The notes under the pieces: generated by a model
What the model was told of the DNA's origin: nothing
The model's input: only the letters and a program-made list of their open reading frames with translations
Database searches by the model: none
Source: Candidatus Woesearchaeota archaeon
GTDB lineage: Archaea > Nanobdellota > Nanobdellia > Woesearchaeales > UBA10216
Assembly (NCBI GenBank): GCA_016192915.1
Contig: JACPTF010000007.1
Span: forward strand, 38,623-102,622
DNA: 64,000 nucleotides
Reading direction: 5' to 3'
Made by a program: the position numbers and the translations under genes
Part shown: positions 1 through 64,000 of the stretch, one piece after another
How the letters are laid out: the number at the start of each line of letters is the position of its first letter
Position numbering within the stretch: position 1 is the first letter of the stretch

Positions 1-778
1 GTTCCGCATAGGTTAAATCGGATTTATCAAGAAATACGAAATTATTCCACGCTTTGTAATCTATTCTTGATGAATAATCTTTTTTTCTCCAAAAATCACC
101 ATTTGTAGGTATATACCCCAAAATTTTGCTATTCTTACAATCAGCTTTAAGTAAACCTTGTTCAAATACGCATCCGGTCTTATTCATGTAGCCATCTCCT
201 AATTGCAGATTAACGATCTTAAGAGCAACTGGCCACTGAGTCGTATCGGACGCCATTTGGCAGTAATCGACATTCAGCTTTCTATCTTTTTGAAGATAAG
301 TTCTAAATGCTTGACCAATTAGCATGCGTAAACGTTGGAAATTTCCTCTTGCCTGATAAATTGAACCAGATATCTTAACATATTCCTCAGAATTAGATAA
401 CGAAATATTTTTTTCTGTATAACTCAGTAACCACCAAATACCATCAGTATCTAACTCAAAAACTTTTCCTTCCTCATTTGATATGTAATAACGAGCAAAT
501 GGATGGCCATAATACGTGTTATTATCTTTATAAATATGGTCTCCGACTTTACCTTGCTCATTTAGAAATTCACTCAAGTTTGAATAAAACTGCTCTAACA
601 TAAAGCTGTCTGGGATAAAATAGGAATCAGCGTCAAAACTTGAATAACATTTGAATCTATCTAACTCTGAATAACTTAGTTCGGTATTTGAATTATTGAA
701 TAAAGTTTCTGCATTTGCAGTTTTGGTAAATGCAAAGACGAAAAGAAAAATTAACACGAATTTGCATAATTTTTGCAT
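1..778 (-). CDS. secreted hypothetical protein (C-terminal part runs off window start)
   Basis: Own translation from ATG at 778-776: MQKLCKFVLIFLFVFAFTKTANAETLF... stays open down to position 1. Has a signal-peptide-like N-terminus. Absent from the ORF track because there is no stop in the window. Confidence 0.5.
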   Translation of the reverse strand, partial: MQKLCKFVLIFLFVFAFTKTANAETLFNNSNTELSYSELDRFKCYSSFDADSYFIPDSFMLEQFYSNLSEFLNEQGKVGDHIYKDNNTYYGHPFARYYISNEEGKVFELDTDGIWWLLSYTEKNISLSNSEEYVKISGSIYQARGNFQRLRMLIGQAFRTYLQKDRKLNVDYCQMASDTTQWPVALKIVNLQLGDGYMNKTGCVFEQGLLKADCKNSKILGYIPTNGDFWRKKDYSSRIDYKAWNNFVFLDKSDLTYAE

Positions 779-801
779 TTTGGCACCGATTTAAACTTCT
801 T

Positions 802-1344
802 TTAATTTTGTTTCAGTAATCTTAACTCTCTTTCCCTTCTTTCTAATAGGGCCTTAAAGTTAGTATTAAAATACTTATCAATTCGAGGTTTGATATAAAC
901 TAATGATACTAAAATAGCGATTAAGACTAAAATCAAAGTTATAGTAACGATTAACCACTGCGGAATTTTCCACCATTTTTCGTAAATAGAAGCGGCAAAT
1001 AAAAATAACCAAATTTCAATAATAAAGAATACTTCTCCAGTTAAGACAGTTATAATCCATTTCTTTTTTGTAAAACGGCCCTCTTTTAAAAATATGGTTT
1101 CTACATAATAAAAGATGTACTGAATAAGCGGAATTATTAAAATCAAAGTTACCAAACTGCCCACAAAAACATAAGGGTTATTTACTATTAACTTAGGAAA
1201 TCCTATTGAAACAAGTGCTAATGCAGTTGCAAAAACAAATATCATCAATCCAAAAATTGTTGTGTCTAACGTGCCAAGATTAACGGATTCTTCTATTTCG
1301 TCAAGTCGCTTAAGGATTAAAGCATCTCTTGGATTTTTAACCAT
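802..1344 (-). CDS. multi-pass membrane protein, unknown function
   Basis: 180 aa ORF with several long hydrophobic segments (LALVSIGFP, LVTLILIIPLIQYIFYYV, FFIIEIWLFLFAASI, IVTITLILVLIAILVSLVYI). Confidence 0.5.
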   Translation of the reverse strand: MVKNPRDALILKRLDEIEESVNLGTLDTTIFGLMIFVFATALALVSIGFPKLIVNNPYVFVGSLVTLILIIPLIQYIFYYVETIFLKEGRFTKKKWIITVLTGEVFFIIEIWLFLFAASIYEKWWKIPQWLIVTITLILVLIAILVSLVYIKPRIDKYFNTNFKALLERRERELRLLKQN

Positions 1345-1379
1345 GATTAAGTCGTTAAAGAAGACCTTTAAATTACTTT

Positions 1380-1859
1380 CTACAACCTGCTAATAGAAAC
1401 TTCATCACTCATAGCTTTTTCCTTAAAAAGTCTTTTGTGAAGATTTAACTCTTCAATTTTGTTAACTTGGACATTCTTCGCCATGACATTAACCGTAAGC
1501 CTTTTTGACTTTTTTGGAACTAATCCGAATCTCTCCATAAGCCTCAGGTAAAAATCGTCTTCTTTTCTTAGCAAGTCTGCAGCGTGAAGTTTTTCCCTCG
1601 GATTTTCTTTCCACTCACTAAATATGCTAAAAATTGCTCGAACTCTTGCAATTCTGGATAATTGTATGTCTGTAAAAACATCTTCAGGTGTTTTAGTAAA
1701 TACTTCCTTCTTCACCCTTGAACGTATTTCAACCAAATCCCTGTCTACTGTTCTGTGGCCCACTCTCAATCTTTTTGCAATCTCTTCAATGCGATAACCA
1801 GTAGTGGAAAGTAGCATTACAGAATTCTGCCTTTCAACCTTACTCTTGAAAGTGGTCAT
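1380..1859 (-). CDS. HTH DNA-binding protein
   Basis: N-terminal GYRIEEIAKRLRVGHRTVDRDLVEI resembles a sigma-70 region 4 / resolvase-type helix-turn-helix. Confidence 0.45.
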   Translation of the reverse strand: MTTFKSKVERQNSVMLLSTTGYRIEEIAKRLRVGHRTVDRDLVEIRSRVKKEVFTKTPEDVFTDIQLSRIARVRAIFSIFSEWKENPREKLHAADLLRKEDDFYLRLMERFGLVPKKSKRLTVNVMAKNVQVNKIEELNLHKRLFKEKAMSDEVSISRL

Positions 1860-1910
1860 TTTATGCCATTTATGCCACTTTTAAATATATAAAACTATCA
1901 TTTTGCGATA

Positions 1911-2138
1911 TTAAACCTTCAGTTTTTGCAGAATCTGGTTGCCCTGTGGCGTGATTTTAACCCTGTCTCCCTTAGAAATAGTTACGGCATTGAACAGCTG
2001 GAGGTCCTTGCACTGATTCCTAATGGTCTTCCAGTTTGTATTGACCACCCTTTCAAGCTCACCATAGGAATGCTCCTTTCCATCACTGAGCGCTTGGAGT
2101 ATGGCCTTTCTGATCTCACTGTAGACTCGCTTTGGCAT
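1911..2138 (-). CDS. small winged-helix DNA-binding protein
   Basis: 75 aa. IRKAILQALSDGKEHSYGELERVVNTNWKTIRNQCKDLQ is wHTH-like. Antisense ORF 1926..2189 rejected. Confidence 0.45.
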   Translation of the reverse strand: MPKRVYSEIRKAILQALSDGKEHSYGELERVVNTNWKTIRNQCKDLQLFNAVTISKGDRVKITPQGNQILQKLKV

Positions 2139-2158
2139 ACCACATTATTGTGGCAAAG

Positions 2159-2166
2159 TTTATATA
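2159..2166 (+). promoter_or_regulatory. TATA box (TTTATATA) for lipoprotein operon
   Basis: About 33 nt upstream of ATG 2192, implying a leaderless or very short leader transcript. Confidence 0.4.
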
Positions 2167-2191
2167 GCAGTATTCCACAATATTGTTGAAA

Positions 2192-2707
2192 ATGAAGTAC
2201 CTCGCTGCAATCATAGCTATGCTGGTTCTTCTATCTGGCTGCCAAACTGCTCCAATGGAAACCGCTAAAGAACCGAAAGAAATAATGCTTCAAATTAATG
2301 ACTTGCCAGAGGGTTGGACCATAGATTACGAACAGATAACTAAAGGATCTGATAGCTACAACAACCCAACAGTATCGTTAGAATACGGATGGCAAAAAGG
2401 ATACCGCGCCGTCTACAAAGATCCAACAGAATCGTACGATCTTATGCAATTTGTAGACTACTACCCTCTTGAAAATGTTGTCAAAACATTCCGCGGGTCC
2501 ATTGTACCCTACGATACGCAACAAGAGCTACCCGATCCGAAAATAGGCAAAATAAGTCGTGCATACAAAGGAATTCATAGCTTTCTCGGAACCAAGTACG
2601 AAATCGAATTCATAAAAAAGAACGTCCATGTTCTGTTAACAATGGACGGCGAAAATAATTACGAACTGTTAAAAAACCTTGCCAGAAAAGTAGAGAAAAA
2701 AATATGA
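2192..2707 (+). CDS. lipoprotein, unknown function (paralog 1)
   Basis: Start chosen at the ATG giving MKYLAAIIAMLVLLSGC (lipobox). Shares ELP..W, GWQ.GY, YP.EN and Y.IEF.K.N motifs with the next gene. Confidence 0.6.
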   Translation: MKYLAAIIAMLVLLSGCQTAPMETAKEPKEIMLQINDLPEGWTIDYEQITKGSDSYNNPTVSLEYGWQKGYRAVYKDPTESYDLMQFVDYYPLENVVKTFRGSIVPYDTQQELPDPKIGKISRAYKGIHSFLGTKYEIEFIKKNVHVLLTMDGENNYELLKNLARKVEKKI

Positions 2708-3354
2708 TCCCGCGTTCCGGCTACGATGCTATTGTTCTCTTAACTGCTGTTGTGTTAGCAATCTCTTTCTTAATCGGTGGTTGCACACAGCAAGCACCCG
2801 TAGCTGTGGCACCTAAGAATCAAAGCCTTCAGACAGCCCCTGTTGCTACTGCCCCAATCAGTGCATCAACCACAGATAAAGAGCCCGTGGAAATAGCCCT
2901 ACAACTAAACGAGTTGCCAAACGACTGGAGAGTAATAAACCGTACCAATATTACGAGAACACAAATGGGTAAAGTCTTCCTGACATTGGGATGGCAAAGC
3001 GGGCAAACTATTCAGTTCTTAGATCCTCAACAGACAACAACGATAGTACAAGCTATAAGTATCTACCCCTTCGAAAACATAAGTCAAATACTTATTAAGA
3101 ACAGGAGAGTAGAAGTATTGTTAGGATTGTTATATCCTTCTATGACATATGAAAACATAACCGACCCAGAAATAGGCAACGAAAGCATAGCATACAAAAT
3201 TATAGATAAAACAAAAAAAGATTCACCAATTATCGGCTACCAGATAGAATTCTCTAAAGAAAATGCCTATGTCGAGATAGCTATTTTTGGAAAATCATTA
3301 GATTATGAACTGTTAAAAGCAATAGCATTAAAAGCGGCAGCTAAAATCACATAA
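2704..3354 (+). CDS. lipoprotein, unknown function (paralog 2)
   Basis: ATGA start/stop overlap with the upstream gene. LIGGC lipobox. C-terminal domain is a paralog of 2192..2707. Confidence 0.6.
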   Translation: MIPRSGYDAIVLLTAVVLAISFLIGGCTQQAPVAVAPKNQSLQTAPVATAPISASTTDKEPVEIALQLNELPNDWRVINRTNITRTQMGKVFLTLGWQSGQTIQFLDPQQTTTIVQAISIYPFENISQILIKNRRVEVLLGLLYPSMTYENITDPEIGNESIAYKIIDKTKKDSPIIGYQIEFSKENAYVEIAIFGKSLDYELLKAIALKAAAKIT

Positions 3355-4172
3355 TGCTTGTGGCATTAAAAATGACACGATTTAATATGCAGAAAACCGG
3401 AATCGTCTTATTATGCCTAACTATTCTATTCATTCTTGCAGGCTGCAGTTCGCCTAATAACGCTACTGGAGAAGCTGTTAAACTTGATAATCAAACTGGC
3501 AAACTACCCGTAGTTAACTCCTCAGCTCAGCCAGCAACATGTAACCCCAATTGGCAATGTACGGCGTGGGAAAGTTGTAATTCAGGCGTACGTAGGAGAA
3601 GTTGCACTGACCTAAATGGTTGTGGAACGGATATGCCTGCTATTGTAGAACAATGCCAACAAGCTATTGCTCAGCAGCCCGATGTAAGTAAGACACCAGC
3701 TGCGGGTGAGCCTAAAACGGGTCCTGTGATAATAGAAAATTCTCCAACAGATTTAAAACAGCAAGCAAAGCAAGGAGAGGTTACACGTACAGTTGGCGGC
3801 ATAACTCTTGCTCTAAAAAGCATAAAGTATGAGGTGAGAGGTTCCGATTACGCAGTGCTGACGGGCATACAATTTGCTTTAGTTAATGAAGGCAGCGAAA
3901 CGATTAGTCCGAGAATAGCTGTTTATCTATGGGATGATAATGACAAAATAGAGAACAGTGCATCCGAAAAAACATACATAGAGGTTGACGGATACGCATT
4001 TAGAAAGGACGGCTTCATTATAAAAGATGCTACTGTAAGAATACCTTTTGATGATATAAACTTAACAAAACACATTAAATTATCTGCCATGGACGGCAGT
4101 TACTTTGACTCAAGAACCTTTATTAGCATACAGTACGACTTCTTGATAAAAAACCAAAGCAAAGCACAATAA
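3354..4172 (+). CDS. lipoprotein with Cys-rich module
   Basis: LCLTILFILAGC lipobox. CNPNWQCTAWESCNSGVRRRSCTDLNGCG cysteine motif. Start overlaps the upstream stop; the true start may be the internal MQKTG. Confidence 0.55.
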   Translation: MLVALKMTRFNMQKTGIVLLCLTILFILAGCSSPNNATGEAVKLDNQTGKLPVVNSSAQPATCNPNWQCTAWESCNSGVRRRSCTDLNGCGTDMPAIVEQCQQAIAQQPDVSKTPAAGEPKTGPVIIENSPTDLKQQAKQGEVTRTVGGITLALKSIKYEVRGSDYAVLTGIQFALVNEGSETISPRIAVYLWDDNDKIENSASEKTYIEVDGYAFRKDGFIIKDATVRIPFDDINLTKHIKLSAMDGSYFDSRTFISIQYDFLIKNQSKAQ

Positions 4173-4499
4173 CTTAAGCCTTTCCCCTACTGCCAGTTCT
4201 TTTGCCTTTTCGGAACTTAAACATTTGATTGACCTACGGTTTGCCAGTGTTAAGATTCTCGTTAAGCCTTGAGTATAGGCAATGCATTCTTGTTAAATTT
4301 AGTATTATCATTAAGTATTGTTGATGATAGTGATTTTGATGTGTATATGATATATCCATCATCAACACTTCACAAAAATCTTGATAGTTCTTATTCGTTA
4401 TTGGAAAGCAATGCTTAATACTCACTGTTAAAGTTGATAGTTACTCTATGTCCTATTATGGCTCGGAAGGACTGTTAATAGCTGCTGTGAGTTAATAGT

Positions 4500-4976
4500 T
4501 CAGCTCTTCCTTACCAGCTTGTTGTTGTCAACTACCTTGCAGTTAGACCGTACTTCCACATAGTCGTTCAGCAGTAGTCTGACTTCTGTGCTATCAACTC
4601 CAAGTGCGTCCATAATCTCATAAAAGATGACTGTTGGCTTTTCTGCAATCAGCTTATCTATCGCTTTGTATTGGTCTTGCACGATGAGCGAAGGGTCGTA
4701 TACCAGCACTGAAGGTCTCTTGCTGGCGCTTTCGCCCTTTACGAACCTGAAGCCAGGCTGAGAGCCAACTTTCTCCATTAAGTGAAGTGCCCAGCCTCTG
4801 GACGTGCCAAAGAATTTATCCACATCGCTTGATGTAAGGCGCCCCCGCTTTTGGGCTTCCTCAGCCAGCTTGCCAGCTTTATCACTAAGCTTTTGCCTGA
4901 CAGCCAACTTAGCAAGAGCCTCCAATCTTTCAAGTGTAACTTCAATTCTATCTAAACGTTCATTATCACTTCTCAT
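4500..4976 (-). CDS. hypothetical protein
   Basis: 158 aa ORF, last gene of an overlapping minus-strand operon (5412 down to 4500). Confidence 0.45.
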   Translation of the reverse strand: MRSDNERLDRIEVTLERLEALAKLAVRQKLSDKAGKLAEEAQKRGRLTSSDVDKFFGTSRGWALHLMEKVGSQPGFRFVKGESASKRPSVLVYDPSLIVQDQYKAIDKLIAEKPTVIFYEIMDALGVDSTEVRLLLNDYVEVRSNCKVVDNNKLVRKS

Positions 4977-5169
4977 TTTTAATCAACTCAAAGAATTCAC
5001 GCCTTAGATGTTCGCGCAAGAACGTTGAAAGACCCATTCCTTTGTTTGTAGCTATCGCTTTGAGCGTTTTAAGCTCCTCAGAAGAAAGTTTTATGCTGGC
5101 CGTGCTGCACAGGCCAGGTTTAGAATACCAAAGCTTTAATATTCCTGACTTCTTAGGTTCGCTTGTCAT
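4966..5169 (-). CDS. small ribbon-helix-helix-like protein
   Basis: IKLSSEELKTLKAIATNKGMGLSTFLREHL fits the CopG/RHH strand-helix-helix pattern. Overlaps the downstream gene by 11 nt. Confidence 0.4.
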   Translation of the reverse strand: MTSEPKKSGILKLWYSKPGLCSTASIKLSSEELKTLKAIATNKGMGLSTFLREHLRREFFELIKNEK

Positions 5170-5278
5170 TAACCATCATCTGTATCAGTTTGGGGCGTTT
5201 GCCGCGCCCTGAGCTTATTTCTTCTTCAAGCTGGTTAAGCCATTTACGCAGCTCTTGTAGGAATTCATCTATTGCCAT
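5153..5278 (-). CDS. possible 41-aa small ORF bridging two operon genes
   Basis: Own translation: MAIDEFLQELRKWLNQLEEEISSGRGKRPKLIQMMVNDKRT. Overlaps both neighbours. Below the ORF-track size cutoff. Confidence 0.3.
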   Translation of the reverse strand: MAIDEFLQELRKWLNQLEEEISSGRGKRPKLIQMMVNDKRT

Positions 5279-5412
5279 TTGTTTTCGCCACATTTCTTAA
5301 GTAAAAACTCAACAGCTGCACTTAAACTTTTGATTTTCTCTCTTGCAGCAACCAACTTAAGTTTGGTATGAACATCTTCTTTGAGACCCACTTGCTTATA
5401 TCTCGCTTCCAT
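5269..5412 (-). CDS. ribbon-helix-helix (Arc/CopG-like) regulator
   Basis: Internal ATG gives MEARYKQVGLKEDVHTKLKLVAAREKIKSLSAAVEFLLKK, a typical RHH. Divergent from 5477..6358. Confidence 0.5.
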   Translation of the reverse strand: MEARYKQVGLKEDVHTKLKLVAAREKIKSLSAAVEFLLKKCGENKWQ

Positions 5413-5476
5413 GGAATTAATGGAATACGATAAATTTATAAATAATATGTAACTACTAAACTTAGTAGTAAGATAA

Positions 5477-6358
5477 ATGACGACTAAAGCATTTTTAAGG
5501 ATAATCAAAAACGAACAAGTAGCAATTAAGCTATACGTTGAGCTGTTGAAAAACTGGCATAACAGCGTTAGCCTTTCACACTTCTGCTACAATGACAAAG
5601 GTAATGCTCGGCCTAACGTTGCGCATTATCTTTCCGAATGGCAAAGGGAGGGTTATCTGACCAGCACTCGTGTGGCCGAGCTTACAAAACGTAAAAGCAA
5701 GTTTGAGAAAAAAGAGGAATACAGATTGAATAAAATTAAATACCGTGCTAATACTAAAGCACTAATAGAGTATTGTGATGAAATTTTTTCTTGGGAACCA
5801 AAGAACAAAACCCTTCTTTTCCTCAATGCCCTATTTGATAATGATTTAGAAAGGTCTCACTTGCTAAGAGATATTAGCAAGCCACGCTTTAACATTTTTG
5901 AGCGATTACTTGCTAATATTAGAAACTTTTTGTTAGAAGAACTACAAAACTACTCCTCTTTCATTAAATATGTCAAAACTCTTGATAAAAATGGTGGGCG
6001 TTTATCGATAGAGAAACTATTGGTCAAATATCCAAAGATAATACCTGATATGGTTAGAGGGCCTTTTGCTGACCATAAAACTCTATTTTTTAAAACCGCT
6101 ATAGAAGTAACTGAAGAACGCCTTGAAATATATCTTCCATCTCATGATATCATTGACGAAAGTTTTTTTAAAGAGATGGAGAAGCTATTTCCAGAATATT
6201 TCGGCATTGTTAGAGGACTGGCCAAACAGATCAAGGAAAAGGCTGCGTCTGCCGATTTAGAAAAAGGCATCCGTTTCGCTCTTATCCAACAGATGAAGAA
6301 AAGAAACAAAAGTTTCAATGTTTTTAAAGATGCTCAACAGAGCCTCTTGATGCGATAA
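5477..6358 (+). CDS. hypothetical protein (possible N-terminal wHTH)
   Basis: 293 aa ORF in the island, divergent from the RHH operon. No motif I can name. Confidence 0.45.
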   Translation: MTTKAFLRIIKNEQVAIKLYVELLKNWHNSVSLSHFCYNDKGNARPNVAHYLSEWQREGYLTSTRVAELTKRKSKFEKKEEYRLNKIKYRANTKALIEYCDEIFSWEPKNKTLLFLNALFDNDLERSHLLRDISKPRFNIFERLLANIRNFLLEELQNYSSFIKYVKTLDKNGGRLSIEKLLVKYPKIIPDMVRGPFADHKTLFFKTAIEVTEERLEIYLPSHDIIDESFFKEMEKLFPEYFGIVRGLAKQIKEKAASADLEKGIRFALIQQMKKRNKSFNVFKDAQQSLLMR

Positions 6359-6391
6359 CTTTTTAAGCAGACTGGTGAAATTAAATCCAAA

Positions 6392-7093
6392 ATGGATTAT
6401 TCCTCGCTTATAGAAAAAATACGTAATAGTATAGCAATAGTTTATGTAGTTCAAGGACAGAATATGATAAGCAAGGGTAGTGGTTTTATCTTTTTTAAAA
6501 AAGGGATATTAGTAACATGCAATCACGTAATAACAAAACAGGATTCTAATATCTTAATCCAGTTTCCGGATGATCGTAAAATTCTTCAAACAAAGGTCAT
6601 GATACGCGATGAAGAACACGATTTAGCATTATTGAAATTTGATGACCAAGTGAGAGAACCACTTAAAATAGCGGACACCGAGATAATAAAAGAGGGCATT
6701 CCAGTAGTTTTTGCAGGTTACCCCTTAAGTTTAGAATCATTAACAACTCATCAAGGGATTCTTTCTGGTATAATTACAGATGCAACAGGAGTTACTACTT
6801 ACATGATAGATGGTACTGTTAACTCTGGGAATAGTGGTTGTCCACTTATGTCTGAAGATGGAAAAGTTATAGGAGTCGTTAATGCTAAAAGAATGGAACA
6901 TTCAGATTTATTGACTAAAATTGGAGAACAAAAAACTGGAGCAGTATCTTTGCAAGGAGTGGATTTAGTAGAACTCTTTCAAGCGATAATAAACAATGTG
7001 CAGTTAGGCATCGGGTATGCTATTCCTTGCACATATGTTCCAAGACCACATGGTGTGGAGCAAGAGGATATAGCGGAGGATAAAAATGAGTGA
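6392..7093 (+). CDS. trypsin-like (S1/DegP-type) serine protease, no PDZ domain
   Basis: Catalytic-triad context TCNHV (His), HDLALLK (Asp), GNSGCPL (Ser). Confidence 0.7.
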   Translation: MDYSSLIEKIRNSIAIVYVVQGQNMISKGSGFIFFKKGILVTCNHVITKQDSNILIQFPDDRKILQTKVMIRDEEHDLALLKFDDQVREPLKIADTEIIKEGIPVVFAGYPLSLESLTTHQGILSGIITDATGVTTYMIDGTVNSGNSGCPLMSEDGKVIGVVNAKRMEHSDLLTKIGEQKTGAVSLQGVDLVELFQAIINNVQLGIGYAIPCTYVPRPHGVEQEDIAEDKNE

Positions 7094-7388
7094 GTACATT
7101 TTTAGATCAAGCGGAACTTATTTAGGGTTTATAAGTAATGGATCTCTTTTTTCAAGAGATGGAGAATATCTTGGTTGGGTTGAAGGTAAGTTTGTATGGG
7201 ATTCTTCCGGGCAATTTCGTGGAGAAATCAAAGAAATGAATAACAATAAGTATATTTTGAAAAATATCTTTTTAATTCAACCTATTCCTAAAGTTCCAAA
7301 AGTATGGCCTGTATCACCGGCTCCTCCTGTTCCCCAAGCGAACATAATGCCCGTCTTCTTGCCAATAGGATTAAAAGACGCTTTTTAG
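7086..7388 (+). CDS. hypothetical protein with internal G.YLG/DGEYLGW repeats
   Basis: 100 aa. Overlaps the protease gene by 8 nt. Repeated GTYLGFISNGSLFSRDGEYLGWVEGKFVWDSSGQFRGEI pattern and a Pro-rich tail. Confidence 0.45.
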   Translation: MSEYIFRSSGTYLGFISNGSLFSRDGEYLGWVEGKFVWDSSGQFRGEIKEMNNNKYILKNIFLIQPIPKVPKVWPVSPAPPVPQANIMPVFLPIGLKDAF

Positions 7389-7513
7389 TCAATTCCTAAT
7401 AAACGCCACAACATTTATAAAAGCTTGTCGCTATAGCTGCTTCAGCCAGACCAATGGTGGTTTGACTTTTCTGAAGGTTCCTCGGACGGGGCACTTCTCT
7501 TTTCCTGGACAAT

Positions 7514-7522
7514 CTTTATAAG
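7514..7522 (+). promoter_or_regulatory. TATA box (CTTTATAAG) for tRNA-Ser(CGA)
   Basis: Lies ~27 nt upstream of the leader hairpin that starts at 7541. Confidence 0.45.
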
Positions 7523-7540
7523 CTAAACGTTTTGTCGTGG

Positions 7541-7570
7541 GTTGATAAGGGAGCGTAGAGCTCCCTTATT
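7541..7570 (+). repeat. tRNA leader hairpin GTTGATAAGGGA-loop-TCCCTTATT
   Basis: Stem ATAAGGGA/TCCCTTAT abuts tRNA position +1. The same motif precedes tRNA-Thr and tRNA-Ser(UGA). Confidence 0.7.
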
Positions 7571-7655
7571 GCCGGGAGTGGGCGATCCGGTGCGCCTACC
7601 TGTCTCGAAAACAGGTTTCCGAAAGGATATCGGGGTTCAAATCCCTGTCCCGGCG
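7571..7655 (+). tRNA. tRNA-Ser (anticodon CGA), class II, no intron
   Basis: Hand fold: acceptor GCCGGGA/TCCCGGC, G73. D stem GGGC/GCCT. Anticodon stem CCTGT/ACAGG with loop CTCGAAA. 15-nt variable arm. T arm CGGGG-TTCAAAT-CCCTG. No CCA encoded. Confidence 0.8.
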
Positions 7656-7740
7656 CTCAACCTTCTTTGGCAAGCACAAGCCGACAGCAGTCGGCTGTGC
7701 AGTCCTGCCAAAGCAGGACTTGCAAAGAAGCTTGACCAAG

Positions 7741-7791
7741 CCCAAATCGAGAGCTCTCGATTGGGCCCAGTCGTCTTGCAGACGACTTGGG
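7741..7791 (+). repeat. twin-hairpin element copy A (51 nt)
   Basis: CCCAAATCGagagctctCGATTGGG CCCAGTCGtcttgcagaCGACTTGGG, in the trailer of tRNA-Ser(CGA). Confidence 0.85.
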
Positions 7792-7837
7792 AAATCCACA
7801 TAGCGGCGGGCAGGTCCCAAGCCGAAAGGCGCGGACA

Positions 7838-7850
7838 CCTGTCCCGGCGC
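7838..7850 (+). repeat. second copy of the tRNA-Ser(CGA) 3' end (CCTGTCCCGGCGC)
   Basis: 13/13 identity with 7644-7656. The preceding base is A rather than C, which would break the G53-C61 pair, so it is probably non-functional. Confidence 0.7.
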
Positions 7851-7908
7851 TTCCTCCTTTCAATTCATAAGCTTTTTATACTAATTTCAAACTCAAAAGC
7901 GTTCAACA

Positions 7909-8769
7909 ATGGTATCCGGCAAGGAGTCTGCAAAGAAGGAGCTGGCAGTGGCTAGTCCGGCTGGTAGCAGCGGAACGTCAATAATAAAGAAAGTGCTTGC
8001 CAACAAAACTGTGATGATAGCGTTGGCTGCGCTTGTTGTAGTAATCCTGTTGGTTATCTGGCCTTTCCACGAATTGGACACTGCGAACAAGATTGTCAGC
8101 GGGATATTCTCACGCTCACTTGACAAGCTTGACACCTGCAAGGGTTTTGCAGACCTGGCAGCGAAAAACGACTGCTACAGGGAACTGGCTTTCTCTACAA
8201 ACAACACCAAATTCTGCGACAGGGTGTTTAACGCTTCAAAAATAACCGAAAGCTGTTATGCCAAGCTTGCGGTGGAGGCCAACAGTAAGAATGCCTGCAA
8301 CCAGATAAAAGACGTAAAAGCAAGGGGCTTTTGCCTGCACGAACTGGCAATTAACAAGGTAGAAACGCCCCTTTGCGGCAATATCGATGACAAATCATGG
8401 AGGAACGACTGCTACCGCCAGCTTGCACTTCTAACAGGGAAGCCAGACGCATGCTCAAAGATAGAAGATAACACAGGAATGGCCGACTGCTACCTGGGAC
8501 TTGCCAAAAACATTACTTCAGGGCCAACCTGCGCCTATATTCTAGACCAATCAATGAAAGATGCGTGCTTCTTGGAAATTGGCTCTGTTAATGGTGACAA
8601 GCTGCTATGTGCTGAAATAGAGGAGCCATCTACAAGATGGACCTGCTATCACAGGGCTGCAGTGATTACTGGGGAGATAGGGCTATGCAACAAGATCCCG
8701 GTAAATCTCAACCATAACTGCTTTAATGCTGTAAAGAAAGCGTTTCCCGGGTTAGCAAACAGCAGCTAA
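7909..8769 (+). CDS. membrane-anchored Cys-repeat protein
   Basis: N-terminal TM segment (VMIALAALVVVILLVIWPF). About 7 repeats of a C(Y/F)..LA unit: DCYRELA, SCYAKLA, FCLHELA, DCYRQLA, DCYLGLA, ACFLEIG, TCYHRAA. Confidence 0.55.
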   Translation: MVSGKESAKKELAVASPAGSSGTSIIKKVLANKTVMIALAALVVVILLVIWPFHELDTANKIVSGIFSRSLDKLDTCKGFADLAAKNDCYRELAFSTNNTKFCDRVFNASKITESCYAKLAVEANSKNACNQIKDVKARGFCLHELAINKVETPLCGNIDDKSWRNDCYRQLALLTGKPDACSKIEDNTGMADCYLGLAKNITSGPTCAYILDQSMKDACFLEIGSVNGDKLLCAEIEEPSTRWTCYHRAAVITGEIGLCNKIPVNLNHNCFNAVKKAFPGLANSS

Positions 8770-8770
8770 A

Positions 8771-9910
8771 CTATTGTTCTGAGTCGGCCGGCTGCTCCCT
8801 TTCCTTAACGTATGCCTCAAAGGCAGTCTTGAGCATGGTAATTATGACCGGCCCGACAACAAAGCCCACCAGGCCAAAGAAGTTTATCCCTCCGATAATG
8901 CCGAGGAAAACAAGGGCAGGGTGGATTCTTGCCTTTCTGCCAATTATTCTAGGCTTCAGCACGTTATCAATACCGCTGACTAGGAGCAGGCCATAAAAGA
9001 ACAGGCCAAGCCCCCTAAGGAAGATAAGCCCTTCGCCTGAGTAATAGCCGCTGGCCATGAGAAGCAGCGATGCCGGAAACCACACGATGTAAGGCCCAAG
9101 AAAGGGAATCAGCGAAACTATTGCCGTGATAATTCCCCAAATAATCGGTGATGGCACGCCAAACAGGTAAAAGCCCACTCCGGCGAGCATGCCCTGCAGC
9201 AAGGCAACAATGACAGTGCCGTAAATCACGGCAGAAGCAACCTGGCTGAACTGCACTATAAGCGCGTCCTGTCTCTGCTTCCTGACCGGCAGTATGTTCT
9301 TGACTGCTTCAACAAACTTTGTTCCGTCCTTGAACATGTAATACATGATGAAAAAGACAATGAATAGGTTAAGGACAATGGAAGGCAGGGAAAGTATGGC
9401 CTGGGTTGTCCTGTTGACAATGTACTCTGTTCCCTTGCCAAGGGTGTTTGTGAGGACGGCCTTGACTTTAGGGCTTGCATCCTTAAGATTTGGAGGTATC
9501 AGCTGGCACAGGCCGTCTCCCCCGCACTGAATCGCCTTGCTACCGCCCTCGATGTACTGCTTCGCAACAACAAAAGCAACCGATACCTCGTTTGAAAGCT
9601 TGTTCACCACAAAGAACGACGGCACAGTGATAAGCAACAGGATGACCACGGTGATAAGCAGCGCAGATACGGTCTTCATCCTAAGGCGGGAATAAACTGC
9701 CCCGTACACCGGATAAAAAATATAGCTAAGAATGATGCCTGCCAGCACTGTTTTGAACAGTGACCTGAGTATCAGAGCGGACAGGAATGTAAGCAAAATC
9801 AGAAGCACAACAGAGTAGCGTATAGTAAGCTTGATGCCCATCACCTTCCGATTCTTGCCATGATTTGGTTTTCGTAACTGGCTCTTAACAAATTTTCTCA
9901 AATTTTGCAA
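8771..9910 (-). CDS. AI-2E family transporter (PerM/UPF0118)
   Basis: Multi-TM protein with the typical C-terminal LIPFLGPYIVWFPA...IDNVLKPRIIG...HPALVFLGIIGG signature. The track start is TTG at 9910. An ATG at 9841 (MGIKLTI) is an alternative start. Confidence 0.8.
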   Translation of the reverse strand: MQNLRKFVKSQLRKPNHGKNRKVMGIKLTIRYSVVLLILLTFLSALILRSLFKTVLAGIILSYIFYPVYGAVYSRLRMKTVSALLITVVILLLITVPSFFVVNKLSNEVSVAFVVAKQYIEGGSKAIQCGGDGLCQLIPPNLKDASPKVKAVLTNTLGKGTEYIVNRTTQAILSLPSIVLNLFIVFFIMYYMFKDGTKFVEAVKNILPVRKQRQDALIVQFSQVASAVIYGTVIVALLQGMLAGVGFYLFGVPSPIIWGIITAIVSLIPFLGPYIVWFPASLLLMASGYYSGEGLIFLRGLGLFFYGLLLVSGIDNVLKPRIIGRKARIHPALVFLGIIGGINFFGLVGFVVGPVIITMLKTAFEAYVKEREQPADSEQ

Positions 9911-9953
9911 AACCTGACCCCTTTAACATTATAAATCTTTTGCACATTAAGAA

Positions 9954-10092
9954 CCCAAGTCGGCTTGCGCCGCAAATCGGCAGCAGCCGATTGCGCATTC
10001 CGCCTTGCGGAATTGCGACTGGGCCCAGTCGAGTTAGCTTCGTTTTAGAGACGAAGAATGTCGCCTCGCCGGCGACATATGCTCGACTTGGG
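9954..10092 (+). repeat. expanded/nested twin-hairpin element (139 nt)
   Basis: CCCAAGTCG...CGACTGGG encloses two hairpins. It is immediately followed by CCCAGTCGAG...CTCGACTTGGG enclosing two more. Sits in the 3' trailer of tRNA-Val. Confidence 0.7.
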
Positions 10093-10099
10093 GGTTGAG

Positions 10100-10263
10100 T
10101 GGGCTCGCCCAGACATCCTCACTGGCGTTCGGGGCACAAATCGCTGATGCGATTGTGCCCAGTCGGTTTTTCACCGACTTGGGCATTGCCGCCGGGCGCC
10201 AATATTCGAACTGGGGACATCTTCCACGTCAAGGAAGCATCATAACCACTAGATCACGAGCCC
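10100..10263 (-). tRNA. tRNA-Val (anticodon GAC) with 91-nt T-loop intron
   Basis: Minus strand: GGGCTCG...CTTCC-TTGACGT-GGAAG, ATGTC, CCCAG-TTCGAA | intron 10204..10114 | T-CTGGG-CGAGCCC-A. Confidence 0.75.
10135..10183 (+). repeat. twin-hairpin element copy B (49 nt), core of the tRNA-Val intron
   Basis: CACAAATCGctgatgCGATTGTG CCCAGTCGgtttttcacCGACTTGGG. Confidence 0.8.
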
Positions 10264-10445
10264 GAAAAACACCTAAAGCTCCGAAATTTTGACAGCAGCT
10301 AACAATTTATAAAGCTTTTGCGGCTTTTTATCTCAAGTTATTACAACTTTCCTATTTATTGTTACCTGTGCTGCGAGCAAAAGAAAGAAACAAAAAAGAA
10401 AAAAAATGCCCAGCGCTTAATTACAAAGACATTGCGCGGGTTTTG

Positions 10446-10832
10446 TTATCTGCGCTCGGCAAGCCCGAAAATCTGCTTCAGCGCCACGACGATTGTAGCT
10501 GGCACCATGAACACAAGGATTGAGTCAAGCATTGACCCCAGGTAAGTGCCGAGCGGAGCAACAACCTCCCTGAGGACGTTGCTGCCGAGAGTTGCTACCA
10601 ACGCGAGCGAGACAGCCGCAAGCAGGAACGAATTTGTCTCCTTTGTGGTAATGTTAAGAAGCCCGACAATTATACCCAGCAGCAAAAGGAACGACGTTAC
10701 AGTCTGATTAGACCTGTCAGGCATGAACGCTCCTGTAAGCAGGGCAACAACTACGCCTAGCAAGAAAGCCCAGCTTCCAACAGACTGCAGAGAGCTATTA
10801 GAAGGTATAATTGTTGATTTGGACTTGGCCAT
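10446..10832 (-). CDS. small membrane protein
   Basis: ATG at 10832 preceded by GGAGGT. 3-4 hydrophobic helices. Confidence 0.5.
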   Translation of the reverse strand: MAKSKSTIIPSNSSLQSVGSWAFLLGVVVALLTGAFMPDRSNQTVTSFLLLLGIIVGLLNITTKETNSFLLAAVSLALVATLGSNVLREVVAPLGTYLGSMLDSILVFMVPATIVVALKQIFGLAERR

Positions 10833-10981
10833 TTTTTGCAACCTCCTTTTTTCCTACTATTTCCTATTATTCACGGCCAGTCAACCTGGCCATAAGCCTT
10901 TCAGTCTCCTTATTTCAGCAGTATTTAAACTTTACGGTAGAATTACGCATAAACTGAAGCTGCATAAATCAGAAGGTGCAC

Positions 10982-11410
10982 TTACATAACAGGCTCAGAG
11001 TGCCCGCCGATTGCTGTGGTTGAGGTGATTAACTCTTTAGAGCCCGTGCGAACACCACCCTTCTCATTTTCTTTATAGACCACAACAGCCGGAATGTGTT
11101 CAGAAAGCTGAGTCAGCTGCAGTGAAATTTTCCGTACCTTTTCAAGAATCTCTTTGAGCTCCCAGTTAAGCATCCCTTCGCGCTCCTCGGCAAAGGCAAT
11201 CATTGACAGGCGCTTGTGCAGCTCTTCAAGGTACTTGAGATGCTCAAGGCACTCTGATTTCTCGCTGTAGTTGCGTGTTTCAGCGCAGCGCTCAATATCC
11301 GCAACGCTTCGCAGCTCATAATCAGGCACTTCGTAAGCCTTCCTGCCATAGCTCTTTGTAAAGTCACTCAGCGAGTATCCGAATTCTGCGTCGTAATCCT
11401 CCAAAGCCAT
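10982..11410 (-). CDS. hypothetical protein
   Basis: 142 aa acidic/helical ORF with no recognisable motif. Confidence 0.4.
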   Translation of the reverse strand: MALEDYDAEFGYSLSDFTKSYGRKAYEVPDYELRSVADIERCAETRNYSEKSECLEHLKYLEELHKRLSMIAFAEEREGMLNWELKEILEKVRKISLQLTQLSEHIPAVVVYKENEKGGVRTGSKELITSTTAIGGHSEPVM

Positions 11411-11494
11411 TCTTATCGCCCCAGCACAATCTCCAAAACCTGTGCATAATATCCCGTGGAAGCAACTGGCATCCTGTTGCTGTTGCCAAAGAAA

Positions 11495-11541
11495 CCCAAA
11501 TCGCAGCAGCCGATTGCGCCCAGTCGCAGTAGCGACTTGGG
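11495..11541 (+). repeat. twin-hairpin element copy D (47 nt, first hairpin degenerate), free-standing
   Basis: CCCAAATCGcagcagcCGATTGCG CCCAGTCGcagtagCGACTTGGG. No tRNA nearby. Confidence 0.75.
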
Positions 11542-11685
11542 AAACGTAAAACTATTCGACTAATGCCCCTGTAGGCTTATAATCATAAATAACTTTGGGT
11601 TATAATTTATAAACATTATAAAAGAAGCTGATTTTATAAAAAGGCTCGGAATCTATTTAGTCCTTTGCTACGGAATTCACAATCC

Positions 11686-11693
11686 TTAAATAT
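11686..11693 (+). promoter_or_regulatory. TATA box (TTAAATAT) for PPIase gene
   Basis: 30 nt upstream of ATG 11716, which predicts a leaderless mRNA. Confidence 0.45.
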
Positions 11694-11715
11694 GCCCTGC
11701 TTAGCTGAAGGGCTA

Positions 11716-12327
11716 ATGAGAATTCAAAAAGCAGCCGCTGTCATAGTCATCATTGCTGTTGTAGCCGCAGTTTTTCTCGCTATCAGTAATTCGAAGAGCA
11801 GGACTAATCAAGGGCAAGGTGATAAACATATGAACGCAGCTACAGTTATCATTGAAACAAACAAGGGAAAAATTGAGGTAGAGCTCTATCCCGACAAGGC
11901 CCCCATAACAGTAAAAAACTTCCTTGACTATGTCAACGAGGGCTTTTATGATGGCACAGTCTTTCACAGGGTAATCCCCGGATTCATGATACAGGGAGGA
12001 GGGTTCACTCCTGATGGCGCACAGAAGCCAACGCACGAGCAAATAAAGCTGGAGTCAAGCAATGGCCTTAAGAACAAAGTTGGAACAATAGCCATGGCAA
12101 GGACGAACATCCCTGACAGCGCCTCCAGCCAGTTCTTCATCAACATTGCAGACAACAGTCCCCTCGACTACAATCCTGGAAATGACGGCTACGCAGTCTT
12201 CGGGACGGTAACGAAAGGCATGGACGTAGTTAACGCCATCGCCGCAGTCAAGACCAGCAGCCGCGGCCCGTACGACGACTGGCCTATAGAGGATGTTGTG
12301 ATAAAGAAAGTGTCGGTGAAGAAATAA
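11716..12327 (+). CDS. ppiB: cyclophilin-type peptidyl-prolyl cis-trans isomerase, membrane-anchored
   Basis: FHRVIPGFMIQGGGF, MARTN.PDSASSQFFIN. N-terminal TM AAAVIVIIAVVAAVFLAI. Start moved from the TTG at 11665 to the ATG at 11716. Confidence 0.85.
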   Translation: MRIQKAAAVIVIIAVVAAVFLAISNSKSRTNQGQGDKHMNAATVIIETNKGKIEVELYPDKAPITVKNFLDYVNEGFYDGTVFHRVIPGFMIQGGGFTPDGAQKPTHEQIKLESSNGLKNKVGTIAMARTNIPDSASSQFFINIADNSPLDYNPGNDGYAVFGTVTKGMDVVNAIAAVKTSSRGPYDDWPIEDVVIKKVSVKK

Positions 12328-12456
12328 AGCCTCTGCGGGGACTTGCACCCCGGACCTCGTCCTGATTGGTCAACCGTTTTTGGTTGAGCTTTTGTTCGCC
12401 CACAGGCGAATAAAAGATCATACCAAGGACGCGCGCTACTGCTGCGCCACAGAGGC
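12328..12456 (-). tRNA. tRNA-Thr (anticodon GGU) with canonical 57-nt intron
   Basis: GCCTCTG-TG-GCGC-AGCAGTA-GCGC-G-CGTCC-TTGGTA | intron 12420..12364 | A-GGACG-AGGTC-CGGGG-TGCAAGT-CCCCG-CAGAGGC-T. Abuts the PPIase stop codon. Confidence 0.75.
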
Positions 12457-12492
12457 ATAAGGGCACTCACTTCGTTCGCGCCCTTATCAACC
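12457..12492 (-). repeat. tRNA leader hairpin GGTTGATAAGGGC-loop-GCCCTTAT
   Basis: Immediately 5' of tRNA-Thr on the minus strand. Confidence 0.7.
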
Positions 12493-12518
12493 TACTAAAC
12501 CTTCGCATATGCAAATGA

Positions 12519-12526
12519 TTTTTAAA
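12519..12526. promoter_or_regulatory. single near-symmetric TATA element (TTTTTAAA) between divergent tRNA-Thr and the DUF192 gene
   Basis: About 31 nt from ATG 12550 on plus and ~34 nt from the leader hairpin start (12492) on minus. Confidence 0.4.
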
Positions 12527-12549
12527 GGTATTTGTCAGAAAAGCCGCTT

Positions 12550-13050
12550 ATGGCAAATCTGAAGACTGTCATGATTTCCGCATCCGTGCTGTCTGCTGTC
12601 TTCTTTTTTTTAGCCTTTGGTCTAACTAACCTGGTTCATAAATCTGATAATGCCACAGGCGCAACCCAGACTGCAAATGACAGGGCTATTGTAACCTTTT
12701 ATCCTGAGTCGCTCATAATAAACGCTGAAGTTGCCGATAATGAAACAGAGATTGAAACAGGGCTCATGTTCAGGAAATCTCTCGGGAAGAATGAAGGCAT
12801 GCTTTTCGTTTTCCCGGATTCAGCCGTGAGGAATTTCTGGATGAAAAACACACTGATACCCCTCGACATCGTGTTCATTTCCGAAGACTTCACCGTGGTA
12901 AAGATTCACCACGCCATGCCATGCCAAGCAGACCCATGTCCGCTCTACAACTCAGGGCAGCCAGTCAAATACGTCCTTGAAGTGCATGAAAACCTTACCA
13001 CGGCATACGGAATCAAAGAAGGCGGCAGCAGGGTTGAGATAATAAGATAA
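12550..13050 (+). CDS. DUF192 family protein
   Basis: GLMFR..L....GMLFVF......FWMKNTLIPLDIVFI pattern typical of DUF192/COG1430. N-terminal TM. ATG start chosen. Confidence 0.6.
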   Translation: MANLKTVMISASVLSAVFFFLAFGLTNLVHKSDNATGATQTANDRAIVTFYPESLIINAEVADNETEIETGLMFRKSLGKNEGMLFVFPDSAVRNFWMKNTLIPLDIVFISEDFTVVKIHHAMPCQADPCPLYNSGQPVKYVLEVHENLTTAYGIKEGGSRVEIIR

Positions 13051-13157
13051 GAATAAGATTTGAATGCGTTTCTGATCAACGCGTTTTCTTGTCAACCTTC
13101 TTTCAAAGCCGTTTTTGGTCAAGCTTTTTGCGAACCACTGTGAGCAAAAAGGTTGAA

Positions 13158-13289
13158 TGCGGGGGAAGGGATTTGAACCCTTGAAGGGACTAACCCACAG
13201 GATGTCCTCCGGCAGATTTTCTGCCTGGCTTAAGTCTCGCAGACGATTTTTCGTCTCCTGCGCATTTAGCCGGGCTTTGCTACCCCCGC
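13158..13289 (-). tRNA. tRNA-Leu (probable anticodon UAA) with two introns flanking the anticodon
   Basis: GCGGGGG-TA-GCA-(13-nt loop)-TGC-G-CAGGA | 21 nt 13255..13235 | CTTAAG | 25 nt 13228..13204 | A-TCCTG, long variable arm, AAGGG-TTCAAAT-CCCTT-CCCCCGC-A. Confidence 0.6.
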
Positions 13290-13290
13290 G

Positions 13291-13370
13291 TGTGACCCCT
13301 TTGCGAAAGCGGTCAATCGGAACCCAAATCGCTGCTGCGATTGGGCCCAGTCGACGCAAGTCGACTTGGG
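13291..13370 (+). repeat. composite element: GTGACCC..GGTCAATC hairpin + twin-hairpin copy E
   Basis: tgtgacccctttgcgaaagcggtcaatcgg, then CCCAAATCGctgctgCGATTGGG CCCAGTCGacgcaagtCGACTTGGG. Lies in the 5' flank of tRNA-Leu, antisense to it. Confidence 0.8.
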
Positions 13371-13451
13371 AACCGACGACTGCCTGCAAAAAAGGTCAAT
13401 CAGAAAATGATTGATGCAATTTATAAAGGTTGTTGAGGCCGGTGAGCGCCC

Positions 13452-13772
13452 TCATAACTCTAAGAAAACTTCGGTGCCCTGAACCTTCACTTTGTAAGTC
13501 TTCAGCTTTTTGCTGGGGTCAAACTCTGTTTCGCCGCTTTTCAAGCTGTAAACCCAGCCGTGCCAGGGGCATTCAACAGTAAGCTCGGACTCATTCACGA
13601 AACCTTCCCCAACAGGTCCGCCCGCGTGAAGGCAGGTGTTGTGAGTAGCATAGAAGCTGCCATTTACATTGAAGACTGCTATCGGCTCGCCCTTCACTTG
13701 AACAATCTTGGCAGTCCCGGAAGGAATGTCACTCACAGAAGCAACTTTGACAAGCTCGCCCATTTTAATCAC
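13452..13772 (-). CDS. Rieske [2Fe-2S] ferredoxin-like protein
   Basis: CLHAGGPV ... CPWHGW (CxH...CxxH) Rieske motifs. 106 aa. Confidence 0.8.
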   Translation of the reverse strand: MIKMGELVKVASVSDIPSGTAKIVQVKGEPIAVFNVNGSFYATHNTCLHAGGPVGEGFVNESELTVECPWHGWVYSLKSGETEFDPSKKLKTYKVKVQGTEVFLEL

Positions 13773-13809
13773 AAAACCCGGAAAGTTGCGGAATATTTAA
13801 GTGTTATGA

Positions 13810-14325
13810 TTAACGCCCCGCAAGCACGGGTTCTGGCAAAGGGTTTGCGCTTTTAGGCAGTAAAGGCAGCTCGCGCAACTCATAGTCAAATGGCGCTTTT
13901 AGCCTTATCTTTTGTTCTAATGAATCAATGCGGCCTTTCAGGTATTCTGCAAAGTCAGGGATCTCGAATTTTCGTTGTGACAGATAAAACCCTAAAGCAG
14001 TATGGTATGCCTCCCTTGCGTTCTCCAGCTGCGGAACGACTGCTTGCGGTGAAGCTTGGTCATTAAGTCGCCTTTGGGCATCAAACTCATATGCTTCTCC
14101 GACTGACTTCATGCCGAAGGCATCTCCTGTTTCATCATAAAGCCTTCGCATTGCTACAATAAGGTTCATTTGCTCTTCAGGGTTTAGTTCATCCAGTTGC
14201 CTGTCAAATATTCCGAAACCTAACTGCTCTTCCAAGCTCCTTTCAGCAGTTCTTCCCTGCCTTCTTACACCTACACCAACAAGATCTTTGCCCATCATGT
14301 CGTGCTTGTTATGCGAACAACCCAT
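13810..14325 (-). CDS. hypothetical protein
   Basis: ATG start at 14325 (MGCSHNKHD...). The track start at 14358 is TTG. Confidence 0.4.
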   Translation of the reverse strand: MGCSHNKHDMMGKDLVGVGVRRQGRTAERSLEEQLGFGIFDRQLDELNPEEQMNLIVAMRRLYDETGDAFGMKSVGEAYEFDAQRRLNDQASPQAVVPQLENAREAYHTALGFYLSQRKFEIPDFAEYLKGRIDSLEQKIRLKAPFDYELRELPLLPKSANPLPEPVLAGR

Positions 14326-14388
14326 TGTTAAACCTTTACTATATACTATATTGAGCAACAGAAATCCAAAACCAAAACATTTATATAT

Positions 14389-14439
14389 CAGTATACTAAA
14401 GGGGGTAGTTCCACTATTGGTGTGGATATTAGTATACTG
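14389..14439. promoter_or_regulatory. two copies of the 8-bp palindrome AGTATACT in a divergent intergenic region
   Basis: cAGTATACTa at 14389-14398 and tAGTATACTg at 14430-14439. Confidence 0.4.
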
Positions 14440-14507
14440 ACGTCGGTTACGCTTCCGGCAGATTTAACAATTAAATTGATTGATTTGGTTATTGAGAGGT
14501 GGGCAGG

Positions 14508-15074
14508 ATGGGCATTGAAGAAATTCAGAAAGTTAACGCGCTGGCAAGGGAATTAATGCGGCATAACATAGTGCAAACATCAGATGAGGCCATGCTCAGG
14601 GCACAGGAGATGCTCAGGGGCGATTCTGTCAATTCAATGACGGATGCCATAACGTCTAATACATCAATAGGAAAGTCAGAGCAAGCTTACGCTAACCACC
14701 AAGTCATGTCTGAACTGAACATGGACATAAGGTCGCTTGGGGTGAGGTTTGACGCTATTGTAAGGGAAGTGCTGACGCTTAAGGATGAAATTAAAAAGCT
14801 TGGCGGAGGCCTTGGCGACGTCAGCAAGCAGATTAACAGGATGTCTGTCCAGCAACCGCAGCCAGTGGCTAGCGTGGTGGAAAATCACGCAGTCCATGCA
14901 GCAGCTGAACCAATGCCGCAGATGCAAACGCAGCAGACCTTTGCAAGAGAGACCGTAGCTATGCAGCAGACGCTTGAGAAGCCAAGGGTTTCTTCATCCA
15001 CGGCAAGGGCAGGCAGGGAAGAGTTCAAGCCAGAGGACGTTGCTATCGAGAAGATATTCTACTTTGGCAAGTAA
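14508..15074 (+). CDS. hypothetical coiled-coil protein
   Basis: ATG at 14508 preceded by GAGAGGTG. Gln/Ala-rich C-terminal half. Confidence 0.4.
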   Translation: MGIEEIQKVNALARELMRHNIVQTSDEAMLRAQEMLRGDSVNSMTDAITSNTSIGKSEQAYANHQVMSELNMDIRSLGVRFDAIVREVLTLKDEIKKLGGGLGDVSKQINRMSVQQPQPVASVVENHAVHAAAEPMPQMQTQQTFARETVAMQQTLEKPRVSSSTARAGREEFKPEDVAIEKIFYFGK

Positions 15075-15082
15075 CGATTGGA

Positions 15083-15125
15083 TTTCTTTGTTCTTTTTCT
15101 TTCATTACTTTTTTACTTTTTTTCT
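15083..15125 (+). terminator. T-rich terminator tract
   Basis: tttctttgttctttttctttcattacttttttacttttttt directly after the stop at 15074. Confidence 0.5.
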
Positions 15126-15279
15126 ATCTCTATAATAATGGTGTGATCGTGGTGGCCTCCATTGAAGGGCAAATATATTCTCCAGAAACAAAACGTTTAT
15201 ATACTAGTTGTAACTACTCGGGAATTAATAAATTGATTTTTGTCAATTAAACTAAAAACAGTTGGGGGTTGGCTATACA

Positions 15280-17040
15280 ATGAAAAACGTCTTCAAAAGT
15301 GTTTTGTTTATGTTGGTTCTTGTTTTGTCAGCGGCTTTTGTAAGCGCTGGCGCAGACCCCGTTCTTACTGACCCTGGCGCAAAAAGCGTCAACGAGGGCT
15401 CGCTCTTAAGCATTTCTTTGACATCAACCAGCCCAGATGTTGGCGGGTACACAAATTTCACGGCATGCTTGCTATCACCTAACACGGCAGCAGGGACATG
15501 CGCTGGCAGCAAGGTACCATTTGCTATTGGCACCACAACTGCAAACATTACAAACCTCAGCAATACAGCTGGCCAGTTCAACTGGACACCGGACTTCACG
15601 CAATCAGGCACTTACTTTTTCAACTTTAGCACCTCTGATGCTGATCCAACAATAAGCACAAAAGTAGTTACTGTAACCGTTGTTGACGTTCCTCCAAAGC
15701 TTACTGCGACTGCAACATTAACATTGGGCGGTGACAATCAGGAAAGAAGCAACCCAAGGCACGACACAGAAGATAAGAGAGAAATCAATGTAACGGGAAC
15801 AATTACAATAAAGAATGACGGTCCTGAACAGCTAAACGACCTTAAGGGCGTTGTAAGTGTTGCAAGCGGCTTCACAGAAAGCGACCTGAAGGTTAACTTC
15901 ACATTTCCAAAGACCACATTGGCTGTTGGCGAAAGCATAACAGTACCGGTCAGCGTGAGGGTGCCCCAGAAGCTTGATGGCGTGAACAGGGCACTTTCGG
16001 CTGTGGCTGTTAACGTTGCCTCAGTAACATTCAGCGCAACTCCTGCCGTAACTGGCGGCTCTGTGAGTGGAGCTACCAGGCTTGACTTAAAGGCGGAAAA
16101 CAACCTTGAGATAAAGGACGTCAAGGTCAGGTTTAACGGCGAGTCAGAGTCTGTTGATAACGATGACACAGTAGATAACATGAAGCCAGGCCAGACAGTT
16201 GAATTTGAGATAGAGCTCGAGAACAGGTTCAAGGAAAAGGAAGACGTTACTATTGAAGACATAGAACTCAGGGTTGTAGGCAACGGCGAGCTTGACATTG
16301 ACGAGGACGAGGACGTTGGAGACCTTGGGCCTGAAGACAAGGAAACGATAAAGCTGAGCTCTGTAATTGATGACGAAGCTGACGACGGCACTTTTGACGT
16401 TGAAATAACAGTCGAAGGCGTTGACGAGTTAGGCGCAAGGCACGGTGAGAAGTGGATAGTCAAGTTCGAGATTGAAAGGAAGAGCCACGAGATAGAAATA
16501 AAAAGCCTGACCCTCAACCCTGCAACAGTAAGCTGTGAGAAGGAAACAAGGCTTTCCGTCGACATAAGAAATTCAGGCAGAAGGGATGAGGACGAGGTCT
16601 TTGTCAGAGTGGCAAGCCCTGAGCTCGGCTTTGGTGGAGTGAGCGACAAGCTTGACGTTGACGAGGACGATGAGGAAACAGTAAACTTCAACGTTCCAGT
16701 GCCTGAAACGGTTGCAAGGCCTGCAAACTACAGGATAACTGTTGACACGTACTTTAACACTGGCACTAAAAGCAACAGCGACGTTGCGCTTCTAAGCGTT
16801 CAGAAGTGCGCTCCAGCTGAAAAGGAAGAGCAGCCTCCTGTTACAGAAGAGCCTGCAGAGCAGCCTCCTGTCGTTGTTGTTCAGCCGCCTGTTGTTGCGG
16901 AGAAGCCAGTAGCCCCTCAAGCTCCAGCCAAGAAGTCATTCCTTGAAACACCACAATACGTGGCGTTGCTTGTATTGGCTTATGTGGTCGTGCTTGGCGG
17001 CGGTGCAACTTTGCTGCTTAAGATACTGAGAAAGCCTTGA
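15280..17040 (+). CDS. cell-surface (S-layer-like/CARDB-like) protein with C-terminal TM anchor
   Basis: Signal peptide MKNVFKSVLFMLVLVLSAAFVSAG. Acidic beta-rich repeats. Pro-rich stalk (EEQPPVTEEPAEQPPVVVVQPPVVAEKPVAP) and terminal TM YVALLVLAYVVVLGGGATLLL. Confidence 0.6.
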   Translation: MKNVFKSVLFMLVLVLSAAFVSAGADPVLTDPGAKSVNEGSLLSISLTSTSPDVGGYTNFTACLLSPNTAAGTCAGSKVPFAIGTTTANITNLSNTAGQFNWTPDFTQSGTYFFNFSTSDADPTISTKVVTVTVVDVPPKLTATATLTLGGDNQERSNPRHDTEDKREINVTGTITIKNDGPEQLNDLKGVVSVASGFTESDLKVNFTFPKTTLAVGESITVPVSVRVPQKLDGVNRALSAVAVNVASVTFSATPAVTGGSVSGATRLDLKAENNLEIKDVKVRFNGESESVDNDDTVDNMKPGQTVEFEIELENRFKEKEDVTIEDIELRVVGNGELDIDEDEDVGDLGPEDKETIKLSSVIDDEADDGTFDVEITVEGVDELGARHGEKWIVKFEIERKSHEIEIKSLTLNPATVSCEKETRLSVDIRNSGRRDEDEVFVRVASPELGFGGVSDKLDVDEDDEETVNFNVPVPETVARPANYRITVDTYFNTGTKSNSDVALLSVQKCAPAEKEEQPPVTEEPAEQPPVVVVQPPVVAEKPVAPQAPAKKSFLETPQYVALLVLAYVVVLGGGATLLLKILRKP

Positions 17041-17054
17041 ACATATAAACTGGG

Positions 17055-17082
17055 CTTTTTTCTTTATTTTTTTATTTTTCTT
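17055..17082 (+). terminator. T-rich terminator tract
   Basis: cttttttctttatttttttatttttctt after the surface-protein gene. Confidence 0.5.
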
Positions 17083-17153
17083 ATCCAAACTAGGGCGGCT
17101 GGCTTTGCACAACTCTTAAAAATCAAGGCGGATTATGCAGTACGGTTTGCACA

Positions 17154-17675
17154 ATGCTAACATACAAGGGCACACTATCGCTGTACGGCCCTGTCCAACC
17201 AAGCGGTTTAGAAAACCCCAGCCTGATTATTGAGACTATGGGGCCGCTAACTGCCGAAGTGCTCGAATCAATAGGAAGCGGCATTTCAACTGCTGTAGCA
17301 ATGCGTGACTTGTCGATGAAAGTTCTAGATGCACTAATGCCTTCGCAGTCTTCAGTAACTGACGACCCAGCAACTGGCGAACGGTTGTGGGGATACTTTA
17401 ACGGAAAGGTGTTTGCCAGGTTCTTTCCAAAAGCTCTCCAAGGCACTACAGTTCAAGCTTACCTGCGAGACTACCCCTGGATTGGTGGTTTGAAAGCAGA
17501 AGTCCAGCAATCAGACCATCTGGGCTTAAGCACGAATTATATGGCTTTAAGCGTTGAAGCCCAAAGTTCAGATGCGCAAACACTTGCGAATTTTAAAGAT
17601 TCATTAGAAGCAGTGGTAACTACGCTTCCAATAACGGAAAGAACTAACCTAGTTCGTCTTATTCTGGCCAGGTAA
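17154..17675 (+). CDS. hypothetical protein
   Basis: 173 aa ORF, preferred over antisense 17123..17446. Confidence 0.35.
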   Translation: MLTYKGTLSLYGPVQPSGLENPSLIIETMGPLTAEVLESIGSGISTAVAMRDLSMKVLDALMPSQSSVTDDPATGERLWGYFNGKVFARFFPKALQGTTVQAYLRDYPWIGGLKAEVQQSDHLGLSTNYMALSVEAQSSDAQTLANFKDSLEAVVTTLPITERTNLVRLILAR

Positions 17676-17677
17676 CC

Positions 17678-18508
17678 TCAGAACCTCTTTGGCTTCCTTG
17701 TCTTGAACTGCTTGTTAATGAACTCGTCAATCCTTTCCACGAAACCCTGAGCCTCCTTAAACAGTGTGTCAAGATAAGCGCCCTTAATCTCCCTAATCTC
17801 GCGGTGCATTATCTTTTTCTGCAAAAGGTAAAGCTTGTTCACAATCACAGCATACTTCCTGTCAAGATGATTCGGCTTGACAAGCTTCTCCTCCAGTATG
17901 AATGCCACATGGTCCGGGCTCGGAGGCGTCTCGCCAAGCATCATAAGCGCAGCGTGGGCAGCGTCAATGACCGCCCAGTACATGTCAATGACAGCCTGGA
18001 GGACGTGCCATTTCGCGTTGTGCAAAGTCCTGGGAGCCCTCGCAAAGTAAGTCCACACAGCCTCCTCGCTAGGCCTTATCCTGCCCCTCATCAGCAATGC
18101 CCGGAGCGGGTCGAAAAAGCCGGTATCCAGCAAGGCAACGCCATCGCGCAGGATGTTCATGCCAATCGGATCGCCAGCCCTGATGTACTCCCAGAACGTG
18201 CTAAGCTTAATTGTAGTGACGTGAAGCCTCGTTGACACGTCAGTAACCATCTTCTCAACAATAATCCTGTAAGCCTCAACAAGCTCCTGAGTAGGGGTTA
18301 CGGTAACGTCATCAACAACAACAAGGATATCAACATCGCCTGCCTTGCTGGCAATGTGCTTTGCAGTGCTGCCAAAAACAACTATTGCCTTGAGAAAGTC
18401 GCCAAACTCGCCGTGCATGCGCCTTGCAAACTCGTAAGCAATCTTCAGCTCTTCCTTATTGTAGCCCTTAATGTTAGGATTTTGCTGTTTTGGAACCTGA
18501 AATTCCAT
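17678..18508 (-). CDS. nucleotidyltransferase-domain protein with helical C-terminal domain
   Basis: VVFGSTAKH...GDVDILVVVDD (GS...DxD Pol-beta NTase motif). ATG start at 18508 (MEFQVPK). Confidence 0.6.
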   Translation of the reverse strand: MEFQVPKQQNPNIKGYNKEELKIAYEFARRMHGEFGDFLKAIVVFGSTAKHIASKAGDVDILVVVDDVTVTPTQELVEAYRIIVEKMVTDVSTRLHVTTIKLSTFWEYIRAGDPIGMNILRDGVALLDTGFFDPLRALLMRGRIRPSEEAVWTYFARAPRTLHNAKWHVLQAVIDMYWAVIDAAHAALMMLGETPPSPDHVAFILEEKLVKPNHLDRKYAVIVNKLYLLQKKIMHREIREIKGAYLDTLFKEAQGFVERIDEFINKQFKTRKPKRF

Positions 18509-18697
18509 GATTTGCCCTCTTTTTTTACTCTGCTGACGAGTGTGATGGCTGCAATTGCCGTCAAATGGCGTCTGCAAGCGTCTGCAGCTACAGCTAACAG
18601 CCATAATCCCAATCCGTATTTAAAAAAGTATCGTTAGACTTCGAAAAGAAGGCACTTTACATAAAGTTATTAAAATGCGGCAGCTGCCCCTAGCATA

Positions 18698-19903
18698 ATG
18701 TACGGTGCCTACCTAACCCAATCCGGCAGAGGCTATTCTGGCCACAACAGCTATTCAGCTTCTGGGCTTGAGAATGCAGTTCAAAGAGCTTACACTGGCA
18801 GCCGCAATAGCGGCAGCAACAACAGCGTTCATGCCAGAGAGTACAGCATGAGCTATGTTGCAATGAAAGCTACACTGAACCCGTACTCCTCAATCTACTC
18901 GGAAAGCAGCCGAAGTTCTTCATCGTGCCTGTCAGTTTCAGGAAAAGATTCGGCAACAACGGTAAGTAATGGAGCTATTTATCATTTACAACCTGCACTG
19001 TTCCTCAACCGCAACAGGCCAAAAACCCGCTTTATCGCGGCTGCCGTTGAACTATCCGAATTCATCAAAGAGGCATTTGCAAAGATGATGAATAAGGCGT
19101 TGCCTGAAGACATAACTATGACAGTAGCTACGAGGGAATTACTTCAGCAGTTGCATCTCCAATTCTTAAACCCTGCAGTTGTTGGGCTCTCGCTCAACGG
19201 CAGTGACAGGGAAATATTTGCAGTGGCTGGAAACATGGATGAGGTAATGCTCGTAATCGGGCACGAGCTTGGGCACGTCCTTACCCCAATGCTAAGCAAC
19301 GTGCAGGCAGAGGAAGCCAAGGCTTTCGCGTTCGAAATGGCCTGGGCGCAAACAATCTTCGCCAATGACATCGCAGGGCTCAGGAACAGCATAAACTCTG
19401 CAGCCTTGAACATCAAACCTGCTGCAAACGGCATTCATGACCTCGCCTTTGCGTTTGTAAAGGCAGCAACCGTGGCTGGAAAGGAGCCGCTATCTCTGCA
19501 TTCAGAGCTTTCCTTGCAACAGCAGGATTTCAGCAGCGAATTTGAAGAGTTACAGCAGCCATCGCTTCAGCCAATTTCATACGTTTCCCTAACCAACTCA
19601 TCAACTCCGAGTTACCACAGCGGCGGCTACCTAAATAGGAGCAGCGTACAAAACGTGCCATGGCTGCAAAACTTCACATGGGCAGACCTCGGAACGGGGG
19701 TTTATGGCATGTACATACCGCTGACTGCCTCAATCTTCATGAACGACCGCTTACTCAGAACTGATTTGGAGCAGTTCCACAAAACACTGGGCCACGAATA
19801 CATACTCCACCATGTAATGCAGCTGCCGGACAACTATGTCACCAAGATACTGGAGGACACTATTTTCTGGGTTGATGAAGACAAAGATAAGTACAAGCAG
19901 TGA
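18698..19903 (+). CDS. hypothetical protein with HExxH zinc-metalloprotease motif
   Basis: VIGHELGHVLTP. Ser-rich N-terminal region. Confidence 0.45.
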   Translation: MYGAYLTQSGRGYSGHNSYSASGLENAVQRAYTGSRNSGSNNSVHAREYSMSYVAMKATLNPYSSIYSESSRSSSSCLSVSGKDSATTVSNGAIYHLQPALFLNRNRPKTRFIAAAVELSEFIKEAFAKMMNKALPEDITMTVATRELLQQLHLQFLNPAVVGLSLNGSDREIFAVAGNMDEVMLVIGHELGHVLTPMLSNVQAEEAKAFAFEMAWAQTIFANDIAGLRNSINSAALNIKPAANGIHDLAFAFVKAATVAGKEPLSLHSELSLQQQDFSSEFEELQQPSLQPISYVSLTNSSTPSYHSGGYLNRSSVQNVPWLQNFTWADLGTGVYGMYIPLTASIFMNDRLLRTDLEQFHKTLGHEYILHHVMQLPDNYVTKILEDTIFWVDEDKDKYKQ

Positions 19904-20150
19904 TGTAAATAACGCCAGGCCAGGGAACTTCGCTTCTTCAGCAGAAGCTTCGAACCCTGATGTCCTTGGGGGACAACCGTTTTTCAGACGGTCGCAGGTA
20001 CCACATCCCGCCTGCCTGGCGTGCAGCAGACGTCTGCCGCAACAAAAAAATGAAATTCTAAGATTGATATGCCTTGCCCTTCAAAAGTTGAAAAATATTC
20101 GGCATATCCAGAAAGATTGCGGCAGGTGTCATAAAGTTTTCAAAAAATTA

Positions 20151-20187
20151 TCAAAAAGCCGGAAAATTTTCAAAAAAGCCGGAAAAT
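20151..20187 (+). repeat. direct repeat TCAAAAAGCCGGAAAAT x2
   Basis: 20151-20167 and 20170-20187 (one extra A), just upstream of the TATA at 20199. Confidence 0.6.
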
Positions 20188-20198
20188 CTCGACGAAAG

Positions 20199-20210
20199 AT
20201 TTAAATATAA
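20199..20210 (+). promoter_or_regulatory. TATA box ATTTAAATATAA
   Basis: Same TTTAAATATAAG box as at 21046 and 56257. The downstream HAD gene has its own TATA-like CTTTATTAACC at ~20319. Confidence 0.4.
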
Positions 20211-20220
20211 GCATCCTTTA

Positions 20221-20297
20221 TGATGTAACGTCCTTGGGAGAAACCTTCGGGTGTGGATACCACATTCTGGAACCCGATTTTCTTTATTTTTTTGTTT
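20221..20297 (+). ncRNA. candidate small RNA (function unknown)
   Basis: Starts ~22-30 nt after the TATA and ends in ttttctttatttttttgtttt. Shares TGATGT..GTCCTTGGG..TACCACAT with 19958-20008. Contains hairpin TGTGG-ATA-CCACA. Confidence 0.25.
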
Positions 20298-20351
20298 TAA
20301 CGTTGGTTTGATTAAGAAACTTTATTAACCACTTCACTAGCTAAATAAGCC

Positions 20352-21050
20352 ATGATAAAAGCCGTCCTGTTCGACCTCGACAACACCCTGATTGACTTCA
20401 TGAAGGTAAAGAAGAGCAGCGTTGACGCTGCAATTAATGCAATGCTCGCAGCAGGGGTCAAGGTGAAGAAGAAAAAGGCAGAAAAAATACTTTACTCCCT
20501 ATACAAAAAACACGGAATAGAGCACCAGCAGATATTCCAGAAGTTCCTCAGGGCTGTTCTTGGGAAGATAAGCTACAAGGCGCTTGCCGAAGGCATAGTA
20601 GCATACAGGAAGAAACAGTCAGGAATACTCCAGCCATACTCTGATGTCGTTCCAACGCTGAGAAAACTGCGTCAGCAGCGGCTGAAACTTGCCATAGTGT
20701 CAGACGCTCCAAGGATGAGGGCGTGGCTCCGCCTGGTTGAAATGGGCATTCAGAACTATTTTGACGCTGTGGTGTGCTTTGAGGACACCGGCCGCTACAA
20801 ACATACCGGGTTGCCATTCAAGCGCGCACTAAAGCTCCTCAAGCTGAAGCCGGAGCAGTGCCTGATGGTTGGCGACTGGCCAGAGCGCGACATTGTGGGA
20901 GCCAAGAAGCTCGGCATCAGGACTGTTTTTGCACGGTACGGAGCAACGAAGGCCATCATGAAGTCAGGGGCCGACTTTGAGGTTGACTCTGTGAAAGACG
21001 TTGTTGCCGTCGTAAATAGACAAAAGTCCAAAAAAACGCAAAACATTTAA
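20352..21050 (+). CDS. HAD-superfamily hydrolase
   Basis: VLFDLDNTL (motif I), IVSDAP (motif II), VGDWPERD (motif IV-like). Confidence 0.75.
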   Translation: MIKAVLFDLDNTLIDFMKVKKSSVDAAINAMLAAGVKVKKKKAEKILYSLYKKHGIEHQQIFQKFLRAVLGKISYKALAEGIVAYRKKQSGILQPYSDVVPTLRKLRQQRLKLAIVSDAPRMRAWLRLVEMGIQNYFDAVVCFEDTGRYKHTGLPFKRALKLLKLKPEQCLMVGDWPERDIVGAKKLGIRTVFARYGATKAIMKSGADFEVDSVKDVVAVVNRQKSKKTQNI

Positions 21051-21057
21051 ATATAAG
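21046..21057 (+). promoter_or_regulatory. TATA box TTTAAATATAAG
   Basis: 30 nt upstream of ATG 21076 (leaderless). Confidence 0.5.
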
Positions 21058-21075
21058 TGGTATTTTCTTAGACTT

Positions 21076-21942
21076 ATGAGATTTTCAAAAACAGAATTAA
21101 AAGTATTATGGCAGATAGCTATGGGGAACAGGCAAGTTTCTGAAATAGCTTTAGCCCTGAACAAAGACAAAAGCCGGATCTACCGAATTCTGAAAAGCCT
21201 TGAAAAGAAAGGCTTTGCAGCATTAAAGAACGGCGTAATCACTCCTTCGGGAAATACGGGTCTGAATATTCTTCTCCAAGAACTCTCAAGGCAGCCGAAT
21301 ATTATTGAAAGCCTGTCCGGGTGCGGCATAAAGCTGTTTACGGCAATCATCGAGCCTAAACCTATCCCAAAAATAATCAAAGAAACGGGCATAAAAAGAA
21401 GCACTGCTTTCCATAAATTAAAGGAAGCTTCAAGAAACAATTTTGTAAACATGTCTGAGGGAAACTATTTCTTTAACGGAAAGATTTGGCCAAAAGTTAA
21501 GGAGTTTCTGGTCGAATTGAAGAAACACGAGGAAACAGTTGATAAAAGAGTTCCTCCGGGATCAGTTATTTACTACAAAAATGAGAAGGAGATTGTTTTT
21601 TCGACCAAAATTGAATGTGATGCCATGTTCACTGGCTTTTCTGCCTATGAGAAATTTGGCATTAAATTGCTTCCTATAGACCACACGTACTATCTTCCAA
21701 AAAAAGCTCTGGCTAAACAGGAAGTATTTCTGCATTCCCTGTATAGGGCAGAGAAAGAAGGGGATGCAAGAGACTTTATCTTCATTGCGCTTTTCTATCT
21801 TAAGCACAAAAGCGAGCTAAAAGGCATCAAGCATGAAATAATTTGCAATATTAATAAAATTCTTCAGGGTGAAAAGGTCAAATACTATCCTACTCTTGAT
21901 GAGATAAAAGAAAGGGCTGGCGTATATGATATCAAACTTTGA
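21076..21942 (+). CDS. wHTH transcriptional regulator-like protein
   Basis: N-terminal LKVLWQIAMGNRQVSEIALALNKDKSRIYRILKSLEKKGF is a winged helix. Low-GC gene. Overlaps the next gene by 17 nt. Confidence 0.55.
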   Translation: MRFSKTELKVLWQIAMGNRQVSEIALALNKDKSRIYRILKSLEKKGFAALKNGVITPSGNTGLNILLQELSRQPNIIESLSGCGIKLFTAIIEPKPIPKIIKETGIKRSTAFHKLKEASRNNFVNMSEGNYFFNGKIWPKVKEFLVELKKHEETVDKRVPPGSVIYYKNEKEIVFSTKIECDAMFTGFSAYEKFGIKLLPIDHTYYLPKKALAKQEVFLHSLYRAEKEGDARDFIFIALFYLKHKSELKGIKHEIICNINKILQGEKVKYYPTLDEIKERAGVYDIKL

Positions 21943-22588
21943 GCCGTTGGATGAATTGTTCAATGTGCTGAACAAAGTATTGGGCGAGAAGGTACATTTC
22001 TATGTAATCGGTGGAGCCGTCATGCTGTATCATGGCCTAAAGGTTGCAACAAAAGATATCGACATTGTTGTTGACAGCAAAAAGGAATTCCTCGAAACAG
22101 AAAAAGCGCTTAAGAAAACAGAATTTACAACAAAACTCCCTTCAACAGAATACAAGAAATTTGATCTCAACCAGATATTCATTAAAGAAGGTTTCAGGAT
22201 TGACTTGTTTCAAAGGACGGTGTGTAGTGGGTTCATTCTTTCTGAAGGGATGAAGAAAAGGGCTCAAAAAGTAAGAGACCTAGAGCACCTCACAGTTTCT
22301 TTATGCTCAACAACAGATATTTTCCTGTTCAAAACATTCACAGAGCGTGAAGGAGATATAGCTGATTGCATTTCACTTACTCGAAGTGCAATTGACTGGG
22401 ATATGATGCTTGATGAAATAGATAAGCAGATGAAAATCTCTGGAAACAAGGTTTGGATTACTTACATAGGGGAGAGAATGGACTTACTTCTTGAACGAGG
22501 CGTAAGGATACCAATAATTGGCAAAATTGACCGGCTAAGAGAGGAGTATTTTGCCGAAGCCGAAAAGAGGCTAACAACTAAAAATTAA
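21926..22588 (+). CDS. minimal nucleotidyltransferase-fold protein
   Basis: FYVIGGAVMLYHGLKVATKDIDIVVD (GG...DxD). Confidence 0.45.
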   Translation: MISNFEPLDELFNVLNKVLGEKVHFYVIGGAVMLYHGLKVATKDIDIVVDSKKEFLETEKALKKTEFTTKLPSTEYKKFDLNQIFIKEGFRIDLFQRTVCSGFILSEGMKKRAQKVRDLEHLTVSLCSTTDIFLFKTFTEREGDIADCISLTRSAIDWDMMLDEIDKQMKISGNKVWITYIGERMDLLLERGVRIPIIGKIDRLREEYFAEAEKRLTTKN

Positions 22589-22744
22589 AAGGTTAGGAGC
22601 GGAACGTGGTTATGGAAGTTGCAAAAAAAGCTTTCGATTTCTCGCAAACAATAATCGTTACTATTTAGTAGTTAAAAACCGAAAGATTTATATACGGAAC
22701 TTTCCAGAATAGATCCAGAATAAGGGCAGTTTAGGGGTTAAAAG

Positions 22745-23839
22745 ATGACTAAGGGAATATCTGCAACTGAGGAAGGAAGGTTTAACAAGCTTGCAGATGG
22801 AATTGCAACGCTACTTGGCGGGCTTGCTGCTGACGCATATTCGCAGGAAGGTGATGTAGGCAGAGGCGTCTCAGATTCGCTGCAATTTGGCGGCCGCTTC
22901 CCTGCATTTCTCCAGATGTACGTTGACAAGCATGTTTACTGTGGCATAAAGGAAGGCCCGTACGCCGCATTCAGCGAAGCAGTCCACGAAGCTGACAGGC
23001 AGCTTTTGCCAGCCATTGTTAAACAAATCAAGGAGCGCGGCATCAGGACAGTATACTCCCTAGGCCCGACTCCTGAACTTGATGCAGAACTTCTTAAGAT
23101 GCTTGCTGAGCAGAACATTCCCGTAAGGTATGTTGCTGTTGACATAAGCCCTTCAACGCTTTTCAAGGCAAAGGACAAGATATCCGATCATATTGGCACG
23201 CATAGAGGCAGCGAAGTGACCCTTGACGAAATCCTTGGCAGCTTTGAGAGCATTAGCAGCAGCGAGAAGTCCTTGGTCATAATGACCGGCGTAACAGTGT
23301 CAAATTATCCTGATTCGCTATGGGAGGTTGCGGCCAGAATTGCCAGGCCCGGAGGGCTTGTAATCGCCGACTCTGGCACAACCCCCGAACATTCACGTAA
23401 AGAGTCAGCATACTGGAAGAAGTACTGGATGAGCATGTACAACGCCCCAGCGCATAGGAAAATGCTGATGAATGGGCTGGAACAGCTTTTGCCAGACATT
23501 TTCACTCCTGAAAACAGGCACAAGTGGCAGCTAAGGGTCCGCTACGTGCCACGCACCGGCAGCGAACAGTGGCGTGAGAGGCCCACAACCCCGAGGATAC
23601 AGGATGAGGTGCGCGTCAACAATGAAATGGATGTAAGGTGGGCAGGTAGGGAGTACCGCCTCATGCCGTCGCAAACTATTGTGCCGGTAGTTTCGTGCAA
23701 GCCGGACAGCCTTTCTTTCCTCACCAAGGCATCAGAGTACGGCCTTAATCCGGTTGCCGCAAAAGAATACTCCGTTAATTACTCAATAGAGGGTGGGCCT
23801 AAGGCGGGAGCAATCTCCGCCCTCTTCGTGGTCAAGTAG
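22745..23839 (+). CDS. putative SAM-dependent methyltransferase (EgtD/EasF-like layout)
   Basis: TVYSLGPTPELDAELLKML...YVAVDISPSTL...LVIMTGVTVSNYP...ARPGGLVIAD. The layout resembles Methyltransf_33. Assigned from memory, not from a search. Confidence 0.35.
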   Translation: MTKGISATEEGRFNKLADGIATLLGGLAADAYSQEGDVGRGVSDSLQFGGRFPAFLQMYVDKHVYCGIKEGPYAAFSEAVHEADRQLLPAIVKQIKERGIRTVYSLGPTPELDAELLKMLAEQNIPVRYVAVDISPSTLFKAKDKISDHIGTHRGSEVTLDEILGSFESISSSEKSLVIMTGVTVSNYPDSLWEVAARIARPGGLVIADSGTTPEHSRKESAYWKKYWMSMYNAPAHRKMLMNGLEQLLPDIFTPENRHKWQLRVRYVPRTGSEQWRERPTTPRIQDEVRVNNEMDVRWAGREYRLMPSQTIVPVVSCKPDSLSFLTKASEYGLNPVAAKEYSVNYSIEGGPKAGAISALFVVK

Positions 23840-24839
23840 CTTTCTCTGAAGTTGCCAGGGCAGGGAGGTATCGTATGGACCTCACCTCATAATTGAAGTA
23901 AATGTCATAATCCACCAGGATGTCGCCAAGCTGCTGCTTAAACTGCTGCATAATCTCATGCAGCTCGTTTGTGTTCCTGACCATGGCCTCAAACTCAAGC
24001 GTATACGGCCCCATTGGCTTGGTGATGTAGATGACGTTTGGATGATACCTCAGGAAGCCCGTCACCCTCGCCAGATTCTTTTCGTCAATGTCCTGAAGGG
24101 TCAGGAATACCTTGTAGTGGTCATAGCCCAAAAGCTTGTTATTAATTATGGCCCTGAAGCCAAGTATGACCTTTTTTTCTATCAAATGTTTTATCCTATA
24201 ACCTACAACCTTTGGTGTCAATCCTGTAGTTTTTGCTATCCCAACTAACGAAGCAGTTGCATCCTTGCTTAATATGTCAACGATTTCGTAGTCTGTGCCG
24301 TCCAACCCAGCGGCCTTTCCGCCCTTACCCACCACAAGCCCATCATTATCCATTTTTAGGCTTGGGTAAAGGTATTTATGCCTGAACTCGCGCACCCAGT
24401 AAGCTATTGACACATGCTGGTTCTGGAAGTGCTGCCCAAACAGGTTGTTGAGCTCGTCATAAGTGGCTTCTATTTCGCCCAAAGAGCGGGCAAGGACAAC
24501 AAGCACAATGTCCCACCTGCCCTCCCCAGATATGGTCCAGGAAATGTTTCTGTGCTTTGCGCAGAATGCCAACAGTTCGTCCTGCTTCTCAGCAGGCATC
24601 TTCCTGTACTTGAAGAACATTCTGCAATAAATGAGTCCGAGCTTAGCGGTGTCCAGTACGGTATAGTAGCCAAGGATAACTTTCCTCCGCTCGAGCTGCC
24701 TTATCCTGTAGTTCACAACCTCCCTTGACAAGCCGACCTTCTTCGCAATTGAAGACAGAGGCTGCCGTGCTCCCATGTCCATCTCGGCGAGTATCTTCCT
24801 ATCCTTAACATCCGGGGTTACTTCCGTAGTTGCAGCCAT
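23832..24839 (-). CDS. tandem Lrp/AsnC-family transcriptional regulator
   Basis: Two HTH_AsnC units (DRKILAEMDMGARQPLSSIAKKVGLSREVVNYRIRQLE and YEIVDILSKDATASLVGIAKTTGLTPKVVGYRIKHLI), each followed by a RAM-like domain. Confidence 0.75.
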   Translation of the reverse strand: MAATTEVTPDVKDRKILAEMDMGARQPLSSIAKKVGLSREVVNYRIRQLERRKVILGYYTVLDTAKLGLIYCRMFFKYRKMPAEKQDELLAFCAKHRNISWTISGEGRWDIVLVVLARSLGEIEATYDELNNLFGQHFQNQHVSIAYWVREFRHKYLYPSLKMDNDGLVVGKGGKAAGLDGTDYEIVDILSKDATASLVGIAKTTGLTPKVVGYRIKHLIEKKVILGFRAIINNKLLGYDHYKVFLTLQDIDEKNLARVTGFLRYHPNVIYITKPMGPYTLEFEAMVRNTNELHEIMQQFKQQLGDILVDYDIYFNYEVRSIRYLPALATSEKAT

Positions 24840-24978
24840 ATTTCACTAAAAACTACTATTTTATTTAAATATTTTTCGTTTTAGTAAACTTTTAGGTAGA
24901 ATATTTAATATAATAGTTTAGGTTGTATTGTCACTAATAAGTTAGTAAAATAGCATCGAGTTGGAGGGGGATGGGAAA

Positions 24979-25581
24979 ATGGACAGCTTGGAAAGTTCAG
25001 TTCAGAAAGATTGGAGTGAGGGCATGCGCAAGCTTGGAGACAGGACAAAGCGCCTCTTATTCGGAATAGTGCCCGTAAAGGACCCGGCGCTTGCCGCGTT
25101 CCTAACGCCTGAGTTCAGGCAACACTTGGGCAGGGTAGCCGAAATTGCATATGACGAAGGCAAGAAGCTTGTGGAAAATTATGCTGAAAGTTCTTTAGTG
25201 AAGGAACTGCCCAGTGCAAGCTTGGGTTATGGAGTACTGCCGCTAAACATAGTAGGATGCACGATGCAACTTAGTAGATTCATTGAGAAAAGGTATGGCT
25301 ATTCTCTGGAAGCAGAGGTGAGGTTGCAAACCGGGCGGCCTAGATGGAGTGCAATGCCAGGCAAACTGGTTGGAATAATAGCAGCCGAGTGCATTTACAG
25401 GGGAGCAGCGGATGCACTTGAAAGCAGGGGGATGCCTGACTTAGCAAGGTCACTCAAAGAATCTGTGGCACCAGCTGTGGCAGCAGCCAAGCAAAATTAC
25501 TTGGACGGAGGCTCTAGCCTGGCCCTTTTTCTACCACCGAACCTGAATCAGGGTTCCACAAGAGAGGCTGTGAAGGTGTGA
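24979..25581 (+). CDS. hypothetical protein (orphan operon gene 1)
   Basis: ATG at 24979 preceded by GGAGGGGG. Begins MDSLESS. Confidence 0.45.
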   Translation: MDSLESSVQKDWSEGMRKLGDRTKRLLFGIVPVKDPALAAFLTPEFRQHLGRVAEIAYDEGKKLVENYAESSLVKELPSASLGYGVLPLNIVGCTMQLSRFIEKRYGYSLEAEVRLQTGRPRWSAMPGKLVGIIAAECIYRGAADALESRGMPDLARSLKESVAPAVAAAKQNYLDGGSSLALFLPPNLNQGSTREAVKV

Positions 25582-25667
25582 GGTGAGCTGAAATGGTAAG
25601 CGCAGCTAAGGCAGAAACAGGCGAAATGAGAACGATTCATTAAACTTGGGTTGGAGGGGATGGGAAA

Positions 25668-26798
25668 ATGAAAACATCGAAAGGCAACACAGGCAGAGGA
25701 GGCATATTCAAGTGGCTTGGCTCGCTGCGAAGCGGGGAAAGCCAGGGGGGAACTATGGCAATACCAGGACAAAACCAGCAGAAAGAAGCTATACCCACAA
25801 ATCTAATACCCCTGCAGTCAGCCGCCGCCCAAGAAACGACAAACCTGACATACCCCCAAAAGCTGGAAAATGATGTGCTTGAATTTATGACTGGCTTGTT
25901 TGCAGAATACGAAACAGAACTGCAGCGAGACGAAGCCCTAAAAGAAGCTTATGCAACAGCCAATGCTGCAGTAGTCCAGAGCGGGCAAAACGTCACAAAC
26001 CCGCCGCACGCCCGTGCCCTTGCACAGCTGGTTCTGAAGACCTTTGGAGGGCTTGAAGGCATCACGATAACAAACGACTGGCGCTGGGAGTCAGAAAGTT
26101 CTGACAAGGGAAAGAACTATGATAATTTCAAAAGCAGAGCAACGTTCACACTAAAAAGTGCGCCGACAGTGTCAGAGGTCAGGCAATACCTGACTGGCCT
26201 GTTCGGGCCAGAATTCCTTACCAGCAAGTCAGCATCAGATTTCAACACCCTGCCGCTGGAAGAAAGGATATCTCTCAAAAACATAAAAGTGCTGCTGCCA
26301 AACCTGCCTGCCAATGCATCTCATTATGTGGCTAATTTAGCTTACTCAGTGCAAGGAAGCGAACCCTTCAATTCACCCTACTTTATCATTATGGGAATGA
26401 ATCCAGACGCACGGCTGCTGGCTGCCAGAGCCATGTTAGTCACATACGCGAAAGGTGGTATAATGCCGCATGAAATACTTAAAACGCACATGGAAGAAGT
26501 TGTTGCTGCAGATAAAGATAATCAGATAAAAGAGCCACACGTTTGGCAGATAGCAGACCTTGATGCTGCCAACTTCGCAATCCCGGATGATGTTATGAAT
26601 GCGGAGGCAAAAAGGCTTGGCATAAACAAAGCAAGCGTTGAGGAGTGCAAAAGCGCTTACTCCGCGGCATGGGAACATTTTCGTAGGAACCTCGACAACA
26701 GACGCTCGATGAAGCAGTGGTATAAAAAGCCTGAAACTCCGAAGTCTCAACCTCAAACTCCGCCTTCAGGCGCTCAAGCCCCTGCAATAGTCGGGTGA
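25668..26798 (+). CDS. hypothetical protein (orphan operon gene 2)
   Basis: 376 aa, preceded by the same GGAGGGGATGGGAAAATG initiation region as gene 1. Confidence 0.45.
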   Translation: MKTSKGNTGRGGIFKWLGSLRSGESQGGTMAIPGQNQQKEAIPTNLIPLQSAAAQETTNLTYPQKLENDVLEFMTGLFAEYETELQRDEALKEAYATANAAVVQSGQNVTNPPHARALAQLVLKTFGGLEGITITNDWRWESESSDKGKNYDNFKSRATFTLKSAPTVSEVRQYLTGLFGPEFLTSKSASDFNTLPLEERISLKNIKVLLPNLPANASHYVANLAYSVQGSEPFNSPYFIIMGMNPDARLLAARAMLVTYAKGGIMPHEILKTHMEEVVAADKDNQIKEPHVWQIADLDAANFAIPDDVMNAEAKRLGINKASVEECKSAYSAAWEHFRRNLDNRRSMKQWYKKPETPKSQPQTPPSGAQAPAIVG

Positions 26799-26804
26799 TG
26801 AAAA

Positions 26805-27074
26805 ATGGACAGCTTGGAAGCAAAATTTGGAAGAGAAGCAGCTGGTATAGAGTTACTAGCTCGTATGGCGGTAGGAACAGGCCTGACAATTTCTATGCCT
26901 TTTGTTATGGCATACGGCAAGTTGGCGATGGAATACGGTCCTCAAACTGGTCATTCAGACATGGCAGTGGCTGGAGCCTTAGTCTTAGGGGCGGCAGTTG
27001 CAGGTCTTGCCGGTAGCGCCTCTCTGGTGATAAGCTCCGGTGCTAGGTATTTCGGGTTAAGCCGGGACAAATAG
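26805..27074 (+). CDS. small two-TM membrane protein (orphan operon gene 3)
   Basis: Begins MDSLEAK. Gly/Ala-rich hydrophobic segments. Confidence 0.45.
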   Translation: MDSLEAKFGREAAGIELLARMAVGTGLTISMPFVMAYGKLAMEYGPQTGHSDMAVAGALVLGAAVAGLAGSASLVISSGARYFGLSRDK

Positions 27075-27125
27075 ACATTTCCTTCACAGATTGAAGTGGT
27101 AAGATGAATGGAAGGGTGAGTTGAA

Positions 27126-27806
27126 ATGAACAAGGAACCGGAAGCCGTGGTGGTGGATTACACTTTTCTGATTCCTACTGAAAGGTTCGGGAACTTCGCC
27201 TTCGGCCTCGTAAGAAACGGCCATGGCTGGGTTGGCGCAAAGGAGGTTACCGAAACTGATGAAAACTTCTACAGGCTCATGGGGCAGAACATGGAGAATT
27301 TGGGGCTCGTTGAGATAGCAAGTAGAGGCGGGCTTATAATTACAGGTCCTGCTGATACCATAAGAGTTGACGGGGCAGTCCGCAGCCTTCCAGAAGTTGT
27401 TGAAGAGCTTTACTTCAACGATATTGAGATACAGCGCGCTGGGAAAGTGATAGATAGAGAAGGCAAGAAGGACATTCCTTCTCTCGGCCGGCCCGGCTTC
27501 ATTTACAGCGGAGTTGTAGCAGTAACCAGTTCAGTGGCGAAGTCAGCAGCAGCCCTACTGACGGGCGATGTCTTGTCAAGCATTGTTTTGGGCGCTGTGG
27601 TCGGGCTAGCAGCGTTTATGCGGGATAAACGGCCAGCGCTGCTGCCTCTGCGTTACGGGTTTGATTTACAAAGGAAGCAAGAGGAGCAGGAAAACCTTGC
27701 AAAAAGCATAAGGCACGGGTTGGTGGATATTGGACTTGATAGAGGCATTATTCCTCTAGAATACTTACTTGATAAGGTGAGGCAAAACAACACGGGACAA
27801 CCTTAG
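27126..27806 (+). CDS. hypothetical protein with central TM region (orphan operon gene 4)
   Basis: 226 aa. GFIYSGVVAVTSSVAKSAAALLTGDVLSSIVLGAVVGLAAFM. Confidence 0.45.
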   Translation: MNKEPEAVVVDYTFLIPTERFGNFAFGLVRNGHGWVGAKEVTETDENFYRLMGQNMENLGLVEIASRGGLIITGPADTIRVDGAVRSLPEVVEELYFNDIEIQRAGKVIDREGKKDIPSLGRPGFIYSGVVAVTSSVAKSAAALLTGDVLSSIVLGAVVGLAAFMRDKRPALLPLRYGFDLQRKQEEQENLAKSIRHGLVDIGLDRGIIPLEYLLDKVRQNNTGQP

Positions 27807-27892
27807 GACAAACCCTGAAAAATACGCGTGAAAAGCATCTAAACTGATTTCTCCCGCCAGCCGCTAACTTTACAGCTCACAAAACCATCACA

Positions 27893-27900
27893 TTTAAATA
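27893..27900 (+). promoter_or_regulatory. TATA box TTTAAATA upstream of the DUF3467-thermosome pair
   Basis: Only TATA-like box seen between 27807 and the thermosome start. Confidence 0.4.
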
Positions 27901-28016
27901 GAACCTGTTGTTTACTTTTTCTGGAAGTTTGGGGTTTTGTTTAGCGGTTTCACGTCTTAGCAGTTGTGGCAGCTGCTGTGATAAAAGTGCGTAAAACATT
28001 GTAAAAGGTGATTGGA

Positions 28017-28367
28017 ATGGAACAGACTGAAGGCCAGCAGATTAACGTTGAGGTGCAGAACGGCACAGAGTTCTTCGCAGACCAGGTGAGCGTGAGCCAC
28101 AACCCACTCAGGTTCGTGATTGACTTCACGAGGACTGCTCCAAGGATAGATGGCAACGCGACGCAGCAGCCCAGGCTGGTAATGAGCCACAACGTGCTGC
28201 TCATGGACCCTTACCTTGCAGTTGAATTCATCAATGTCCTGAAAGACAACATATCAAGGTATGAGAAGCGCTACGGGAAGATAACAAGGCCCGCCCCGCT
28301 GAAGAAGCTTGACGAAGAAGCTAAGAAGATGGGCAAGAAAGAAGCCAGGCAGGAATATTTCGGATAA
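28017..28367 (+). CDS. DUF3467 family protein
   Basis: [23 protein letters not shown]...[41 protein letters not shown] after AAAGGTGA. Confidence 0.6.
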
Positions 28368-28443
28368 TGTGACCTTTTTGCGAAACCACGTCGTGCAAGC
28401 ACGACGGGTCCCATCGCCATAGGCGATGTGGAAAGGTCAATCA
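28368..28443 (+). repeat. nested hairpin element (GTGACC..GGTCAATC stem enclosing a diverged twin hairpin)
   Basis: tgtgaccttt...aaaggtcaatca encloses CCACGTCGtgcaagcaCGACGGGT CCCATCGccataggCGATGTGG (28386-28431). Confidence 0.65.
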
Positions 28444-28472
28444 AAAAACGATAAGTTCGGAGGGAATTGAAA

Positions 28473-30104
28473 ATGACACAGCAGATACAACCAATCTTTA
28501 TTTTGCCTGAGGGCAGCCAGAGGACAACCGGCAGGTCAGCCCAGCGGGCCAACATAATGGCGGCAAAGGCGGTTTCCGAGACAGTCAGGACAACGCTCGG
28601 CCCGAAAGGTATGGACAAGATGCTTGTCGACAACCTTGGAGACATAGTCATAACCAATGATGGAGTAACGATTCTTGAGGAGATGAACATTGAGCATCCT
28701 GCCGCAAAGATGATTGTTGAGGTCGCAAAGACGCAGGAAGACGAAATAGGCGATGGCACGACAACAGCCGTAGTTATAGCAGGAGAATTGCTGAAAAAGG
28801 CCGAGGACCTGCTTGACCAGGACGTGCACCCAACAGTCGTTGTCAAGGGCTACAGGCTGGCCGCAGAAAAGGCGCTTGAGATTCTCAACAAAATTGCCGA
28901 GCCAATCACTGAAAAGGACGCTGCAATGCTTGAGATGATTGCCATGACAGCGATGACAGGCAAGGGCGCTGAGAAGGCAAAAGAGCAGCTCTCAAAGCTG
29001 GCTGTGAAGGCAGTCAGGGACGTTGCAGACCTGAAGGATGGCAAGCTCTCTGTAAACAAGGACAACATAAAGATAGAAAAAAAGGTTGGAGGGGCGGTTG
29101 ATGACTCTGAGCTTGTCGAGGGCATAATCCTCGACAAGGAAAAGGTTCACCCCGGAATGGCGGACGTTGTCAAGAATGCCAGGGTTGCACTGATAGACGT
29201 TGCTGTTGAGGTCAAGAGCACAGAGACCGAAGCGAAGATACAGCTTACGGACCCGAACCAGCTGCAGGGCTTCATCGACATGGAAGAGAAAATCCTCAGG
29301 GACAAGGTTGAGAAGATAGCAAAATCAGGAGCCAATGTGGTGTTCTGCCAGAAAGGCATTGACGACCTTGCCCAGCACTTCATGGCAAAGAAAGGCATGT
29401 ACGCTGCCAGAAGGGTGAGCAAGAGCGACATGGAAAAGCTTGCAAGGGCAACAGGAGCCAAGATAGTCACCAGCCTTGAAGACCTGTCTGCTTCCGACCT
29501 TGGAACAGCAGGCGTTGTTGAGGCAAAGAAAGTGGGAGACGAAGACATGACCTTTGTCAAGGAATGCAAGAACGCCAAAGCGGTTACGCTCCTGATAAGG
29601 GGAGGGACAGCGCACGTTGTTGACGAGGTCAAAAGGGCCGTTGAGGACGCAATTGGCGACGTTGCAAGCGCACTGGCAAGCGGAAAAGTCGTTGCCGGAG
29701 CAGGCGCAACCGAAATAGAGCTCACACTGCAGCTCAGAAGGTATGCAGAATCGCTCTCAGGCAGGGAGCAGCTGGCAGTGAAGGCCTTCGCTGAAGCAGT
29801 TGAAATCATACCGAAAACGCTCGCTGAGAACTCAGGGCTTGACCCCATAGACGTCCTTACAGAGCTGAAAAGCCAGCATGACAAGGGCAGGAAGTGGGCA
29901 GGCATTGACGTCTTCACAGGCAAGATAATGGATGCCTGGAAGGAAGGCGTGCTTGAGCCATTAAAGGTCAAAACACAGGCAATAAGCTCGGCAAGCGAGG
30001 TAGCAGGCATGATACTAAGGATAGATGATGTCATTGCCTCAGGTAAGTCTGAGTCCAAGGGCATGCCTGGCGGCACGCCCCCAGGAATGGGCGGCGACTA
30101 CTAG
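28473..30104 (+). CDS. ths: thermosome subunit (group II chaperonin)
   Basis: [43 protein letters not shown], and a GGM-like C-terminal tail ([14 protein letters not shown]). Confidence 0.95.
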
Positions 30105-30562
30105 TTCGCTTAACCAACTTTACCTGCATTTAAGTTCGCATAAATAACTATCAAGTATACATTAACGTATACTGATAGCTTTATTTAGCTATTTTCAAGT
30201 GTCGTTATTAACTTTTTCTTAATGGTTTGGACCTATAATTAACAAAGTTTAAATAATAGAACCACTTACTACTCTCATCGGGGAGTTAAATTAGGGTAGT
30301 TAACTTTCACCGCATAAGTTTACAAAAATAGGTAAAAAACATTAATTTCGATGTTATCACAAATATCACATCATCACGTTCCTGCCTCCTGGGCGTAGGC
30401 GTTTTGCACACCTCTTTTTCGCTTACGCCTTGGGGCTGGAAATTCTAACGGTTTGTTTTATTCGTTTAATTCTTCTGTTTACTGCCGCAAATTAAAAAAG
30501 TTTAAAAACACAGCAGCCAAATAACGATTTAATTAGCGAATTCAGTGAAAAGAGTGTGCTAA

Positions 30563-31045
30563 ATGAGTGTTGAACATATTGTAGGGCCTTCGGAGCGCAA
30601 AATCCACAACGGTTCTGAAAAGGAAGCGCTCCGTGAGAGCGTTGAAGAGCTGATAGTTGCTGTCAGGACACTTGTCAGCGTGTTTGAGAAGGCAAAGGAC
30701 GAGATAAAGGCCGAGCCCACCAGCCACGTGCTCATGAAGCTTGATGAGCTGACAATCTACAACAAGCAGCTTATCGAGCAGAACCGCGAGGTTATGGAGC
30801 AGACAGGCAAAGTTCTCCAGCAAAACAAGGATATAGCTCATTCGCTGCTTATGCTGCTTGACCTCCACAGGGAGCACCTTCCAGAGATAGCGAAGCACAC
30901 AAGGATGTCAGCAGAGGTAAGGCGAGTTCCTTTTTCAGGATTCCCTGGGCCGCTTACGGGCAGGACAAGGCCTTCCAGGCTGCCAAGGCTTGCGCCAGAC
31001 AGCGATGAAGGGCGACAGCGTCCGGAAAGCCTGCTTCATCCATAA
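30563..31045 (+). CDS. hypothetical protein (C-terminal third low-complexity, doubtful)
   Basis: 160 aa ORF. The first ~115 aa look helical. The tail is Pro/Arg-rich. Confidence 0.3.
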   Translation: MSVEHIVGPSERKIHNGSEKEALRESVEELIVAVRTLVSVFEKAKDEIKAEPTSHVLMKLDELTIYNKQLIEQNREVMEQTGKVLQQNKDIAHSLLMLLDLHREHLPEIAKHTRMSAEVRRVPFSGFPGPLTGRTRPSRLPRLAPDSDEGRQRPESLLHP

Positions 31046-31270
31046 ATTGGTGAAAGACGATGTTCTCAAGCCCGATGAGCCACTACTTCAGGCACATACT
31101 TTTGGCGTACAAGAATGAAGGCAAAAGCCTTCAGCAGCGGCTGGTTGTCGCTAATAAGCTAAGTTCTCTTGAAACAAGCCTGCTGCGGCTGCAGGGAACA
31201 AACCCGAATCATCCGAAGCTGCAGAAGCTGCTTGGCAGAATCAGGGGAATGAAGGCAAGCCTTTATTGAC

Positions 31271-31462
31271 TCAGATATCCTTTCCCATCAGTGTTTTCCG
31301 GCCGTTGGCCCTTGCCCTTTCAATAGCATCATCAACCATCTTTTTGACCTTTGCTTCAACAGCAGGCAGGAAGTCGTCTGCAACGCTGTTCACCTGCGAG
31401 CCCTTCGACTCGTTCACCTTTTTTACTAGTGCAACAATGTTTGTCTTTACAACGAGCCCCAT
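31271..31462 (-). CDS. small histone-fold-like protein (DUF1931-like)
   Basis: Internal ATG gives MGLVVKTNIVALVKK...VSADDFLPAVEAKVKKMVDDAIERARANGRKTLMGKDI. Starts 17 nt after the gltX stop. Confidence 0.5.
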   Translation of the reverse strand: MGLVVKTNIVALVKKVNESKGSQVNSVADDFLPAVEAKVKKMVDDAIERARANGRKTLMGKDI

Positions 31463-31478
31463 TTTTTCACACCCAATT

Positions 31479-33188
31479 TCAATTATGGCAGTAAATGAAT
31501 GACAACTCCTTTGCATTCTTTTTCTCAAGCCTGCAAAAGCCGAACCTCGCAAACTGAACGATATCCCCTTCCTTAATGTCAGCAGATGCAGCTTCAGCAA
31601 CGCCCTTGCTTACCTTTGCGTCAGGCATGAGCACGTTAACCTTCACAAGTTGTTTGTCATCGGAAGGGAGCCAGTGTATAATTTTGCTGCCGCCCATCCT
31701 GTACTTCTCATATTCAAGCGAGTCAAATGAAAAGCCGCCATTGGATTTCTTGAAGTTTAGGCAGTCCATCATCCTTACAAGACTGCCAGCCTTAAGCTTT
31801 GCTATCTCGCCAAAGTCCTTTTCTGCAATGTAGAACTTCTCCTTCACAGAAAAACGCCTGCTTTTGCTGTCTTCCTTATCAGGGTGGAGCTTAAGCCCCA
31901 TTTTCATGTCCGGTGCGTCCTTAACAGTAATTTCCCTGGGGTTCTCAACGTAAAAGTAGCGGTTGCATTTAGGGTCAAGTATCCTCCTGTTAATGGCGCC
32001 AATCAGCTGCCAGTCAAAGTTCGTTTCTGTCGGAGAAAGCCCAACCTCAATGGCAAGCTCCCAAAAAGTCTCAGTCTGTATGCCCCTCCTTCGCAGAGCT
32101 TTTATAGTGACAAGCCTTGGATCATCCCAGCTCTTAATAGAGCCATCATCCATCATGTGCCTTATCTCTCTTCCCTGGGTTATTGAGCCCTTCACATTAA
32201 ACCTGCCGTACTGGATTACGGTCTGCTTGGGAAGCTTCAAAAGTGCCTTAAGCGTGTCCTGAAGTTCGGTCCTCATGGTGCCAAACTCGTTGCTGCGCAT
32301 TATGTGGGTTATGCCCATTGCCCCATCCTCAACAGAATTCGCAAAATCATACAAGGGCCAGACGCAATATTTCTTGCCCTGCAGGTAATGCTCTGTGTAT
32401 GTTATCCTGAAAAGCACGGGGTCTCTCATAACATGGTTTGGTGATTCCATGCTGCCCTTAAGCCTCAAAACTGCTGCCCCTGCCGTATACTTCTTGTTAA
32501 GCATGTTCTTCCACTCGTCAAGGTTGTGCTTTGAGTCATTCTGCCTGCAGCTGCAGCCAAAGCCTTCATGGCGAAGCTCCCGCATCTTTTCCTGGCTGCA
32601 GAAGCAAACAAATGCGCCGCCCTGCTTAATCAGCTTTTCTGCAAACTCGTAAAGCATAGGAATGTCATTGCTGATGTGTGCAACCTTAGTGGGCTTGATT
32701 CCCAAATACTCCATGTCATCCAGCATGGCATCTGCATACTCTTTCTTGGCAAGCTCAGGGTTGGTGTCCTCAAACCTCACAAAGCACTTACCGCCATATT
32801 TCTTGGTGTACATGTAGTTAATTAGGAAGCTCAGCGCATGCCCTATGTGGGCGTACTTTGAAGGCTCAGGCGGAAGCCTCGTGACAACATTGCCCTTGGA
32901 AGCGTTTTTCAGCTCTGGCAGGTCCTTCTTCTCAGCCTTTTTCTTTTCCAAGAACTCAGGAGCAATCTTGCCAAGCTCCTCAACCTGCTTTTCAACATCA
33001 AGCCGATTAACGGATTTAAGCACAACACTGACAGCAGCCGCTATTCCCTTTATCTCCGGCTTCAGGGAAGGGTTCTCAGCGAGGATTTTCCCAATAACAG
33101 CACCGGCGTTTGCCTTGCCACCATACTGGGCAGCATTCTGCAAGGCATACTTCCTCACAGTCGTTTCAAAATCCTTCGGCAGCGCCAT
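31479..33188 (-). CDS. gltX: glutamyl-tRNA synthetase (archaeal/eukaryal type)
   Basis: 569 aa. Class I HIGH-like PSKYAHIGHALSF, FEDTNP. Typical archaeal GluRS length and C-terminal beta-barrel domain. Confidence 0.9.
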   Translation of the reverse strand: MALPKDFETTVRKYALQNAAQYGGKANAGAVIGKILAENPSLKPEIKGIAAAVSVVLKSVNRLDVEKQVEELGKIAPEFLEKKKAEKKDLPELKNASKGNVVTRLPPEPSKYAHIGHALSFLINYMYTKKYGGKCFVRFEDTNPELAKKEYADAMLDDMEYLGIKPTKVAHISNDIPMLYEFAEKLIKQGGAFVCFCSQEKMRELRHEGFGCSCRQNDSKHNLDEWKNMLNKKYTAGAAVLRLKGSMESPNHVMRDPVLFRITYTEHYLQGKKYCVWPLYDFANSVEDGAMGITHIMRSNEFGTMRTELQDTLKALLKLPKQTVIQYGRFNVKGSITQGREIRHMMDDGSIKSWDDPRLVTIKALRRRGIQTETFWELAIEVGLSPTETNFDWQLIGAINRRILDPKCNRYFYVENPREITVKDAPDMKMGLKLHPDKEDSKSRRFSVKEKFYIAEKDFGEIAKLKAGSLVRMMDCLNFKKSNGGFSFDSLEYEKYRMGGSKIIHWLPSDDKQLVKVNVLMPDAKVSKGVAEAASADIKEGDIVQFARFGFCRLEKKNAKELSFIYCHN

Positions 33189-33289
33189 GCCGTAAAGGTT
33201 TCCTGGGAGCGTATTTAAAGTTTACCACAGCCGCTGTTTTGTAAGAAGCATTATTAAGCTACAAGAGCTGGCTTAAGTTTGAAGAGCGT

Positions 33290-34099
33290 ATGAAACTTAT
33301 AATCGTTGCAATTTTTGTCTTAAGCATTATTTCAGTTAGTGGCTGTACTCGAGAAATCCAATCAACTGGTGGCTTGCGCGTTTTGACAGAAACGAAAGAA
33401 GATATAACTCCTCCCTCTTTCACAGAAGTTCCAAATGTAACTAACGTTGAAGCAGATAAACTATCTTTTGAAACCGTTTCCAAAGGATTCTCGAGTTGGC
33501 ATGAGGAAAGAGCTGCTTATTTGATAACTAACAGCAGTGATTGGGAGAGCTTAATTCGTTCAACTAAGATAGCGATACCTGATTTTCCCAAGATTAATTT
33601 TGGAGAAGAGATGGTTATACCTAAGATTGATTTTAAAGAAGAAATGGTTATTGCTGTGTTTCAGGGGACTTTTGGGTCTGGGCACGGCATTGAAATTACA
33701 CGAATAGTAGAAAAAGAAAATCTTTTAGAGATTTTCGTAAGAGAGAACAATGAATCAAATGTAATGCCTGTAGAAACACGACCGTATCACGTTATCAAAA
33801 CTGCAAAGTCTTGGAAGAAAGTAATATTCCCAGAAGGAAACTTTGAAATTGTGAAGAGTGGCTATAGCGCACCAATCCGCATATTGAGAGTGGGCGAAAC
33901 AAAAACTTTTATGATACAAACGAAGGATTACGAGGTAACTATCACTAAAGCAAGCGGAATGCCCCTTAAAGCCGAGTTTACGCTCAATGGTGAGGTATTC
34001 GAGTTGGAGAAAGGACAAGCCTATGAAGCCCATGGCGGACTTAGAGTAAAGGTTCATAATATGACTGAGGAATTTGTAGAGTTTGAATTGCTACCATAA
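33290..34099 (+). CDS. lipoprotein with PrcB-like domain
   Basis: VLSIISVSGC lipobox. VIAVFQGTFGSGHGIEITRIVEKENLLEIFV resembles the PrcB C-terminal domain. Low-GC gene. Confidence 0.45.
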   Translation: MKLIIVAIFVLSIISVSGCTREIQSTGGLRVLTETKEDITPPSFTEVPNVTNVEADKLSFETVSKGFSSWHEERAAYLITNSSDWESLIRSTKIAIPDFPKINFGEEMVIPKIDFKEEMVIAVFQGTFGSGHGIEITRIVEKENLLEIFVRENNESNVMPVETRPYHVIKTAKSWKKVIFPEGNFEIVKSGYSAPIRILRVGETKTFMIQTKDYEVTITKASGMPLKAEFTLNGEVFELEKGQAYEAHGGLRVKVHNMTEEFVEFELLP

Positions 34100-34412
34100 G
34101 CCGCTTTACCAGACTCAGAAAAAAAAGAAGAAAAGCCGGGTTCCGAAACCGGCAAACGCGCTTGCTTCAGCAAGCAACCCACAAGTCTTATTTCAAGAAT
34201 AAACTGTTCATCTTAATATACCTTTCGGTTTTGTCTGGCTATTTTGAAAACCTTGTTTGAAAATTTTTCAATTAAGCCGCAAGTTATTCAAAAAATCACT
34301 GTTTTTCCGTATGATTTACGGCAATGACCGGAACCTTTCTTCACTCAGTGAATAATTTTCAAGAAATCTGGACATAGCTTCATTAAGATGTAAAAACGTT
34401 ATTAAACTTGCC

Positions 34413-34497
34413 GCCGCGGTGGCGAAACCAGGTAGCCGCGCCCGCCTCTCAAGCGGGTGACCCACAAGTCATACGGGTTCAACTCCCGTCCGCGGCG
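34413..34497 (+). tRNA. class-II (Ser-like) tRNA with anticodon CUC
   Basis: GCCGCGG-TG-GCG-(12)-CGC-G-CCCGC-CTCTCAA-GCGGG-TGACCCACAAGTCAT-ACGGG-TTCAACT-CCCGT-CCGCGGC-G. The acceptor stem and G73 are identical to tRNA-Ser(UGA). Confidence 0.6.
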
Positions 34498-34559
34498 TGC
34501 ATTCTTCAAATGTGGCAACAAACTATTTAAACCACCATTTTGTCCCATGACACCGGACC

Positions 34560-34805
34560 GGGCCGGTAGTTAAACCTGGTAAAGGGTTACTGTTAGCGCT
34601 CTCCAGAGTAACGCGCCGCTGGCCGCGGTGTGACCCTTTTTAGAAAAGGGTCAATCAAACCCAAATCGTGCCGTGCACGATTGGGCCCAGTCGGCTAAAG
34701 CCGACTTGGGAACCGTAAAGGCTTCGGGTTCAAACAGCCCTTTTGTTCGCCACTGCTCACAAAAGCGCTGGCGGAAAAACGGGCCTGAAAGTCCCGACCG
34801 GTCCA
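34560..34805 (+). tRNA. tRNA-Ala (anticodon GGC) with three non-canonical introns
   Basis: GGGCCGG/CCGGTCC acceptor with G3:U70 and A73. D arm GTTA-AACCTGGTA | ~27 nt | TAAC. Anticodon arm CGCCG-CTGGCCG-CGGTG. Variable-region intron ~34631-34718. T arm TCGGG-TTCAAA | 34735-34791 | T-CCCGA. Confidence 0.6.
34629..34710 (+). repeat. composite element (GTGACCC..GGTCAATC hairpin + twin-hairpin copy F) forming the tRNA-Ala variable-region intron
   Basis: tgtgaccctttttagaaaagggtcaatcaaa, then CCCAAATCGtgccgtgcaCGATTGGG CCCAGTCGgctaaagcCGACTTGGG. Confidence 0.8.
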
Positions 34806-34861
34806 CTCAATCTTTTTAGTTGCTCTGGCAACCAAAAAGCTTGACCAAAAACGGTGGATAA

Positions 34862-35761
34862 ATGAAAAATGCCGGACTAGTTTACGCTGTTTTATCATCC
34901 CTGTTCCTATCAACAGGCTTCATCCTTGCAAAGCACTTTCTCCAGTACACCAATCCTGAAACCCTGAACACGCTGTGGTTCGGGATTGCGTTTGTAGTTT
35001 CGATTACCCTGCTGCTGGCAAGGAACGCTTCGAAAACCCTGAGGACGTTTAGGGAGCACTGGAAAGACGGCGTTGTCATTGGGGGGGCTAACGCTGTTGC
35101 CGCAGCCTTCTGGTTCCAGGCGATAAACATTGCAGGCCCAACCCTGACGGCGTTTCTGGTGAGGTTCAGCACAATCTTCATCATATTCCTGGGAATATTT
35201 TTCCTGAAGGAAAAACTGCACACGCAAGACATAGCTGGCATGGTGATTGCGCTGGCTGGCGCTTTTACGATAAGCTTTGCCAACGGCGAATACCTAACAA
35301 CGGGAGTGGCAGTAGCGCTTGCAGCCTCTTTTGCAATAGCTGTGCATCAGGTGCTGTCAAAGGTTTACGTCAAGAGCATAAACCCTCTGGCACTTGTTAG
35401 CTTAAGGACGCTTTACACCGCGCTGTTCCTGCTCATATACGCTGTTGCCTTTTCAAAACTCCAGCCCTTTCCGGTAAGCCAGCTGCCCCTCCTTACCCTT
35501 GCGGTAGCAGTTAATGCTGTTCTCGGCTTTGTCTTCTTCTACAAGGCGCTTGAGCTCCTGGATGTCTCAAAGGTTGCGATAATAAGAACCCTTGACCCCT
35601 TCGTTGTTGTAATTTATGCGCTTATCGCATTCCACACTCTGCCATCGCTGCAGCAATTCCTAGGAGGCACCCTTGTTGTAGCTGGGGTGCTTGTAACAAT
35701 GTACGGCCATGCAATACAAACTCTTCTTAGAACAGTAAAAGGACTACCTTGGTTCGGATAA
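34862..35761 (+). CDS. EamA/DMT-family transporter
   Basis: 299 aa, ~10 TM helices in two repeated halves. Confidence 0.75.
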   Translation: MKNAGLVYAVLSSLFLSTGFILAKHFLQYTNPETLNTLWFGIAFVVSITLLLARNASKTLRTFREHWKDGVVIGGANAVAAAFWFQAINIAGPTLTAFLVRFSTIFIIFLGIFFLKEKLHTQDIAGMVIALAGAFTISFANGEYLTTGVAVALAASFAIAVHQVLSKVYVKSINPLALVSLRTLYTALFLLIYAVAFSKLQPFPVSQLPLLTLAVAVNAVLGFVFFYKALELLDVSKVAIIRTLDPFVVVIYALIAFHTLPSLQQFLGGTLVVAGVLVTMYGHAIQTLLRTVKGLPWFG

Positions 35762-35813
35762 CGCAACACAAAAATTTTATAAACAACCAAGCATCCGCTG
35801 AATCTTAATAAAA

Positions 35814-36263
35814 ATGGCCACAGCAAAAAACATCACCGGCAGCGGTGGCAAAGCCAGCGACTGCATCTTCTGCAAGATAATCGAAGGAAGCCTGCCTGCG
35901 TACAAGGTTTACGAAGACAGCAGCGTCATTGCTTTCCTTGATATTTTCCCGATACACCCTGGCCACACGCTTGTTGTTCCGAAAAAGCATTACGTTGACA
36001 TCTTTGACACTCCAGACCCTGAGTTGCAGAACGTTATTGCGGCAGCTAAGAAAATAGCGCCTGCGGTAATGAAGGCAACAAAAGCAGACGGAATAAACAT
36101 TGGCATGAACAACAAGCCCGCTTCCGGGCAGGTTGTCATGCACGTGCACCTCCACGTTATCCCAAGGTACAAGGACGACGGGCTGAAGACATGGCCCCAG
36201 AAGCCGTACAACAACGACGCAGAGAAAGAGCACGTCATGGAAAGGATAAAGGCATCGCTTTAG
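35814..36263 (+). CDS. HIT-family (histidine triad) protein
   Basis: CIFCKII...HTLVVPKKH...HVHLHVIPR. Confidence 0.85.
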   Translation: MATAKNITGSGGKASDCIFCKIIEGSLPAYKVYEDSSVIAFLDIFPIHPGHTLVVPKKHYVDIFDTPDPELQNVIAAAKKIAPAVMKATKADGINIGMNNKPASGQVVMHVHLHVIPRYKDDGLKTWPQKPYNNDAEKEHVMERIKASL

Positions 36264-36316
36264 CAGCCGTTTTCTCAAAAACCTTTATAAAACGCTTATC
36301 GTTCGTTTTCTGTCAT

Positions 36317-36503
36317 GTCGGGATAACTCAGCCTGGCTAGAGTGCGGCGCTCATATGTTTGAGCGATGAGCCGGCATTGCTGGCGATGAACTTACTCTAC
36401 CAGAACGGGGAGACGCCGTTGTCGCGAGTTCAAACAGCCCTTTTTCCTCGTGCGCTCGGCAAAAGCGCTGGCGGAAAACGGCCTGGAAGTCTCGCTCCCG
36501 ACA
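36317..36503 (+). tRNA. tRNA-Met/Ile2-type (anticodon CAU) with two introns
   Basis: GTCGGGA-TA-ACTC-AGCCTGGCTA-GAGT-G-CGGCG-CTCATA | 36356-36412 | A-CGCCG-TTGTC-GCGAG-TTCAAA | 36435-36489 | T-CTCGC-TCCCGAC-A. Not initiator-like (no G29-31). Confidence 0.7.
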
Positions 36504-36534
36504 TGTTTTCAATAGAGCTATTAATGCAATTGAC

Positions 36535-37716
36535 ATGAAAATCGCGCTCGTATGCCCTTATGACATAGCATACCCTGGCGGGGTAACCAATCACATTACT
36601 CATTTTGCCCGCTATGCCCGCAAGATGGGGCATGATGTTACAATAATCGCTCCAGCATCAAGAAAAATTGCCAGCGAGGGATTTGTCAGCGCAGGAAAGG
36701 CGGTTCCGCTGCCTGTGAAAGGCGGGACGGTTTCAAGGCTGGGGCTCTCTTTCTGGAACTTCCCTAAAATAAAAAAACTTTTCAACAGCTCAAAATTTGA
36801 CGTCATACACGTTCACGAGCCAGAGGCGCCCCTCCTCGGCCTGTTTGCACTGGCCTACGCAACCCACTACAAAAGCGCCATAATCGCAACATTCCACACA
36901 AACTCGCCACACAACGCCTTTACAAAGGCGTATAGCGCATTCCTCAAATCAACCAGCATCCAACAGTTCCTCATGAAAAAGATAGACGCAAGGATAGCTG
37001 TCTCAAAAGCAGCAAGGCAATTCATTGCCAGATACGCCACGGGGGAATACACCATAATCCCAAACGGAGTTGACACTAGAAAATTCACGCCAAAAGCGAA
37101 ACCCATTGAAAAATTCAGGGACGGAAACCTGAACCTGCTGTTTGTCGGAAGGCTCGGCAACAATGAGAAGAGGAAAGGCCTGAAATACCTTGTCACGGCA
37201 TTCAACAAGCTGCACAGAACCCACCCAAACACGAGGCTAATAGTAGTCGGACCCGGAAAGCCTGACGGAGAAACGAAAAAGCTGCTCAGGCGATACGGCA
37301 ACAGAAGCATAGTATTCGCAGGAAAAGCAACTTCCGAAGAATTGCCAAGGTACTATGCAACGGCAGACATCTTCTGCTCACCAGCAACCCATGGCGAAAG
37401 CTTTGGAATGGTCCTCGCAGAAGCCATGGCATCTGGAAAGCCTGTGGTTGCCTCGGACATTGACGGCTACAGGGAAGTCCTTGGCAAAAGCGGCAAAGCC
37501 GGGATTCTTGTGCAGCCAAAAAATGCTGATGAGCTTGCAGCGGCACTTGAAAAGCTGGCAGACAGCGGCCCACTGAGGAAAAGAATGGGCGCCAACGGCC
37601 GCTGGCTTGTGCAAGGGCAATTCAGCTGGGACGTTGTTGCGCTGCAGGTTCTGGAAGTTTATGAGAAAGTTATTGCGGCAAAACGGCAGCGAAAAATAGT
37701 AACTGCAAAAGTTTGA
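36535..37716 (+). CDS. GT4-family glycosyltransferase
   Basis: ESFGMVLAEAMASGKPVVASDIDGYREV (E-x7-E region). Two Rossmann halves. Confidence 0.85.
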   Translation: MKIALVCPYDIAYPGGVTNHITHFARYARKMGHDVTIIAPASRKIASEGFVSAGKAVPLPVKGGTVSRLGLSFWNFPKIKKLFNSSKFDVIHVHEPEAPLLGLFALAYATHYKSAIIATFHTNSPHNAFTKAYSAFLKSTSIQQFLMKKIDARIAVSKAARQFIARYATGEYTIIPNGVDTRKFTPKAKPIEKFRDGNLNLLFVGRLGNNEKRKGLKYLVTAFNKLHRTHPNTRLIVVGPGKPDGETKKLLRRYGNRSIVFAGKATSEELPRYYATADIFCSPATHGESFGMVLAEAMASGKPVVASDIDGYREVLGKSGKAGILVQPKNADELAAALEKLADSGPLRKRMGANGRWLVQGQFSWDVVALQVLEVYEKVIAAKRQRKIVTAKV

Positions 37717-37749
37717 ACGCCGGGACAGTACGGCGTCTTTGAAAGATAA

Positions 37750-37889
37750 CGCCGCGGCAGGGACTTTCAACACTCGTTGAAAGCTACGAGCTCTCAGCGA
37801 GTTTGTTTGAACCCCGAAGCCCTTGCGGGCACCAGTTTGCTTTTCTGCAAGTTCAAGACTGGCGCACTACCAGGTTATGCGACCGCGGC
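37750..37889 (-). tRNA. tRNA-Ser (anticodon UGA) with two introns
   Basis: GCCGCGG-TC-GCAT-AACCTGGTA-GTGC-G-CCAGT-CTTGAA | 14 nt 37851..37838 | A-ACTGG-TGCCCGCAAGGGCTT-CGGGG-TTCAAA | 42 nt 37805..37764 | T-CCCTG-CCGCGGC-G. Confidence 0.75.
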
Positions 37890-38070
37890 AATAAGGGCAG
37901 TGCCTGCCCTTATCAACCCTCGCACTACGACGAAGGCAATAAGGGCAGTGCCTGCCCTTATCAACCCTCGCACTACGACGAAGGCAATAAGGGCACTCCC
38001 TTCGGTCGCGCCCCTATCACCCCTGCGCCGGCGATGATAGAGCACTCGCAAAGCTCGCTCCCTTATCAAC
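37888..38070 (-). repeat. 48-nt tandem repeat (2 perfect units + degenerate units) of the leader hairpin upstream of tRNA-Ser(UGA)
   Basis: Units at 37888-37935 and 37936-37983 are identical. The third diverges after 13 nt. A further GATAAGGGAG...CCCTTATCAACC-like unit ends at ~38070. Confidence 0.85.
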
Positions 38071-38144
38071 CCCACGGCGATTAAGAAGTTGTTATTTAAA
38101 CTTAATTGTTATAGCAGCAGAAGTTTTTGGCTTTACCAGCATCA

Positions 38145-38777
38145 TTACTTGTAGTATGGGCTGTAGTCAAGCCTTATGCCGAGTTTTTTGCTTATAAGCC
38201 TTGCAAAGAAAAAGTTTGAAAGCACAGCCTGCGCAAACACGCCCAGCTCAGCAAGCCGTCTTGTCTTGGCAAAGCTTACCAGAACAACATCCCCTTCTTT
38301 CAGCTTGAACTGCCTCTGTATCTGAGTAAAGACGTAAGTGTCGGTCTCCGCCATCTTCAGCCTGCCCCGCCTGTAAAAAAGAACAAAAGCGGCGTCAGCC
38401 CCTATCCTTACAGCAACGTCCCTCACATTAACAACGTCAATAGTTTCCCTTGTCTTCTCATGAAGCTTGAAGCCCTCCTTGAGCTGGACCGCGGAATTGT
38501 TCAACTCAGAGTAAAAGTCCGTGTATGATACGTGCTCAGGCAGCGTCAAGAGCTTTCTCATATCAACTAGCAGCCTTCTGCCGTTTTTGTCAAGGGCATG
38601 TCCTTCCTTTGTGGAACTGATGATGCCACGCTTTTTCAGAATGCCCAAAAGAGCCTTTACGGTTCCCTCGCCCAAATCTAAGTCCTCACTCAGGCTTTTT
38701 CTGCCCGTGCTCCTCTCGAGCCTTATCAGGCACCTGAGCACATCCAATGGCCTGTAGTTCGGCATGTTCCCAACCAT
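38145..38777 (-). CDS. wHTH-domain protein (putative regulator)
   Basis: N-terminal GRKSLSEDLDLGEGTVKALLGILKKRGIISSTKEGHAL. Confidence 0.45.
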   Translation of the reverse strand: MVGNMPNYRPLDVLRCLIRLERSTGRKSLSEDLDLGEGTVKALLGILKKRGIISSTKEGHALDKNGRRLLVDMRKLLTLPEHVSYTDFYSELNNSAVQLKEGFKLHEKTRETIDVVNVRDVAVRIGADAAFVLFYRRGRLKMAETDTYVFTQIQRQFKLKEGDVVLVSFAKTRRLAELGVFAQAVLSNFFFARLISKKLGIRLDYSPYYK

Positions 38778-38913
38778 GCTGGTTCAGCATTTGCGCGGAT
38801 TATTTAAACCTGCCGCTGCCAGTAAAGTTATAGGTGGTTGTTGGATATGATGTCCAGAAGATAGAAAAGTATTTTAACCTGTTGGATGTTATGTCCAATA
38901 AAGGGGGATTTAT

Positions 38914-39582
38914 TTGAACGAAAGCATTCTTGAAAGCGTGAAAGAAAGCGATGTAAAGCTTGTAAAAAAAGAGTCGCTGTCAAAACTGGCCGTTTTTGCC
39001 CTGCAAAAACAGGTTGAAGTCCTCAAGCTGAAGGAGTTTGCCGTGATGATTGGCTTCATATTTGCCGCAACCTTCCTTCGCGGCCTGCTAAAGTCATTCC
39101 CAAGCTCGTTGCCAAGCGTTGAGCCCATAACCTTTTTTGCAATACTTACAGGCTGGCTTTTCGGTCCAATCAAGGGATTCACTGTTGGTTCATCATCGCT
39201 TTTCCTGTCTAACTTCATGGTGCTTGGCGGCCAGGGCTTGTGGACACCCTTCCAAATGGTTGGTTTTGGCGCTGCCGGGTTCCTGGGTGGGTTCTTGAGG
39301 AAAAAGGCTTCAATCATTGAAGTTGCCGCTGTGACGCTTGCCGCTACAGCCCTTTACGAGATTTTCATAAACTTTGCTTCAATCCTTTTTGGCGGCTACA
39401 GCATATTTGCCGCGTTCATCTTTTCCATACCCTTCTCATTGGCCCATATCGGCAGCAACTTTGCGTTTTCACTTGGGCTTCCTGCGGCAAAACGGGTTGT
39501 TGACCGTGCAGGAGGCTTTTCGGATGCCAAGCATTTCGCAGAGCTTGTTTCAGGCTTAAAGTCGCGAAAAGATGGCAAATGA
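38914..39582 (+). CDS. ECF-transporter S-component-like membrane protein
   Basis: TTG start after AAGGGGG. Six predicted TM segments. VEPITFFAILTGWLFGPIKGF resembles S-component helices. Confidence 0.45.
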   Translation: MNESILESVKESDVKLVKKESLSKLAVFALQKQVEVLKLKEFAVMIGFIFAATFLRGLLKSFPSSLPSVEPITFFAILTGWLFGPIKGFTVGSSSLFLSNFMVLGGQGLWTPFQMVGFGAAGFLGGFLRKKASIIEVAAVTLAATALYEIFINFASILFGGYSIFAAFIFSIPFSLAHIGSNFAFSLGLPAAKRVVDRAGGFSDAKHFAELVSGLKSRKDGK

Positions 39583-40925
39583 AAAAACTAATGTTCCTAT
39601 TGGCATTATCCTTAGCCCTGTTGGCAATCCCTGCCGTTGCCGATACGGGAATATTAGTTGAATATCCTGATGGCACGGCAGACACGTTTTGCGTGAGGAC
39701 AGAGAGCAAGCTGTCAGGTTATGGCTTGCTCCAGAAATCAAAGTTTTCCACAGAATGGTCTGCAAGCAGCTCTTTCGGAAGGCTGCTTTGCAAGGTCAAT
39801 GGGATTGGCACGGATGTCAAGGGTACCAGTTGTGAATTCAACGGTGAATTCTGGGGTTTCTTCCTGAAATCAGGCAGCACTTGGGAGTTTTCCCCGGTTG
39901 GGCTTGAGTCACAAGGGGACTGCTGGGATGGCAGGTTTACCTCATTCATAGGGCATTACTGCGCGCAAGGAGGCGACTTGATTGCCCTCAAGTTTGGCGA
40001 TGGAAGCAAGAAGCCAAAAGAGACAATTTTTACAGACGTTTGCAGGCAATACGTGCAAATCGGGAAAGTTTCCGCAACAGTTGGCAGCAGGAAAAAGGCA
40101 GTTTCACAAGGGGCCACAATAAAAGACGCAAAGCCTGCGTCTCCCCTTGCTTTTGAGGTAAAGGTCCAGAACGGCGCCAACGGCCCTGATTTTGACAATG
40201 TGGAGCTTAGCCTGGTAATTGAGGGCCTTGACATTGACTCTGTTGAGGATATTGGGAGGCTTGGGCCAGGCAATGATGATGAAGAAATGTTTGAAGAGGA
40301 GGTGCCCGATGATGCTGAAGATGGCACTTACCCTGCATTCATCAAGGTAACGGGCACGGACACGTCAGGCAATGTGCACAAGGCAGAGATTTCGTTCAGT
40401 ATTGAAGTGGAAAGGAAACGGCATGAGCTCAAATTAATAGAAGCTGGCACGCAACAGGAAGTTGGATGCTTGCTTCCTGCAGAGGTTTCATTCACAGTGG
40501 CAAATTACGGAAGAAGCGATGAGAAGAAAGCGAGAATCAACTTTAGCACAACAGACTCATTTTCAGGCCTTGACTTTTCAGTGGACTCTGGCTCTGAATA
40601 CTTCAATTCAGCAAGAATCGGGCTTACAGGGCAGGGCACAAAGGAGATCCGGCTATCAGTTTATGATTCACAGGGCAAGCTCCAGGACGAGCAAGTTATT
40701 TTAACTTCCTATGAAGGCTGCCAAGAGCCTGAACCACGCACGACCAGCCAAGCCCAACCGGTAAACACAAACGACCAAACACCTGCCCAGGTTTTCCAAA
40801 GCACTCCGGAAACTGCAGCAAAGAATGATGATACTGAAAAGAGAATGATGTTCATGGCCATCCTCACAGGATATGGCGTCCTGCTCATACTTACAGCAGC
40901 CGTGATTGCCATCATGAGGAGATAA
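39579..40925 (+). CDS. secreted DUF4430-like + CARDB-like protein with C-terminal TM anchor
   Basis: ATGA overlap with the upstream gene. Signal peptide. GYGLL...VNGIGTD...EFWGFFLKSGSTWEFSPVG...GGDLIALKFG (transcobalamin-like). Acidic CARDB-like module. Terminal TM. Confidence 0.5.
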   Translation: MKKLMFLLALSLALLAIPAVADTGILVEYPDGTADTFCVRTESKLSGYGLLQKSKFSTEWSASSSFGRLLCKVNGIGTDVKGTSCEFNGEFWGFFLKSGSTWEFSPVGLESQGDCWDGRFTSFIGHYCAQGGDLIALKFGDGSKKPKETIFTDVCRQYVQIGKVSATVGSRKKAVSQGATIKDAKPASPLAFEVKVQNGANGPDFDNVELSLVIEGLDIDSVEDIGRLGPGNDDEEMFEEEVPDDAEDGTYPAFIKVTGTDTSGNVHKAEISFSIEVERKRHELKLIEAGTQQEVGCLLPAEVSFTVANYGRSDEKKARINFSTTDSFSGLDFSVDSGSEYFNSARIGLTGQGTKEIRLSVYDSQGKLQDEQVILTSYEGCQEPEPRTTSQAQPVNTNDQTPAQVFQSTPETAAKNDDTEKRMMFMAILTGYGVLLILTAAVIAIMRR

Positions 40926-40928
40926 AAA

Positions 40929-41468
40929 TCACATCTTGAGCAGCTCTGGCCTTCGCATCGCGCCGTACTCGTACTGGTAAAGGTTCAGGAAGGCCTTTAT
41001 GGTTGAGTGCAGCTGGATGCAGTTCTCAACAAGAAGCTCCTCATACTGGGTGCTGTAAGTCCTGTAAATGAACTTGTCAAAAAGCGTTCTTATGAAAAAA
41101 TAGAATGGCTTAGACTCCCAGCGGTCTTCGTAATCAGTGTCAAGGTAGCCGTCCATGACTATGTTAACCTTGCCCTTGCTAAAGTTGACCCTCTTGCCCT
41201 CTTCCTCCACCACAACGTCCTTGAGGTTCAGAATCTTCATGTTGACCTTGATGACGTGCCTTGCGTAGTCCGTTATCTTCTTCCACGGCAGAAGCTCAAG
41301 CTCTATGAACTTGCCGCTGGGCTTCACATGCTCCTGGTTTCTCTGCTCCCTGGTGTCAAAGCCCTTGTCCTTGAGCCACTGGTTAATCAACGAATATAGC
41401 TCATGAAGGTCAAAAAGCCCCTCATACGAAAGGGTCATGTGGTCAACTACGAGTCTTCTTTCCGCCAT
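40929..41468 (-). CDS. hypothetical protein (paralog A)
   Basis: 179 aa. Shares G.FDL..LY......W.K.K.F...E ... IK.FL with 41507..42187. Confidence 0.45.
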   Translation of the reverse strand: MAERRLVVDHMTLSYEGLFDLHELYSLINQWLKDKGFDTREQRNQEHVKPSGKFIELELLPWKKITDYARHVIKVNMKILNLKDVVVEEEGKRVNFSKGKVNIVMDGYLDTDYEDRWESKPFYFFIRTLFDKFIYRTYSTQYEELLVENCIQLHSTIKAFLNLYQYEYGAMRRPELLKM

Positions 41469-41506
41469 GCCGAATTACCTCAATCCTCAAGTATTTCAAT
41501 TTAACC

Positions 41507-42187
41507 CTATCTTGCCCCGAGCTTCAAAAATTCCTTAATCCTGTTGTTCAGGCTGTAAAGCTCGTAATAAAGCTGGTCCCAGTACAGGCCGGTCAGCTCC
41601 CTATACATGACCCATTTAAACATTAACGCATGAAGCCTCCTTTCAAGGTTGCTGGCATTCCATCTTGGCTTGCCGAAGATATCAGAATAAGGCGCTTCTA
41701 TGTCGCCAGTTATGGTTATTATCATCCTGACATTCACCATCTTCTTTTTCTGGCCATTCTTGATTACCTCAACATCATAGTCTCCCCACATGTGCATGTG
41801 CACAAAGACGAGCTCCCTCGCATAGCTGCTCCTCTTCCTTTCAGCTTCCCACCTCACTTCCAGTTCCGGAGGCTTGCTTTTAAAGAGGCGCTCGTGCAGC
41901 TCAAACCTCTTTTCCTTGAACCAGAGAGCCATCGTCTTGTAAAGCCCGTCCAGGTCGAAGATGCCCTTGTACTTGATGCGGTGCGGATACCAGCCAATCC
42001 TTGACTGGTCTGTCCAGCTTTTTTCAGACGCGTAGGCGCTTGGATTATGAACGGGCACAGGACCATGAGCCGGATAATCCGCTTCCTCCTTTTTGGTGCC
42101 TAACAGAGGAATAACTTGCAGGATACCCTGTAGAAATCCCCCTTTTTTGCCAGCAGCAGCTGGCGTGCCATGCGCACCTTCGGCCAT
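41507..42187 (-). CDS. hypothetical protein (paralog B, N-terminal extension)
   Basis: 226 aa. Its C-terminal 160 aa are a paralog of 40929..41468. Confidence 0.45.
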   Translation of the reverse strand: MAEGAHGTPAAAGKKGGFLQGILQVIPLLGTKKEEADYPAHGPVPVHNPSAYASEKSWTDQSRIGWYPHRIKYKGIFDLDGLYKTMALWFKEKRFELHERLFKSKPPELEVRWEAERKRSSYARELVFVHMHMWGDYDVEVIKNGQKKKMVNVRMIITITGDIEAPYSDIFGKPRWNASNLERRLHALMFKWVMYRELTGLYWDQLYYELYSLNNRIKEFLKLGAR

Positions 42188-42244
42188 ACAGCAGACTCTG
42201 GCTCAGACAGCTTATAAAGATTTCGAAATACAACCGGTAAACTC

Positions 42245-42829
42245 TCAGAACCCTATCGTTGACACGAACTTCTTCCTGCTTGTAGAGCATTTTGTGCAGA
42301 GAAAATCCCCCTCAACCTCGTAAAGCTTGGGAAAGAACTGCCCGCAATTGTCGCATGTGCCTTCAACAGGATAGCGGCTGCTGGTAAGCTTCTGCTCCTC
42401 CTCCCTCAGAACTATCTTATCAACCAAAAGGTCAAACAGCTGGGGCTGAATCTTGAGAATATCCTTCAGAGTTAGCAAACCAACAAGCTTGTTGCTGTTT
42501 TCCTTATCAACAACAGGAAGCTGCCTTGTCTCATAATCACGCATCGTAATCAAGGCATCGTAAATGTCCATTTTGGGTTCAATCGTCGCAACCTTGACAA
42601 GCATAACATCAGCAGCGGTTGTGCTGTCAACGTCAAGGCCCTCTGCAAGAACATTCCTGATTAGGACATCGTCTGTAATGTGGCCGCAGAGCATGTCGCC
42701 CTCCTTAACCACCAGGGAGCTCACGTTGTTTTCCTTCATCACTGTTGCGCATTCCCTGATAGTTGTTTCAGGCGTAACTGCAATAGGCTTCCTCGTCATG
42801 ACATCACAAACCCTGTAGCCCGTTTGCAT
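42245..42829 (-). CDS. CBS-domain pair protein with C-terminal zinc ribbon
   Basis: VCDVMTRKPIAVTPETTIRE..., two CBS repeats, then CDNCGQFF...FLCTKC. Internal ATG start chosen. Confidence 0.7.
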   Translation of the reverse strand: MQTGYRVCDVMTRKPIAVTPETTIRECATVMKENNVSSLVVKEGDMLCGHITDDVLIRNVLAEGLDVDSTTAADVMLVKVATIEPKMDIYDALITMRDYETRQLPVVDKENSNKLVGLLTLKDILKIQPQLFDLLVDKIVLREEEQKLTSSRYPVEGTCDNCGQFFPKLYEVEGDFLCTKCSTSRKKFVSTIGF

Positions 42830-43007
42830 ACTAATTCCCCAATTCCTCAGCTTAGATTCCATTCTTAATAAACTTAACTGTAAACCGGAATACATGTTTA
42901 TATAAAATTTAAACAATCCGCGAATTTTGGCAAGATTAATAAGGTGAAAAACACTCCCCTCCAGCGTGAAAGCCCCGAAAACTCCAAAAGCAAAGGCAGA
43001 AGAAGGA

Positions 43008-43121
43008 ATGCTGCAATGGCCAGAGCCGTGCCTAAGATGCGGGCATAAGATGGTGGAAACCCACTGCAAAATCTTTTGCCCAAGCTGTGGCTACATGAGG
43101 GACTGCAACGACCAATGGTGA
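43008..43121 (+). CDS. possible 37-aa zinc-ribbon protein
   Basis: Own translation: MLQWPEPCLRCGHKMVETHCKIFCPSCGYMRDCNDQW (CxxC...CxxC). Below the ORF-track cutoff. Confidence 0.35.
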   Translation: MLQWPEPCLRCGHKMVETHCKIFCPSCGYMRDCNDQW

Positions 43122-43143
43122 CAGTGACAGTGGTGGGTTTGAC

Positions 43144-43737
43144 ATGAGATTCCGAAACGACGATTTTCCAATTAAAAAGAAAGGCAATGAGCTCACCGAC
43201 ACAATCGCAGAGGAGCACCCAAAGCACCTCGCGGCTGTCGCAGAGGAGCAGATAAAGGCAATGCACCACCACAATGACGGCAGCCGGGTTGAGCTGCACG
43301 AGGTAGGCTCAAGGGAATTCATTCAGGAGTCAATCCGCAGCAGCCTTGAAGGAAAACTAGGCAGCGGATTTGCAAACGATAGCAATTTCGGCGAGAAAGA
43401 ACAAAACGCCAGCAACCTCAATGCTGCCAAGATAGAATATGAAAGAAAATCCTCACAAAACCAGCCCGGACAGCTTTACGGCAGCCAGCAGTCCGTAACA
43501 GGTGCTGGGGCTGCTACAGGGCACGAAACAGTCATGATGGGCTGCAACTGCGGGGCAGAATGGACGGTAACTGGGCAGAGCACGAAGGCAAACGATTCAA
43601 ATACGGCAGCTGGTGTCAAGATTGAGCAATACGGCTCAGCTTCAGGTGGTGCGGCTGGCTACAGGGCTTCAGGGCCAGGCGGTGAAACGGCAGAGTACAA
43701 AACAGGAGCGGGGCAGCAGCAGGACTATAAAGGATAA
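43144..43737 (+). CDS. hypothetical protein (Gly/Ala/Gln-rich C-terminus)
   Basis: 197 aa ORF, no motif. Confidence 0.35.
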   Translation: MRFRNDDFPIKKKGNELTDTIAEEHPKHLAAVAEEQIKAMHHHNDGSRVELHEVGSREFIQESIRSSLEGKLGSGFANDSNFGEKEQNASNLNAAKIEYERKSSQNQPGQLYGSQQSVTGAGAATGHETVMMGCNCGAEWTVTGQSTKANDSNTAAGVKIEQYGSASGGAAGYRASGPGGETAEYKTGAGQQQDYKG

Positions 43738-43747
43738 TAGATTATTT

Positions 43748-44164
43748 CTAACTACGTAACAAATTAATCACGTCTTTTGTTTTGAGATTGATTATTTTAT
43801 CTTGCTTGTCAAAATGCGCGTCATCAGACCATATAACTGCTTCATCTTGGCTTAGTGCGGTAGCAATGAATGTAACATCTTCAGGGTCAATATGCCCCAT
43901 TACCTGTTTTGCTTCGTCCCAATGTTGCATGATTTCCTCTGCTGAGATTATGCGCATGAATCGAAGCAATGTATGTAGAATAACCAAGTATTCCAGCTCG
44001 GATAAGCCCGACTTTTTGATTATGTAGTTTTTATACTTCCTGATTTTGTGAAGTGCTGGCTCTGGAAAACAAAACTCAAACCCTGAGTTAACAATTATGT
44101 CTCGGGTTGTAGAATCCCTGATTAATGCGGCCAGTAATGGATTTACATCTACGACAATAATCAT
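43748..44164 (-). CDS. vapC: PIN-domain ribonuclease (VapC-like toxin)
   Basis: MIIVVDVNPLLAAL... with conserved acidic positions. 4-nt overlap with the upstream small gene. Confidence 0.65.
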   Translation of the reverse strand: MIIVVDVNPLLAALIRDSTTRDIIVNSGFEFCFPEPALHKIRKYKNYIIKKSGLSELEYLVILHTLLRFMRIISAEEIMQHWDEAKQVMGHIDPEDVTFIATALSQDEAVIWSDDAHFDKQDKIINLKTKDVINLLRS

Positions 44165-44394
44165 CTTTTGTCAAGGTCCTCAAAAGTTTCTCTTTTAATC
44201 TTGTGGGACAGTTCATCTACGTCTTCCTTTGATAGCTTGCTCTTCCGCGCTATTTTATCCATCACGTCCAGCATTTCTACTTTGCCAGCAATTGATTTTC
44301 TAACTACCTCGCTCCATCTAATCTCGGAGTGCTTCCTCATTTTCTCATGCAGCTCATTCGGTATAGCTAATGTTATGTTTGTCATTTCCATCAC
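44161..44394 (-). CDS. putative antitoxin (VapB-like)
   Basis: 77 aa, ITLAIPNELHEKMRK... Operonic with the PIN gene. Confidence 0.5.
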   Translation of the reverse strand: MMEMTNITLAIPNELHEKMRKHSEIRWSEVVRKSIAGKVEMLDVMDKIARKSKLSKEDVDELSHKIKRETFEDLDKR

Positions 44395-44442
44395 CTAAGT
44401 GATTTAATGTGATTTCACATATTTAAATGTTGCGGATTGCTA

Positions 44443-44808
44443 TCACTTAACGAATTCAACATCAGGCATGTTCCTAAAGCCTTCATCGCCTGTAAGAAAG
44501 TTAATCCCAAGCCTTTTTGCCACAGTATACCCGACAACATCAGGTATTGAAAGGTCTTTCATTTCAACTTTCAGGTTCATTGCCTTTTTCACGTCTTCCA
44601 ACGTAACCTCAACCAGAAACGCCTTATAATTATCAACGTATTTGTCAGCAACCTGCCTGCCTTTCTCCTTTTTGAGATTATAGTTCAATTCGGCAAGGTT
44701 AAATATTGTTGTTATAGCGTGTATTTCAGCGTATTTCCTATAAGATGGATTTCCCCTGATTATTTCAAAGAAGGCGTATGTGTCAAAAAGGTATGCCGGG
44801 TCATTCAT
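44443..44808 (-). CDS. vapC: PIN-domain ribonuclease (VapC-like toxin)
   Basis: YLFDTYAFFEIIRG... 8-nt overlap with the AbrB-type gene. Confidence 0.65.
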   Translation of the reverse strand: MNDPAYLFDTYAFFEIIRGNPSYRKYAEIHAITTIFNLAELNYNLKKEKGRQVADKYVDNYKAFLVEVTLEDVKKAMNLKVEMKDLSIPDVVGYTVAKRLGINFLTGDEGFRNMPDVEFVK

Positions 44809-45031
44809 CCCATGCTTCCTCGTCAGATTCCTTTAAAATTTCCTCTGTGGTCTTTTTGAACTTCAATGTCCCGAACGTCTCCTTCAGGACATTTCTCTTT
44901 TTTGTTATCAGCAAAGTTACGGTGTCATTCCTTCCAATGCCTTCCTGCTTCGCGCTCTCTTTAGGCAAAACCACCCCTAAAGACCTTCCCCACTCCCTAA
45001 CCTTTGCCTTAACTTCCAGCACATCAATCAC
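44801..45031 (-). CDS. AbrB/SpoVT-type antitoxin
   Basis: KVREWGRSLGVVLPKESAKQEGIGRNDTVTL looped-hinge-helix pattern. Confidence 0.6.
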   Translation of the reverse strand: MIDVLEVKAKVREWGRSLGVVLPKESAKQEGIGRNDTVTLLITKKRNVLKETFGTLKFKKTTEEILKESDEEAWDE

Positions 45032-45175
45032 CTGATTAATCTTAATCTGATTATATTGATATAACCAAGTTTATAAATCTTTTGGTAAGCTGTGTTATAA
45101 TGTTGTTACTGTTAGATAATCAATCATGGAAAAGCTTAAGTATGAGCATCACTAACGAAGGTAAAGGTGAACTGA

Positions 45176-45664
45176 ATGAGGCATCAAGGAAAAGAGCCAC
45201 TGGAAAGGGATCTTTGTGAGATCCTAGGAATAGAAACCCTGCCAACAGAAGGCGTATTGACACCTGAAATTGCAGAATTATTAAGGCCGGGAGATGAGGT
45301 GCTGTATGACGGCGAACCAAACCCAAGGAACGATTTACCAAGACAAGGATGGTACAAATTAGTTGTAGCTAGTTATCCAGATGGTACGACTCATCATGGC
45401 GTTACACCAAGAATGGGCAGAAGTCCACCTATGTTATATTATGAGCAAACAGATCCAAAAGGATTTTATCGCAAACCTGATAGAAATTTTTATCTTGGAC
45501 TCAATCCGCTAATGTTTCATGATAATGACGTATCAGATCCGGCAGAATTTTATCGAAACATACGACGTGAGGGACCTAAGATTGAAAAGCCGTGGTGCGC
45601 ACACGAATCTACATTTTTTAGTAAGTATAGACTTCAGTTGTCCGTTGGTGTAACTAGTAATTAA
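45176..45664 (+). CDS. hypothetical protein
   Basis: 162 aa ORF, low GC. Confidence 0.4.
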   Translation: MRHQGKEPLERDLCEILGIETLPTEGVLTPEIAELLRPGDEVLYDGEPNPRNDLPRQGWYKLVVASYPDGTTHHGVTPRMGRSPPMLYYEQTDPKGFYRKPDRNFYLGLNPLMFHDNDVSDPAEFYRNIRREGPKIEKPWCAHESTFFSKYRLQLSVGVTSN

Positions 45665-47708
45665 CCAGAATCTCAACATCCTTCCCGAATACCCTTTTCA
45701 GGTCCTCGAAGATTTTCTCCTTGATGAAAGTCTTTGGAGGGATTGCCCGGTTTGCGATAGCTACCTCAAGCTCTTCCTGGCTTGATTCTGTGATTGCTGC
45801 CAGGCCGCCCTCCTCTGTTATCTTCGCCTTTGAAACCTCCTTCTGGGGCTGGTCAATGTCCTTAATTATGAAAGCGTCTGAGTCGAGCAGCACTACCTCG
45901 CCGAACTTGCTGCCATGCTTAATCCTGATTTTGGCGCGCTCCAATTCCCTGCCTCTTTTGCGCTGGATGTACTCGAGCAAGGCAGTAGAGAATTCTGTGG
46001 AGTCCTTCTTGACCTTCTCAATCTCTGCCTTGTTGAGCTTTTTGGCCTCATAGTCCTTCTTTGCCTTGATAATTTCGTTGAGGATTCTCAGAAATTTGGC
46101 CGGAATCCTGTTCTTGCTTATCATCTCATCCTCGAAAGTGCTTACAAGCTCGGCATCATCGACCTTCCCAATGCCTTCTGCCTTCAGGGCATCCCTTATC
46201 ATCGTGACCGTGGTGTCGTACAGCCTGACTATGTTCTCCTCTTCCTTAACCTGCTGGATTTCCTTGAAAAGCTGGCCAATCCTCTTGAGGAATTTATCGC
46301 AGTCAGAAAGCACCTTGTCAATCTCCACTCCTGAGACGTCCTTCCTGTCGCCGTGCTCAAGCTCCTTCCGCATCCTGATGACGGTCTCAAGCGTGTTAAC
46401 GTAAGTTTCCTCCAGCAGCTTCTCCTTCTTGACAAAAATCTCCCTCACAACCTCCGGAGTCTCTTTTGGAGTTGGAGGGGGAATACCGTAAAGCATGATG
46501 GCAGCCTGGGTTGGGGTGAGTATTGCCCAGAACATATCCTCCATGCCAATCTCTTTCAGCTTGAACCTTACCCTCTCAAGGAGCTGCTCGCCAGAGCTCA
46601 TGTAAAGCTCAATCGCTTCTGAGCTGGGCTTAATCCTGCCCATCTGCAGCAGCTGCTTCCACGGCATGAAAATGCCCCTGTCATAAAGGGGAACACCATC
46701 CCTGAGGAAAGTGAAAATTATCGGGTTAGCGTCCTTTATGGACTCCCAGAAGTCAGTCAGGATGTAGACTTGGATGTTGATCTTGTTCCTTACGCCAGTA
46801 ATCTCGCCAGCCTCAATCCCCATGCCGATAATGATGGCGCGGAGCTTGTCCTTCAGCTCAATCCTGCTCATCCTCTTGACATCAGTATCGTCAACAACAA
46901 TGAAAACGTCAATGTCAGATTTTTCGGTTGCCCTGCCCTGAATCAGCGAGCCCGCCAGAACATAGCTTACGATGTAGCGCTCAAACTTCTTGATGACCAT
47001 CTGCTTGTGAATCTCGGAAATGCGCAAGGCGGCAAGCATGCCCGTATCGAAAACAGGCGCTGAGGAGGCGATAAGCTGCAGGAGGTCGTACTTAGCGTCG
47101 TAGCAGTTCTGCCAAAGCTCAGTAAGGATTAAGCACTGCACTACAAGCTTCTTGTCAATCTCAGATGCCATCCCCTGAATTATCGTCTGGAGCTTTGTCT
47201 TCAGCTCGTCCTTTGTCATCTTCTTGCTGTCAGAATCATCAATAAGCACAAGAATGCTGACCTGGTCAGCGGGAGGAACGGGTTGCTGCTGATTATCACT
47301 CTCGGTTTTTTCTTCCGGTTGCTGTGGTGCCTGAACCTGCGATATTTGCTGCTGTGGCATCTGCGGCTGCAGCGTTGGAGGGAGCTGGCCCGGCGCAAAT
47401 ACAGGCTGTTGCGGCATTGGCGGGGGAAGAAGCGCTATTCCCATGATGTACTTGTCAAACTTTGCCAGCGCAGCTGACTTGAACTTGTCAAGCTTAACCT
47501 TGATGTCGCGAAGCTTTTCCTGCGCCTCCTTTGGCAATTTTGACGCCAGAAGCTCGAACTCGTCCACAGGAGCCCCTGCAGCTGCTGCCGCGCCTGCCGC
47601 CTTCTCAATCGCGGAAGCGTCGTACTTTGGCTTTTCATCTCCTTTTGCGACTTTATAATCACTGCTTTTGTTGCTGCCTTTCCTCACGTCATCTTTCCTT
47701 TTTGTCAT
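45654..47708 (-). CDS. large protein with two nucleotidyltransferase-like modules
   Basis: QVSILVLIDDSD and AGSLIQGRATEKSDIDVFIVVDDTD, each followed by a helical region resembling 17678..18508. Gln/Pro-rich linker. Confidence 0.55.
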   Translation of the reverse strand: MTKRKDDVRKGSNKSSDYKVAKGDEKPKYDASAIEKAAGAAAAAGAPVDEFELLASKLPKEAQEKLRDIKVKLDKFKSAALAKFDKYIMGIALLPPPMPQQPVFAPGQLPPTLQPQMPQQQISQVQAPQQPEEKTESDNQQQPVPPADQVSILVLIDDSDSKKMTKDELKTKLQTIIQGMASEIDKKLVVQCLILTELWQNCYDAKYDLLQLIASSAPVFDTGMLAALRISEIHKQMVIKKFERYIVSYVLAGSLIQGRATEKSDIDVFIVVDDTDVKRMSRIELKDKLRAIIIGMGIEAGEITGVRNKINIQVYILTDFWESIKDANPIIFTFLRDGVPLYDRGIFMPWKQLLQMGRIKPSSEAIELYMSSGEQLLERVRFKLKEIGMEDMFWAILTPTQAAIMLYGIPPPTPKETPEVVREIFVKKEKLLEETYVNTLETVIRMRKELEHGDRKDVSGVEIDKVLSDCDKFLKRIGQLFKEIQQVKEEENIVRLYDTTVTMIRDALKAEGIGKVDDAELVSTFEDEMISKNRIPAKFLRILNEIIKAKKDYEAKKLNKAEIEKVKKDSTEFSTALLEYIQRKRGRELERAKIRIKHGSKFGEVVLLDSDAFIIKDIDQPQKEVSKAKITEEGGLAAITESSQEELEVAIANRAIPPKTFIKEKIFEDLKRVFGKDVEILVNY

Positions 47709-47731
47709 TGAAAAAGCGGTGTTCAGGATAG

Positions 47732-47740
47732 TATTTAAAT
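47732..47740 (-). promoter_or_regulatory. TATA box (ATTTAAATA on minus) for 45654..47708
   Basis: About 32 nt upstream of ATG 47708 (leaderless). Confidence 0.45.
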
Positions 47741-47790
47741 GTTTGCAGCCGCAGTTTTGTATCTACAAACGAGTGGTCAAAATAGAAAGA

Positions 47791-47800
47791 TTTAAATATA
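47791..47800 (+). promoter_or_regulatory. TATA box TTTAAATATA for 47883..48677
   Basis: Divergent partner of the previous box. GAGGTGG precedes ATG 47883. Confidence 0.4.
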
Positions 47801-47882
47801 ACCTGAACGGATTAAAAATAGCATTAAATATAACATGTTGAATCATTGTTTATTAGACAAATGAAACACGAGGTGGTTGATA

Positions 47883-48677
47883 ATGCCAAGGGAAGAAAAA
47901 TCTAAAACTATTGACGATATACTTAATTCTATACACGCACAACCTACTCATGACATTGCCAAAAATCTTGAAGCTTACGATGCGCATCACAAGCCTGAGA
48001 ACCAGCAAAAACTTTTCAATGAGCTGTTTGCGCCAGCCATCGATGAGTTTTACAACGCACTGAAGGTGCAACTAGACGCCGCCTTCAAAGGCGCTGGCGG
48101 AGATACAGCAAAAGTTAAGGAAAAGATGCCTGAAGTACGAAAAGCACTTGTTGAGTCCCTCAAGAAGTTTTTTGCAAAAGCAATGCCTTCAGCATTGGAA
48201 GCTATTGAGGGAATTACAGACGCCGAACAGCAATACAGAGTGCTGGCACATTTCTATGATACACAAGTTTTAGGCGCCGAAACTCAGCAAGATGCCCAAA
48301 GGTTAGCGCAAGCGGGTACGATAACATTACAGCAGTATGTTGCAGCTATTGAACAGGGGGATTTAAGTGTAGGGCAAATAAAAGAAGGCTTATATATGCA
48401 AAAAGCTCAACACGCAAGACAAGCCAGAACAGGGCTTAACGAAAAAGCAGAGCTGCATTATATAGCTGGAATACCTGCTCACAGGCTGGCAAGGCACTTA
48501 AAGCCGGAAATTGAAAAAACGCATACAATAGACGACATTGCTGGCTACGTCACCATGGGCCACGAGGGGCTTATGGAAATAAGAAACGCGCTGAAAACAG
48601 GTCAATGGCCGCAGCAAAGAGCTGGACCAGCCCATTACGGCTTGAAGGCTAAGGAAGCACAACAGCAACGACAGTAG
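47883..48677 (+). CDS. hypothetical protein
   Basis: 264 aa helical ORF. ATG after the SD-like GAGGTGG. Confidence 0.45.
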   Translation: MPREEKSKTIDDILNSIHAQPTHDIAKNLEAYDAHHKPENQQKLFNELFAPAIDEFYNALKVQLDAAFKGAGGDTAKVKEKMPEVRKALVESLKKFFAKAMPSALEAIEGITDAEQQYRVLAHFYDTQVLGAETQQDAQRLAQAGTITLQQYVAAIEQGDLSVGQIKEGLYMQKAQHARQARTGLNEKAELHYIAGIPAHRLARHLKPEIEKTHTIDDIAGYVTMGHEGLMEIRNALKTGQWPQQRAGPAHYGLKAKEAQQQRQ

Positions 48678-48705
48678 CTTCTTTTCTTTTTCTTTTCATT
48701 CTTAT
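48678..48705 (+). terminator. T-rich terminator tract
   Basis: cttcttttctttttcttttcattcttat after the stop. Confidence 0.45.
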
Positions 48706-48787
48706 TAATTATTTCAGAAACCTATAAATACAACTGCCGCTGAGTGGCAGCTATAGCTACTTTGTAAGTAGCTTGCGAGTTTTTGAA

Positions 48788-50719
48788 ATGGCAACAGCAA
48801 AGAAGGGTAAAGGCGCAGCAGCCACAATTAAGATTACTTTTCCTGACGGCGCTTCTAAGGAGTTTGCAAAAGGCATAACAGCACTTGATGTAGCGAAGAG
48901 TATAAGTCGCGGCCTTGCAGAAGAGGCCATTGCTGCCAAGGTTAACGGTGTTCTTTACGACCTTACAAGGCCGATTGAGTCTGATGCATCACTGCAGCTG
49001 CTGAAGTTTGACTCTGCTGAAGGAAAAAGCGTGTTCTGGCACTCTGCAGCTCATGTCATGGCGCAGGCAGTTACGAGGCTGTTCCCTTTTGCCAAGCTCA
49101 CCATCGGGCCCCCATTTGAAAACGGATTCTACTATGATATTGATCACGAGCCATTCAGGCCCGAGGATCTTGAGAAGATTGAGAAGGAAATGGCCAAGAT
49201 TGTTGCTGAGAAGCTTGACATCAAAAGGGAAGCCCTCGCAAAAGAAGAGGCAATGAAGATGTTCAAGGACAACCATTACAAGATTGAGATAATTGAGGAG
49301 GACATAGCAGCAGGCGTTGAACTGACTGCGTACCGGCAGGGAGAGTTTGTTGACCTGTGCAGGGGCCCGCACGTGCCAAACACGGGCTACACCAAGGCAT
49401 TCAAGCTTACGAAGATAGCTGGGGCGTATTGGAGGGGTGACGTCAAAAACAAGCAGCTGCAGCGATTATACGGGATTGCGTTTCCAAGCAGGCAGCAGAT
49501 GGACAGCTACTTCAAAATGCTTGAGGAAGCTGAAAAACGCGACCACCGCAAGCTGGGCAAGGAGCTTGAGCTTTTCATGTTCCACGACTGGAGCCCTGGA
49601 AGCGCGTTCTTCCTGCCAAAAGGCGCGATAATCTACAACGAGCTCACCAACTTTATCAGGGAGGAATACCTTAAACGCGGATACAAGGAAGTGATTACGC
49701 CTCAGCTGTTCAACAAGGCACTCTGGGAATTGTCAGGGCACTGGCAGCACTTCAAGGAAAACATGTTCGTGCTGAAAGTGGACGAGGACGAATTCGCGCT
49801 GAAGCCAATGAACTGCCCAAGCCACGTCCTGATTTTCAAGAACAGGACAAGGAGCTACAGGGAGCTGCCGTTGAGGATTGCTGATTTCTGTGTGTTGCAC
49901 AGGAACGAGCTCAGGGGGGTGCTTGGAGGTCTCACAAGGGTTAGGAAGCTGTCACAGGATGATGCCCACATATTTTGCACAAAGGAGCAGATTAACCGGG
50001 AGATAATGCAGCTGCTGGATTTTGTCAAGTTTGTTTACGTTGACACGTTCAAGTTTGAGTTCAAGGCAAAGCTAAGCACAAAGCCCGAGAAGTTCATGGG
50101 CGACCCGCAGCTGTGGATGCTGGCAGAAGAGGCGCTTGAGGATGCGCTCAAGGCAAGCAAGCTGAAGTACGAAGTGAAGCAAGGAGAAGGCGCCTTTTAC
50201 GGCCCTAAGATTGACTTTGATGTCCGTGACTCAATTGGGAGGGACTGGCAGCTCGCAACCATCCAGCTCGACTTCCAGATGCCGATAAAGATGGAAGCAG
50301 AGTACGAAGGGCAGGATGGGAAGAGACACCCCGCTGTCATGATACACAGGGCAATCCTTGGCAGCCTGGAGCGCTTTATCGGAGTCCTCACAGAGCACTA
50401 CGCAGGAAAGTTCCCGCTGTGGCTGAGCCCTGTGCAAGTCAGGATACTCACTGTGGCAGACAGGTTCAATGACTATGCTAACCAGTTGCAGAGAAGGTAT
50501 TTTGAAGCAGGCATCCGCGTTGAGGCCGATGAAAAGGCCGAAAGCGTGCCTTACAAGGTAAGGGAAGCTGAACTGGACAAAGTCAACTACATTCTCGTTG
50601 TTGGAGAAAAGGAGGTTGCGGCCAATACCGTAACCGTGAGAAAGGGCAAGGAGCAGTTTACAGTGGATGCAGACAAATTCTTGCGGCAGGTTGTGGAGGA
50701 GATAGAAAAAAGAGCCTAA
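48788..50719 (+). CDS. thrS: threonyl-tRNA synthetase
   Basis: TGS domain (IKITFPDGASKEF), editing domain, class II core (FRNE-like HRNELRG, GAFYGPKIDF) and anticodon-binding domain. ATG at 48788 chosen. Confidence 0.95.
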   Translation: MATAKKGKGAAATIKITFPDGASKEFAKGITALDVAKSISRGLAEEAIAAKVNGVLYDLTRPIESDASLQLLKFDSAEGKSVFWHSAAHVMAQAVTRLFPFAKLTIGPPFENGFYYDIDHEPFRPEDLEKIEKEMAKIVAEKLDIKREALAKEEAMKMFKDNHYKIEIIEEDIAAGVELTAYRQGEFVDLCRGPHVPNTGYTKAFKLTKIAGAYWRGDVKNKQLQRLYGIAFPSRQQMDSYFKMLEEAEKRDHRKLGKELELFMFHDWSPGSAFFLPKGAIIYNELTNFIREEYLKRGYKEVITPQLFNKALWELSGHWQHFKENMFVLKVDEDEFALKPMNCPSHVLIFKNRTRSYRELPLRIADFCVLHRNELRGVLGGLTRVRKLSQDDAHIFCTKEQINREIMQLLDFVKFVYVDTFKFEFKAKLSTKPEKFMGDPQLWMLAEEALEDALKASKLKYEVKQGEGAFYGPKIDFDVRDSIGRDWQLATIQLDFQMPIKMEAEYEGQDGKRHPAVMIHRAILGSLERFIGVLTEHYAGKFPLWLSPVQVRILTVADRFNDYANQLQRRYFEAGIRVEADEKAESVPYKVREAELDKVNYILVVGEKEVAANTVTVRKGKEQFTVDADKFLRQVVEEIEKRA

Positions 50720-50734
50720 AAACAGTGGTGTAAA

Positions 50735-50872
50735 ATGCAATTTAAAACGAAAATAGGGAAAAAATGGGAAGTAATAATCCCAAAGGCAATTCTAGATGAT
50801 TTTGGAGTAAGCCCTGGGGAGGAAATAATCATGATTTATGAAGAAAATAAGCTGATAATAAGGAAACCCTAA
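50735..50872 (+). CDS. 45-aa AbrB/SpoVT-domain protein (orphan antitoxin-like)
   Basis: Own translation: MQFKTKIGKKWEVIIPKAILDDFGVSPGEEIIMIYEENKLIIRKP. Confidence 0.45.
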   Translation: MQFKTKIGKKWEVIIPKAILDDFGVSPGEEIIMIYEENKLIIRKP

Positions 50873-50925
50873 CGCCCTTTAAAAACAGGTAGGTTTAAAT
50901 ATTAGCAGCCTCGCCCTAAGCCCCT

Positions 50926-51120
50926 ATGGGGCAGCAGGAAGTCAGCGATTTTTTGAAGAAATACAGGGCAAAGTGGTTCACTTCAAAGCAGATAGCCAAA
51001 AGCCTCAAGGTGAGCACGGGCTCTGTAATAAACAACTTATCAAAGCTCCGAAAGAGCAAGCAGGTGCTTTTCAAGAAGGCAGGGCGAGCCAACCAGTACA
51101 TCTACAAGTATAAGGCGTAA
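50926..51120 (+). CDS. small wHTH protein
   Basis: FTSKQIAKSLKVSTGSVINNLSKLRKSKQV. Confidence 0.5.
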   Translation: MGQQEVSDFLKKYRAKWFTSKQIAKSLKVSTGSVINNLSKLRKSKQVLFKKAGRANQYIYKYKA

Positions 51121-51129
51121 ACTCTTGCG

Positions 51130-51414
51130 ATGATAATCCGCTTTACTGCTTCCAACGTCGTTGCAATGATTCTCTTTATTCCGCTTCTTATCGCCATAGG
51201 GCTAGTTCTCGCCTTTATTGTTCCGCTGCTTGCGTTAATAATAGCTGCAGCCTCGATTTTATTTTTGGGCCTGTACGCCCTTGCGAAGATTGGCTTGATT
51301 AAGAAGCAACAGGTTCGCATTGGCGGCACCAGCGGTAGCAGCGGAGGGCATTCTTCAGAATCGCATAAAAAAGGGGAATCCACACTGGAAGTCAAGGATT
51401 ATAGAGTAAGGTAA
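51130..51414 (+). CDS. small membrane protein
   Basis: Two hydrophobic helices, then a Gly/Ser-rich tail. Confidence 0.4.
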   Translation: MIIRFTASNVVAMILFIPLLIAIGLVLAFIVPLLALIIAAASILFLGLYALAKIGLIKKQQVRIGGTSGSSGGHSSESHKKGESTLEVKDYRVR

Positions 51415-51462
51415 CATAGAACAGTGCAGATAAGGCAAATTCGCTGAATTCTTTGCCAAAAA

Positions 51463-51470
51463 GTATATTA
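51463..51470 (+). promoter_or_regulatory. TATA-like box GTATATTA for the GGPP synthase gene
   Basis: 31 nt upstream of ATG 51494. Confidence 0.4.
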
Positions 51471-51493
51471 AGCCCTTGCGGTTGCCGGCACGC

Positions 51494-52543
51494 ATGGATT
51501 TTGGGAGCTACAAATACAGGGAAGATATTGAAAAGGCGCTCAAGAGCTTCCTGCCTGATAAGCTGACAGCAGATTGGGCTGAGAAAGCCATTGGGAAAGC
51601 AAAATGGAAGCAGGACGCAGAAGCCCTGACAAAAGCCATTAGCGAGCCTGTGTGGGACTTTCTGAACAGGGGTGGCAAGCGGTTCCGGCCCATTGCAATG
51701 CTGATGTGCTGCGAGGCTGTAGGCGGCAACCCGAAAAAAATTTTGCCATTCACTGTGATTCCAGAGCTGATTCATAACGGAACCCTCGTTGTTGATGACA
51801 TCGAGGACAACTCAGACCTAAGACGAGGGAAGCCTGTCCTTCACAAGATTTTCGGCGTTGACATCGCAGTAAATGCAGGGAACACGCTATGCTTCCTGCC
51901 ATACATAATCATCCGCGATTCTGACTTACCCGCGGAAATGAAAAGAAGGGCTTACGAGATAATAAGCACAGAACTGCTGAAGTGCCATTTTGGGCAGGCG
52001 ATTGACATATGGTGGCACAGCGGAAAATCAGGGCGAATTCCTAGTGAAGAGGAATACCTCCAGATGTGCGCCAATAAAAGCGGTTCGCTTGCCTGCATGA
52101 CCGTGAAACTCGGCGCACTGCTTGGCGGGGGAAGCAACAGGCAGGTTGAGGCTCTTGGAAATTTTGGCCAAGCAGCCGGCGTCGTCTTCCAAATCCGGGA
52201 TGATATCCTTAACATTGCAGAGAACAACCGCATAGGGAAGGAATTCGGGGACGACATTAAGGAAGGAAAGAGGACGATGCTTGTGATTCACACGCTTAAT
52301 TCTGCCAGCAAAGATGAGCGGGAACGCCTGCTTGCCATACTTAACATGCACACGAAGGATGAGAGGCTGCTGGAGGAAGCAATTAGCATCATTAAAAAAT
52401 CCGATTCGATAGCTCATGCCGAAAATGTGGCTCGCCAGATAACCGAGAACGCGTGGCACGAGGTAGATGCAGTACTGCCAGAATCAGAAGCCAAGGGCCA
52501 GCTTAAAGAGCTTGCGCAGATGCTGATAAGCAGGTCGGTTTAA
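51494..52543 (+). CDS. idsA: polyprenyl (geranylgeranyl) diphosphate synthase
   Basis: FARM LVVDDIEDNSDLRRG and SARM FQIRDDILN. Confidence 0.85.
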   Translation: MDFGSYKYREDIEKALKSFLPDKLTADWAEKAIGKAKWKQDAEALTKAISEPVWDFLNRGGKRFRPIAMLMCCEAVGGNPKKILPFTVIPELIHNGTLVVDDIEDNSDLRRGKPVLHKIFGVDIAVNAGNTLCFLPYIIIRDSDLPAEMKRRAYEIISTELLKCHFGQAIDIWWHSGKSGRIPSEEEYLQMCANKSGSLACMTVKLGALLGGGSNRQVEALGNFGQAAGVVFQIRDDILNIAENNRIGKEFGDDIKEGKRTMLVIHTLNSASKDERERLLAILNMHTKDERLLEEAISIIKKSDSIAHAENVARQITENAWHEVDAVLPESEAKGQLKELAQMLISRSV

Positions 52544-52547
52544 CTCA

Positions 52548-53291
52548 CTACTTCCCAAACCTTCTGTGCCTCTGCTTGTATTCATCAATAACCTGCAAAA
52601 GGTCTTCCTTTTCGAATTCAGGCCACATTTTTTCGAGAAAAAACAGCTCTGAATATGACGACTGGTAAAGAAGGAAGCCGCTCAGCCTTTTTTCGCCGCC
52701 TGTCCTTATTATCAGGTCCGGGTCATCGGGCATGTAAAGATAGCGCTTGAATGTTTCGTCATTAATGTCTGCTGCAGAAACCTTCCCTGCCTGTGCATCA
52801 GCAACCATCCTCTTAGCCGCATCGGCTATCTCCTGCCTTCCGCCGTAAGCCATGCAGAAATTGACAATAAAGCCGCTGTTTTTTGCTGTTTTTTCCATCA
52901 GCTCGCGCATCAGCTTCCTTACGCCTTCTGGGAACATCTCAAGTCTGCCGAGGAACTTTACCCGTATGCCTAGTTTATTGCCTTTTTCCTGCAACCGCTT
53001 GTCCGTTCTGAGCTGCTCACAGGCCTCCCTGAACAGCTTCATGATGTAGCCAAATTCCTCCTTGGGCCTGTTGAAGTTCTCAACAGAAAAAGCATACAGC
53101 GTTAGCTCTTTTATTCCCAGCTCGGTGCACCAGCCCAGCAGCTTCTCTACCTTCTTCTTGCCCCACTGGTGCCCCATCCAGGGCTTCAGCATAAGCTTTT
53201 TTGCAAACCTTCTGTTGCCGTCAAGTATTATGGCAACGTGCGAAGGATTCGGGTTTGATGCATTGTTCACTAAATTACTGCCGTTCGTCAT
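52548..53291 (-). CDS. uppS: cis-prenyltransferase (undecaprenyl diphosphate synthase family)
   Basis: HVAIILDGNRRFAKK, IRTGGEKRLSGFLLYQSSYSELFF. Confidence 0.9.
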   Translation of the reverse strand: MTNGSNLVNNASNPNPSHVAIILDGNRRFAKKLMLKPWMGHQWGKKKVEKLLGWCTELGIKELTLYAFSVENFNRPKEEFGYIMKLFREACEQLRTDKRLQEKGNKLGIRVKFLGRLEMFPEGVRKLMRELMEKTAKNSGFIVNFCMAYGGRQEIADAAKRMVADAQAGKVSAADINDETFKRYLYMPDDPDLIIRTGGEKRLSGFLLYQSSYSELFFLEKMWPEFEKEDLLQVIDEYKQRHRRFGK

Positions 53292-53315
53292 TTACAGCAT
53301 GGTTTCGAAAAAGGG

Positions 53316-53323
53316 TTTATAAA
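53316..53323 (-). promoter_or_regulatory. palindromic TATA box TTTATAAA for uppS
   Basis: About 32 nt upstream of ATG 53291 on minus. Confidence 0.45.
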
Positions 53324-53382
53324 TATTTTCGTCTATAAGCAGTACAAACCTGTTCGTGTTCCGAAGATCCGCAGCAGCAAGA

Positions 53383-53390
53383 TTTAAATA
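53383..53390 (+). promoter_or_regulatory. TATA box TTTAAATA for rpe
   Basis: 30 nt upstream of ATG 53413. Confidence 0.5.
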
Positions 53391-53412
53391 ATACTGCTTG
53401 CGTGATGAAGTC

Positions 53413-54081
53413 ATGGTGAAGATTGCTCCTTCAATCCTTTCAGCGGACTTCGGCAAACTCGCTGATGAGATAAGAAAGGTTGAGAAATACGTTGACATGC
53501 TGCACATTGACGTGATGGACGGGCATTTTGTGCCAAACATAACATTCGGCCCGCCTGTTGTCAGAAGCGTGAGGGTTGTGACCAAGCTGCCATTTGACGT
53601 TCACCTGATGGTTGAGGAGCCTGACAATTTTATTGACAACTTCATTGATGCAGGCGCGAACCTGCTCACTGTTCACGTAGAAACAGCCAAACACCTTAAC
53701 AGGACTATTTCAAACATCAAGAAGAAGGGCGCAATGGCAGGCGTTGCCCTTAACCCTGCAACCTCACTGTCAGCCCTGGACCACGTGCTGGAAGACGTTG
53801 ACCTCGTTCTAATCATGACAGTAAACCCCGGCTTCGGCGGCCAGCATTTCATCAGGGGGATGCTGCCAAAAATCAGGAAACTTAAGGAAATGATAGACAA
53901 GGCAAAGCTCAACGTCGAGATAGAGGTCGACGGCGGCATAAACGGTGATACAGCGAGGCAGGCGGTTTCTGCCGGAGCTGACATACTCGTTGCGGGCTCC
54001 TACATTTACGAGAGCTCTGACTTGGTTGCAGCGATTAGCAGCCTCCGCAATCTCGGGAAAAAGGATGACAAGAAAAAGTAA
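53413..54081 (+). CDS. rpe: ribulose-phosphate 3-epimerase
   Basis: IAPSILSADF, HIDVMDGHFVPNITFG, MTVNPGFGGQ, VDGGI. Confidence 0.9.
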   Translation: MVKIAPSILSADFGKLADEIRKVEKYVDMLHIDVMDGHFVPNITFGPPVVRSVRVVTKLPFDVHLMVEEPDNFIDNFIDAGANLLTVHVETAKHLNRTISNIKKKGAMAGVALNPATSLSALDHVLEDVDLVLIMTVNPGFGGQHFIRGMLPKIRKLKEMIDKAKLNVEIEVDGGINGDTARQAVSAGADILVAGSYIYESSDLVAAISSLRNLGKKDDKKK

Positions 54082-54100
54082 TCGTATTAGTCAAATAGTG

Positions 54101-54133
54101 AAAGAGAAAAAATAAAAAAATAAAGAATAAGGA
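54101..54133 (-). terminator. T-rich tract (minus strand) after 54150..54380
   Basis: Plus strand reads aaagagaaaaaataaaaaaataaagaataagg. Confidence 0.4.
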
Positions 54134-54149
54134 AAACTTCCCTTCTTTC

Positions 54150-54380
54150 TTACCTTCCCCTTGCCATCTTTGCCCTGGAGACATCTCCCTGGCCATCTAT
54201 GAAGTACAGGTATCCCTTTTCCTTCTTGACACCAACCTTGGCAACTACTTCCTGCTTCTGTTTTCCTTTCTTCTTTCCGCCCCTGACCATCTTAGCCCTG
54301 GCGACGTTGCCCCTCTTGTCTACAAAATAAAGGTAGCCGTTCTGCTTCCTTACCCCTGCTTTTGCAACTTTCTGTGCCAT
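54150..54380 (-). CDS. small basic protein with internal duplication
   Basis: Two copies of K..GYLYF(V/I)D..G(N/D)V(A/S)RAKM.RG. Confidence 0.5.
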   Translation of the reverse strand: MAQKVAKAGVRKQNGYLYFVDKRGNVARAKMVRGGKKKGKQKQEVVAKVGVKKEKGYLYFIDGQGDVSRAKMARGR

Positions 54381-54519
54381 CCCTTACACCCCCGATTTTT
54401 TATTCAATCGTTTTTGTTTTCTTCCCGCCGCGAACTTATGCTTTTCCCGACGAGAGATTTCTATCCTACGCATACTTCTATTTAAATCTTGCTATTTCTG
54501 CGACGAGAGGGCAGGCCTT

Positions 54520-54999
54520 TCACTTCCTTGAAAAAAGCTCATCGGCAGCAGCGAGGTAGTCCTTCACCCGCTGCAGAACCCCCAGAAGGAGGAATTTCTC
54601 AATCTTATCAGCAAAAATCTCAGACATGCCAAGGAACTCTGAAATCCTGTACCTGCTCTTGATTTTTTCAACAAGCATAAGATTTCGCAGGCGCTTAATC
54701 TGGCGCCTTATGTTGGAAGGGGCAATGCCCTGCATCTCCAGCTTGTGAAGCTTCCTGTTGATTATGACCTTCTTCTCCACGTCCTCAACGCTCAGCAGCT
54801 GCCTCTTCTTCCTGCCTTTCAGCAGGACATGAAGTACATCAACGACAACGTCCCTGGAATCGCCAGGCTGAAGGACCCCCAGGCTCAGGCAAAGCCGCTT
54901 TACAAGCTCACGCTCTTTTTTAGTCTGTGGCTTTTCGTACTTCCTCAGAGTCAGCTCAAAAAGAGGAGTCTCGCTCGAAACCTTTTTTTCGGCTTTCAT
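54520..54999 (-). CDS. wHTH regulator-like protein
   Basis: Internal ATG (MKAEKKVSS...). SRDVVVDVLHVLLK...IRRQIKRLRNLMLVEK. Confidence 0.45.
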   Translation of the reverse strand: MKAEKKVSSETPLFELTLRKYEKPQTKKERELVKRLCLSLGVLQPGDSRDVVVDVLHVLLKGRKKRQLLSVEDVEKKVIINRKLHKLEMQGIAPSNIRRQIKRLRNLMLVEKIKSRYRISEFLGMSEIFADKIEKFLLLGVLQRVKDYLAAADELFSRK

Positions 55000-55189
55000 T
55001 TCCCAATCGCCCGCACACCCAACAATACTTATTAAAACTTTTAAGAAATGAGTATAAATAGTTTTCGATAGCATCAGCTCCTGCTTTATGGCGGCACAAT
55101 TCCGCAACAGGCGGAATGTGCAATCCTGCAAGGCAGGATTTGCAGAATCAGCAAATTTTTAATAAAAGCACAGCACCAGCAGCTGGAAA

Positions 55190-56155
55190 ATGGAAAAGGC
55201 AGATAAAAATAATCCTGAGAAGAATCCGGCAATAAGCGACATCAGGCTAAACGGGGGCATGACTGTTGCAGAGCTTGTCAGGCAATTCAAAAACTCAGGA
55301 TTCCAGACTCACAACATTGCAGTTGCAGCTGAAATACTGGGCTCGATGGCTAAAGAGAATGCAACAATCTTCCTCAGCTTTACCTCAAACATATCGGCTT
55401 CCGGCATCAGAGGAATAATAATCGATCTTGTCAAAAAGAAAAAAGTGCATGCGCTTGTTGTGAGCAGCGGAGCCCTGGATGAAGACATAGCGAGGGCAAA
55501 GATGCCGTACCTTCAGGGAACATTCGAGGCAGACGACTCTGAGCTGGGAAGAAAGGGCATTAACAGGATGGGAAGCATTTTTGTTCCGAATGAATGCTAT
55601 GAATACCTTGAGGAGAAGATAACACGTGTGCTGACTGAAATATATGACGGTTCAGGCAGCAAGGAATTTTCGGCGACTGAAATAGTAAGGCAGATAGGGC
55701 TGCACCTTGACACTGAAGACTCGTTTGTCTACCACGCAGCCCGGAATGGCATACCAATCTTCTGCCCTGGAATTACAGACGGGGCTGTCGGGCTCCAGCT
55801 GGCCTTCTTCCAGCAAACCCGCCCTGACTTCAAGGTTAACGAGCTGAAAAGCGCGCTTGAAGCAGTTGACTTTGCCATGACAGCAAAAGGGAAAGGAAAG
55901 GTTGGCGCCATTATCCTTGGAGGGGGAATTGCCAAGCACCATACCATCATTTCCAACATACTTGGAGGAGGCCTTGATTACGCGATTTACGTCAACAGCA
56001 GCTCACCGTACCATGGCTCGCTATCGGGGGCAACAACGAGCGAGGCGAAATCGTGGGGAAAAATCAGCGGGAATGCGATGGACGTCACAATATACGGTGA
56101 TGCATCTGTGATTTTTCCGCTGCTTATCGCATCAAACAATTGTTTTTTTGAGTAA
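55190..56155 (+). CDS. dys: deoxyhypusine synthase
   Basis: 321 aa. LSFTSN..ASG, ILGGGIAKHH, SEAKSWGKI (catalytic Lys region). Confidence 0.9.
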   Translation: MEKADKNNPEKNPAISDIRLNGGMTVAELVRQFKNSGFQTHNIAVAAEILGSMAKENATIFLSFTSNISASGIRGIIIDLVKKKKVHALVVSSGALDEDIARAKMPYLQGTFEADDSELGRKGINRMGSIFVPNECYEYLEEKITRVLTEIYDGSGSKEFSATEIVRQIGLHLDTEDSFVYHAARNGIPIFCPGITDGAVGLQLAFFQQTRPDFKVNELKSALEAVDFAMTAKGKGKVGAIILGGGIAKHHTIISNILGGGLDYAIYVNSSSPYHGSLSGATTSEAKSWGKISGNAMDVTIYGDASVIFPLLIASNNCFFE

Positions 56156-56256
56156 AAGGCTGAAAATCCAGCCAAAAATAAAAAAATCAAGTTAAAACAA
56201 AAATTTATCAAAACTTTTTGCCAAATTTTTTCCAAAAAACATAAAAAACAGTTAAG

Positions 56257-56268
56257 TTTAAATATAAG
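56257..56268 (+). promoter_or_regulatory. TATA box TTTAAATATAAG
   Basis: About 165 nt upstream of the speH-like start, which implies a long leader. Confidence 0.45.
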
Positions 56269-56423
56269 CCACTACATAAGTGGTTCACATAAAAAATTGG
56301 TGCAGATGAAATCTAGTATGAACGTAGGTAAAAATACGGATTTGTATGACAACCTCTGTATTCTGGCTCGAAAAGATAGCTTGAGCCTTAAAATGAAAAA
56401 TTATGAGGTGAGCAACTAGTAAA

Positions 56424-56858
56424 ATGTTCGGACCACACTTGACCCTTGACCTTTACGGATGCGATAAGGATAAGCTTAATGACCACGGTTATGTATACGA
56501 AATGTTAAATGAGATGCCGGAGATGCTGGGCATGCACAAGTTCTCAGCGCCGCAGCTCACAAAAATACCAGTGCAGCCAAACTCATTTGACAAGGGAGGC
56601 CTGACAGGATTCGTCATACTGGTTGAAAGCCACCTTTCCATCCACACCTTTCCGGCTGATGGCTTTGCATCCTTTGACATATTCTCGTGCAAGTACTTCA
56701 GCGAAGACAGCGCCATGAAATACCTCATGGAAAAGCTTGGCGCCGAAAAGGTTGAGGTAAACAGGCTTGAGCGCGGAAGGGAGTACGTCAAGCATTACCC
56801 GAGAAACGTGCAGAAGGCAACAGTGATTGCGGCTAAAGAACGCTCGCTTGCCCGCTGA
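56424..56858 (+). CDS. speH: pyruvoyl-dependent decarboxylase of the SpeH (AdoMetDC) family
   Basis: LDLYGCD, VLVESHLSIHTFP (self-cleavage ES site). GAGGTGA SD. Confidence 0.8.
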   Translation: MFGPHLTLDLYGCDKDKLNDHGYVYEMLNEMPEMLGMHKFSAPQLTKIPVQPNSFDKGGLTGFVILVESHLSIHTFPADGFASFDIFSCKYFSEDSAMKYLMEKLGAEKVEVNRLERGREYVKHYPRNVQKATVIAAKERSLAR

Positions 56859-56953
56859 ACTTTTTGTTTTCCGGTCTTCTCTCAGGTGCTGCGACTGGCC
56901 ACAGTGCAGGCATTCAATAAACTTTTTAATGTGGCTGGGTTCAGCTAACTCTT

Positions 56954-57844
56954 ATGGCAACCAAGAACCCGCACTTTTACCTGCCTTTCAACTTCGGGGC
57001 AATCCCGCACGAGCTTGCAGAGTATAATGTTTCCAAGGTTGCCATACTTCCTGTGCCTTATGATGCAACGACAACCTACCAGCCCGGCACAAGGAACGGC
57101 CCAAGGGCGCTCATTGAGGCAAGCCGCTGCCTGGAATTCTACGATGAGGAAACCGGAAGGAACTTCTCAGGCGTTGGGGTGTGCACCCTTGACGAAATGG
57201 AGGTGGTTGATGATGCAGGGAAGATGGTTAACAGGGTCTACGAGGCAGTAAAGGTTCTGCTTGGCGATGGCAAGAAAACAGTCGTAATCGGGGGTGAGCA
57301 CTCAATCAGCAGCGGCTCAGTGAAGGCGCACATGGAAAAATACCCCGACCTTACTGTGCTTCACGTTGATGCGCATGCAGACATGAGGGATGAGCTTGCC
57401 GAAAACAGGTTTAACCACGGCTGTGTTGCAAGGCGGATTTCAGAGATGTGCCCCCTTGTTTCAGTTGGGGTAAGAAGCATAGCCCAGGAGGAGTTTGACC
57501 ACATCACAAGCAGCAACGGCAGGATTAAGGTATTTTTCGCGAAAAACATCCACTCAGGCAGCAGCTGGATGGATGATGTTGTTAAGTCGCTTGGAAAGAA
57601 CGTTTACATCACGATTGACCTTGATGCGTTTGACACCTCAATAATGCCCTCTGTTGGAACGCCGCAGCCCGGCGGCCTTGGATGGTATCAAATGCTTGAG
57701 CTCATGAAAAAAATTGCTGCAGCAAAGAACATTGTTGGCTTTGACGTTACAGAGCTCATGCCAATTCCGGGCAACCACGCCCCTGATGTTCTTGCGGCAA
57801 AGCTCGTTTACAAGCTCATAGGCTACTTCTTCTCCAAGCAATAA
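56954..57844 (+). CDS. speB: agmatinase (arginase family)
   Basis: GGEHSIS, HVDAHADMRDE, TIDLDAFD. Confidence 0.9.
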   Translation: MATKNPHFYLPFNFGAIPHELAEYNVSKVAILPVPYDATTTYQPGTRNGPRALIEASRCLEFYDEETGRNFSGVGVCTLDEMEVVDDAGKMVNRVYEAVKVLLGDGKKTVVIGGEHSISSGSVKAHMEKYPDLTVLHVDAHADMRDELAENRFNHGCVARRISEMCPLVSVGVRSIAQEEFDHITSSNGRIKVFFAKNIHSGSSWMDDVVKSLGKNVYITIDLDAFDTSIMPSVGTPQPGGLGWYQMLELMKKIAAAKNIVGFDVTELMPIPGNHAPDVLAAKLVYKLIGYFFSKQ

Positions 57845-58746
57845 CTGGTGATGAGCTTTACAGGGTGATAGGAAAGCTTAACCCTCTTAAGGTAATCAAC
57901 GCCGAAGTCGTCCTGGGCGTTCAGAAATTCATAGCCTGGCCATAACCTTGCAAATTCCCTGAAAATGAACTGCGCAGCGCCGTTAACAGTGGGAAGGGTC
58001 TTCTCAACAATGTTGCTGCACATACCTTCGGCAAGGCGCTCGCCCAGGCTGTAGCCAACAACCTTGCCATCAACTTTAAGCACAATGCCCTTCACGCCAA
58101 GCTCCCCCGAAAACTTCAGAAGCGTTTTTGCAACCTCTGTTTCAGAATCGAGCTCATAGCGCCACGAGCCATCACCTGCCTCTGCTTTCTGCTCCTGCCA
58201 CAGCTCTGTCAGCTGCAGGCAGCCATCAGCGTGCCTGCTAAAATCAAACTCTTCAATACTGTAGCCATAATTCTTCATGAAAAAGTTAACCTTGTTGCGC
58301 TTTGAGTCGAACTCCGGGCCTTTCAGCTCAACAAGGTCCTTAGTCCTGTAAACATAATCCTGTGTCCAGTAGCTGAGCGTTGCACCAAGTGTTGTAGCGA
58401 GAGCCTCATACTCCTCTTTCATGCACTGAGGAATGTAAATGGCAGCCGGCTTTGCGCCAACGCCAGAAGCCTTATTCATGCCCTCTACAATCCTAAAGCA
58501 CTCAGCAAGTGTCTCAGCGAGCTTTGTGCCGCCAACAGGCGGGCCCCACACAACATAGCGGCCCTTGTCATAGCCAAACACGCACAAATTGCCGTTAATA
58601 ATTGCCCATGTGTGCTTCAGAGGCCCTGCCCAGATAAATCGCATTGCAAATGTAGTATCGGCAAGAGGCTCCTTCACCTGTCCAAAGAACTTCTGGAACA
58701 AATTCCTGTCGCTAAGGGATACGCCCCTCGTGTCATGTAAAGCCAT
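57823..58746 (-). CDS. DUF2156 (MprF C-terminal / LPG_synthase_C-like) protein
   Basis: FAMRFIWAG, GPEFDSKRNKVNFFMKNY, NAQDDFGVDYLKRVKLSYHPV. Confidence 0.55.
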   Translation of the reverse strand: MALHDTRGVSLSDRNLFQKFFGQVKEPLADTTFAMRFIWAGPLKHTWAIINGNLCVFGYDKGRYVVWGPPVGGTKLAETLAECFRIVEGMNKASGVGAKPAAIYIPQCMKEEYEALATTLGATLSYWTQDYVYRTKDLVELKGPEFDSKRNKVNFFMKNYGYSIEEFDFSRHADGCLQLTELWQEQKAEAGDGSWRYELDSETEVAKTLLKFSGELGVKGIVLKVDGKVVGYSLGERLAEGMCSNIVEKTLPTVNGAAQFIFREFARLWPGYEFLNAQDDFGVDYLKRVKLSYHPVKLITSYCLEKK

Positions 58747-58864
58747 TAGTATGGCAACTGCTGCCCTTGTTTATAATTTTTTTCTGCAAACGCGGCAAAA
58801 TTTGCAAAAAATTAAATATAGGGCTTGCCAAAACAGCGATTGAAGCAGGATTAATCGGAAAAAA

Positions 58865-59803
58865 ATGGAATTGATACCGGAGCCGGAGAAATCCGGCGGG
58901 GAGATAAAGAGGTGCATAAGCCAGTTTGGCTACAAGCCAGAACACAACTACACATATTTCCTTACCACTGCCGAAAGCGGCGCTAAAAACATCTTTCTCA
59001 GGTCGAGCAAGGGCTACGGAGTCCTTGCAGCTTACAAGGAAAAAGCTGCAGAAGTCACTATGATTTCAGAGGCGCTTGCGCCAAGGGACGAGCAGGCTGA
59101 AGTGCTGCATGATGCGCTTGACACGTGCTTTAGCAAGCTTAACGTCCAAAAGTTTGTCGTTGAGCAGGATGATGCGCTGCGGCAGAAAACGCTGAAAGAA
59201 TTTGCCAACAACGGATACAGGGCATTGCCGCCAAGGTACTCGCTCTACTGGCCCCTGTTTGACATGGCGAAGTGGGGCGGCAACGATATGCCTGGCGAGG
59301 ACTGGAAAAAGCTCAGAAACATCAGGAACAGGTTTTTCAATGAGCACTCTGTTGAGGTAGTTGACAGCAAGTCTGTTGATAAGGAGAAACTAAAGAAAAT
59401 TATTAATGAGTGGGTTGAGCGCAGAAAACTTATGAGCCTGGGCGCAAACAGGAAAGACTCCAACCTCGCCTACTACGAGAGATACGTCAGCATGATTGAC
59501 CTCGGCTTTGAAGGCACAAAATTTGCCAAAACTATGGTTGTTGACGGAGAGCCATGCACACTAACAGCCGGCTGGGAAATACCAAACTCGGATGGCGCCT
59601 ACTACTCTGCCATCGGCATAAGCAACTACGGCTTTGAAGGACTGAGCGAGATTGCCAATCTCGACGACCTTCACAGGCTGAAGGAGAACGGCTACAGCAC
59701 AGTTGACTTCGGCGGAAGCCCCATGCCTCTCCTCAAGTTCAAGCTCAAGTTCAGGCCCCATGCTGTTTACGTTACGCACACTTACGCGATTGTGAAGAAG
59801 TAG
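58865..59803 (+). CDS. DUF2156-like protein (divergent paralog)
   Basis: WKKLRNIRNRFFNEH, VDFGGSPMPLLKFKLKFRPH. Confidence 0.45.
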   Translation: MELIPEPEKSGGEIKRCISQFGYKPEHNYTYFLTTAESGAKNIFLRSSKGYGVLAAYKEKAAEVTMISEALAPRDEQAEVLHDALDTCFSKLNVQKFVVEQDDALRQKTLKEFANNGYRALPPRYSLYWPLFDMAKWGGNDMPGEDWKKLRNIRNRFFNEHSVEVVDSKSVDKEKLKKIINEWVERRKLMSLGANRKDSNLAYYERYVSMIDLGFEGTKFAKTMVVDGEPCTLTAGWEIPNSDGAYYSAIGISNYGFEGLSEIANLDDLHRLKENGYSTVDFGGSPMPLLKFKLKFRPHAVYVTHTYAIVKK

Positions 59804-59812
59804 ATCGAATCC

Positions 59813-60214
59813 TTAGTACGGCGCCTTTACCTTCAGGTTTTGTATCCTTGCATAATCAGAAATGTTCCTTGTACAAAGCACAGCATTTACCTGCAATGCG
59901 GTTGCGGCTATTATGGCATCTACAATCGACAAGCCATACACTCTTCTCAGCGCACCGCCTCTCCTTGCTAATTCGTTGGTTACCAATACCTTTTTGCCAA
60001 TCGATAAAAAGGCAATAGCCTTCTCCTCGTTTTCCTTGTCCTCACAAGCTTTTCCGGCTAAAATTTCGGCCTCTGTAAGTGCGGAGTAATAAAGCTTAAA
60101 CTTGTCGCTTTTCACAACGGCATCGAACCATTCTGTTGATTTTTTAAAATCTCGGAGGTTGTCAATAAACAGGTCTGTATCTATTACAATTGAGATTGGT
60201 TCCTCCTGTTTCAT
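59813..60214 (-). CDS. vapC: PIN-domain ribonuclease (VapC-like toxin)
   Basis: IVIDTDLFIDNLR... 4-nt overlap with the AbrB-type gene. Confidence 0.65.
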   Translation of the reverse strand: MKQEEPISIVIDTDLFIDNLRDFKKSTEWFDAVVKSDKFKLYYSALTEAEILAGKACEDKENEEKAIAFLSIGKKVLVTNELARRGGALRRVYGLSIVDAIIAATALQVNAVLCTRNISDYARIQNLKVKAPY

Positions 60215-60468
60215 ATGCCAAGCCTCTTCGCCCTTTTCGCATACTCGGCCCTCATTTCCCTCACGTACTTAACCGAGTCCTCAACACTTTTCCAAGTGCC
60301 GGCTGCAGCTTTAACGACGTCTTCTTCAAACTTCTTAATAACCAGCCCCTCCTCTTTTGTGCTCGCCAACAGAACATCCCCCACCTTAATGTTAAAAAGC
60401 TTTCTCGAGTCCTTCGGCAAGGTTACCTGGTAGTTCCTTGTCACCTTCATCATTCCCATACTAATCAC
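60211..60468 (-). CDS. AbrB/SpoVT-type antitoxin
   Basis: MKVTRNYQVTLPKDSRKLFNIKVGDVLL. Confidence 0.6.
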   Translation of the reverse strand: MISMGMMKVTRNYQVTLPKDSRKLFNIKVGDVLLASTKEEGLVIKKFEEDVVKAAAGTWKSVEDSVKYVREMRAEYAKRAKRLGI

Positions 60469-60739
60469 CTTCTCTTCTCATCTTAACTAAATCAACCTAG
60501 TAATATTCTGTTAGAAAGGTTAGTAAACTTATATTTAAACTTTTCTATCAAGCTCACCTTGAAAACACCAATCAGCTGCTCACAAGCCAAACCAAAAACA
60601 ATCCGCTCCCTATACCGCAACTCCTGAGGTATCTCGTAAGGCAGTGTAATCACCAATGAACTTTTTAATAATTGAGAATGGACGAAAAACTAGGGCAAAA
60701 AGTCACTTTGCGATTGTGAAGTGATAGGCTTCGAATTCT

Positions 60740-61327
60740 TCATGGCGCTTCGCGCTGCAGCCTTTTCATTAGCTTCGTTCCTTTGCGTACGATGCGCACG
60801 CTGTGCACTAGGCCATAGGCTGCTCCGATTATAAACCCGCCTGCCTGATGCAAGAGAAGCTCAACGCTCATGCCGATAACGATGGTGTAAAAAAGGGCTA
60901 ACGTCACAATCGCAGCCAGCCTGTGCTGCTCGTAGTCTCTCAGCGTCGCGACGTTATCAAGCACCTGGGCCACCCGATGGTCACGCGCTTGTGTCACGCG
61001 CCCGCCGCCTTTTACAAAATAGAAACCCCTAATGAGGACATTCGCTATTGCTTCATGCCCCACGCCTGCAGCAGCACCGATAGCAGCTCCATCCAGCGGC
61101 GACCCCAAGAAGAGCCCCGCAATTCCCCCTGCACCGCACCCAAGCATGGCCTCTGCCATGCAATCCAGCATTTGACCCTTGGCCCTGTCCTTCCCATACG
61201 ATGGCGATGCCGCAATCCTTTGCGCGTATTGCTCTGCCTGCTTTTGCAAGCGTGCAGGCAGTTGCCTGCCTTGCCCAACCTTTATCAAGGGAAGTTTGGC
61301 AATCGTAGTAAAAGAAAACATGGACAT
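60740..61327 (-). CDS. hypothetical Gly-rich membrane protein
   Basis: ATG at 61327, 10 nt after the ileS stop. GCGAGGIAGLFLGSPLDGAAIGAAAGVG. Confidence 0.4.
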   Translation of the reverse strand: MSMFSFTTIAKLPLIKVGQGRQLPARLQKQAEQYAQRIAASPSYGKDRAKGQMLDCMAEAMLGCGAGGIAGLFLGSPLDGAAIGAAAGVGHEAIANVLIRGFYFVKGGGRVTQARDHRVAQVLDNVATLRDYEQHRLAAIVTLALFYTIVIGMSVELLLHQAGGFIIGAAYGLVHSVRIVRKGTKLMKRLQREAP

Positions 61328-61337
61328 TTTGCTCTCA

Positions 61338-64000
61338 TCAATAATCCAGGAATATCTCCACATTCTGCCCTTTTATTCTGGCGACTGCTTCGCTGCCAAA
61401 CGTTCCCTGCTGAGGCCTTGTTTCGGCTACGTCAAGCTTGAAAGCGCCAACCTTTGACTTTACTTCAGCAGCGCTTTCCACCAGAGCGCTTTTCAGCAGC
61501 TGCAGCTGCTCAGGAACAACCACGCTCACTGCAATAACCTGCTCCCTAGTCAGGCCAGCAGTCTTCCTTGCCTGCTGGATGTGCCTTACCAGTTCCCTAA
61601 CGTAGCCCTCTGCCTCCATCTCCTCTGTGGTGTCGGTATCAACATAAAGGCTGCCATACGCCGACTCAGCAACTGCAAAGTTTGCCGGAACTTCCATCTC
61701 TGTTATGAGGTGGTCTTTCGTTATTGAAATCATCTGGCCGTCAATGTCAAGCTTAAAGCTACCGTCCTTCTCAATGTGGCTCAGTATTCCAGAAGTGCCG
61801 TGCATGGCAAGGTTGGCTATTATTTTCGGAGTCAGGCTGCCGAAAACAGGGCCAAGCTTGTTATAATCAGCCTTAACCCTCATCCTGGCTTCCTTGAACT
61901 CATCAGAGAGGGTGAGCTCCTTCACATTGCTCTGCCTCTTGATTATTTCAGCAAGGGCCCTCACAGACTGCTTAGTATTTTCGTCTTTGGTGGCCACTGA
62001 AACCCTCTTAACAGGCCACCTAAGGCCGCGCTGAATCTTGTCCCTTGCAGAAAGAACTGATTCAACTATGCTTCTTGCAACAGCCATCTGGCTTTCAAGA
62101 AGCGAGTCAACAGCCTCCGGCTTGGGCCAGTCGGCAAGGTGAACGCTCACGGGCTCCCAAGTCGCTTTGCTGCGACTGGGCCCAATCGTGTCGGACACGA
62201 TTCGGGTCTCCCTAACGATAAGCTGGTAGATTTCCTCAGTCACGTAAGGAGCAAAAGGAGCCAGCAGCTTAACCAACCGTGAAATCACATAGCGCAGGGT
62301 GTACTGCAGGGCATCGTCAGGCTCAGCTGCCCTCCCCCTAATCAGGCGAATATACCACCTTGAAAAGTCATCCGTGACAAGCCCCTTAAGCTCATGCACG
62401 CAGACATGGTACTCATGCTGGGACAATGCACGGTCAACAGCGGCAGCAACCGAATTGGTTCGGGAGATAATCCACTTGTCTTCTATTTTAAGCGAAGCGT
62501 CCTTCACTACTGCCTGCTTGCTGATGACTTCAGAAGCGAAATAGCAGCTGTTCCACAGGGTAGTAAGGAATGGCAGAACATTCTCGCTGACAATGTTGTA
62601 GCTAAAGCGCTTTGCAGCTTCAGGCGAGGTGCTGCAGAACTGAAGGCGGACAGCATCAACGCCGACTTTGTCAAAAATCTCCCACGGATTCAGGACATTG
62701 CCCTTGCTCTTGCTCATCTTGTCTCCGTGCTCATCCACAACATGGCCTGCGCAGACAACGCTCTTGTAAGCAAAATCATCAAAAAGTAGTGTCCCTAGGA
62801 CGTGCAAGGTGTAGAACCAGCCACGAGTCTGGTCAATGGCCTCTGCTATGAAATCGTATGGGAAATGTTTTGCAAATAATTCGCTGCTGCCTTTGCCAAA
62901 CGGGTAGTGGAACTGCGCAAAGGCTGCAGCGCCTGAATCATACCAGCAGTCGATAACGTACGGCACTCTGGACATTGTTCCATTGCAGCTGCCGCATTTC
63001 AGCTTTACTTCGTCAATAAAAGGCTTGTGAAGGTCAATTTCAACGTTTTTAGGCAAATCAGCGGCTTTTTCTTTCAGCTCCTTAACGCTGCCAATTGCCA
63101 CTTCGCCCCTACAGCCGCCGTTGTCGAGGGTTGATAAGGGCGCAGCAGTGCCCTTATTGTCGCACCTCCAAATCGGCAGGGGAGTCCCCCAGAACTTGTT
63201 CCTGCTCAGGGCCCAGTCCTTGACGTTTGCGAGCCAGTCGCCAAACCGGCCGTGCTTAATGTGCTCGGGGAACCAGGCAATTTTTTCATTAAGCTCAAGC
63301 AAGCGCTCCTTATACCTGCTGACAGCAATAAACCATGACTTAAGCGCGTAATAAATAAGCGGGCTCGAGCATCGCCAGCAAAAAGGATAGGTGTGTGTGT
63401 AGTCCTTTTTGCTGAACAAAGCACCGTCCTTTTCAAGGCGCTCAATAATCATGGGATCAGCATCCTTGACAAAAATGCCGGCATAGTCCTCAACGTCCTT
63501 GGTGAATTTCCCGTCTTCGCCAACAGGCTGGATAAAAGGCAGGCCATGCTTCTTGCAGTTCTCGTAATCCTCCTCGCCAAATGCCGGAGCTTGATGAACA
63601 ATACCGGTGCCTTCCTCTGTTGTAACAAAATCGGCCAAAGTGACAAACCACGCTGGCCTGTCAAGCTTGCCAACAAAGCAGTCAAACAAGGGCACATACT
63701 CCTTTCCCAGAAGCTCGCTGCCAGCCATCTTTTGCACAATGACCGGGTTGGTGAAATATTTTGCTGCCAAATCGTTGGCAAGGATAAACTGCTTGCCAGG
63801 ATATGCGCTGTCCTCAACAATAGCATAAGTTATGCCAGGGTGAACAGCAAGCGCAACATTGCCTGGAATAGTCCAGGGAGTGGTTGTCCACGCCAGAAAA
63901 AACCTGCCCGGGTTTTCCTTAAGCTGGAACGCAGTCGTTATGGCAGGCTCAGCTATCTCATCATAGCCCAAAGCAACCTCGTGGCTGCTTAGCGGAGTCT
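61338..64000 (-). CDS. ileS: isoleucyl-tRNA synthetase (N-terminus beyond window end)
   Basis: KMSKSKGNV, CP1 editing region, conserved SVHLADWP. The ORF stays open to the window edge. Confidence 0.95.
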   Translation of the reverse strand, partial: TPLSSHEVALGYDEIAEPAITTAFQLKENPGRFFLAWTTTPWTIPGNVALAVHPGITYAIVEDSAYPGKQFILANDLAAKYFTNPVIVQKMAGSELLGKEYVPLFDCFVGKLDRPAWFVTLADFVTTEEGTGIVHQAPAFGEEDYENCKKHGLPFIQPVGEDGKFTKDVEDYAGIFVKDADPMIIERLEKDGALFSKKDYTHTYPFCWRCSSPLIYYALKSWFIAVSRYKERLLELNEKIAWFPEHIKHGRFGDWLANVKDWALSRNKFWGTPLPIWRCDNKGTAAPLSTLDNGGCRGEVAIGSVKELKEKAADLPKNVEIDLHKPFIDEVKLKCGSCNGTMSRVPYVIDCWYDSGAAAFAQFHYPFGKGSSELFAKHFPYDFIAEAIDQTRGWFYTLHVLGTLLFDDFAYKSVVCAGHVVDEHGDKMSKSKGNVLNPWEIFDKVGVDAVRLQFCSTSPEAAKRFSYNIVSENVLPFLTTLWNSCYFASEVISKQAVVKDASLKIEDKWIISRTNSVAAAVDRALSQHEYHVCVHELKGLVTDDFSRWYIRLIRGRAAEPDDALQYTLRYVISRLVKLLAPFAPYVTEEIYQLIVRETRIVSDTIGPSRSKATWEPVSVHLADWPKPEAVDSLLESQMAVARSIVESVLSARDKIQRGLRWPVKRVSVATKDENTKQSVRALAEIIKRQSNVKELTLSDEFKEARMRVKADYNKLGPVFGSLTPKIIANLAMHGTSGILSHIEKDGSFKLDIDGQMISITKDHLITEMEVPANFAVAESAYGSLYVDTDTTEEMEAEGYVRELVRHIQQARKTAGLTREQVIAVSVVVPEQLQLLKSALVESAAEVKSKVGAFKLDVAETRPQQGTFGSEAVARIKGQNVEIFLDY
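62156..62206 (-). repeat. twin-hairpin element copy G (51 nt) inside the ileS reading frame
   Basis: Sense strand: CCCGAATCGtgtccgacaCGATTGGG CCCAGTCGcagcaaagCGACTTGGG. Translated in frame across RIVSDTIGPSRSKATW. Confidence 0.85.

What the first reader, a model, noticed from the sequence alone, without database searches (positions are those of the whole stretch)
7741..7791. Family of ~51-nt twin-hairpin elements with invariant stems and variable loops
Copies are at 7741-7791, 10135-10183, 11495-11541, 13323-13370, 34660-34710 and 62156-62206 (minus). An expanded version lies at 9954-10092 and a diverged nested one at 28386-28431. All share CCCAAATCG-loop-CGATTGGG fused to CCCAGTCG-loop-CGACTTGGG. 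Each hairpin has one bulged base. The second hairpin is an inverted variant of the first, so both strands fold alike. The loops and inner stems differ between copies but stay self-complementary. The element occurs in introns, tRNA leaders and trailers, free intergenic DNA and a CDS. That distribution points to a mobile or recombination-spread structured element. I do not recognise it as a described family.
Basis: seen in the sequence. Interest (0 to 1): 0.75.

Follow-up and report, generated by a model that had tools for sequence, protein, structure and literature searches.

The report
Tiny twin-hairpin mobile DNA in archaea
A 47-52-base unit made of two abutting DNA hairpins has been pasted, cleanly and without duplicating its target, into many places in a tiny (DPANN/Woesearchaeota-like) archaeal genome, including transfer-RNA introns and essential protein genes. 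It resembles bacterial REP doublets, and the literature and databases I could search describe nothing like it for archaea.

Summary
**Observation.** It is real. All eight quoted loci hold the twin hairpin, and I found three more copies. The central 16-mer occurs at 7 loci, against 0.01 matches expected by chance. Independent assemblies reproduce the copies.

**Host.** The window is not an organelle. It is a gene-dense DPANN (Woesearchaeota-like) archaeal contig.

**Anatomy.**
- The unit runs exactly from CCC to GGG.
- Hairpin 1 has a bulged A in its 5' arm; hairpin 2 has a bulged T in its 3' arm.
- The basal stems are nearly invariant.
- The tips vary but stay paired, and some carry nested copies.

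**Evidence of insertion.**
- Close IleRS orthologues lack exactly the 51 nt (17 aa).
- PurC relatives lack exactly 48 nt.
- Empty sites rebuild perfectly, so there is no target duplication.
- A syntenic relative has no copy in 22 kb.
- Copies inside genes are always in frame.

**Unexpected.**
- Four PurC orthologues carry the unit at the same codon, yet each one's nearest relatives lack it.
- Third-codon identity among the four is 100% inside the unit and 51% outside.

**Databases.** There is no Rfam match and no viral match. No transposase was found in the sequence held.

**Best reading.** This is a REPIN-like, non-autonomous mobile element, probably recognised as folded single-stranded DNA. 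The enzyme is unknown. I rate it a new variant of a known kind.

The parts
7741..7791 (+). Canonical twin hairpin, 51 nt, in the 3' trailer of tRNA-Ser (7571-7656).
   Evidence: (66.1 bits); identical in independent assemblies
7675..7722 (.). Diverged twin hairpin (CACA-A-GCCGAC..GTCGGC-TGTG + CA-GTCCTGC..GCAGGAC-T-TG). It has the same architecture as the canonical copies but different stems.
   Evidence: 22.9/20.4 bits; z -6.5
9954..10092 (+). Expanded composite of 139 nt. The outer twin-hairpin stems are intact, and each tip carries two further hairpins. It lies just 3' of tRNA-Val on the minus strand.
   Evidence: z -7.2
9971..10017 (+). Complete diverged twin hairpin nested in the first hairpin of the composite (CGCA-A-ATCGG.. 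+ CA-TTCCGC..GCGGAA-T-TG).
   Evidence: 31.7 bits; the same nested composite recurs in L127, L133 and L163
10135..10183 (+). Twin hairpin, 49 nt, inside the T-loop intron of tRNA-Val.
   Evidence: (58.6 bits)
10113..10203 (-). 91-nt non-canonical T-loop intron of tRNA-Val(GAC) (gene about 10099-10263, minus strand); it hosts the element.
   Evidence: ARAGORN calls tRNA-Val only after this segment is removed; a homologous intron plus element sits in a different tRNA in L141
11495..11541 (+). Twin hairpin, 47 nt, in the spacer between divergent genes.
   Evidence: 52.1 bits; identical in three independent assemblies
13323..13370 (+). Twin hairpin, 48 nt, in the 5' leader of an intron-bearing tRNA on the minus strand (about 13160-13291). 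It is flanked by two E2 hairpin repeats.
   Evidence: 63.3 bits
28386..28431 (.). Diverged twin hairpin inserted in the 3' arm of an E2 hairpin (28370-28385 plus 28432-28448), upstream of the thermosome gene.
   Evidence: (30.1 bits)
34660..34710 (+). Canonical twin hairpin, 51 nt, directly after an intact E2 hairpin (34631-34659). It lies inside a probable multi-intron tRNA gene (34555-34808).
   Evidence: 69.5 bits; tRNA identity unresolved
55095..55142 (.). Newly found diverged twin hairpin (CACA-A-TTCCGC.. + CA-ATCCTGC..-T-TG), upstream of the deoxyhypusine synthase gene.
   Evidence: (23.5 bits); the orthologous spacer in L146 lacks it
62156..62206 (-). Twin hairpin, 51 nt, inserted in frame in the isoleucyl-tRNA synthetase gene; it encodes TRIVSDTIGPSRSKATW.
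   Evidence: three orthologues (67-75% identical) lack exactly these 17 aa, and the empty site rebuilds as GAG A^AG CCC

Best explanation
**What it is.** A family of 47-52-bp non-autonomous mobile DNA elements in a DPANN (Woesearchaeota-like) archaeon, built like a REP doublet (REPIN).

**Shown.**
- The mobile unit is exactly two abutting imperfect palindromes, from the first C of CCC to the last G of GGG.
- It has been inserted precisely and without target-site duplication.
- Most insertions split A or T tracts, usually with purines on both sides of the H1->H2 strand.
- It sits where it is tolerated: tRNA introns, leaders and trailers, the arms or tips of other hairpin repeats (including its own kind), short spacers, and in frame in loops of housekeeping proteins, where it is translated.

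**Inferred cis-acting part.** The two 8-9-bp basal stems, each with one extrahelical base:
- A in the 5' arm of hairpin 1;
- T in the 3' arm of hairpin 2.

These stems are nearly invariant. The tips only need to pair and can carry cargo such as a nested copy.

**Inferred mechanism.**
- The element is handled as folded single-stranded DNA.
- In that form the two hairpins stack into a 'nicked dumbbell', and the nick coincides exactly with the insertion junctions.
- A trans-acting, structure-specific enzyme cuts and rejoins at the hairpin feet (GGG^CCC). Candidates are an HUH-Y1/RAYT-like transposase or an attC-type single-strand recombinase.
- The bulges mark which strand is opened.
- The enzyme has not been identified.
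For: **Precise insertion, no duplication.**
- IleRS has +17 aa = 51 nt relative to P0001-P0003; the empty site rebuilds the conserved E-K-P.
- PurC has +16 aa = 48 nt splitting one Lys codon (AA^G), absent from the 31 other relatives aligned.
- Filled and empty E2 hairpins keep matching A and T run lengths.

**Lineage-specific presence.**
- A syntenic relative (L146) has 0 copies in 22 kb, and the orthologous spacer is empty.

**Copies in genes are translated, not spliced.**
- Every copy inside a long ORF has a length that is a multiple of 3. Outside ORFs, lengths of 47, 49, 50 and 52 also occur.
- Hosts include IleRS, CarB, PurC and an MBL-fold protein. All copies lie forward on the coding strand and use the same central frame, I-G-P-S-R.

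**Conserved base, free tips.**
- Basal pairs are 27-29/29 identical. The inner pairs covary with all four pair types.
- There are 24 and 26 distinct tips among 29 copies.
- Sequence-diverged subfamilies keep the same bulge architecture.

**The pair is the unit.**
- No solo hairpins were found.
- The permuted order, with bulges on the inner arms, has 0 hits in 1.27 Mb against 133 normal junction hits.

**Nested and composite copies recur at different loci**.

**Active, boundary-precise turnover.**
- Four PurC orthologues carry the unit at the identical site, but each one's nearest relatives lack it.

**Parallels in bacterial REP families** (PMC3733652):
- dimers with partners only 1-2 bp apart;
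- dimers sitting inside target palindromes;
- in-frame intragenic dimers.

**REPIN persistence.**
- An abstract returned by the search reports REPIN-RAYT systems persisting in single bacterial lineages for millions of years.
Against: - **No enzyme found.** None of about 57 window ORFs scanned against Pfam, PHROGs or NCBIfam is a transposase or recombinase. A crude HUH-Y1 motif screen of about 250 kb of element-bearing DNA found nothing. RAYTs are usually single-copy, so this is a weak negative.
- **No conserved tag.** There is no GTAG/CGTC-type tetranucleotide, and the last four flanking bases are not a fixed target. The strict target rule of IS200/IS605 is therefore not met.
- **Conservation looks like function.** Third-codon positions are 100% conserved inside the PurC copies against 51% outside, and no decayed copies are seen. 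This fits selection on each resident copy, or concerted evolution, better than neutral selfish DNA.
- **Spacing between the bulges varies.** It is 8, 6 or 4 bp in different subfamilies, which sits uneasily with one rigid protein footprint.
- **The single-stranded intermediate is inferred from geometry only.**
Confidence: 0.5

Rival explanations
1. It is a host-functional structured element. The twin hairpin would be a binding or processing site used by the cell, either as DNA (for example topoisomerase or nucleoid protein sites, like bacterial BIMEs) or as RNA (stability, termination or processing signals in tRNA precursor transcripts). It would be maintained by selection, with mobility only a historical means of dispersal.
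For: - Nucleotide-level conservation of the PurC copies: 96% against 76% overall, and 100% against 51% at third codon positions.
- Every copy found is structurally intact, and no decayed copies appear among the model hits.
- About 6 of the 10 loci in the window lie in tRNA leaders, introns or trailers.
- Both strands give the same architecture, so the function could be independent of orientation.
Against: - Copies lie in either orientation relative to transcription.
- Copies sit inside coding sequence, where they are translated.
- A syntenic relative manages with none in 22 kb.
- Presence at the PurC site is patchy among close relatives.
- Positions relative to genes are not consistent.
- In a coding context, a requirement for pairing plus the protein constraint can freeze third positions without any host function.
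Confidence: 0.2
2. It spreads through RNA. A transcribed twin hairpin would be reverse-spliced or reverse-transcribed into new sites. This was proposed for the duplication-free double-hairpin elements of Allomyces mitochondria. It may be linked to the spread of archaeal tRNA introns.
For: - There is no target duplication.
- Many copies lie in transcribed regions, including a T-loop intron family shared by different tRNAs.
- An RNA route was proposed for the Allomyces elements, as summarised in PMC2800124.
Against: - Copies lie antisense to the host transcript in tRNA-Val and in the 13160-13291 tRNA leader.
- No reverse transcriptase was seen in the window.
- The hairpins have single-base bulges, not the two 3-nt bulges of a bulge-helix-bulge splice motif.
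- CDS copies obey the multiple-of-3 rule, so they are not spliced out.
Confidence: 0.1
3. There is no dedicated enzyme. The copies would arise and be homogenised by general recombination or replication processes acting on palindromes: template switching, short-patch gene conversion between copies, and hairpin-loop inversion.
For: - Tips reassort. The same hairpin-1 tip occurs with different hairpin-2 tips.
- Tips that are reverse complements of one another occur (TGCAAAGCA/TGCTTTGCA, CAGCAG/CTGCTG).
- A homologous intron in two tRNAs has identical element bases but unrelated tips.
- Concerted evolution could explain the conserved PurC copies.
Against: - Every copy ends exactly at the hairpin feet, and insertions into unrelated coding sequence show no microhomology (IleRS GAGA^AGCC, PurC CGCAA^GATT). 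Template switching does not predict this.
- Template-switch 'correction' of quasi-palindromes should erase the bulges, yet they are invariant.
- The permuted order never occurs.
Confidence: 0.12
4. It is a chance motif or an assembly artefact.
For: None found.
Against: - 12 matches against 0.01 expected.
- The same sequences appear in independent assemblies of six sequencing runs.
- Copies occur in other MAGs and metagenomes.
- The unit sits in frame within conserved genes of four genomes.
Confidence: 0.01

Closest known systems
Bacterial REP dimers / REPINs (BIMEs) mobilised by RAYT (TnpA-REP, HUH-Y1) enzymes
   Same: - 20-26-nt imperfect palindromes with mismatches or bulges.
- Units occur as inverted doublets, sometimes only 1-2 bp apart.
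- The two partners differ slightly (heterodimers).
- Stems or loops vary within a family.
- Dimers are found inside 'target' palindromes.
- Some dimers lie in frame within genes and encode about 20-30 aa.

These six points are from PMC3733652.

- Long-term persistence in a lineage (an abstract returned by the search).
   Different: - The host is a DPANN archaeon. In the part of Table 1 of PMC6006769 that I read, only the IS200/IS605-type subclass lists Archaea.
- There is no GTAG or CGTC tag at a hairpin foot.
- There is no spacer between the two units.
- The bulge identity and position are strictly fixed (A outer-5', T outer-3').
- The unit is always a pair.
- No RAYT gene has been found.
Mitochondrial double-hairpin elements (DHEs) of Allomyces and related repetitive hairpin-forming elements
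   Same: - Two adjacent hairpins form the unit.
- Closely related species differ in how often the elements are inserted.
- There is no flanking duplication (PMC2800124 summarising Paquin et al. 2000).
- From my own knowledge of Paquin et al. 2000, which I did not read here: those elements lie in intergenic regions, introns and in frame in coding regions.
   Different: - The host is an organelle of a fungus, not an archaeal chromosome.
- I did not test for sequence similarity.
- An RNA intermediate was proposed there, whereas antisense copies here argue against one.
Rickettsia palindromic elements (RPEs)
   Same: - Palindromic selfish DNA inserted in frame into housekeeping genes of a reduced genome.
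- The insertions add a conserved peptide (PMC10969869).
   Different: - RPEs are about 100-150 bp, occur in bacteria, and some carry a CGTC tag.
- This unit is 47-52 bp and consists of two separate hairpins.
Integron attC sites
   Same: - Recognised as a folded single strand.
- Conserved basal boxes.
- Extrahelical bases that set strand choice.
- A variable terminal structure.
- Insertion without target duplication.

These points rest on established knowledge of integron recombination, not on a test made here.
   Different: - attC is a single hairpin with R''/R' GTTRRRY cores.
- attC sites sit in cassette arrays next to an intI gene.
- Here there are no such cores, no arrays and no integrase nearby.
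MITEs and IS200/IS605-derived PATEs of archaea
   Same: - Small, non-autonomous and multicopy.
- PATEs have hairpin ends and make no target duplication.
   Different: - MITEs make target duplications; none is made here.
- IS200/IS605 elements insert 3' of a fixed 4-5-nt target and have subterminal hairpins with extra terminal sequence. Here the flanks are only purine-biased and the hairpins are the whole element.

Membership tests
REP / REPIN (RAYT-associated) | Short imperfect palindromic unit (about 20-40 nt) in many dispersed copies | tested here: met
   Units are 22-26 nt. About 10 twin units lie in 64 kb, and more occur in 30+ other contigs.
REP / REPIN (RAYT-associated) | Two units in inverted orientation forming the replicating doublet | tested here: met
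   Hairpin 2 is the reverse complement of hairpin 1 apart from one A-T/G-C pair. No solo units were found.
REP / REPIN (RAYT-associated) | Conserved GT[AG]G (or CGTC) tetranucleotide at one foot of the hairpin | tested here: not met
   The feet are CCC/GGG, and the flanks are variable and purine-rich.
REP / REPIN (RAYT-associated) | A cognate single-copy RAYT gene flanked by the repeats (REPtron) | tested here: inconclusive
   None was found in the 64-kb window or in about 250 kb of fragments. Whole genomes were not available.
MITE | Terminal inverted repeats | tested here: met
   The outer arms CCCAAATCG / CGACTTGGG are inverted repeats with one mismatch.
MITE | Target-site duplication | tested here: not met
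   The IleRS and PurC empty sites rebuild exactly. The A/T runs of E2 hairpins are not lengthened.
IS200/IS605-derived element (PATE) | Insertion 3' of a fixed tetra- or pentanucleotide, with no duplication | tested here: not met
   There is no duplication, but the last 4 flanking nt vary (CAAG, GGGG, GAAA, GAGA, AAAA, CGCT, CTTT ...).
Integron attC | R''/R' cores (RYYYAAC / GTTRRRY) and a position in a cassette array beside intI | tested here: not met
   The unit has no such cores. Copies are dispersed, and no integrase was found.
Archaeal bulge-helix-bulge intron | Two 3-nt bulges separated by a 4-bp helix; excised from the RNA | tested here: not met
   The bulges are single bases. CDS copies are always a multiple of 3 in length and stay open in frame.
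Any Rfam family | Match to a curated covariance model | tested here: not met
   Only tRNA matches were returned at the gathering threshold, and nothing at the element at E<=5.
Mitochondrial double-hairpin elements | Two-hairpin unit with no flanking duplication | tested here: met
   The family description comes from PMC2800124; in-frame copies in genes were shown here.
Mitochondrial double-hairpin elements | Sequence relatedness and an organellar host | not tested
   No DHE sequences were at hand. The host here is an archaeal chromosome.

The most novel reading that the evidence does not exclude
The twin hairpins are the cis-sites of a still-unknown archaeal recombination system that works on folded single-stranded DNA.

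- The element would move by 'dumbbell' peel-and-paste, with the two extrahelical bases choosing the strand that is cut.
- The system would be active and precise enough to add or remove the same 48-nt unit at the same purC codon in separate lineages.
- It would colonise other hairpin repeats and travel with, or help create, non-canonical tRNA introns in DPANN archaea.
Probability: 0.25. Interest if true: 0.85.

Novelty: new variant of a known kind. Interest (0 to 1): 0.62.

Why it matters
- **Streamlined genomes.** DPANN archaea have some of the smallest cellular genomes. A repeat family that occupies their scarce non-coding DNA and even essential genes (IleRS, CarB, PurC) shows that streamlined archaeal genomes can hold persistent mobile DNA.
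- **A gap in the REPIN-RAYT picture.** In the literature I could search, REPIN-RAYT-type systems are described for bacteria. An archaeal counterpart would point to an unrecognised enzyme.
- **Clean experimental substrate.** The boundaries are exact, the bulge rule is fixed, and the tips tolerate cargo. This makes the element a good substrate for finding that enzyme, and potentially a compact DNA-insertion tool.
- **tRNA introns.** The link with multi-intron tRNA genes bears on the open question of how non-canonical archaeal tRNA introns spread.
- **Annotation.** The element and its companion hairpin families hide tRNA genes from standard finders and add 13-33-residue inserts to proteins.

Tried and rejected
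1. **Genome-collection scan with hairpin 2 alone.** The pattern was too loose. Nearly all 119 hits were chance matches in high-GC bacteria.
2. **Viral contigs.** The strict pattern gave 0 hits. The junction pattern gave 16 hits, all palindromic chance matches.
3. **Do the variable tips pair with, or copy, the target flanks (guide-like targeting)?** The longest shared substring averaged 4.78, against 4.78 in permuted pairings. Rejected.
4. **Solo hairpins or long, gene-carrying versions.** None were found. Apparent solos were partners of diverged or expanded hairpins.
5. **Probing the protein database with the element-encoded peptide.** The query was too short. A concatenated probe found no candidates. 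The last protein search was wasted.
6. **IleRS representatives.** None of the 149 newly returned sequences contains an element peptide.
7. **Bulge-helix-bulge or spliced-intron reading.** Rejected on bulge size and on the multiple-of-3 rule.
Rejected: genes are dense and prokaryotic, with archaeal relatives.
9. **Brute-force intron removal for the 34555-34808 tRNA.** Many mutually inconsistent tRNA calls resulted, so its identity is unresolved.
10. **Transposase or recombinase search.** Pfam, PHROGs and NCBIfam scans of about 57 window ORFs, plus a crude HUH-Y1 motif screen, found nothing.
11. **Population polymorphism in the window's own population.** The Logan contigs are identical to the window, so no empty alleles were seen.

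Full report
**1.

Reading the quoted coordinates shows the described sequences. Exact-word searches pair every 5' arm with its 3' arm locally.

- The central 16-mer CGATTGGGCCCAGTCG, with up to 2 mismatches, occurs 12 times (both strands) at 7 loci. Shuffles give 0.01.
- As single-stranded DNA, every copy folds on either strand into two abutting hairpins, z = -4.9 to -7.2.
- The first hairpin has one bulged base in its 5' arm and the second has one in its 3' arm.
- Rfam gives only tRNA hits at the gathering threshold, and nothing at the element at E<=5.

**2. The host is an archaeon, not an organelle**

The window is packed with prokaryotic ORFs. They include aminoacyl-tRNA synthetases, a thermosome and glycosyltransferases.

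- Real matches to the element in the genome collection come from Candidatus Woesearchaeota MAGs, plus one bin labelled Methanosarcinales.
- The closest IleRS and PurC homologues are labelled Woesearchaeota or Nanoarchaeota.
- The same population appears in independent Logan assemblies of several runs. The sequence across the copies at 7675-7791 and 11495-11541 is identical there, which excludes an assembly artefact.

**3. Anatomy**

I collected 29 distinct canonical copies from the window, four MAG loci and 26 metagenome contigs.

| Feature | Result |
|---|---|
| Basal stems | 27-29 of 29 identical at every pair |
| Bulged A and T | always present |
| Distinct tips | 24 (hairpin 1) and 26 (hairpin 2) among 29 copies |
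| Extra Watson-Crick pairs in tips | 1.9, against 0.36 +/- 0.08 in shuffles |
| First inner pair | Watson-Crick in 56/58, all four pair types used |
| Covariation score | 0.161 against 0.041; 0/500 shuffles as high |
| Loop left after pairing | mostly 4-5 nt |

A loop of 4-5 nt is what a real hairpin needs. It argues against a mere duplex palindrome.

A covariance model, run without filters, found further copies at 7675-7722, 55095-55142 and 28386-28431. It also found a complete unit nested at 9971-10017 inside the expanded copy.

- These copies have different stem sequences but the same plan. The first hairpin reads C(N)CA, bulged A, stem. The second reads stem, bulged T, TG.
- No solo hairpins exist; the pair is the unit.
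- The order is fixed. Bulges on the inner arms (the permuted junction) have 0 hits in 1.27 Mb, against 133 normal junction hits.

**4. It is an insertion, with exact ends and no target duplication**

*IleRS.* The copy at 62156-62206 lies in the IleRS gene.

- Three orthologues (67-75% identical) lack exactly 17 residues, TRIVSDTIGPSRSKATW, which equal the 51 nt.
- Removing CCC...GGG restores GAG A^AG CCC = E-K-P, as in the orthologues.

*PurC (metagenome locus L120).*

- Four orthologues carry a 48-nt copy splitting one Lys codon (AA^G).
- The 31 other relatives aligned have the intact codon.

*Other evidence.*

- Other in-frame hosts are CarB, an MBL-fold protein and two uncharacterised proteins.
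- Every copy inside a long ORF has a length that is a multiple of 3. Outside ORFs, lengths of 47, 49, 50 and 52 also occur.
- All CDS copies lie forward on the coding strand and share the central frame I-G-P-S-R. They are therefore translated, not spliced.
- L146, a contig syntenic with window 51-64 kb, has no copy in 22 kb. The spacer orthologous to the 55095 copy is empty there.

**5. Where it lands**

Flanks on the H1->H2 strand are purine- and A-rich on both sides, and a minority of copies sit in T runs.

Twelve of 29 copies lie in or beside a second repeat, which I call E2: tGACC(C)TTTTT-loop-AAAAA(G)GGTCAATCAAAAA.

- Copies sit at recurring positions such as AAAAA^GGTC.
- The A and T runs are not lengthened.
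- Units also lie inside the tips of other units (window 9954-10092; L094). One such composite recurs in the window, L127, L133 and L163, so the basal stems can carry cargo.

In the window, about 6 of 10 loci are tRNA-associated.

- ARAGORN calls tRNA-Val(GAC) on the minus strand only after a 91-nt T-loop segment (10113-10203) containing the 10135 copy is removed.
- A homologous intron with a unit at the same spot sits in a different tRNA in L141.
- The 13323 copy is in a tRNA leader.
- The 7675 and 7741 copies are in the tRNA-Ser trailer.
- The 34660 copy is inside a probable multi-intron tRNA whose identity I could not fix.
- Orientation relative to transcription is mixed.

**6. Unexpected dynamics at purC**

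Among the four filled purC orthologues:

| Measure | Flanking 363 nt | 48-nt unit |
|---|---|---|
| Overall identity | 76% | 96% |
| Third-codon identity | 51% (near saturation) | 100% (96/96 pairwise) |

- Only two loop bases of hairpin 2 vary (AG, CA, AA, GG). L120 also carries a single stem change (CGAC to CAAC).
- The four are not each other's closest relatives. Each has nearest neighbours (80-89% identity) that lack the unit, in 99-100% of bootstrap resamples.
- So there were either several precise losses, or several gains of the same variant at the same nucleotide. In either case the resident sequence is held constant by selection for pairing, by concerted evolution, or by recency.
- All three are hard to reconcile with passive junk, and they point to an active, boundary-precise process.
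- A test of whether the tips match the target flanks was negative.

**7. How it most likely works**

*Shown:*

- exact CCC...GGG boundaries;
- no target duplication;
- conserved bulged bases;
- free, cargo-tolerant tips;
- nesting in hairpins;
- lineage-specific and patchy presence.

*Inferred:*

- Folded as a single strand, the two hairpins abut without a linker. The 5' and 3' ends of the unit therefore meet like a nick in a dumbbell.
- Joining them would recreate GGG|CCC, the same sequence as the internal junction.
- Both bulges lie on the strand that carries the ends.
- A structure-specific enzyme that cuts the bulged strand at GGG^CCC and joins it to a nicked target would explain four things: the boundaries, the lack of duplication, the fixed hairpin order and the strand-specific A-tract preference.

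The nearest precedents are HUH-Y1 enzymes acting on REP or IS200/IS605 hairpins, and integron integrase acting on folded attC with extrahelical bases (established knowledge). Bacterial REP dimers share many traits (PMC3733652):

- partners only 1-2 bp apart;
- heterodimers;
- residence inside target palindromes;
- in-frame intragenic dimers.

No enzyme was found in the window or in about 250 kb of fragments. There is no GTAG/CGTC tag and no fixed target.

My confidence that this is a once- or currently-mobile insertion element is about 0.85. My confidence in the single-strand HUH-like or attC-like mechanism is about 0.3.

**8. Rivals**

- **Host-functional DNA or RNA site.** The conservation and the tRNA association support it. 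CDS copies, mixed orientation and element-free relatives weaken it.
- **RNA-mediated spread, as proposed for Allomyces elements (PMC2800124).** Antisense copies and the absence of a reverse transcriptase weaken it.
- **Enzyme-free recombination or template switching.** It explains tip reassortment and loop flips, but not the exact boundaries or the persistent bulges.
- **Artefact or chance.** Refuted.

**9. Novelty**

No Rfam family, no viral hit and no paper in the searchable library describes such elements in DPANN archaea. The kind of element is known: small palindromic non-autonomous repeats such as REPIN, RPE and mitochondrial double-hairpin elements. I therefore rate this a new variant of a known kind. 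It is notable for four things:

- the archaeal host;
- the strict twin-hairpin and bulge rule;
- scar-free insertion into essential genes and tRNA introns;
- the purC pattern.

Noticed in passing
window 13293-13322, 13375-13405, 28370-28385 + 28432-28448, 34631-34659; also L047, L058, L121, L124, L129, L130, L134, L135, L144: A second dispersed hairpin repeat, which I call E2: tGACC(C)TTTTT-loop-AAAAA(G)GGTC with a one-sided tail AATCAAAAA. It often lies directly 5' of tRNA genes or inside tRNA introns. It is the commonest landing place of the twin hairpin, which always sits in or next to its A/T runs.
   Followed up: partly
window 7541-7569 (-), 12455-12492, 37887-37918, 37935-37966, about 37983-38072, 63128-63159 (-): A third hairpin family, which I call E4: CAATAAGGG-variable paired tip-CCCTTATCAACCC. 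Two copies end 1 nt before a tRNA 5' end (tRNA-Ser at 7571; a minus-strand tRNA starting near 37890). One copy lies in frame in the IleRS gene, flanked by a GACAA direct repeat. The 39 nt (13 aa) are absent from orthologue P0001, so unlike the twin hairpin this family may make a 5-bp target duplication.
   Followed up: partly
window 37885-38030: A 48-nt unit (GGCAATAAGGGCAGTGCCTGCCCTTATCAACCCTCGCACTACGACGAA) is repeated in tandem 2-3 times and is followed by a degenerate longer copy. It lies in the leader of a minus-strand tRNA.
   Followed up: no
window 10099-10263 (-), 13160-13291 (-), 34555-34808 (+), about 37745-37890 (-): At least four intron-bearing tRNA genes are missed by ARAGORN and Rfam. 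tRNA-Val(GAC) has a 91-nt T-loop intron. The others show acceptor and T-arm halves separated by inserts made largely of hairpin repeats. A homologous T-loop intron occurs in a different tRNA in L141.
   Followed up: partly
window 7644-7657 and 7838-7851: The last 14 nt of tRNA-Ser (CCTGTCCCGGCGCT) are repeated 194 nt downstream. The repeats bracket a stretch made almost entirely of two twin hairpins. This looks like the att-type duplication left by an integrating element, or a remnant of an alternative 3' half.
   Followed up: no
window 1-7500: A low-GC block (33-41%, against about 48% elsewhere) holds ORFs that mostly have no Pfam or PHROG match. It ends at tRNA-Ser and may be an integrated foreign element.
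   Followed up: partly
window 12385-12412, 13118-13150, 34745-34772; L057 about 1978-2010: Another recurring hairpin, CTTTTGTTCGC..GCGAACAAAAG-like (TTTTTG(C/T)GA..loop..(C/T)CAAAAAGG). It is next to GGTCAAGC/GCTTGACC motifs near tRNA genes. In L057 a twin hairpin sits between GGTCAAGC and this hairpin, whereas the window copy at 13108-13150 is uninterrupted.
   Followed up: no
window 17678-18604 (-), 21926-22588 (+), 45654-47708 (-): Three separate genes have Pol-beta-type nucleotidyltransferase domains (MntA-like, DUF6036). A PIN-domain gene at 43748-44164 is also present. Together they suggest toxin-antitoxin or defence modules.
   Followed up: no
L163 6853-6951: A 99-nt composite (a twin hairpin whose second tip carries a nested twin hairpin) lies in frame in a 270-aa protein. 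The orthologue in L164 (224 aa) lacks that stretch.
   Followed up: partly

Follow-up and report, generated by a model that had tools for sequence, protein, structure and literature searches.

At the locus examined here, a GluRS gene, a small upstream element, a class-II tRNA gene with the anticodon CUC (the focal tRNA), a tRNA-Ala(GGC) gene and a gene for an EamA transporter follow one another in a window of 64,000 nt, by which we mean the whole stretch of DNA that was analysed (Table 1). ARAGORN reports 34412-34498(+) as tRNA-Glu(ctc), and the Rfam model RF00005 (gathering score 29) covers 34413-34497 end to end with 51.2 bits (E=4.8e-08) and a 12-nt insertion at the variable region. The configuration is canonical 7/3/5/5 class-II: a 7-bp acceptor stem, a D stem GCG/CGC with an A13.C22 mismatch, an anticodon stem CCCGC/GCGGG of five Watson-Crick pairs that closes the 7-nt loop CUCUCAA, a T arm ACGGG-UUCAACU-CCCGU with a 5-bp stem, and a variable region that at 15 nt is longer than the 10 nt that delimit the class and forms a stem-loop of its own, the stem of which co-varies in the family. 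The fold of minimum energy reproduces this cloverleaf (-39.9 kcal/mol, z=-2.9), 23 of 23 pairs are standard and U8, A14, G18G19, U33 and the T-loop are all intact, so that the marks of a pseudogene (broken stems, lost conserved bases, a low model score) are absent. The TATA-like box TTAAGATG has a spacing that would fit leaderless or near-leaderless transcription of the tRNA, and in the alignment the block CATTAAGAT is kept at equal distance in the window, L009, L011, L014 and L021. A previous interpretation from the letters alone (the sequence-only reading) had described this gene as a Ser-like class-II tRNA with a Glu anticodon and had suggested ARAGORN as a check; the class-II architecture and the CUC frame are borne out by the ARAGORN call, the Rfam score, the variable arm with its stem, the minimum-energy fold and the family alignment, and a pseudogene score or a different fold, which it had named as outcomes that would speak against it, were not found.

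Table 1. Features of the locus and tRNA genes used for comparison (window coordinates unless another record is named).
Feature	Position	Strand	Remarks
Class-II tRNA gene	34413..34497	+	85 nt, no intron, no encoded CCA; acceptor GCCGCGG/CCGCGGC, G73, anticodon CUC
Anticodon arm CCCGC-CUCUCAA-GCGGG	34441..34457	+	anticodon CUC at 34448-34450; identical 17-mer in L021
Variable region UGACCCACAAGUCAU	34458..34472	+	15 nt; stem UGAC/GUCA, loop CCACAA; homologous to NAG-family variable arms; identical in L021
TATA-like box TTAAGATG	34383..34390	+	-30 to -23 from mature 5' end
Degenerate partial copy of the 5' two-thirds of the tRNA	34135..34187	.	from alignments; A-run before the copy (on the minus strand, hairpin plus T-run)
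Invariant hairpin GCCGGGTTCCGAAACCGGCA	34135-34154		part of the upstream partial copy
Anticodon-arm-like hairpin CTTGC-TTCA-GCAAG			part of the upstream partial copy (34135..34187)
11-nt exact copy of the focal variable arm ACCCACAAGTC	34177-34187		part of the upstream partial copy
Invariant TTAATATA (TATA-like), then CTTTCG	34213..34220	.	25 nt from the variable-arm copy
tRNA-Ser(UGA)	37750-37889	-	two introns; spliced in silico, ARAGORN Ser(tga)
Clade tRNA-Glu	L008 35-109 and L006 3771-3995		class I, A73, G37

The interpretation of the gene depends on the register of its anticodon. In an alignment with six relatives the focal loop falls in the same register as UUCAGAA, UUGAGGA and CUAAGAA, and the cloverleaf is 99.3% paired; compensatory double changes relative to the relatives affect four of the five anticodon-stem pairs and two of the three variable-stem pairs, values that 0 of 500 shuffles reach. 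A tRNA-Leu(CAA) folded with a 2-nt shift, which the sequence-only reading had rejected, could in principle form the stem CGCCU/GGGUG with five pairs, two of them G-U, around the loop CUCAAGC with G37. This CAA register is effectively refuted: sliding the 3' partners by +2 lowers pairing in the alignment to 59%, the unshifted stem has five perfect Watson-Crick pairs and covariation, the family alignment places CUC in register with CAG, GAG and AAG, a shifted fold would have three bases separating the D stem from the anticodon stem and a shorter variable stem, and ARAGORN, Rfam and the minimum-energy fold all pick CUC. Perfect inverted repeats enclose the loop CUCUCAA, and its exact reverse complement, UUGAGAG, is a loop of the Leu(GAG) type; this could point to an assembly or sequencing artefact, for instance a hairpin loop that was flipped or a consensus that is chimeric. 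This explanation is refuted, given that an independent assembly, the Logan contig L019 (run SRR12113426), is 100% identical to the window over the whole overlap compared and that the 17-nt anticodon arm recurs unchanged in L021, a different genome in which the flanks and the D-loop differ and the tRNA has an intron. Template switching that inverts the loop (PMC8794818) is a possible mutational route to CUC; from the syntenic CAG state it would still need one further substitution, and by our own estimate a functional loop would show such a reverse-complement coincidence in only about 1 of 64 cases.

The gene order described above recurs in GCA_016188155.1 (L009) and GCA_041643095.1 (L001), where the tRNA bears a CAG anticodon, and in GCA_016180025.1 (L021), where it bears CUC, and elsewhere the same tRNA body bears CAG, GAG or AAG. 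Across this NAG family the acceptor stem, the D stem and most of the T arm are invariant and all members have G73. The focal tRNA is 77-85% identical to the NAG family (77-95% if the CUC copies are counted with it), against 73% to tRNA-Ser(UGA), 67% to tRNA-Ser(CGA) and 55% to the tRNA-Glu of the clade. The syntenic CAG orthologues and the body that is shared with the CAG, GAG and AAG genes thus argue that the focal gene belongs to a G73 class-II family that is specific to the clade and normally bears Leu (NAG) anticodons, its own anticodon having shifted to CUC. The label 'Ser-like' was in this respect too specific, as was also indicated by the behavior of CUN as Leu in these genomes. On the other hand, the family does not conform to canonical tRNA-Leu, which has A73 as in the tRNA-Leu(UAA) of the window, and it is nearer to tRNA-Ser(UGA) (68-79%) than to this tRNA-Leu(UAA) (60-63%). 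The focal tRNA has the G73, long variable arm and G30-C40 pair of archaeal tRNA-Ser (rule from PMC9976931) and has neither a Ser anticodon nor its closest body similarity among the tRNA-Ser genes of the genome. With tRNA-Glu it shares a YUC anticodon; the clade's tRNA-Glu(UUC) has a class-I body, A73 and the loop CUUUCGA with G37, in contrast to G73 and A37 in the focal tRNA. We considered whether the anticodon arm was borrowed from tRNA-Glu and rejected this idea because the stem and position 37 differ. That the variable arm is a mini-intron of a normal tRNA-Glu, another outcome raised in the sequence-only reading, is likewise rejected, the arm being homologous to the family arms and the body unlike tRNA-Glu. 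The tRNA-Ser(UGA) gene of the window has the same acceptor stem and G73 as the focal tRNA, as that reading had stated; ARAGORN and Rfam missed it unspliced because it lies on the minus strand and contains two introns, and folded on the plus strand this interval is a structured non-tRNA.

The CUC allele is present in the window lineage, where two assemblies contain it, and in a second genome, L021. The GluRS of L021 is 79% identical to that of the window. Its tRNA has anticodon and variable arms identical to those of the window together with a Leu-family D-loop, and a 49-nt intron interrupts it in the T-loop at the position customary for the clade; spliced in silico, it is called class-II 'Glu(ctc)' by ARAGORN. 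The scan of our collection with the pattern acceptor plus D stem, a gap of 40-56, T arm plus acceptor finds intron-less members only and missed the L021 copy because of this intron. The tRNA module is about 97% identical between the window and L021 over roughly 190 nt, against 79% for GluRS, and the identical arms possibly stem from recent exchange. The locus is patchy: the tRNA was not found at the syntenic position in L003, L008 and L015-L018; in L006 the gene is deleted between two variable-arm repeats with a sole fused remnant left; and L015 has the upstream element but no tRNA. The family also includes oddities of the anticodon, namely A34 (AAG) in L012 and an anticodon loop of 6 or 8 nt in the L003 relative.

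GAG is the commonest Glu codon in the window (36.3 per 1000 codons) and aligns to E in 87% of cases; at the codon level its partners are GAG (66%) and GAA (21%), followed by D, Q and K, while Leu codons account for less than 0.5% and no Ser codon is among the ten commonest partners. CTN codons interchange with TTG and ATN, i.e. CUN behaves as Leu. The same GAG and CUN pattern is found in L021. GAG was not avoided at aligned Glu sites, with a share of about 63% in the window against about 66% in relatives, nor was it avoided in L021. A reassignment of GAG or CUG is rejected because GAG aligns with Glu and CUN with Leu-type codons; the genetic code is not reassigned. The focal tRNA thus combines the anticodon of another amino acid on a class-II body with a standard codon meaning, as is characteristic of natural missense tRNAs of the nev-tRNA type.

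Every member of the family is accompanied by an upstream partial copy of itself, and no such copy was found at the Ser(CGA), Ser(UGA) and Leu(UAA) genes. In the window the 11-nt match to the variable arm sits 236 nt upstream, and this copy co-varies with the cognate tRNA at every locus (1/720 permutations). The TTAATATA layout recurs upstream of an unrelated odd class-II tRNA in L003. From its position, TTAATATA could drive a minus-strand small RNA, the 5' end of which would be antisense to the variable arm of the tRNA. By eye, the element contains no C or D boxes, and a C/D-box guide was discarded as a candidate. The tRNA and its partial copy look like a laterally exchanged module. Scans of viral sequences for the focal tRNA and for the upstream hairpin gave no match.

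Combining the structural, syntenic and codon data, we suggest, with a probability of about 40%, that the focal gene, the CUC allele at a locus that carries CAG in sister genomes, is intact, probably transcribed and part of the G73 family, and that its product is charged with Leu or Ser like its NAG siblings and functions as a natural missense tRNA at GAG. In this model, (i) LeuRS and SerRS would recognize the variable arm, the D-loop geometry and the discriminator of the focal tRNA and not its anticodon, (ii) the cargo would be that of the NAG siblings, Leu by descent and from the codon evidence or Ser under the classical G73 rules, and (iii) the charged tRNA would compete with the true tRNA-Glu at GAG, giving Glu to Leu or Glu to Ser substitutions, with CUG left to a UAG-anticodon tRNA. 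Charging by LeuRS and SerRS is independent of the anticodon (PMC9976931), which supports what the sequence-only reading had assumed of long-arm tRNAs, and a tRNA with this body would therefore be expected to be charged like its siblings. The syntenic CAG orthologues, the identity with the NAG family and the reading of CUN as Leu point to Leu as the cargo by descent; the cargo is nevertheless uncertain since G73 is an antideterminant for LeuRS in Haloferax (PMC9976931). The finding of the same odd gene in a second, distantly related genome makes it a real candidate for natural mistranslation. Because GAG is the commonest Glu codon and is not avoided, an efficient Leu- or Ser-inserting tRNA should be costly. 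Against the missense reading, a recent lateral exchange, and not long purifying selection, may explain why the arms are identical in the window and L021, and the anticodon oddities of the family and the patchy locus fit a dispensable, drifting gene.

Indeed, the CUC gene could be a dispensable copy of the CAG isoacceptor in which the anticodon drifted or flipped, and which is now poorly expressed, uncharged, unaccepted in translation, or a regulatory RNA in a mobile module, its persistence being explained by neutrality and spread by recombination. We regard such a silent or non-translational allele as rather unlikely, while taking it seriously. It would account for the variable locus with its absences, the deletion in L006 and the tRNA-less element in L015, for the other abnormal anticodon loops (AAG in L012, 6 or 8 nt in L003), for arms that could have been exchanged recently (module about 97%, GluRS 79%) and for the lack of GAG avoidance. 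Against this reading, at least two of the three anticodon positions are unlike those of every Leu or Ser anticodon and yet none of 23 stem pairs is broken, the promoter box and all conserved tertiary positions have been preserved, and the L021 copy keeps a standard-position T-loop intron in an otherwise perfect tRNA. A specific serine identity, i.e. insertion of Ser at GAG as the sequence-only reading had it, seems improbable to us. G73, the long variable arm and G30-C40 are the archaeal SerRS determinants and G73 blocks the Haloferax LeuRS (PMC9976931), the acceptor stem is that of tRNA-Ser(UGA) in the same genome, to which the family is nearer than to the A73 tRNA-Leu(UAA), and the window copy resembles tRNA-Ser(UGA) in having 6 nt before G18G19 and a 15-nt variable region. 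However, the nearest relatives bear Leu anticodons in proteomes in which CUN is Leu, the focal tRNA is less identical to tRNA-Ser(UGA) than to the NAG family, and the L021 copy, with its Leu-family D-loop, indicates that the CUC type as such does not have the D-loop of Ser tRNAs.

Alternatively, the anticodon change may have made the tRNA a substrate of a non-discriminating class-I GluRS, and the gene would then be a harmless or useful class-II-shaped tRNA-Glu(CUC). Class I synthetases approach the tRNA with the variable arm facing the solvent, and the allele persists in two GAG-heavy genomes without GAG avoidance. The anticodon is the main determinant of the Glu/Gln type in bacteria, and U35, C36 and A37 are present (table in PMC9976931); the acceptor pairs G1-C72, C2-G71 and C3-G70 match the clade's tRNA-Glu, and recruitment through anticodon shifts is documented in eukaryotes and mitochondria (PMC3923123, PMC4783518). 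In spite of this we consider recruitment to be quite unlikely: the long arm contradicts the delta-47 and augmented D-helix determinant of bacterial GluRS (PMC9976931), the clade's tRNA-Glu has A73 and G37 where the focal tRNA has G73 and A37, with a body only 55% identical, and LeuRS or SerRS would probably still charge the focal tRNA. Adjacency to gltX is common to the CAG versions and is thus not informative. A class-II tRNA-Glu is not known to us, and if GluRS charges the focal tRNA it would be the first. The alleles may also be parts of a wider scheme, in which the GCCGCGG class-II tRNAs with G73 (CAG, GAG, AAG, CUC and the L003 relative) constitute an accessory, laterally exchanged module of Woesearchaeota, in which each tRNA would have its own upstream element, perhaps a small RNA from the minus strand with a seed matching the variable arm of that tRNA. 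LeuRS and SerRS recognize their tRNAs chiefly by this arm. The tRNAs of the module would be regulated Ser- or Leu-charged missense tRNAs, and the CUC allele would have been re-aimed at the commonest Glu codon. To this scheme we assign a low probability; if true, it would be the first case in archaea of mistranslation that is deliberate and controllable, and would imply that Leu and Ser identity follow a new rule, G73 being no longer what tells them apart.

tRNAs in which the anticodon contradicts the body are rare and occur in nematodes, in some bacteria and among human variants; to our knowledge none has come from archaea and none has a Glu anticodon on a long-arm body. In vitro, the nev-tRNAs accept Leu and insert it at GGG (Hamashima et al. 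2012, PMC3333845). Like the focal tRNA, they are class-II with a 7/5 fold, have tRNA-Leu-type kin and an anticodon that is neither Leu nor Ser, and the proteome keeps the standard codon meaning; Leu-charged missense decoding is the mechanism proposed here. They differ in being nematode-specific, whereas the focal tRNA is from an archaeon, pairs a Glu anticodon (CUC) with the commonest Glu codon, has G73 and is known to be carried by two genomes only. The allo-tRNAs (Mukai et al. 2017, PMC5389517) are similarly long-armed and Ser-type-looking with non-Ser anticodons (including those for Leu codons), have been proposed to be missense suppressors and/or regulatory RNAs, and are accessory, patchy and tied to neighboring elements. 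Unlike the archaeal 7/5 focal tRNA, they are bacterial and have an 8/4 or 9/3 acceptor/T-stem split, and their neighbor is a toxin-antitoxin gene pair and not a partial self-copy. The tRNA-Ser(CAG) of Candida and the CUG clade (PMC5951914) parallels the G73 NAG family in placing a Leu anticodon on a Ser-type class-II body, but in these yeasts CUG is read as Ser and the proteome is adapted, whereas here CUN is Leu and GAG is Glu. As in anticodon shifts and alloacceptor remolding (PMC3923123, PMC4783518), the syntenic orthologue has a different anticodon. Known shifts are mostly between class-I tRNAs with anticodon-reading synthetases, in contrast to the class-II focal tRNA. We know of no description of a class-II-to-Glu shift that needs at least two substitutions.

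The focal tRNA is a concrete, testable candidate for mistranslation, being structurally flawless, present in two genomes and directed at a codon that makes up 3.6% of all codons, in DPANN hosts, whose minimal genomes leave little margin for a damaged proteome. The focal tRNA also exposes the question of how LeuRS and SerRS discriminate tRNAs with a common acceptor stem and G73, and the question of what role the co-varying upstream partial copy plays. Exact look-ups of the window GluRS and EamA proteins returned nothing on record, and that of the 238-aa neighbor protein of the window returned a match on record. For a wider search for the tRNA module in Woesearchaeota assemblies, with introns allowed, CCCGCCTCTCAAGCGGG and GCCGCGGTGGCGAAA can serve as query strings.

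The class-II tRNA with anticodon CUC proposed in the sequence-only reading is borne out by ARAGORN, which had been suggested as a check and calls it tRNA-Glu(ctc) (Ser(cga) being the sole further default call in the window), by a full-length match to the Rfam tRNA model of 51.2 bits (E=4.8e-08; gathering score of the model, 29) with a 12-nt insertion in the variable region, and by its minimum-energy fold, which is the cloverleaf. In an alignment of six sequences, 99.3% of the cloverleaf is paired, double changes occur in four of the five anticodon-stem pairs and two of the three variable-stem pairs, and the observed covariation was reached by no shuffle. The loop CUCUCAA aligns in register with UUCAGAA, UUGAGGA and CUAAGAA of relatives. 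On the basis of this register, of the covariation and of the finding that the +2 register giving CAA is just 59% paired, the CAA alternative is rejected, in agreement with the initial preference for CUC.

Coordinates and properties of the tRNA genes and associated features
Feature	Source	Position (strand)	Details
CUC tRNA	window	34413-34497 (+); ARAGORN 34412-34498 (+)	read from sequence: acceptor stem GCCGCGG/CCGCGGC, G73; D stem GCG/CGC + A.C mismatch; anticodon stem CCCGC/GCGGG, loop CUCUCAA; variable region UGACCCACAAGUCAU, 15 nt; T arm ACGGG-UUCAACU-CCCGU
CUC tRNA	L021	3910 to ~3778 (minus)	T-loop intron, 49 nt
GluRS, archaeal-type	window	31479-33188 (minus)	
G73 CUN-anticodon tRNA	L001	8776-8860	CAG
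G73 CUN-anticodon tRNA	L009	1077-1161	CAG
G73 CUN-anticodon tRNA	L011	6424-6508	CAG
G73 CUN-anticodon tRNA	L012	2147-2230	AAG
G73 CUN-anticodon tRNA	L014	300-384	GAG
tRNA-Ser(UGA)	window	37750-37889 (minus)	2 introns, after position 37 and in T-loop
tRNA-Ser(UGA)	L001	5314-5413	1 intron
tRNA-Ser(UGA)	L021	559 onward	2 introns
48-nt tandem repeat	window	37887-37995	2.3 copies, 100% identical
tRNA-Ser(CGA)	window	7571-7655 (+); ARAGORN 7571-7656	G at position 8, long D stem
Repeat-like hairpin	window	7542-7570	abuts tRNA-Ser(CGA) 5' end
tRNA-Ala(GGC)	window	34560-34805 (+)	G3:U70; 3 introns (D-loop, after anticodon arm, T-loop)
tRNA-Ala(GGC)	L008	7288-7361	no introns
tRNA-Leu(UAA)	window	13158-13289 (minus)	canonical A73; 2 introns, 31/32 and 37/38
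Candidate tRNA-Thr(GGU)	window	12328-12456 (minus)	57-nt intron; adjoins tRNA-Leu(UAA)
Odd class-II tRNA	L003	3912-4043 (minus)	family acceptor stem and G73; T-loop intron; 21-nt variable arm, 7-bp stem; anticodon arm CCAGC-UGAUAA-GCUGG, 6-nt loop (ARAGORN: 8-nt loop, 'tRNA-??? (gata)')
Its upstream element	L003	~4135-4176 (minus)	12-nt match
Element remnant	L006	9766-9945 (minus)	

The neighbors of the gene are GluRS, a thermosome subunit, an EamA transporter, a HIT protein and a GT4 glycosyltransferase; the best relatives of the GluRS all belong to Candidatus Woesearchaeota (DPANN), with top matches 91% and ~80% identical. Three other genomes keep the order GluRS, small gene, focal-type tRNA, tRNA-Ala(GGC), EamA; of these, L009 (GCA_016188155; GluRS 91% identical to that of the window) and L001 (GCA_041643095; 79%) have CAG at the locus and L021 (GCA_016180025; 79%) has CUC. 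The locus tRNAs of L009 and L001 match the CUC tRNA in acceptor stem, D stem, T arm and G73, and one scan each over species-representative genomes and JGI metagenomes found this tRNA body elsewhere with CAG, AAG or GAG (L011, L012, L014). By descent the CUC tRNA is a NAG-family member: it has 77-85% identity with these G73 tRNAs with Leu anticodons (NAG family) and 95% with the L021 copy, as compared with 73% for Ser(UGA), 67% for Ser(CGA), 61% for tRNA-Leu(UAA) of the window and 55% for tRNA-Glu.

Leucylation of the NAG family is the simplest reading, as CUN means Leu. The family G73 and acceptor stem are exactly those of tRNA-Ser(UGA) in the window, L001 and L021, confirming the resemblance first seen in the window. 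A73 is a Leu determinant in every system studied, and G73 serves as a determinant for Ser and acts as an antideterminant for LeuRS in Haloferax (PMC9976931). Against the A73 rule for Leu, known in all domains, every tRNA seen in the clade with a CUN anticodon carries G73 and the Ser(UGA) acceptor stem. This leaves two options: position 73 is ignored by LeuRS here, or the G73 NAG tRNAs are not housekeeping CUN decoders. As a rough split, we put the cargo of the CUC tRNA at 40% Leu, 30% Ser, 12% Glu and 18% none.

The codon alignments and the absence of GAG avoidance show that the code is standard, with GAG meaning Glu and CUN meaning Leu. In a crude gene set (longest non-overlapping ORFs, 67 in the window), GAG and GAA occur at 36.3 and 34.2 per 1000 codons. 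The 42 gene-locus alignments place E opposite GAG codons of the window in 87% of cases, followed by D, K and Q; at the codon level the partners of these codons are GAG (66%), GAA (21%) and Leu codons (<0.5%), Ser codons being absent from the ten commonest, and the partners of window GAA are GAG (37%) and GAA (39%). CTN codons swap with TTG and, non-synonymously, with ATN, TTY and GTG, and genes of L021 show the same codon behavior. GAG avoidance was not found, GAG accounting for ~63% of aligned Glu positions on the window side and ~66% in relatives.

Combining these data, we suggest, with a probability of about 0.4, that the CUC tRNA would be expressed, charged like its NAG siblings and missense-decode GAG. 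We count for function that (i) its structure is flawless and differs from relatives only by compensatory changes, (ii) a putative TATA-like box at -30 to -23 is intact and conserved in the family, (iii) the L021 copy retains an intron at the standard T-loop site of the clade, and (iv) the tRNA is found in two genomes; missense at 3.6% of codons would be costly, which counts against function. A silent or non-translational allele, which we regard as less likely, would fit a dispensable locus (the tRNA is missing in L003, L008 and L015-L018 and deleted in L006), the odd anticodons of other module tRNAs (A34 in the AAG tRNA of L012; a loop of 6 or 8 nt in that of L003) and an identity between window and L021 that may merely reflect recent exchange. 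A34 is normally not used in archaea. Insertion of Ser specifically, as the sequence-only reading had envisaged, is improbable, and recruitment to Glu is improbable to the same degree.

Among known systems, the nearest in working to the proposed missense decoding by the CUC tRNA are the nev-tRNAs of nematodes, which are class-II, Leu-derived and Leu-charged, have Gly or Ile anticodons and decode GGG as Leu in vitro (PMC3333845). The nearest in flavor are the allo-tRNAs, Ser-type accessory tRNAs with diverse anticodons; however, these are defined by 8/4 or 9/3 stems (PMC5389517), which the CUC tRNA does not have. Synteny-detected anticodon shifts are known in eukaryotes and mitochondria (PMC3923123, PMC4783518). 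A limited literature search found no description of such tRNAs in DPANN or other archaea, which is weak evidence.

The CUC tRNA is real DNA and present beyond one genome. A Logan contig (L019, run SRR12113426), located via the 238-aa protein P0121 of the window, is 100% identical to the window over the entire overlap, tRNA included, and the organism is seen in further runs (L020). The L021 copy reads GCCGCGGTGGCGAAATTGGTAGACGCG-CCCGC-CTCTCAA-GCGGG-TGACCCACAAGTCAT-ACGGG-TTCAAC[49-nt intron]T-CCCGT-CCGCGGC-G and, spliced in silico, is called class-II 'Glu(ctc)' by ARAGORN; its D-loop is of the ordinary family type, so the extra base seen in the window copy (ACCAGG vs ACUGG/AUUGG) does not go with the CUC type as such. 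Between window and L009, flanking coding DNA is 89-91% identical in nucleotides and the tRNA plus spacer 76%; between window and L021, GluRS is 79% identical in amino acids, 34135-34325 ~97%, 34326-34412 ~78%, and the anticodon arm, variable arm and T stem 100%. This mosaic, in which the tRNA and its upstream element are closer to L021 than to L009, conflicts with the genome phylogeny and points to recombination, allelic replacement or lateral exchange of the module among co-occurring groundwater Woesearchaeota.

CUC lies at least two substitutions away from every Leu or Ser anticodon. Reverse-complementing the loop CUCUCAA gives exactly UUGAGAG, a loop of the Leu(GAG) type, and the flanking stem arms are perfectly complementary; inversion of hairpin loops of 7-8 nt through template switching has been documented (PMC8794818) and is a possible origin of CUC, although from the syntenic CAG state one extra change would still be required and the reverse-complement coincidence is weak.

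Some 240-330 nt upstream of every family member (window, L001, L009, L011, L012, L014, L021) lies a degenerate copy of the 5' two-thirds of that same tRNA (34135-34220 in the window). This element consists of an invariant hairpin GCCGGGTTCCGAAACCGGCA, which follows an A-run, a variable hairpin that derives from the anticodon arm, an exact 9-14-nt copy of the variable arm of the cognate tRNA and, 25 nt beyond that copy, an invariant TATA-like TTAATATA followed by CTTTCG. The variable-arm copy tracks the cognate tRNA, the mean exact match being 11.7 nt within versus 4.8 nt between loci; just 1 of 720 permutations attained the observed total. In L003, the unrelated odd class-II tRNA shows this layout too, with a match of its own; the element is missing from the Ser(CGA), Ser(UGA) and Leu(UAA) genes, and L015 keeps it while lacking the tRNA. 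In L006, the 5' part of the element, with a 40-nt intron-like insert in the hairpin loop, runs straight into a variable arm, a T arm interrupted by a T-loop intron, and CCGCGGCG, as if the tRNA had been lost by deletion between the two variable-arm repeats. The minus strand of the element offers a promoter-like box, a 5' seed that is antisense to the variable arm, a hairpin and an oligo-T run, features that fit a small antisense RNA as a model; the element could encode such an RNA on that strand, or it could be a recombination repeat.

Introns at non-canonical positions are abundant in tRNA genes of the clade, and most of these genes therefore go undetected by standard finders: tRNA-Ser(UGA) of the window escapes both default ARAGORN and Rfam, and tRNA-Leu(UAA) is called Leu(taa) by ARAGORN when spliced in silico. 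tRNA-Ala(GGC) has fewer introns in L001, L009, L021 and L006 than in the window. The 48-nt repeat precedes tRNA-Ser(UGA) on the strand of that gene, and every unit carries GGTTGATAAGGG...CCCTTATT; because the TTGATAAG part of the similar hairpin falls at ~-29 to -22 before tRNA-Ser(CGA), the repeat may be a duplicated promoter. tRNA-Ser(CGA) itself is atypical, scoring below the gathering score of the general tRNA model and having as its sole Rfam match tRNA-Sec (34.6 bits, below the gathering score of that family); its orthologues in L006 and L008 have anticodon-loop introns of ~50-100 nt.

Follow-up and report, generated by a model that had tools for sequence, protein, structure and literature searches.

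Whether 246 nucleotides that fold into a tRNA only after the removal of three internal segments can be a working gene is the question raised by positions 34560-34805 of the DNA analysed here, a 64-kb stretch from a Candidatus Woesearchaeota archaeon (the whole stretch is referred to as the window). An earlier sequence-only reading had proposed a tRNA-Ala gene split by three introns, none of them at the canonical site. In archaeal tRNA genes, three introns bounded by BHB motifs represent the known maximum, which is reached mainly in Thermoproteales (PMC4033280, PMC8450103). The evidence outlined below argues that the locus is, with a probability of roughly 0.88, a functional three-intron tRNA-Ala(GGC) gene that would be spliced by the tRNA splicing endonuclease EndA.

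Identity of the predicted spliced product

Three excisions from 34560-34805 leave a product of 74 nt, the introns making up 172 of the 246 nt. All gene features described here are on the + strand. The joined exons read GGGCCGGTAGTTAAACCTGGTATAACGCGCCGCTGGCCGCGGTGAGGCTTCGGGTTCAAATCCCGACCGGTCCA, and this 74-mer is accepted by ARAGORN as tRNA-Ala(GGC) with a canonical cloverleaf in which all stems are intact. The conserved bases U8, A14, G18, G19 and U33, a T loop of the form TTCRAAT and an anticodon loop of 7 nt are all in place. Exon 1 (34560..34581, positions 1-21) supplies the 5' strand of the acceptor stem, GGGCCGG, followed by U8, A9, the D stem strand GTTA and the D loop AACCTGGTA. Exon 2 (34609..34630) holds the 3' strand of the D stem, TAAC, together with G26 and the anticodon arm, while exon 3 (34719..34734, positions 44-59) comprises the variable loop AGGCT, the T stem strand TCGGG and TTCAAA of the T loop. 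Exon 4 (34792..34805) completes the molecule with T60, the T stem strand CCCGA, the acceptor strand CCGGTCC and A73; the CCA end is not encoded. In the spliced product these elements combine into the acceptor GGGCCGG/CCGGTCC, the D arm GTTA-AACCTGGTA-TAAC, the anticodon arm CGCCG-CTGGCCG-CGGTG, with the anticodon GGC at 34621-34623 and C37 at 34624, the variable loop AGGCT and the T arm TCGGG-TTCAAAT-CCCGA. The features that define tRNA-Ala identity are all present, namely the G3:U70 pair (34562/34802), the discriminator base A73 (34805) and an alanine anticodon, and charging with alanine would be expected.

Intron 1 (34582..34608, 27 nt), intron 2 (34631..34718, 88 nt) and intron 3 (34735..34791, 57 nt, in the T loop) occupy Sprinzl positions 21/22, 43/44 and 59/60, respectively, and the 37/38 site is empty. 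Sliding of the boundaries is precluded, as the bases on either side differ at every junction. Much of this had been anticipated by the sequence-only reading. Its assignment to tRNA-Ala, based on the acceptor, G3:U70 and A73, agrees with the ARAGORN fold and with an identical intronless gene in a relative (see below), and the latter also places the borders of its three segments exactly where they had been drawn, the length of the second being 88 nt rather than the approximately 87 nt given. Its estimate of about 170 intronic nucleotides out of 246 and its statement that 37/38 is unoccupied hold as well, and the C in the anticodon loop CTGGCCG that it had singled out as odd is indeed there.

In its genomic, unspliced form the gene goes undetected by ARAGORN, whose matches in the window are a tRNA-Ser at 7571-7656 and a tRNA at 34412-34498, and by Rfam at both gathering and permissive thresholds. 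The window contains at least 6 tRNA genes, and the two tools together recover only 2 of them. The intron models of tRNAscan-SE do not have DPANN in their training sets (PMC8450103).

The surroundings of the gene contain candidate transcription signals. A putative archaeal promoter with the BRE/TATA-like box CAACAAACTATTTAAACC is located at 34517..34533, about 30 nt 5' of the tRNA start, and includes TATTTAAA at 34524-34531. At 34813..34817, 8 nt past the gene, there is a run of five T that may act as an archaeal transcription stop. The box AACTATTTAAAC is kept at an equal upstream distance at four related loci (L001, L004, L007 and L048), the remaining flank having diverged, and this conservation of a box about 30 nt upstream suggests that the tRNA-Ala gene has its own promoter.

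Splicing motifs at the three junctions

The junctions were examined with a rule in which exon positions p-5 to p-2 pair with intron positions q-5 to q-2 and three-base bulges surround each cut, the motif being completed by a flanking helix that is formed either between exons (h) or within the intron (h'). All three introns have a 4-bp central helix, two opposite 3-nt bulges and at least one flanking helix. The absence of BHB motifs, which according to the sequence-only reading would speak for a decayed locus, was not observed, since BHB-like motifs occur at 3/3 junctions. The central helix of intron 1 is formed by CTGG (34576-34579) and CCAG (34603-34606), with 4/4 pairs, its bulges are 34580-82 (TA/A, the stroke marking the border) and 34607-09 (AG/T), and its h' helix consists of 5 bp between 34583-87 and 34598-02. 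These pairings, and not the GTTACT/AGTAAC hairpin that had been pointed out earlier, are the ones relevant for splicing. In intron 2, GCGG (34625-28) pairs with CCGT (34713-16), again with 4/4 pairs including one G-U, the bulges are 34629-31 (TG/T) and 34717-19 (AA/A), and a helix h of 4 bp is formed by GGCC at 34621-24, which includes the anticodon, and GGCT at 34720-23. The central helix of intron 3 joins TTCA (34729-32) to TGAA (34786-89) with 4/4 pairs and has bulges at 34733-35 (AA/C) and 34790-92 (AG/T); its helix h is the T stem itself (34724-28/34793-97, 5 bp), and its h' helix is poor. The motif of intron 1 is of the HBh' type and those of introns 2 and 3 are of the hBH type, i.e., all are relaxed forms that lack the full hBHBh' arrangement. 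Moreover, the second motif demands that the anticodon stem be opened, positions 38-41 being paired with the intron. Opening of the anticodon stem is usual for non-canonical introns.

Such motifs are seldom produced by chance. At random window positions, a 4/4 helix together with a flanking helix of 4 bp or more arises with p ~0.8-1.2e-3 per junction, and within +/-10 nt around each true junction the motif is present in one or two of 441 alternatives. BHB-compatible excisions in 34540-34825 can be combined in 1082 ways, and when all of these were enumerated, a tRNA of normal length resulted from one combination only, which corresponds to the three introns of the sequence-only reading; the 4 other accepted products measure 78-92 nt. 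A single structure of -104.9 kcal/mol can accommodate all three motifs along with the acceptor and T stems, compared with an unconstrained minimum of -116.4 kcal/mol. Since the precursor combines three relaxed motifs and the second of them opens the anticodon stem, an EndA of broad specificity is predicted in Woesearchaeota.

Orthologues with fewer introns

Syntenic loci were fetched via close homologues of the adjoining DMT/EamA transporter (34862-35761) that are labelled Candidatus Woesearchaeota. One of them, L007, carries at 2130-2203 an uninterrupted tRNA-Ala gene that shows 100% identity to the 74-nt product predicted above (exon 1 matching its positions 2130-2151) and scores 53.4 bits against the Rfam tRNA family RF00005, which has a gathering score of 29. 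The exons are also identical in L005 and L001, in which the sole intron, of 19 nt and 103 nt, respectively, is at 59/60, and a variant gene in L004 has a sole intron of 34 nt at 43/44. Neither intron 1 nor intron 2 is present in L007, L005 or L001, exon 1 running directly into exon 2 in all three. The boundaries seen in these orthologues fix the exon-intron borders independently of the folding argument.

The exons are identical at 74/74 positions in six genomes (the window, L001, L005, L007, L016 and L027) and at 73/74 in L048, while in these genomes identity drops to 65-82% in the 5' flank and to 57-68% in the 3' flank, and the adjoining DMT protein of close relatives reaches only ~75-84% identity. 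The relaxed constraint and broken stems expected of a pseudogene were accordingly not found, the exons being near-identical between flanks that share 57-82% of their positions, a pattern of purifying selection on the exons. A unitig of 386 nt identical to 34554-34939 is present in four separate groundwater runs, which indicates that the arrangement is not an assembly chimera, and co-occurring variants of the locus are seen in DNA runs. The locus occurs in groundwater metagenomes, and a search for it among RNA runs found none that contains it. When metagenomes were scanned with the 3'-terminal sequence of the adjacent class II tRNA, only one extra locus (L053) was recovered.

Recurrent intron sites across 47 genes

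The exon-1 pattern GGGCYGGTAGTTAAACCTGGTA matched 45 species-representative genomes, nearly all of them Woesearchaeota or mislabelled relatives, and these genomes together with the syntenic loci gave a survey of 47 genes, in which the mature 74-mer was placed by a spliced aligner. No intron is present in 21 of the 47 genes, one in 15, two in 6 and three in 5, the last group consisting of the gene in the window and those in L016, L022, L038 and L043. Canonical introns occur in a few of the surveyed genes. The non-canonical introns reuse three sites: 7 are at or beside 21/22 (one at 20/21), 10 at 43/44 and ~19-20 at 59/60. The motif test was passed by 7/7, 10/10 and 17/19 of them, respectively. 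The 21/22 site is also filled in L012, L016, L022, L038 and L043, with CTGG/CCAG every time. At 43/44 an intron is found in 9 genomes besides the window, and at 59/60, the commonest site (19 genes), the sequence TGAA is present at intron positions -6..-3 in 17/19 genes. The intron bodies, of 12-110 nt, are unrelated between surveyed genes, and conservation is limited to the motif strands. As judged by sequence comparison, the introns are passengers of low evolutionary stability: across related genomes, this gene contains from 0 to 3 of them.

Across the 10 genes with an intron at 43/44 the two strands of the central helix covary: GCGG is found with CCGC or CCGT, AGGG with CCCT, CCTT or CTCT, and TGGG with CTCA. 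This covariation between exon and intron strands is, on the sequences compared, compensatory evolution of a predicted splicing helix.

The same motif bears on base 37, whose partner in the flanking helix is G45. In an elongator tRNA, a pyrimidine at this position is unusual. Among family members this base can be A, T, C or G, and C37 is also present in the uninterrupted L007 orthologue, so it is not a sign of decay. Of the 19 GGC genes that have a pyrimidine at 37, 10 contain an intron at 43/44, compared with 0 of the 17 that have a purine (Fisher p = 4e-4, uncorrected for phylogeny). Pyrimidine 37 may be linked to the 43/44 intron, or it may be a mere marker of the clade in which this intron arose.

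A palindromic repeat and the possible origin of the introns

When folded, intron 2 forms three hairpins, and a palindromic double-hairpin module occupies 34660..34710 within it. The core of this repeat, CCCAAATCG..CGATTGGG joined to CCCAGTCG..CGACTTGGG, is a near-perfect palindrome. For the 16-nt core, the 64-kb window yields 12 strand matches, at 7 sites, where 0.01 would be expected; these sites are intergenic, intronic and, in one case, coding. The bases of the stems are conserved, and the tips vary with compensation. In four metagenomes the word depth over the module is ~5-10x that of its flanks. Nearly the whole of intron 2 copies an element at 13290-13380 that adjoins a tRNA-Leu-like gene, and the intron shows a relationship to the 59/60 intron of the tRNA-Ala gene in L001 as well. 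A tRNA-Leu(TAA)-like gene at 13289-13158 gives a cloverleaf when spliced by hand, and 1 of its 2 insertions is without a BHB motif. Intron 3, for its part, is ~80-89% identical to T-loop introns of tRNA-Met(CAT) in the window (36435-36489) and in L001.

The coding copy of the repeat is an in-frame insertion of 51 nt (17 residues) in the IleRS gene that is missing from the closest homologue. A BHB motif in frame around this insertion whose use would restore the orthologue sequence was searched for and not found, which led to rejection of the insertion as a BHB intron; it is probably translated. No transposase was found by a Pfam scan of 68 ORFs of the window. The intron 2 module has many dispersed copies, including some at non-tRNA sites, as is characteristic of MITE-like elements, and its presence outside tRNA genes (intergenic and in IleRS) argues for a MITE-like DNA repeat rather than for mobility restricted to introns. 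These observations point to a DNA-level repeat that may turn into an intron wherever formation of a BHB motif is possible.

A broader proposal, which we put forward tentatively and at rather less than even odds, is that in this Woesearchaeota lineage tRNA introns are at present being created, enlarged and moved by the palindromic double-hairpin repeat. In that case, an insertion in a tRNA gene would persist only if its flanks formed a relaxed BHB motif that can be excised by an EndA of broad specificity, a selfish repeat would become an intron, and the tRNA body would adapt to it, as in the pairing of pyrimidine 37 with G45 for the 43/44 flanking helix. The lineage would then offer a natural series of 0 to 3 introns with identical exons in which to follow intron gain and loss, and the tRNAs reported as 'missing' from Nanobdellota genomes by standard tools would be explained.

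Alternative explanations

The repeat is also one ground for reading the locus as a pseudogene, i.e., a tRNA gene hit by three DNA-level insertions of repeats or mobile elements that are never removed, its decoding function being performed by another copy. Intron 2 copies a sequence that is also found between genes and, without an in-frame BHB motif, in IleRS, and the neighbouring class II tRNA gene of L001 has similar insertions for which a clear BHB motif was not found and many equivalent solutions exist. Decay of the tRNA-Ala gene is nevertheless improbable. Its exons are perfectly conserved although flanks and introns have diverged, all three junctions have BHB-like motifs, the central helix shows compensatory changes between its exon and intron sides, the same three sites are reused by unrelated introns in many species, and three-intron versions are kept in five species.

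It is very unlikely, too, that the gene is functional with EndA removing only some of the insertions, the rest being processed by another route, giving rise to alternative products or having a function as intron circles. The relaxed character of the motifs (HBh' in intron 1, hBH in introns 2 and 3) could be taken in this sense, as could the base of the hairpin module, which is conserved beneath tips that vary with compensation, and the very stable folding of the introns, the region as a whole reaching -118.7 kcal/mol and the precursor a z of -6.7 against shuffled sequences. However, the introns match neither C/D-box RNAs nor any other Rfam family, their sequences are not conserved across species beyond the motif strands, and relaxed motifs are the normal substrate of broad-specificity EndAs (PMC4090602, PMC5829648). 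The reading as a fully EndA-spliced tRNA-Ala(GGC) gene is favoured over both of these alternatives.

That the tRNA-like acceptor ends belong instead to another structured RNA (SRP RNA, RNase P RNA or an unknown ncRNA) has a negligible probability, for although the 246-nt RNA is strongly structured and adjoins another tRNA, a plain 74-nt tRNA is present at the same place in related genomes, and these intronless orthologues refute it. A permissive Rfam search of 34350-34900 returned only the neighbouring tRNA and chance-level matches (e.g., mir-2229, E = 0.4, in intron 3), and SRP RNA, RNase P RNA and other ncRNAs were rejected because no Rfam family reaches E = 0.1 or better over the region. 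[quoted passage not shown]

Proposed maturation of the precursor

In the pathway that we propose, a precursor of ~250 nt would be transcribed from the TATA-like promoter of the gene. It would fold so that each exon-intron pair adopts the arrangement seen in the sequence, a 4-bp helix between two opposite 3-nt bulges, and EndA would then cleave in the six bulges. An RtcB-type ligase would unite the four exons and circularise the introns, steps that, like the cleavage, are taken from established archaeal tRNA splicing (PMC4090602). The CCA end, which is not encoded, would be added post-transcriptionally, and G3:U70 would direct charging with alanine, in keeping with established recognition by AlaRS. 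The Pfam scan of the 68 ORFs revealed no EndA, RtcB or CCA-adding enzyme in the window.

Comparison with known systems

The closest counterparts of this gene are the multi-intron tRNA genes of Thermoproteales (Pyrobaculum, Thermofilum and Caldivirga; Sugahara et al. 2007/2008, cited in PMC4033280 and PMC8450103). Those genes likewise have up to three short non-canonical introns, among other places in the D loop, variable region and T loop, with a BHB or a relaxed hBH or HBh' motif at the borders of each; the exons are colinear, no protein is encoded in the introns, and the genes are missed by standard finders. The hosts are very different, a mesophilic DPANN archaeon of groundwater in our case and hyperthermophilic crenarchaea in theirs, and so, probably, are the enzymes: going by PMC5829648, an alpha4 EndA with the L3 loop would be expected here rather than the (alpha-beta)2 enzyme with the crenarchaeal loop.

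Within DPANN, disruption of tRNA genes is not new. The ARMAN-1/2 Micrarchaeota, which have an epsilon2 EndA, are reported to have non-canonical and multiple tRNA introns (PMC3239211), and DPANN with an alpha4 EndA bearing the L3 loop have more disrupted tRNA genes, according to a survey that included one Woesearchaeota genome and noted incomplete tRNA sets (PMC5829648). The gene in the window belongs with these cases, which are from the same superphylum and in which disrupted tRNA genes are tied to an EndA with an extra loop and broader specificity (PMC3239211, PMC5829648). The sequence-only reading had considered such fragmentation notable in this genomic context. The three introns are real, but the context is less surprising than it supposed, as PMC5829648 already reports disrupted tRNA genes in DPANN. 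A three-intron Woesearchaeota gene is not described at gene level in the accessible text, and what is added here are the exact boundaries, the recurrent sites 21/22, 43/44 and 59/60, and the presence/absence polymorphism of the introns across 45 species.

Intron transposition, reported for Thermoproteales in 2010 (PMC4090602, PMC4033280), is another point of contact. The resemblance of tRNA-Ala intron 3 to the T-loop intron of tRNA-Met and that of the 43/44 intron of the window to the 59/60 intron of L001 are of the kind described there, the difference being that the shared sequence is here also intergenic and in frame in IleRS. In Caldiarchaeum subterraneum, the tRNA-Thr(GGU) gene similarly differs in intron number between close genomes and has tRNA fragments nearby (PMC3293823); unlike in that case, no recombinase-encoding element is present at our locus and the inserts are non-coding and of 12-110 nt. 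Several non-canonical BHB-type introns in one tRNA gene are also known from the red alga Cyanidioschyzon merolae, where, in contrast, the genome is a eukaryotic nuclear one and some genes are circularly permuted (PMC3728597).

In a 2026 preprint that covers 208 complete Nanobdellota genomes, tRNAs are described as 'missing' at the order level, among others from many complete Woesearchaeales genomes, and split genes are put forward as a speculation. Heavily interrupted genes are a simpler explanation. Furthermore, identical exons with 0, 1, 2 and 3 introns, combined with covariation and repeat sharing, constitute unusually clean data on the gain, loss and tolerance of introns. In all, a three-intron tRNA-Ala gene is of a kind already known from Thermoproteales and some DPANN, and its novelty lies in the comparative series and in the link to a dispersed repeat.

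Other interrupted tRNA genes

Interruption by introns extends to further tRNA genes of the window, several of which escape the detectors. The tRNA-Met(CAT) gene at 36317-36503 (+), detected by neither ARAGORN nor Rfam, carries two introns. The first, at position 37/38 (36356-36412, 57 nt), is flanked by a relaxed bulge-helix-bulge (BHB) motif in which three of the four pairs of the central helix H are formed, the exon-exon helix h has six pairs and the intron-intron helix h' four. The second, at position 59/60 (36435-36489, 55 nt), has a motif with H 4/4 and h 5, and is a paralogue of the third intron of tRNA-Ala. Similarly overlooked by the detectors is a tRNA-Val(GAC) gene on the reverse strand (10263 to ~10100), the T loop of which is split at 59/60 by an intron of 91 nt (10204-10114; H 3/4, h 5). 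A third gene, resembling tRNA-Leu(TAA) (13289-13158, reverse strand; class II, A73), contains two insertions about the anticodon loop, with approximate boundaries at 13255-13235 and 13228-13204. Splicing by hand yields a cloverleaf that is accepted by ARAGORN, although a BHB motif is absent at one of the two insertions.

In the surveyed tRNA-Ala family, roughly every second GGC gene has a pyrimidine at position 37 (34624 in the window), which is unusual among tRNAs. The 43/44 intron is present in 10 of the 19 GGC genes with pyrimidine 37, whereas none of the 17 with a purine contains it, and in the splicing motif of this intron G45 is paired with base 37.

A family of palindromic double-hairpin repeats

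Palindromic double-hairpin repeats with the core CGATTGGGCCCAGTCG occur at seven sites in the 64 kb, where 0.01 matches would be expected. Their stem bases are conserved, while the tips of the hairpins vary with compensation, and no Rfam family is matched by them. Copies are located within tRNA introns, next to tRNA genes, downstream of ORFs and, in one case, within a coding sequence. They include the module of the second tRNA-Ala intron (34660-34710), one inside the T-loop intron of tRNA-Val (~10130-10185), a larger nested-hairpin copy just downstream of the latter gene (~9945-10090), and those at ~11490-11545 and ~13320-13377. A further module (~7740-7800) belongs to a hairpin-rich stretch bracketed by a duplication: the final 13 nt of tRNA-Ser(CGA), CCTGTCCCGGCGC (7644-7656), recur 194 nt downstream at 7838-7850. 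This arrangement resembles the scar that would be left by DNA inserting or integrating at the 3' end of the tRNA.

The coding copy (62156-62206, reverse strand) lies in frame within the IleRS ORF (61338-63971). Its 51 nt correspond to 17 extra residues (TRIVSDTIGPSRSKATW), flanked by EEIYQLIVRE and PVSVHL; this insertion is missing in the closest homologue (78% identical) and in nine others. Because no in-frame BHB motif was found for this insertion, it is probably translated.

A class II tRNA and a tRNA-like piece upstream of tRNA-Ala

Directly upstream of tRNA-Ala lies a class II-shaped tRNA of 85 nt (34413-34497, +), with G73 and a 15-nt variable arm that folds as a stem-loop. Positional orthologues are present in three loci from related genomes or metagenomes, L048 (1161-1077, reverse strand), L053 (299-384) and L001 (2502-2737). 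The window gene and these orthologues have the acceptor, D and T arms in common and show compensatory changes in the anticodon stem and variable arm, and their anticodons vary: the window gene reads CTC ('Glu'), L048 CAG (Leu), L053 GAG (Leu) and L001 GAT ('Ile'). The gene may represent a Leu-type tRNA undergoing decay or remoulding in some genomes, or a tRNA bearing a mismatched anticodon.

A conserved hairpin (AGCCGGGTTCCGAAACCGGCA) and, after it, a piece resembling the middle of a tRNA lie at 34133-34195, about 250 nt upstream of this gene, with counterparts in L048 (~1440-1385, reverse strand), L053 (17-78) and L001 (~2258-2310). The tRNA-like piece consists of the 3' strand of a D-stem and two hairpins, the first like an anticodon arm and the second like a variable arm, and has neither acceptor nor T arm. 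Within each genome, the second hairpin matches the variable arm of the class II tRNA downstream, suggesting that the two evolve in concert. The piece could be a tRNA fragment left over from recombination, or else a split piece.

Gene calls and neighboring genes

Public gene calls and mechanical ORFs overrun these interrupted tRNA genes: L001 2403-2984 (reverse strand) and 4509-5825 (+), and the window ORF 7542-7955. In L001, a single called 'protein' of 193 residues covers both tRNAs, and the GT4 gene call is about 45 residues longer, reaching across the tRNA-Met intron region. Such calls are probably annotation artefacts arising from undetected tRNAs.

The window also encodes an adjacent pair of genes with LPG_synthase_C domains (57823-58746, reverse strand, and 58865-59803, +), for which no connection to the odd tRNAs of the window was found. 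This domain is associated with aminoacyl-tRNA-dependent lipid aminoacylation of the MprF-like type, and the pair may represent a use of aminoacyl-tRNA outside the ribosome in this Woesearchaeota archaeon.
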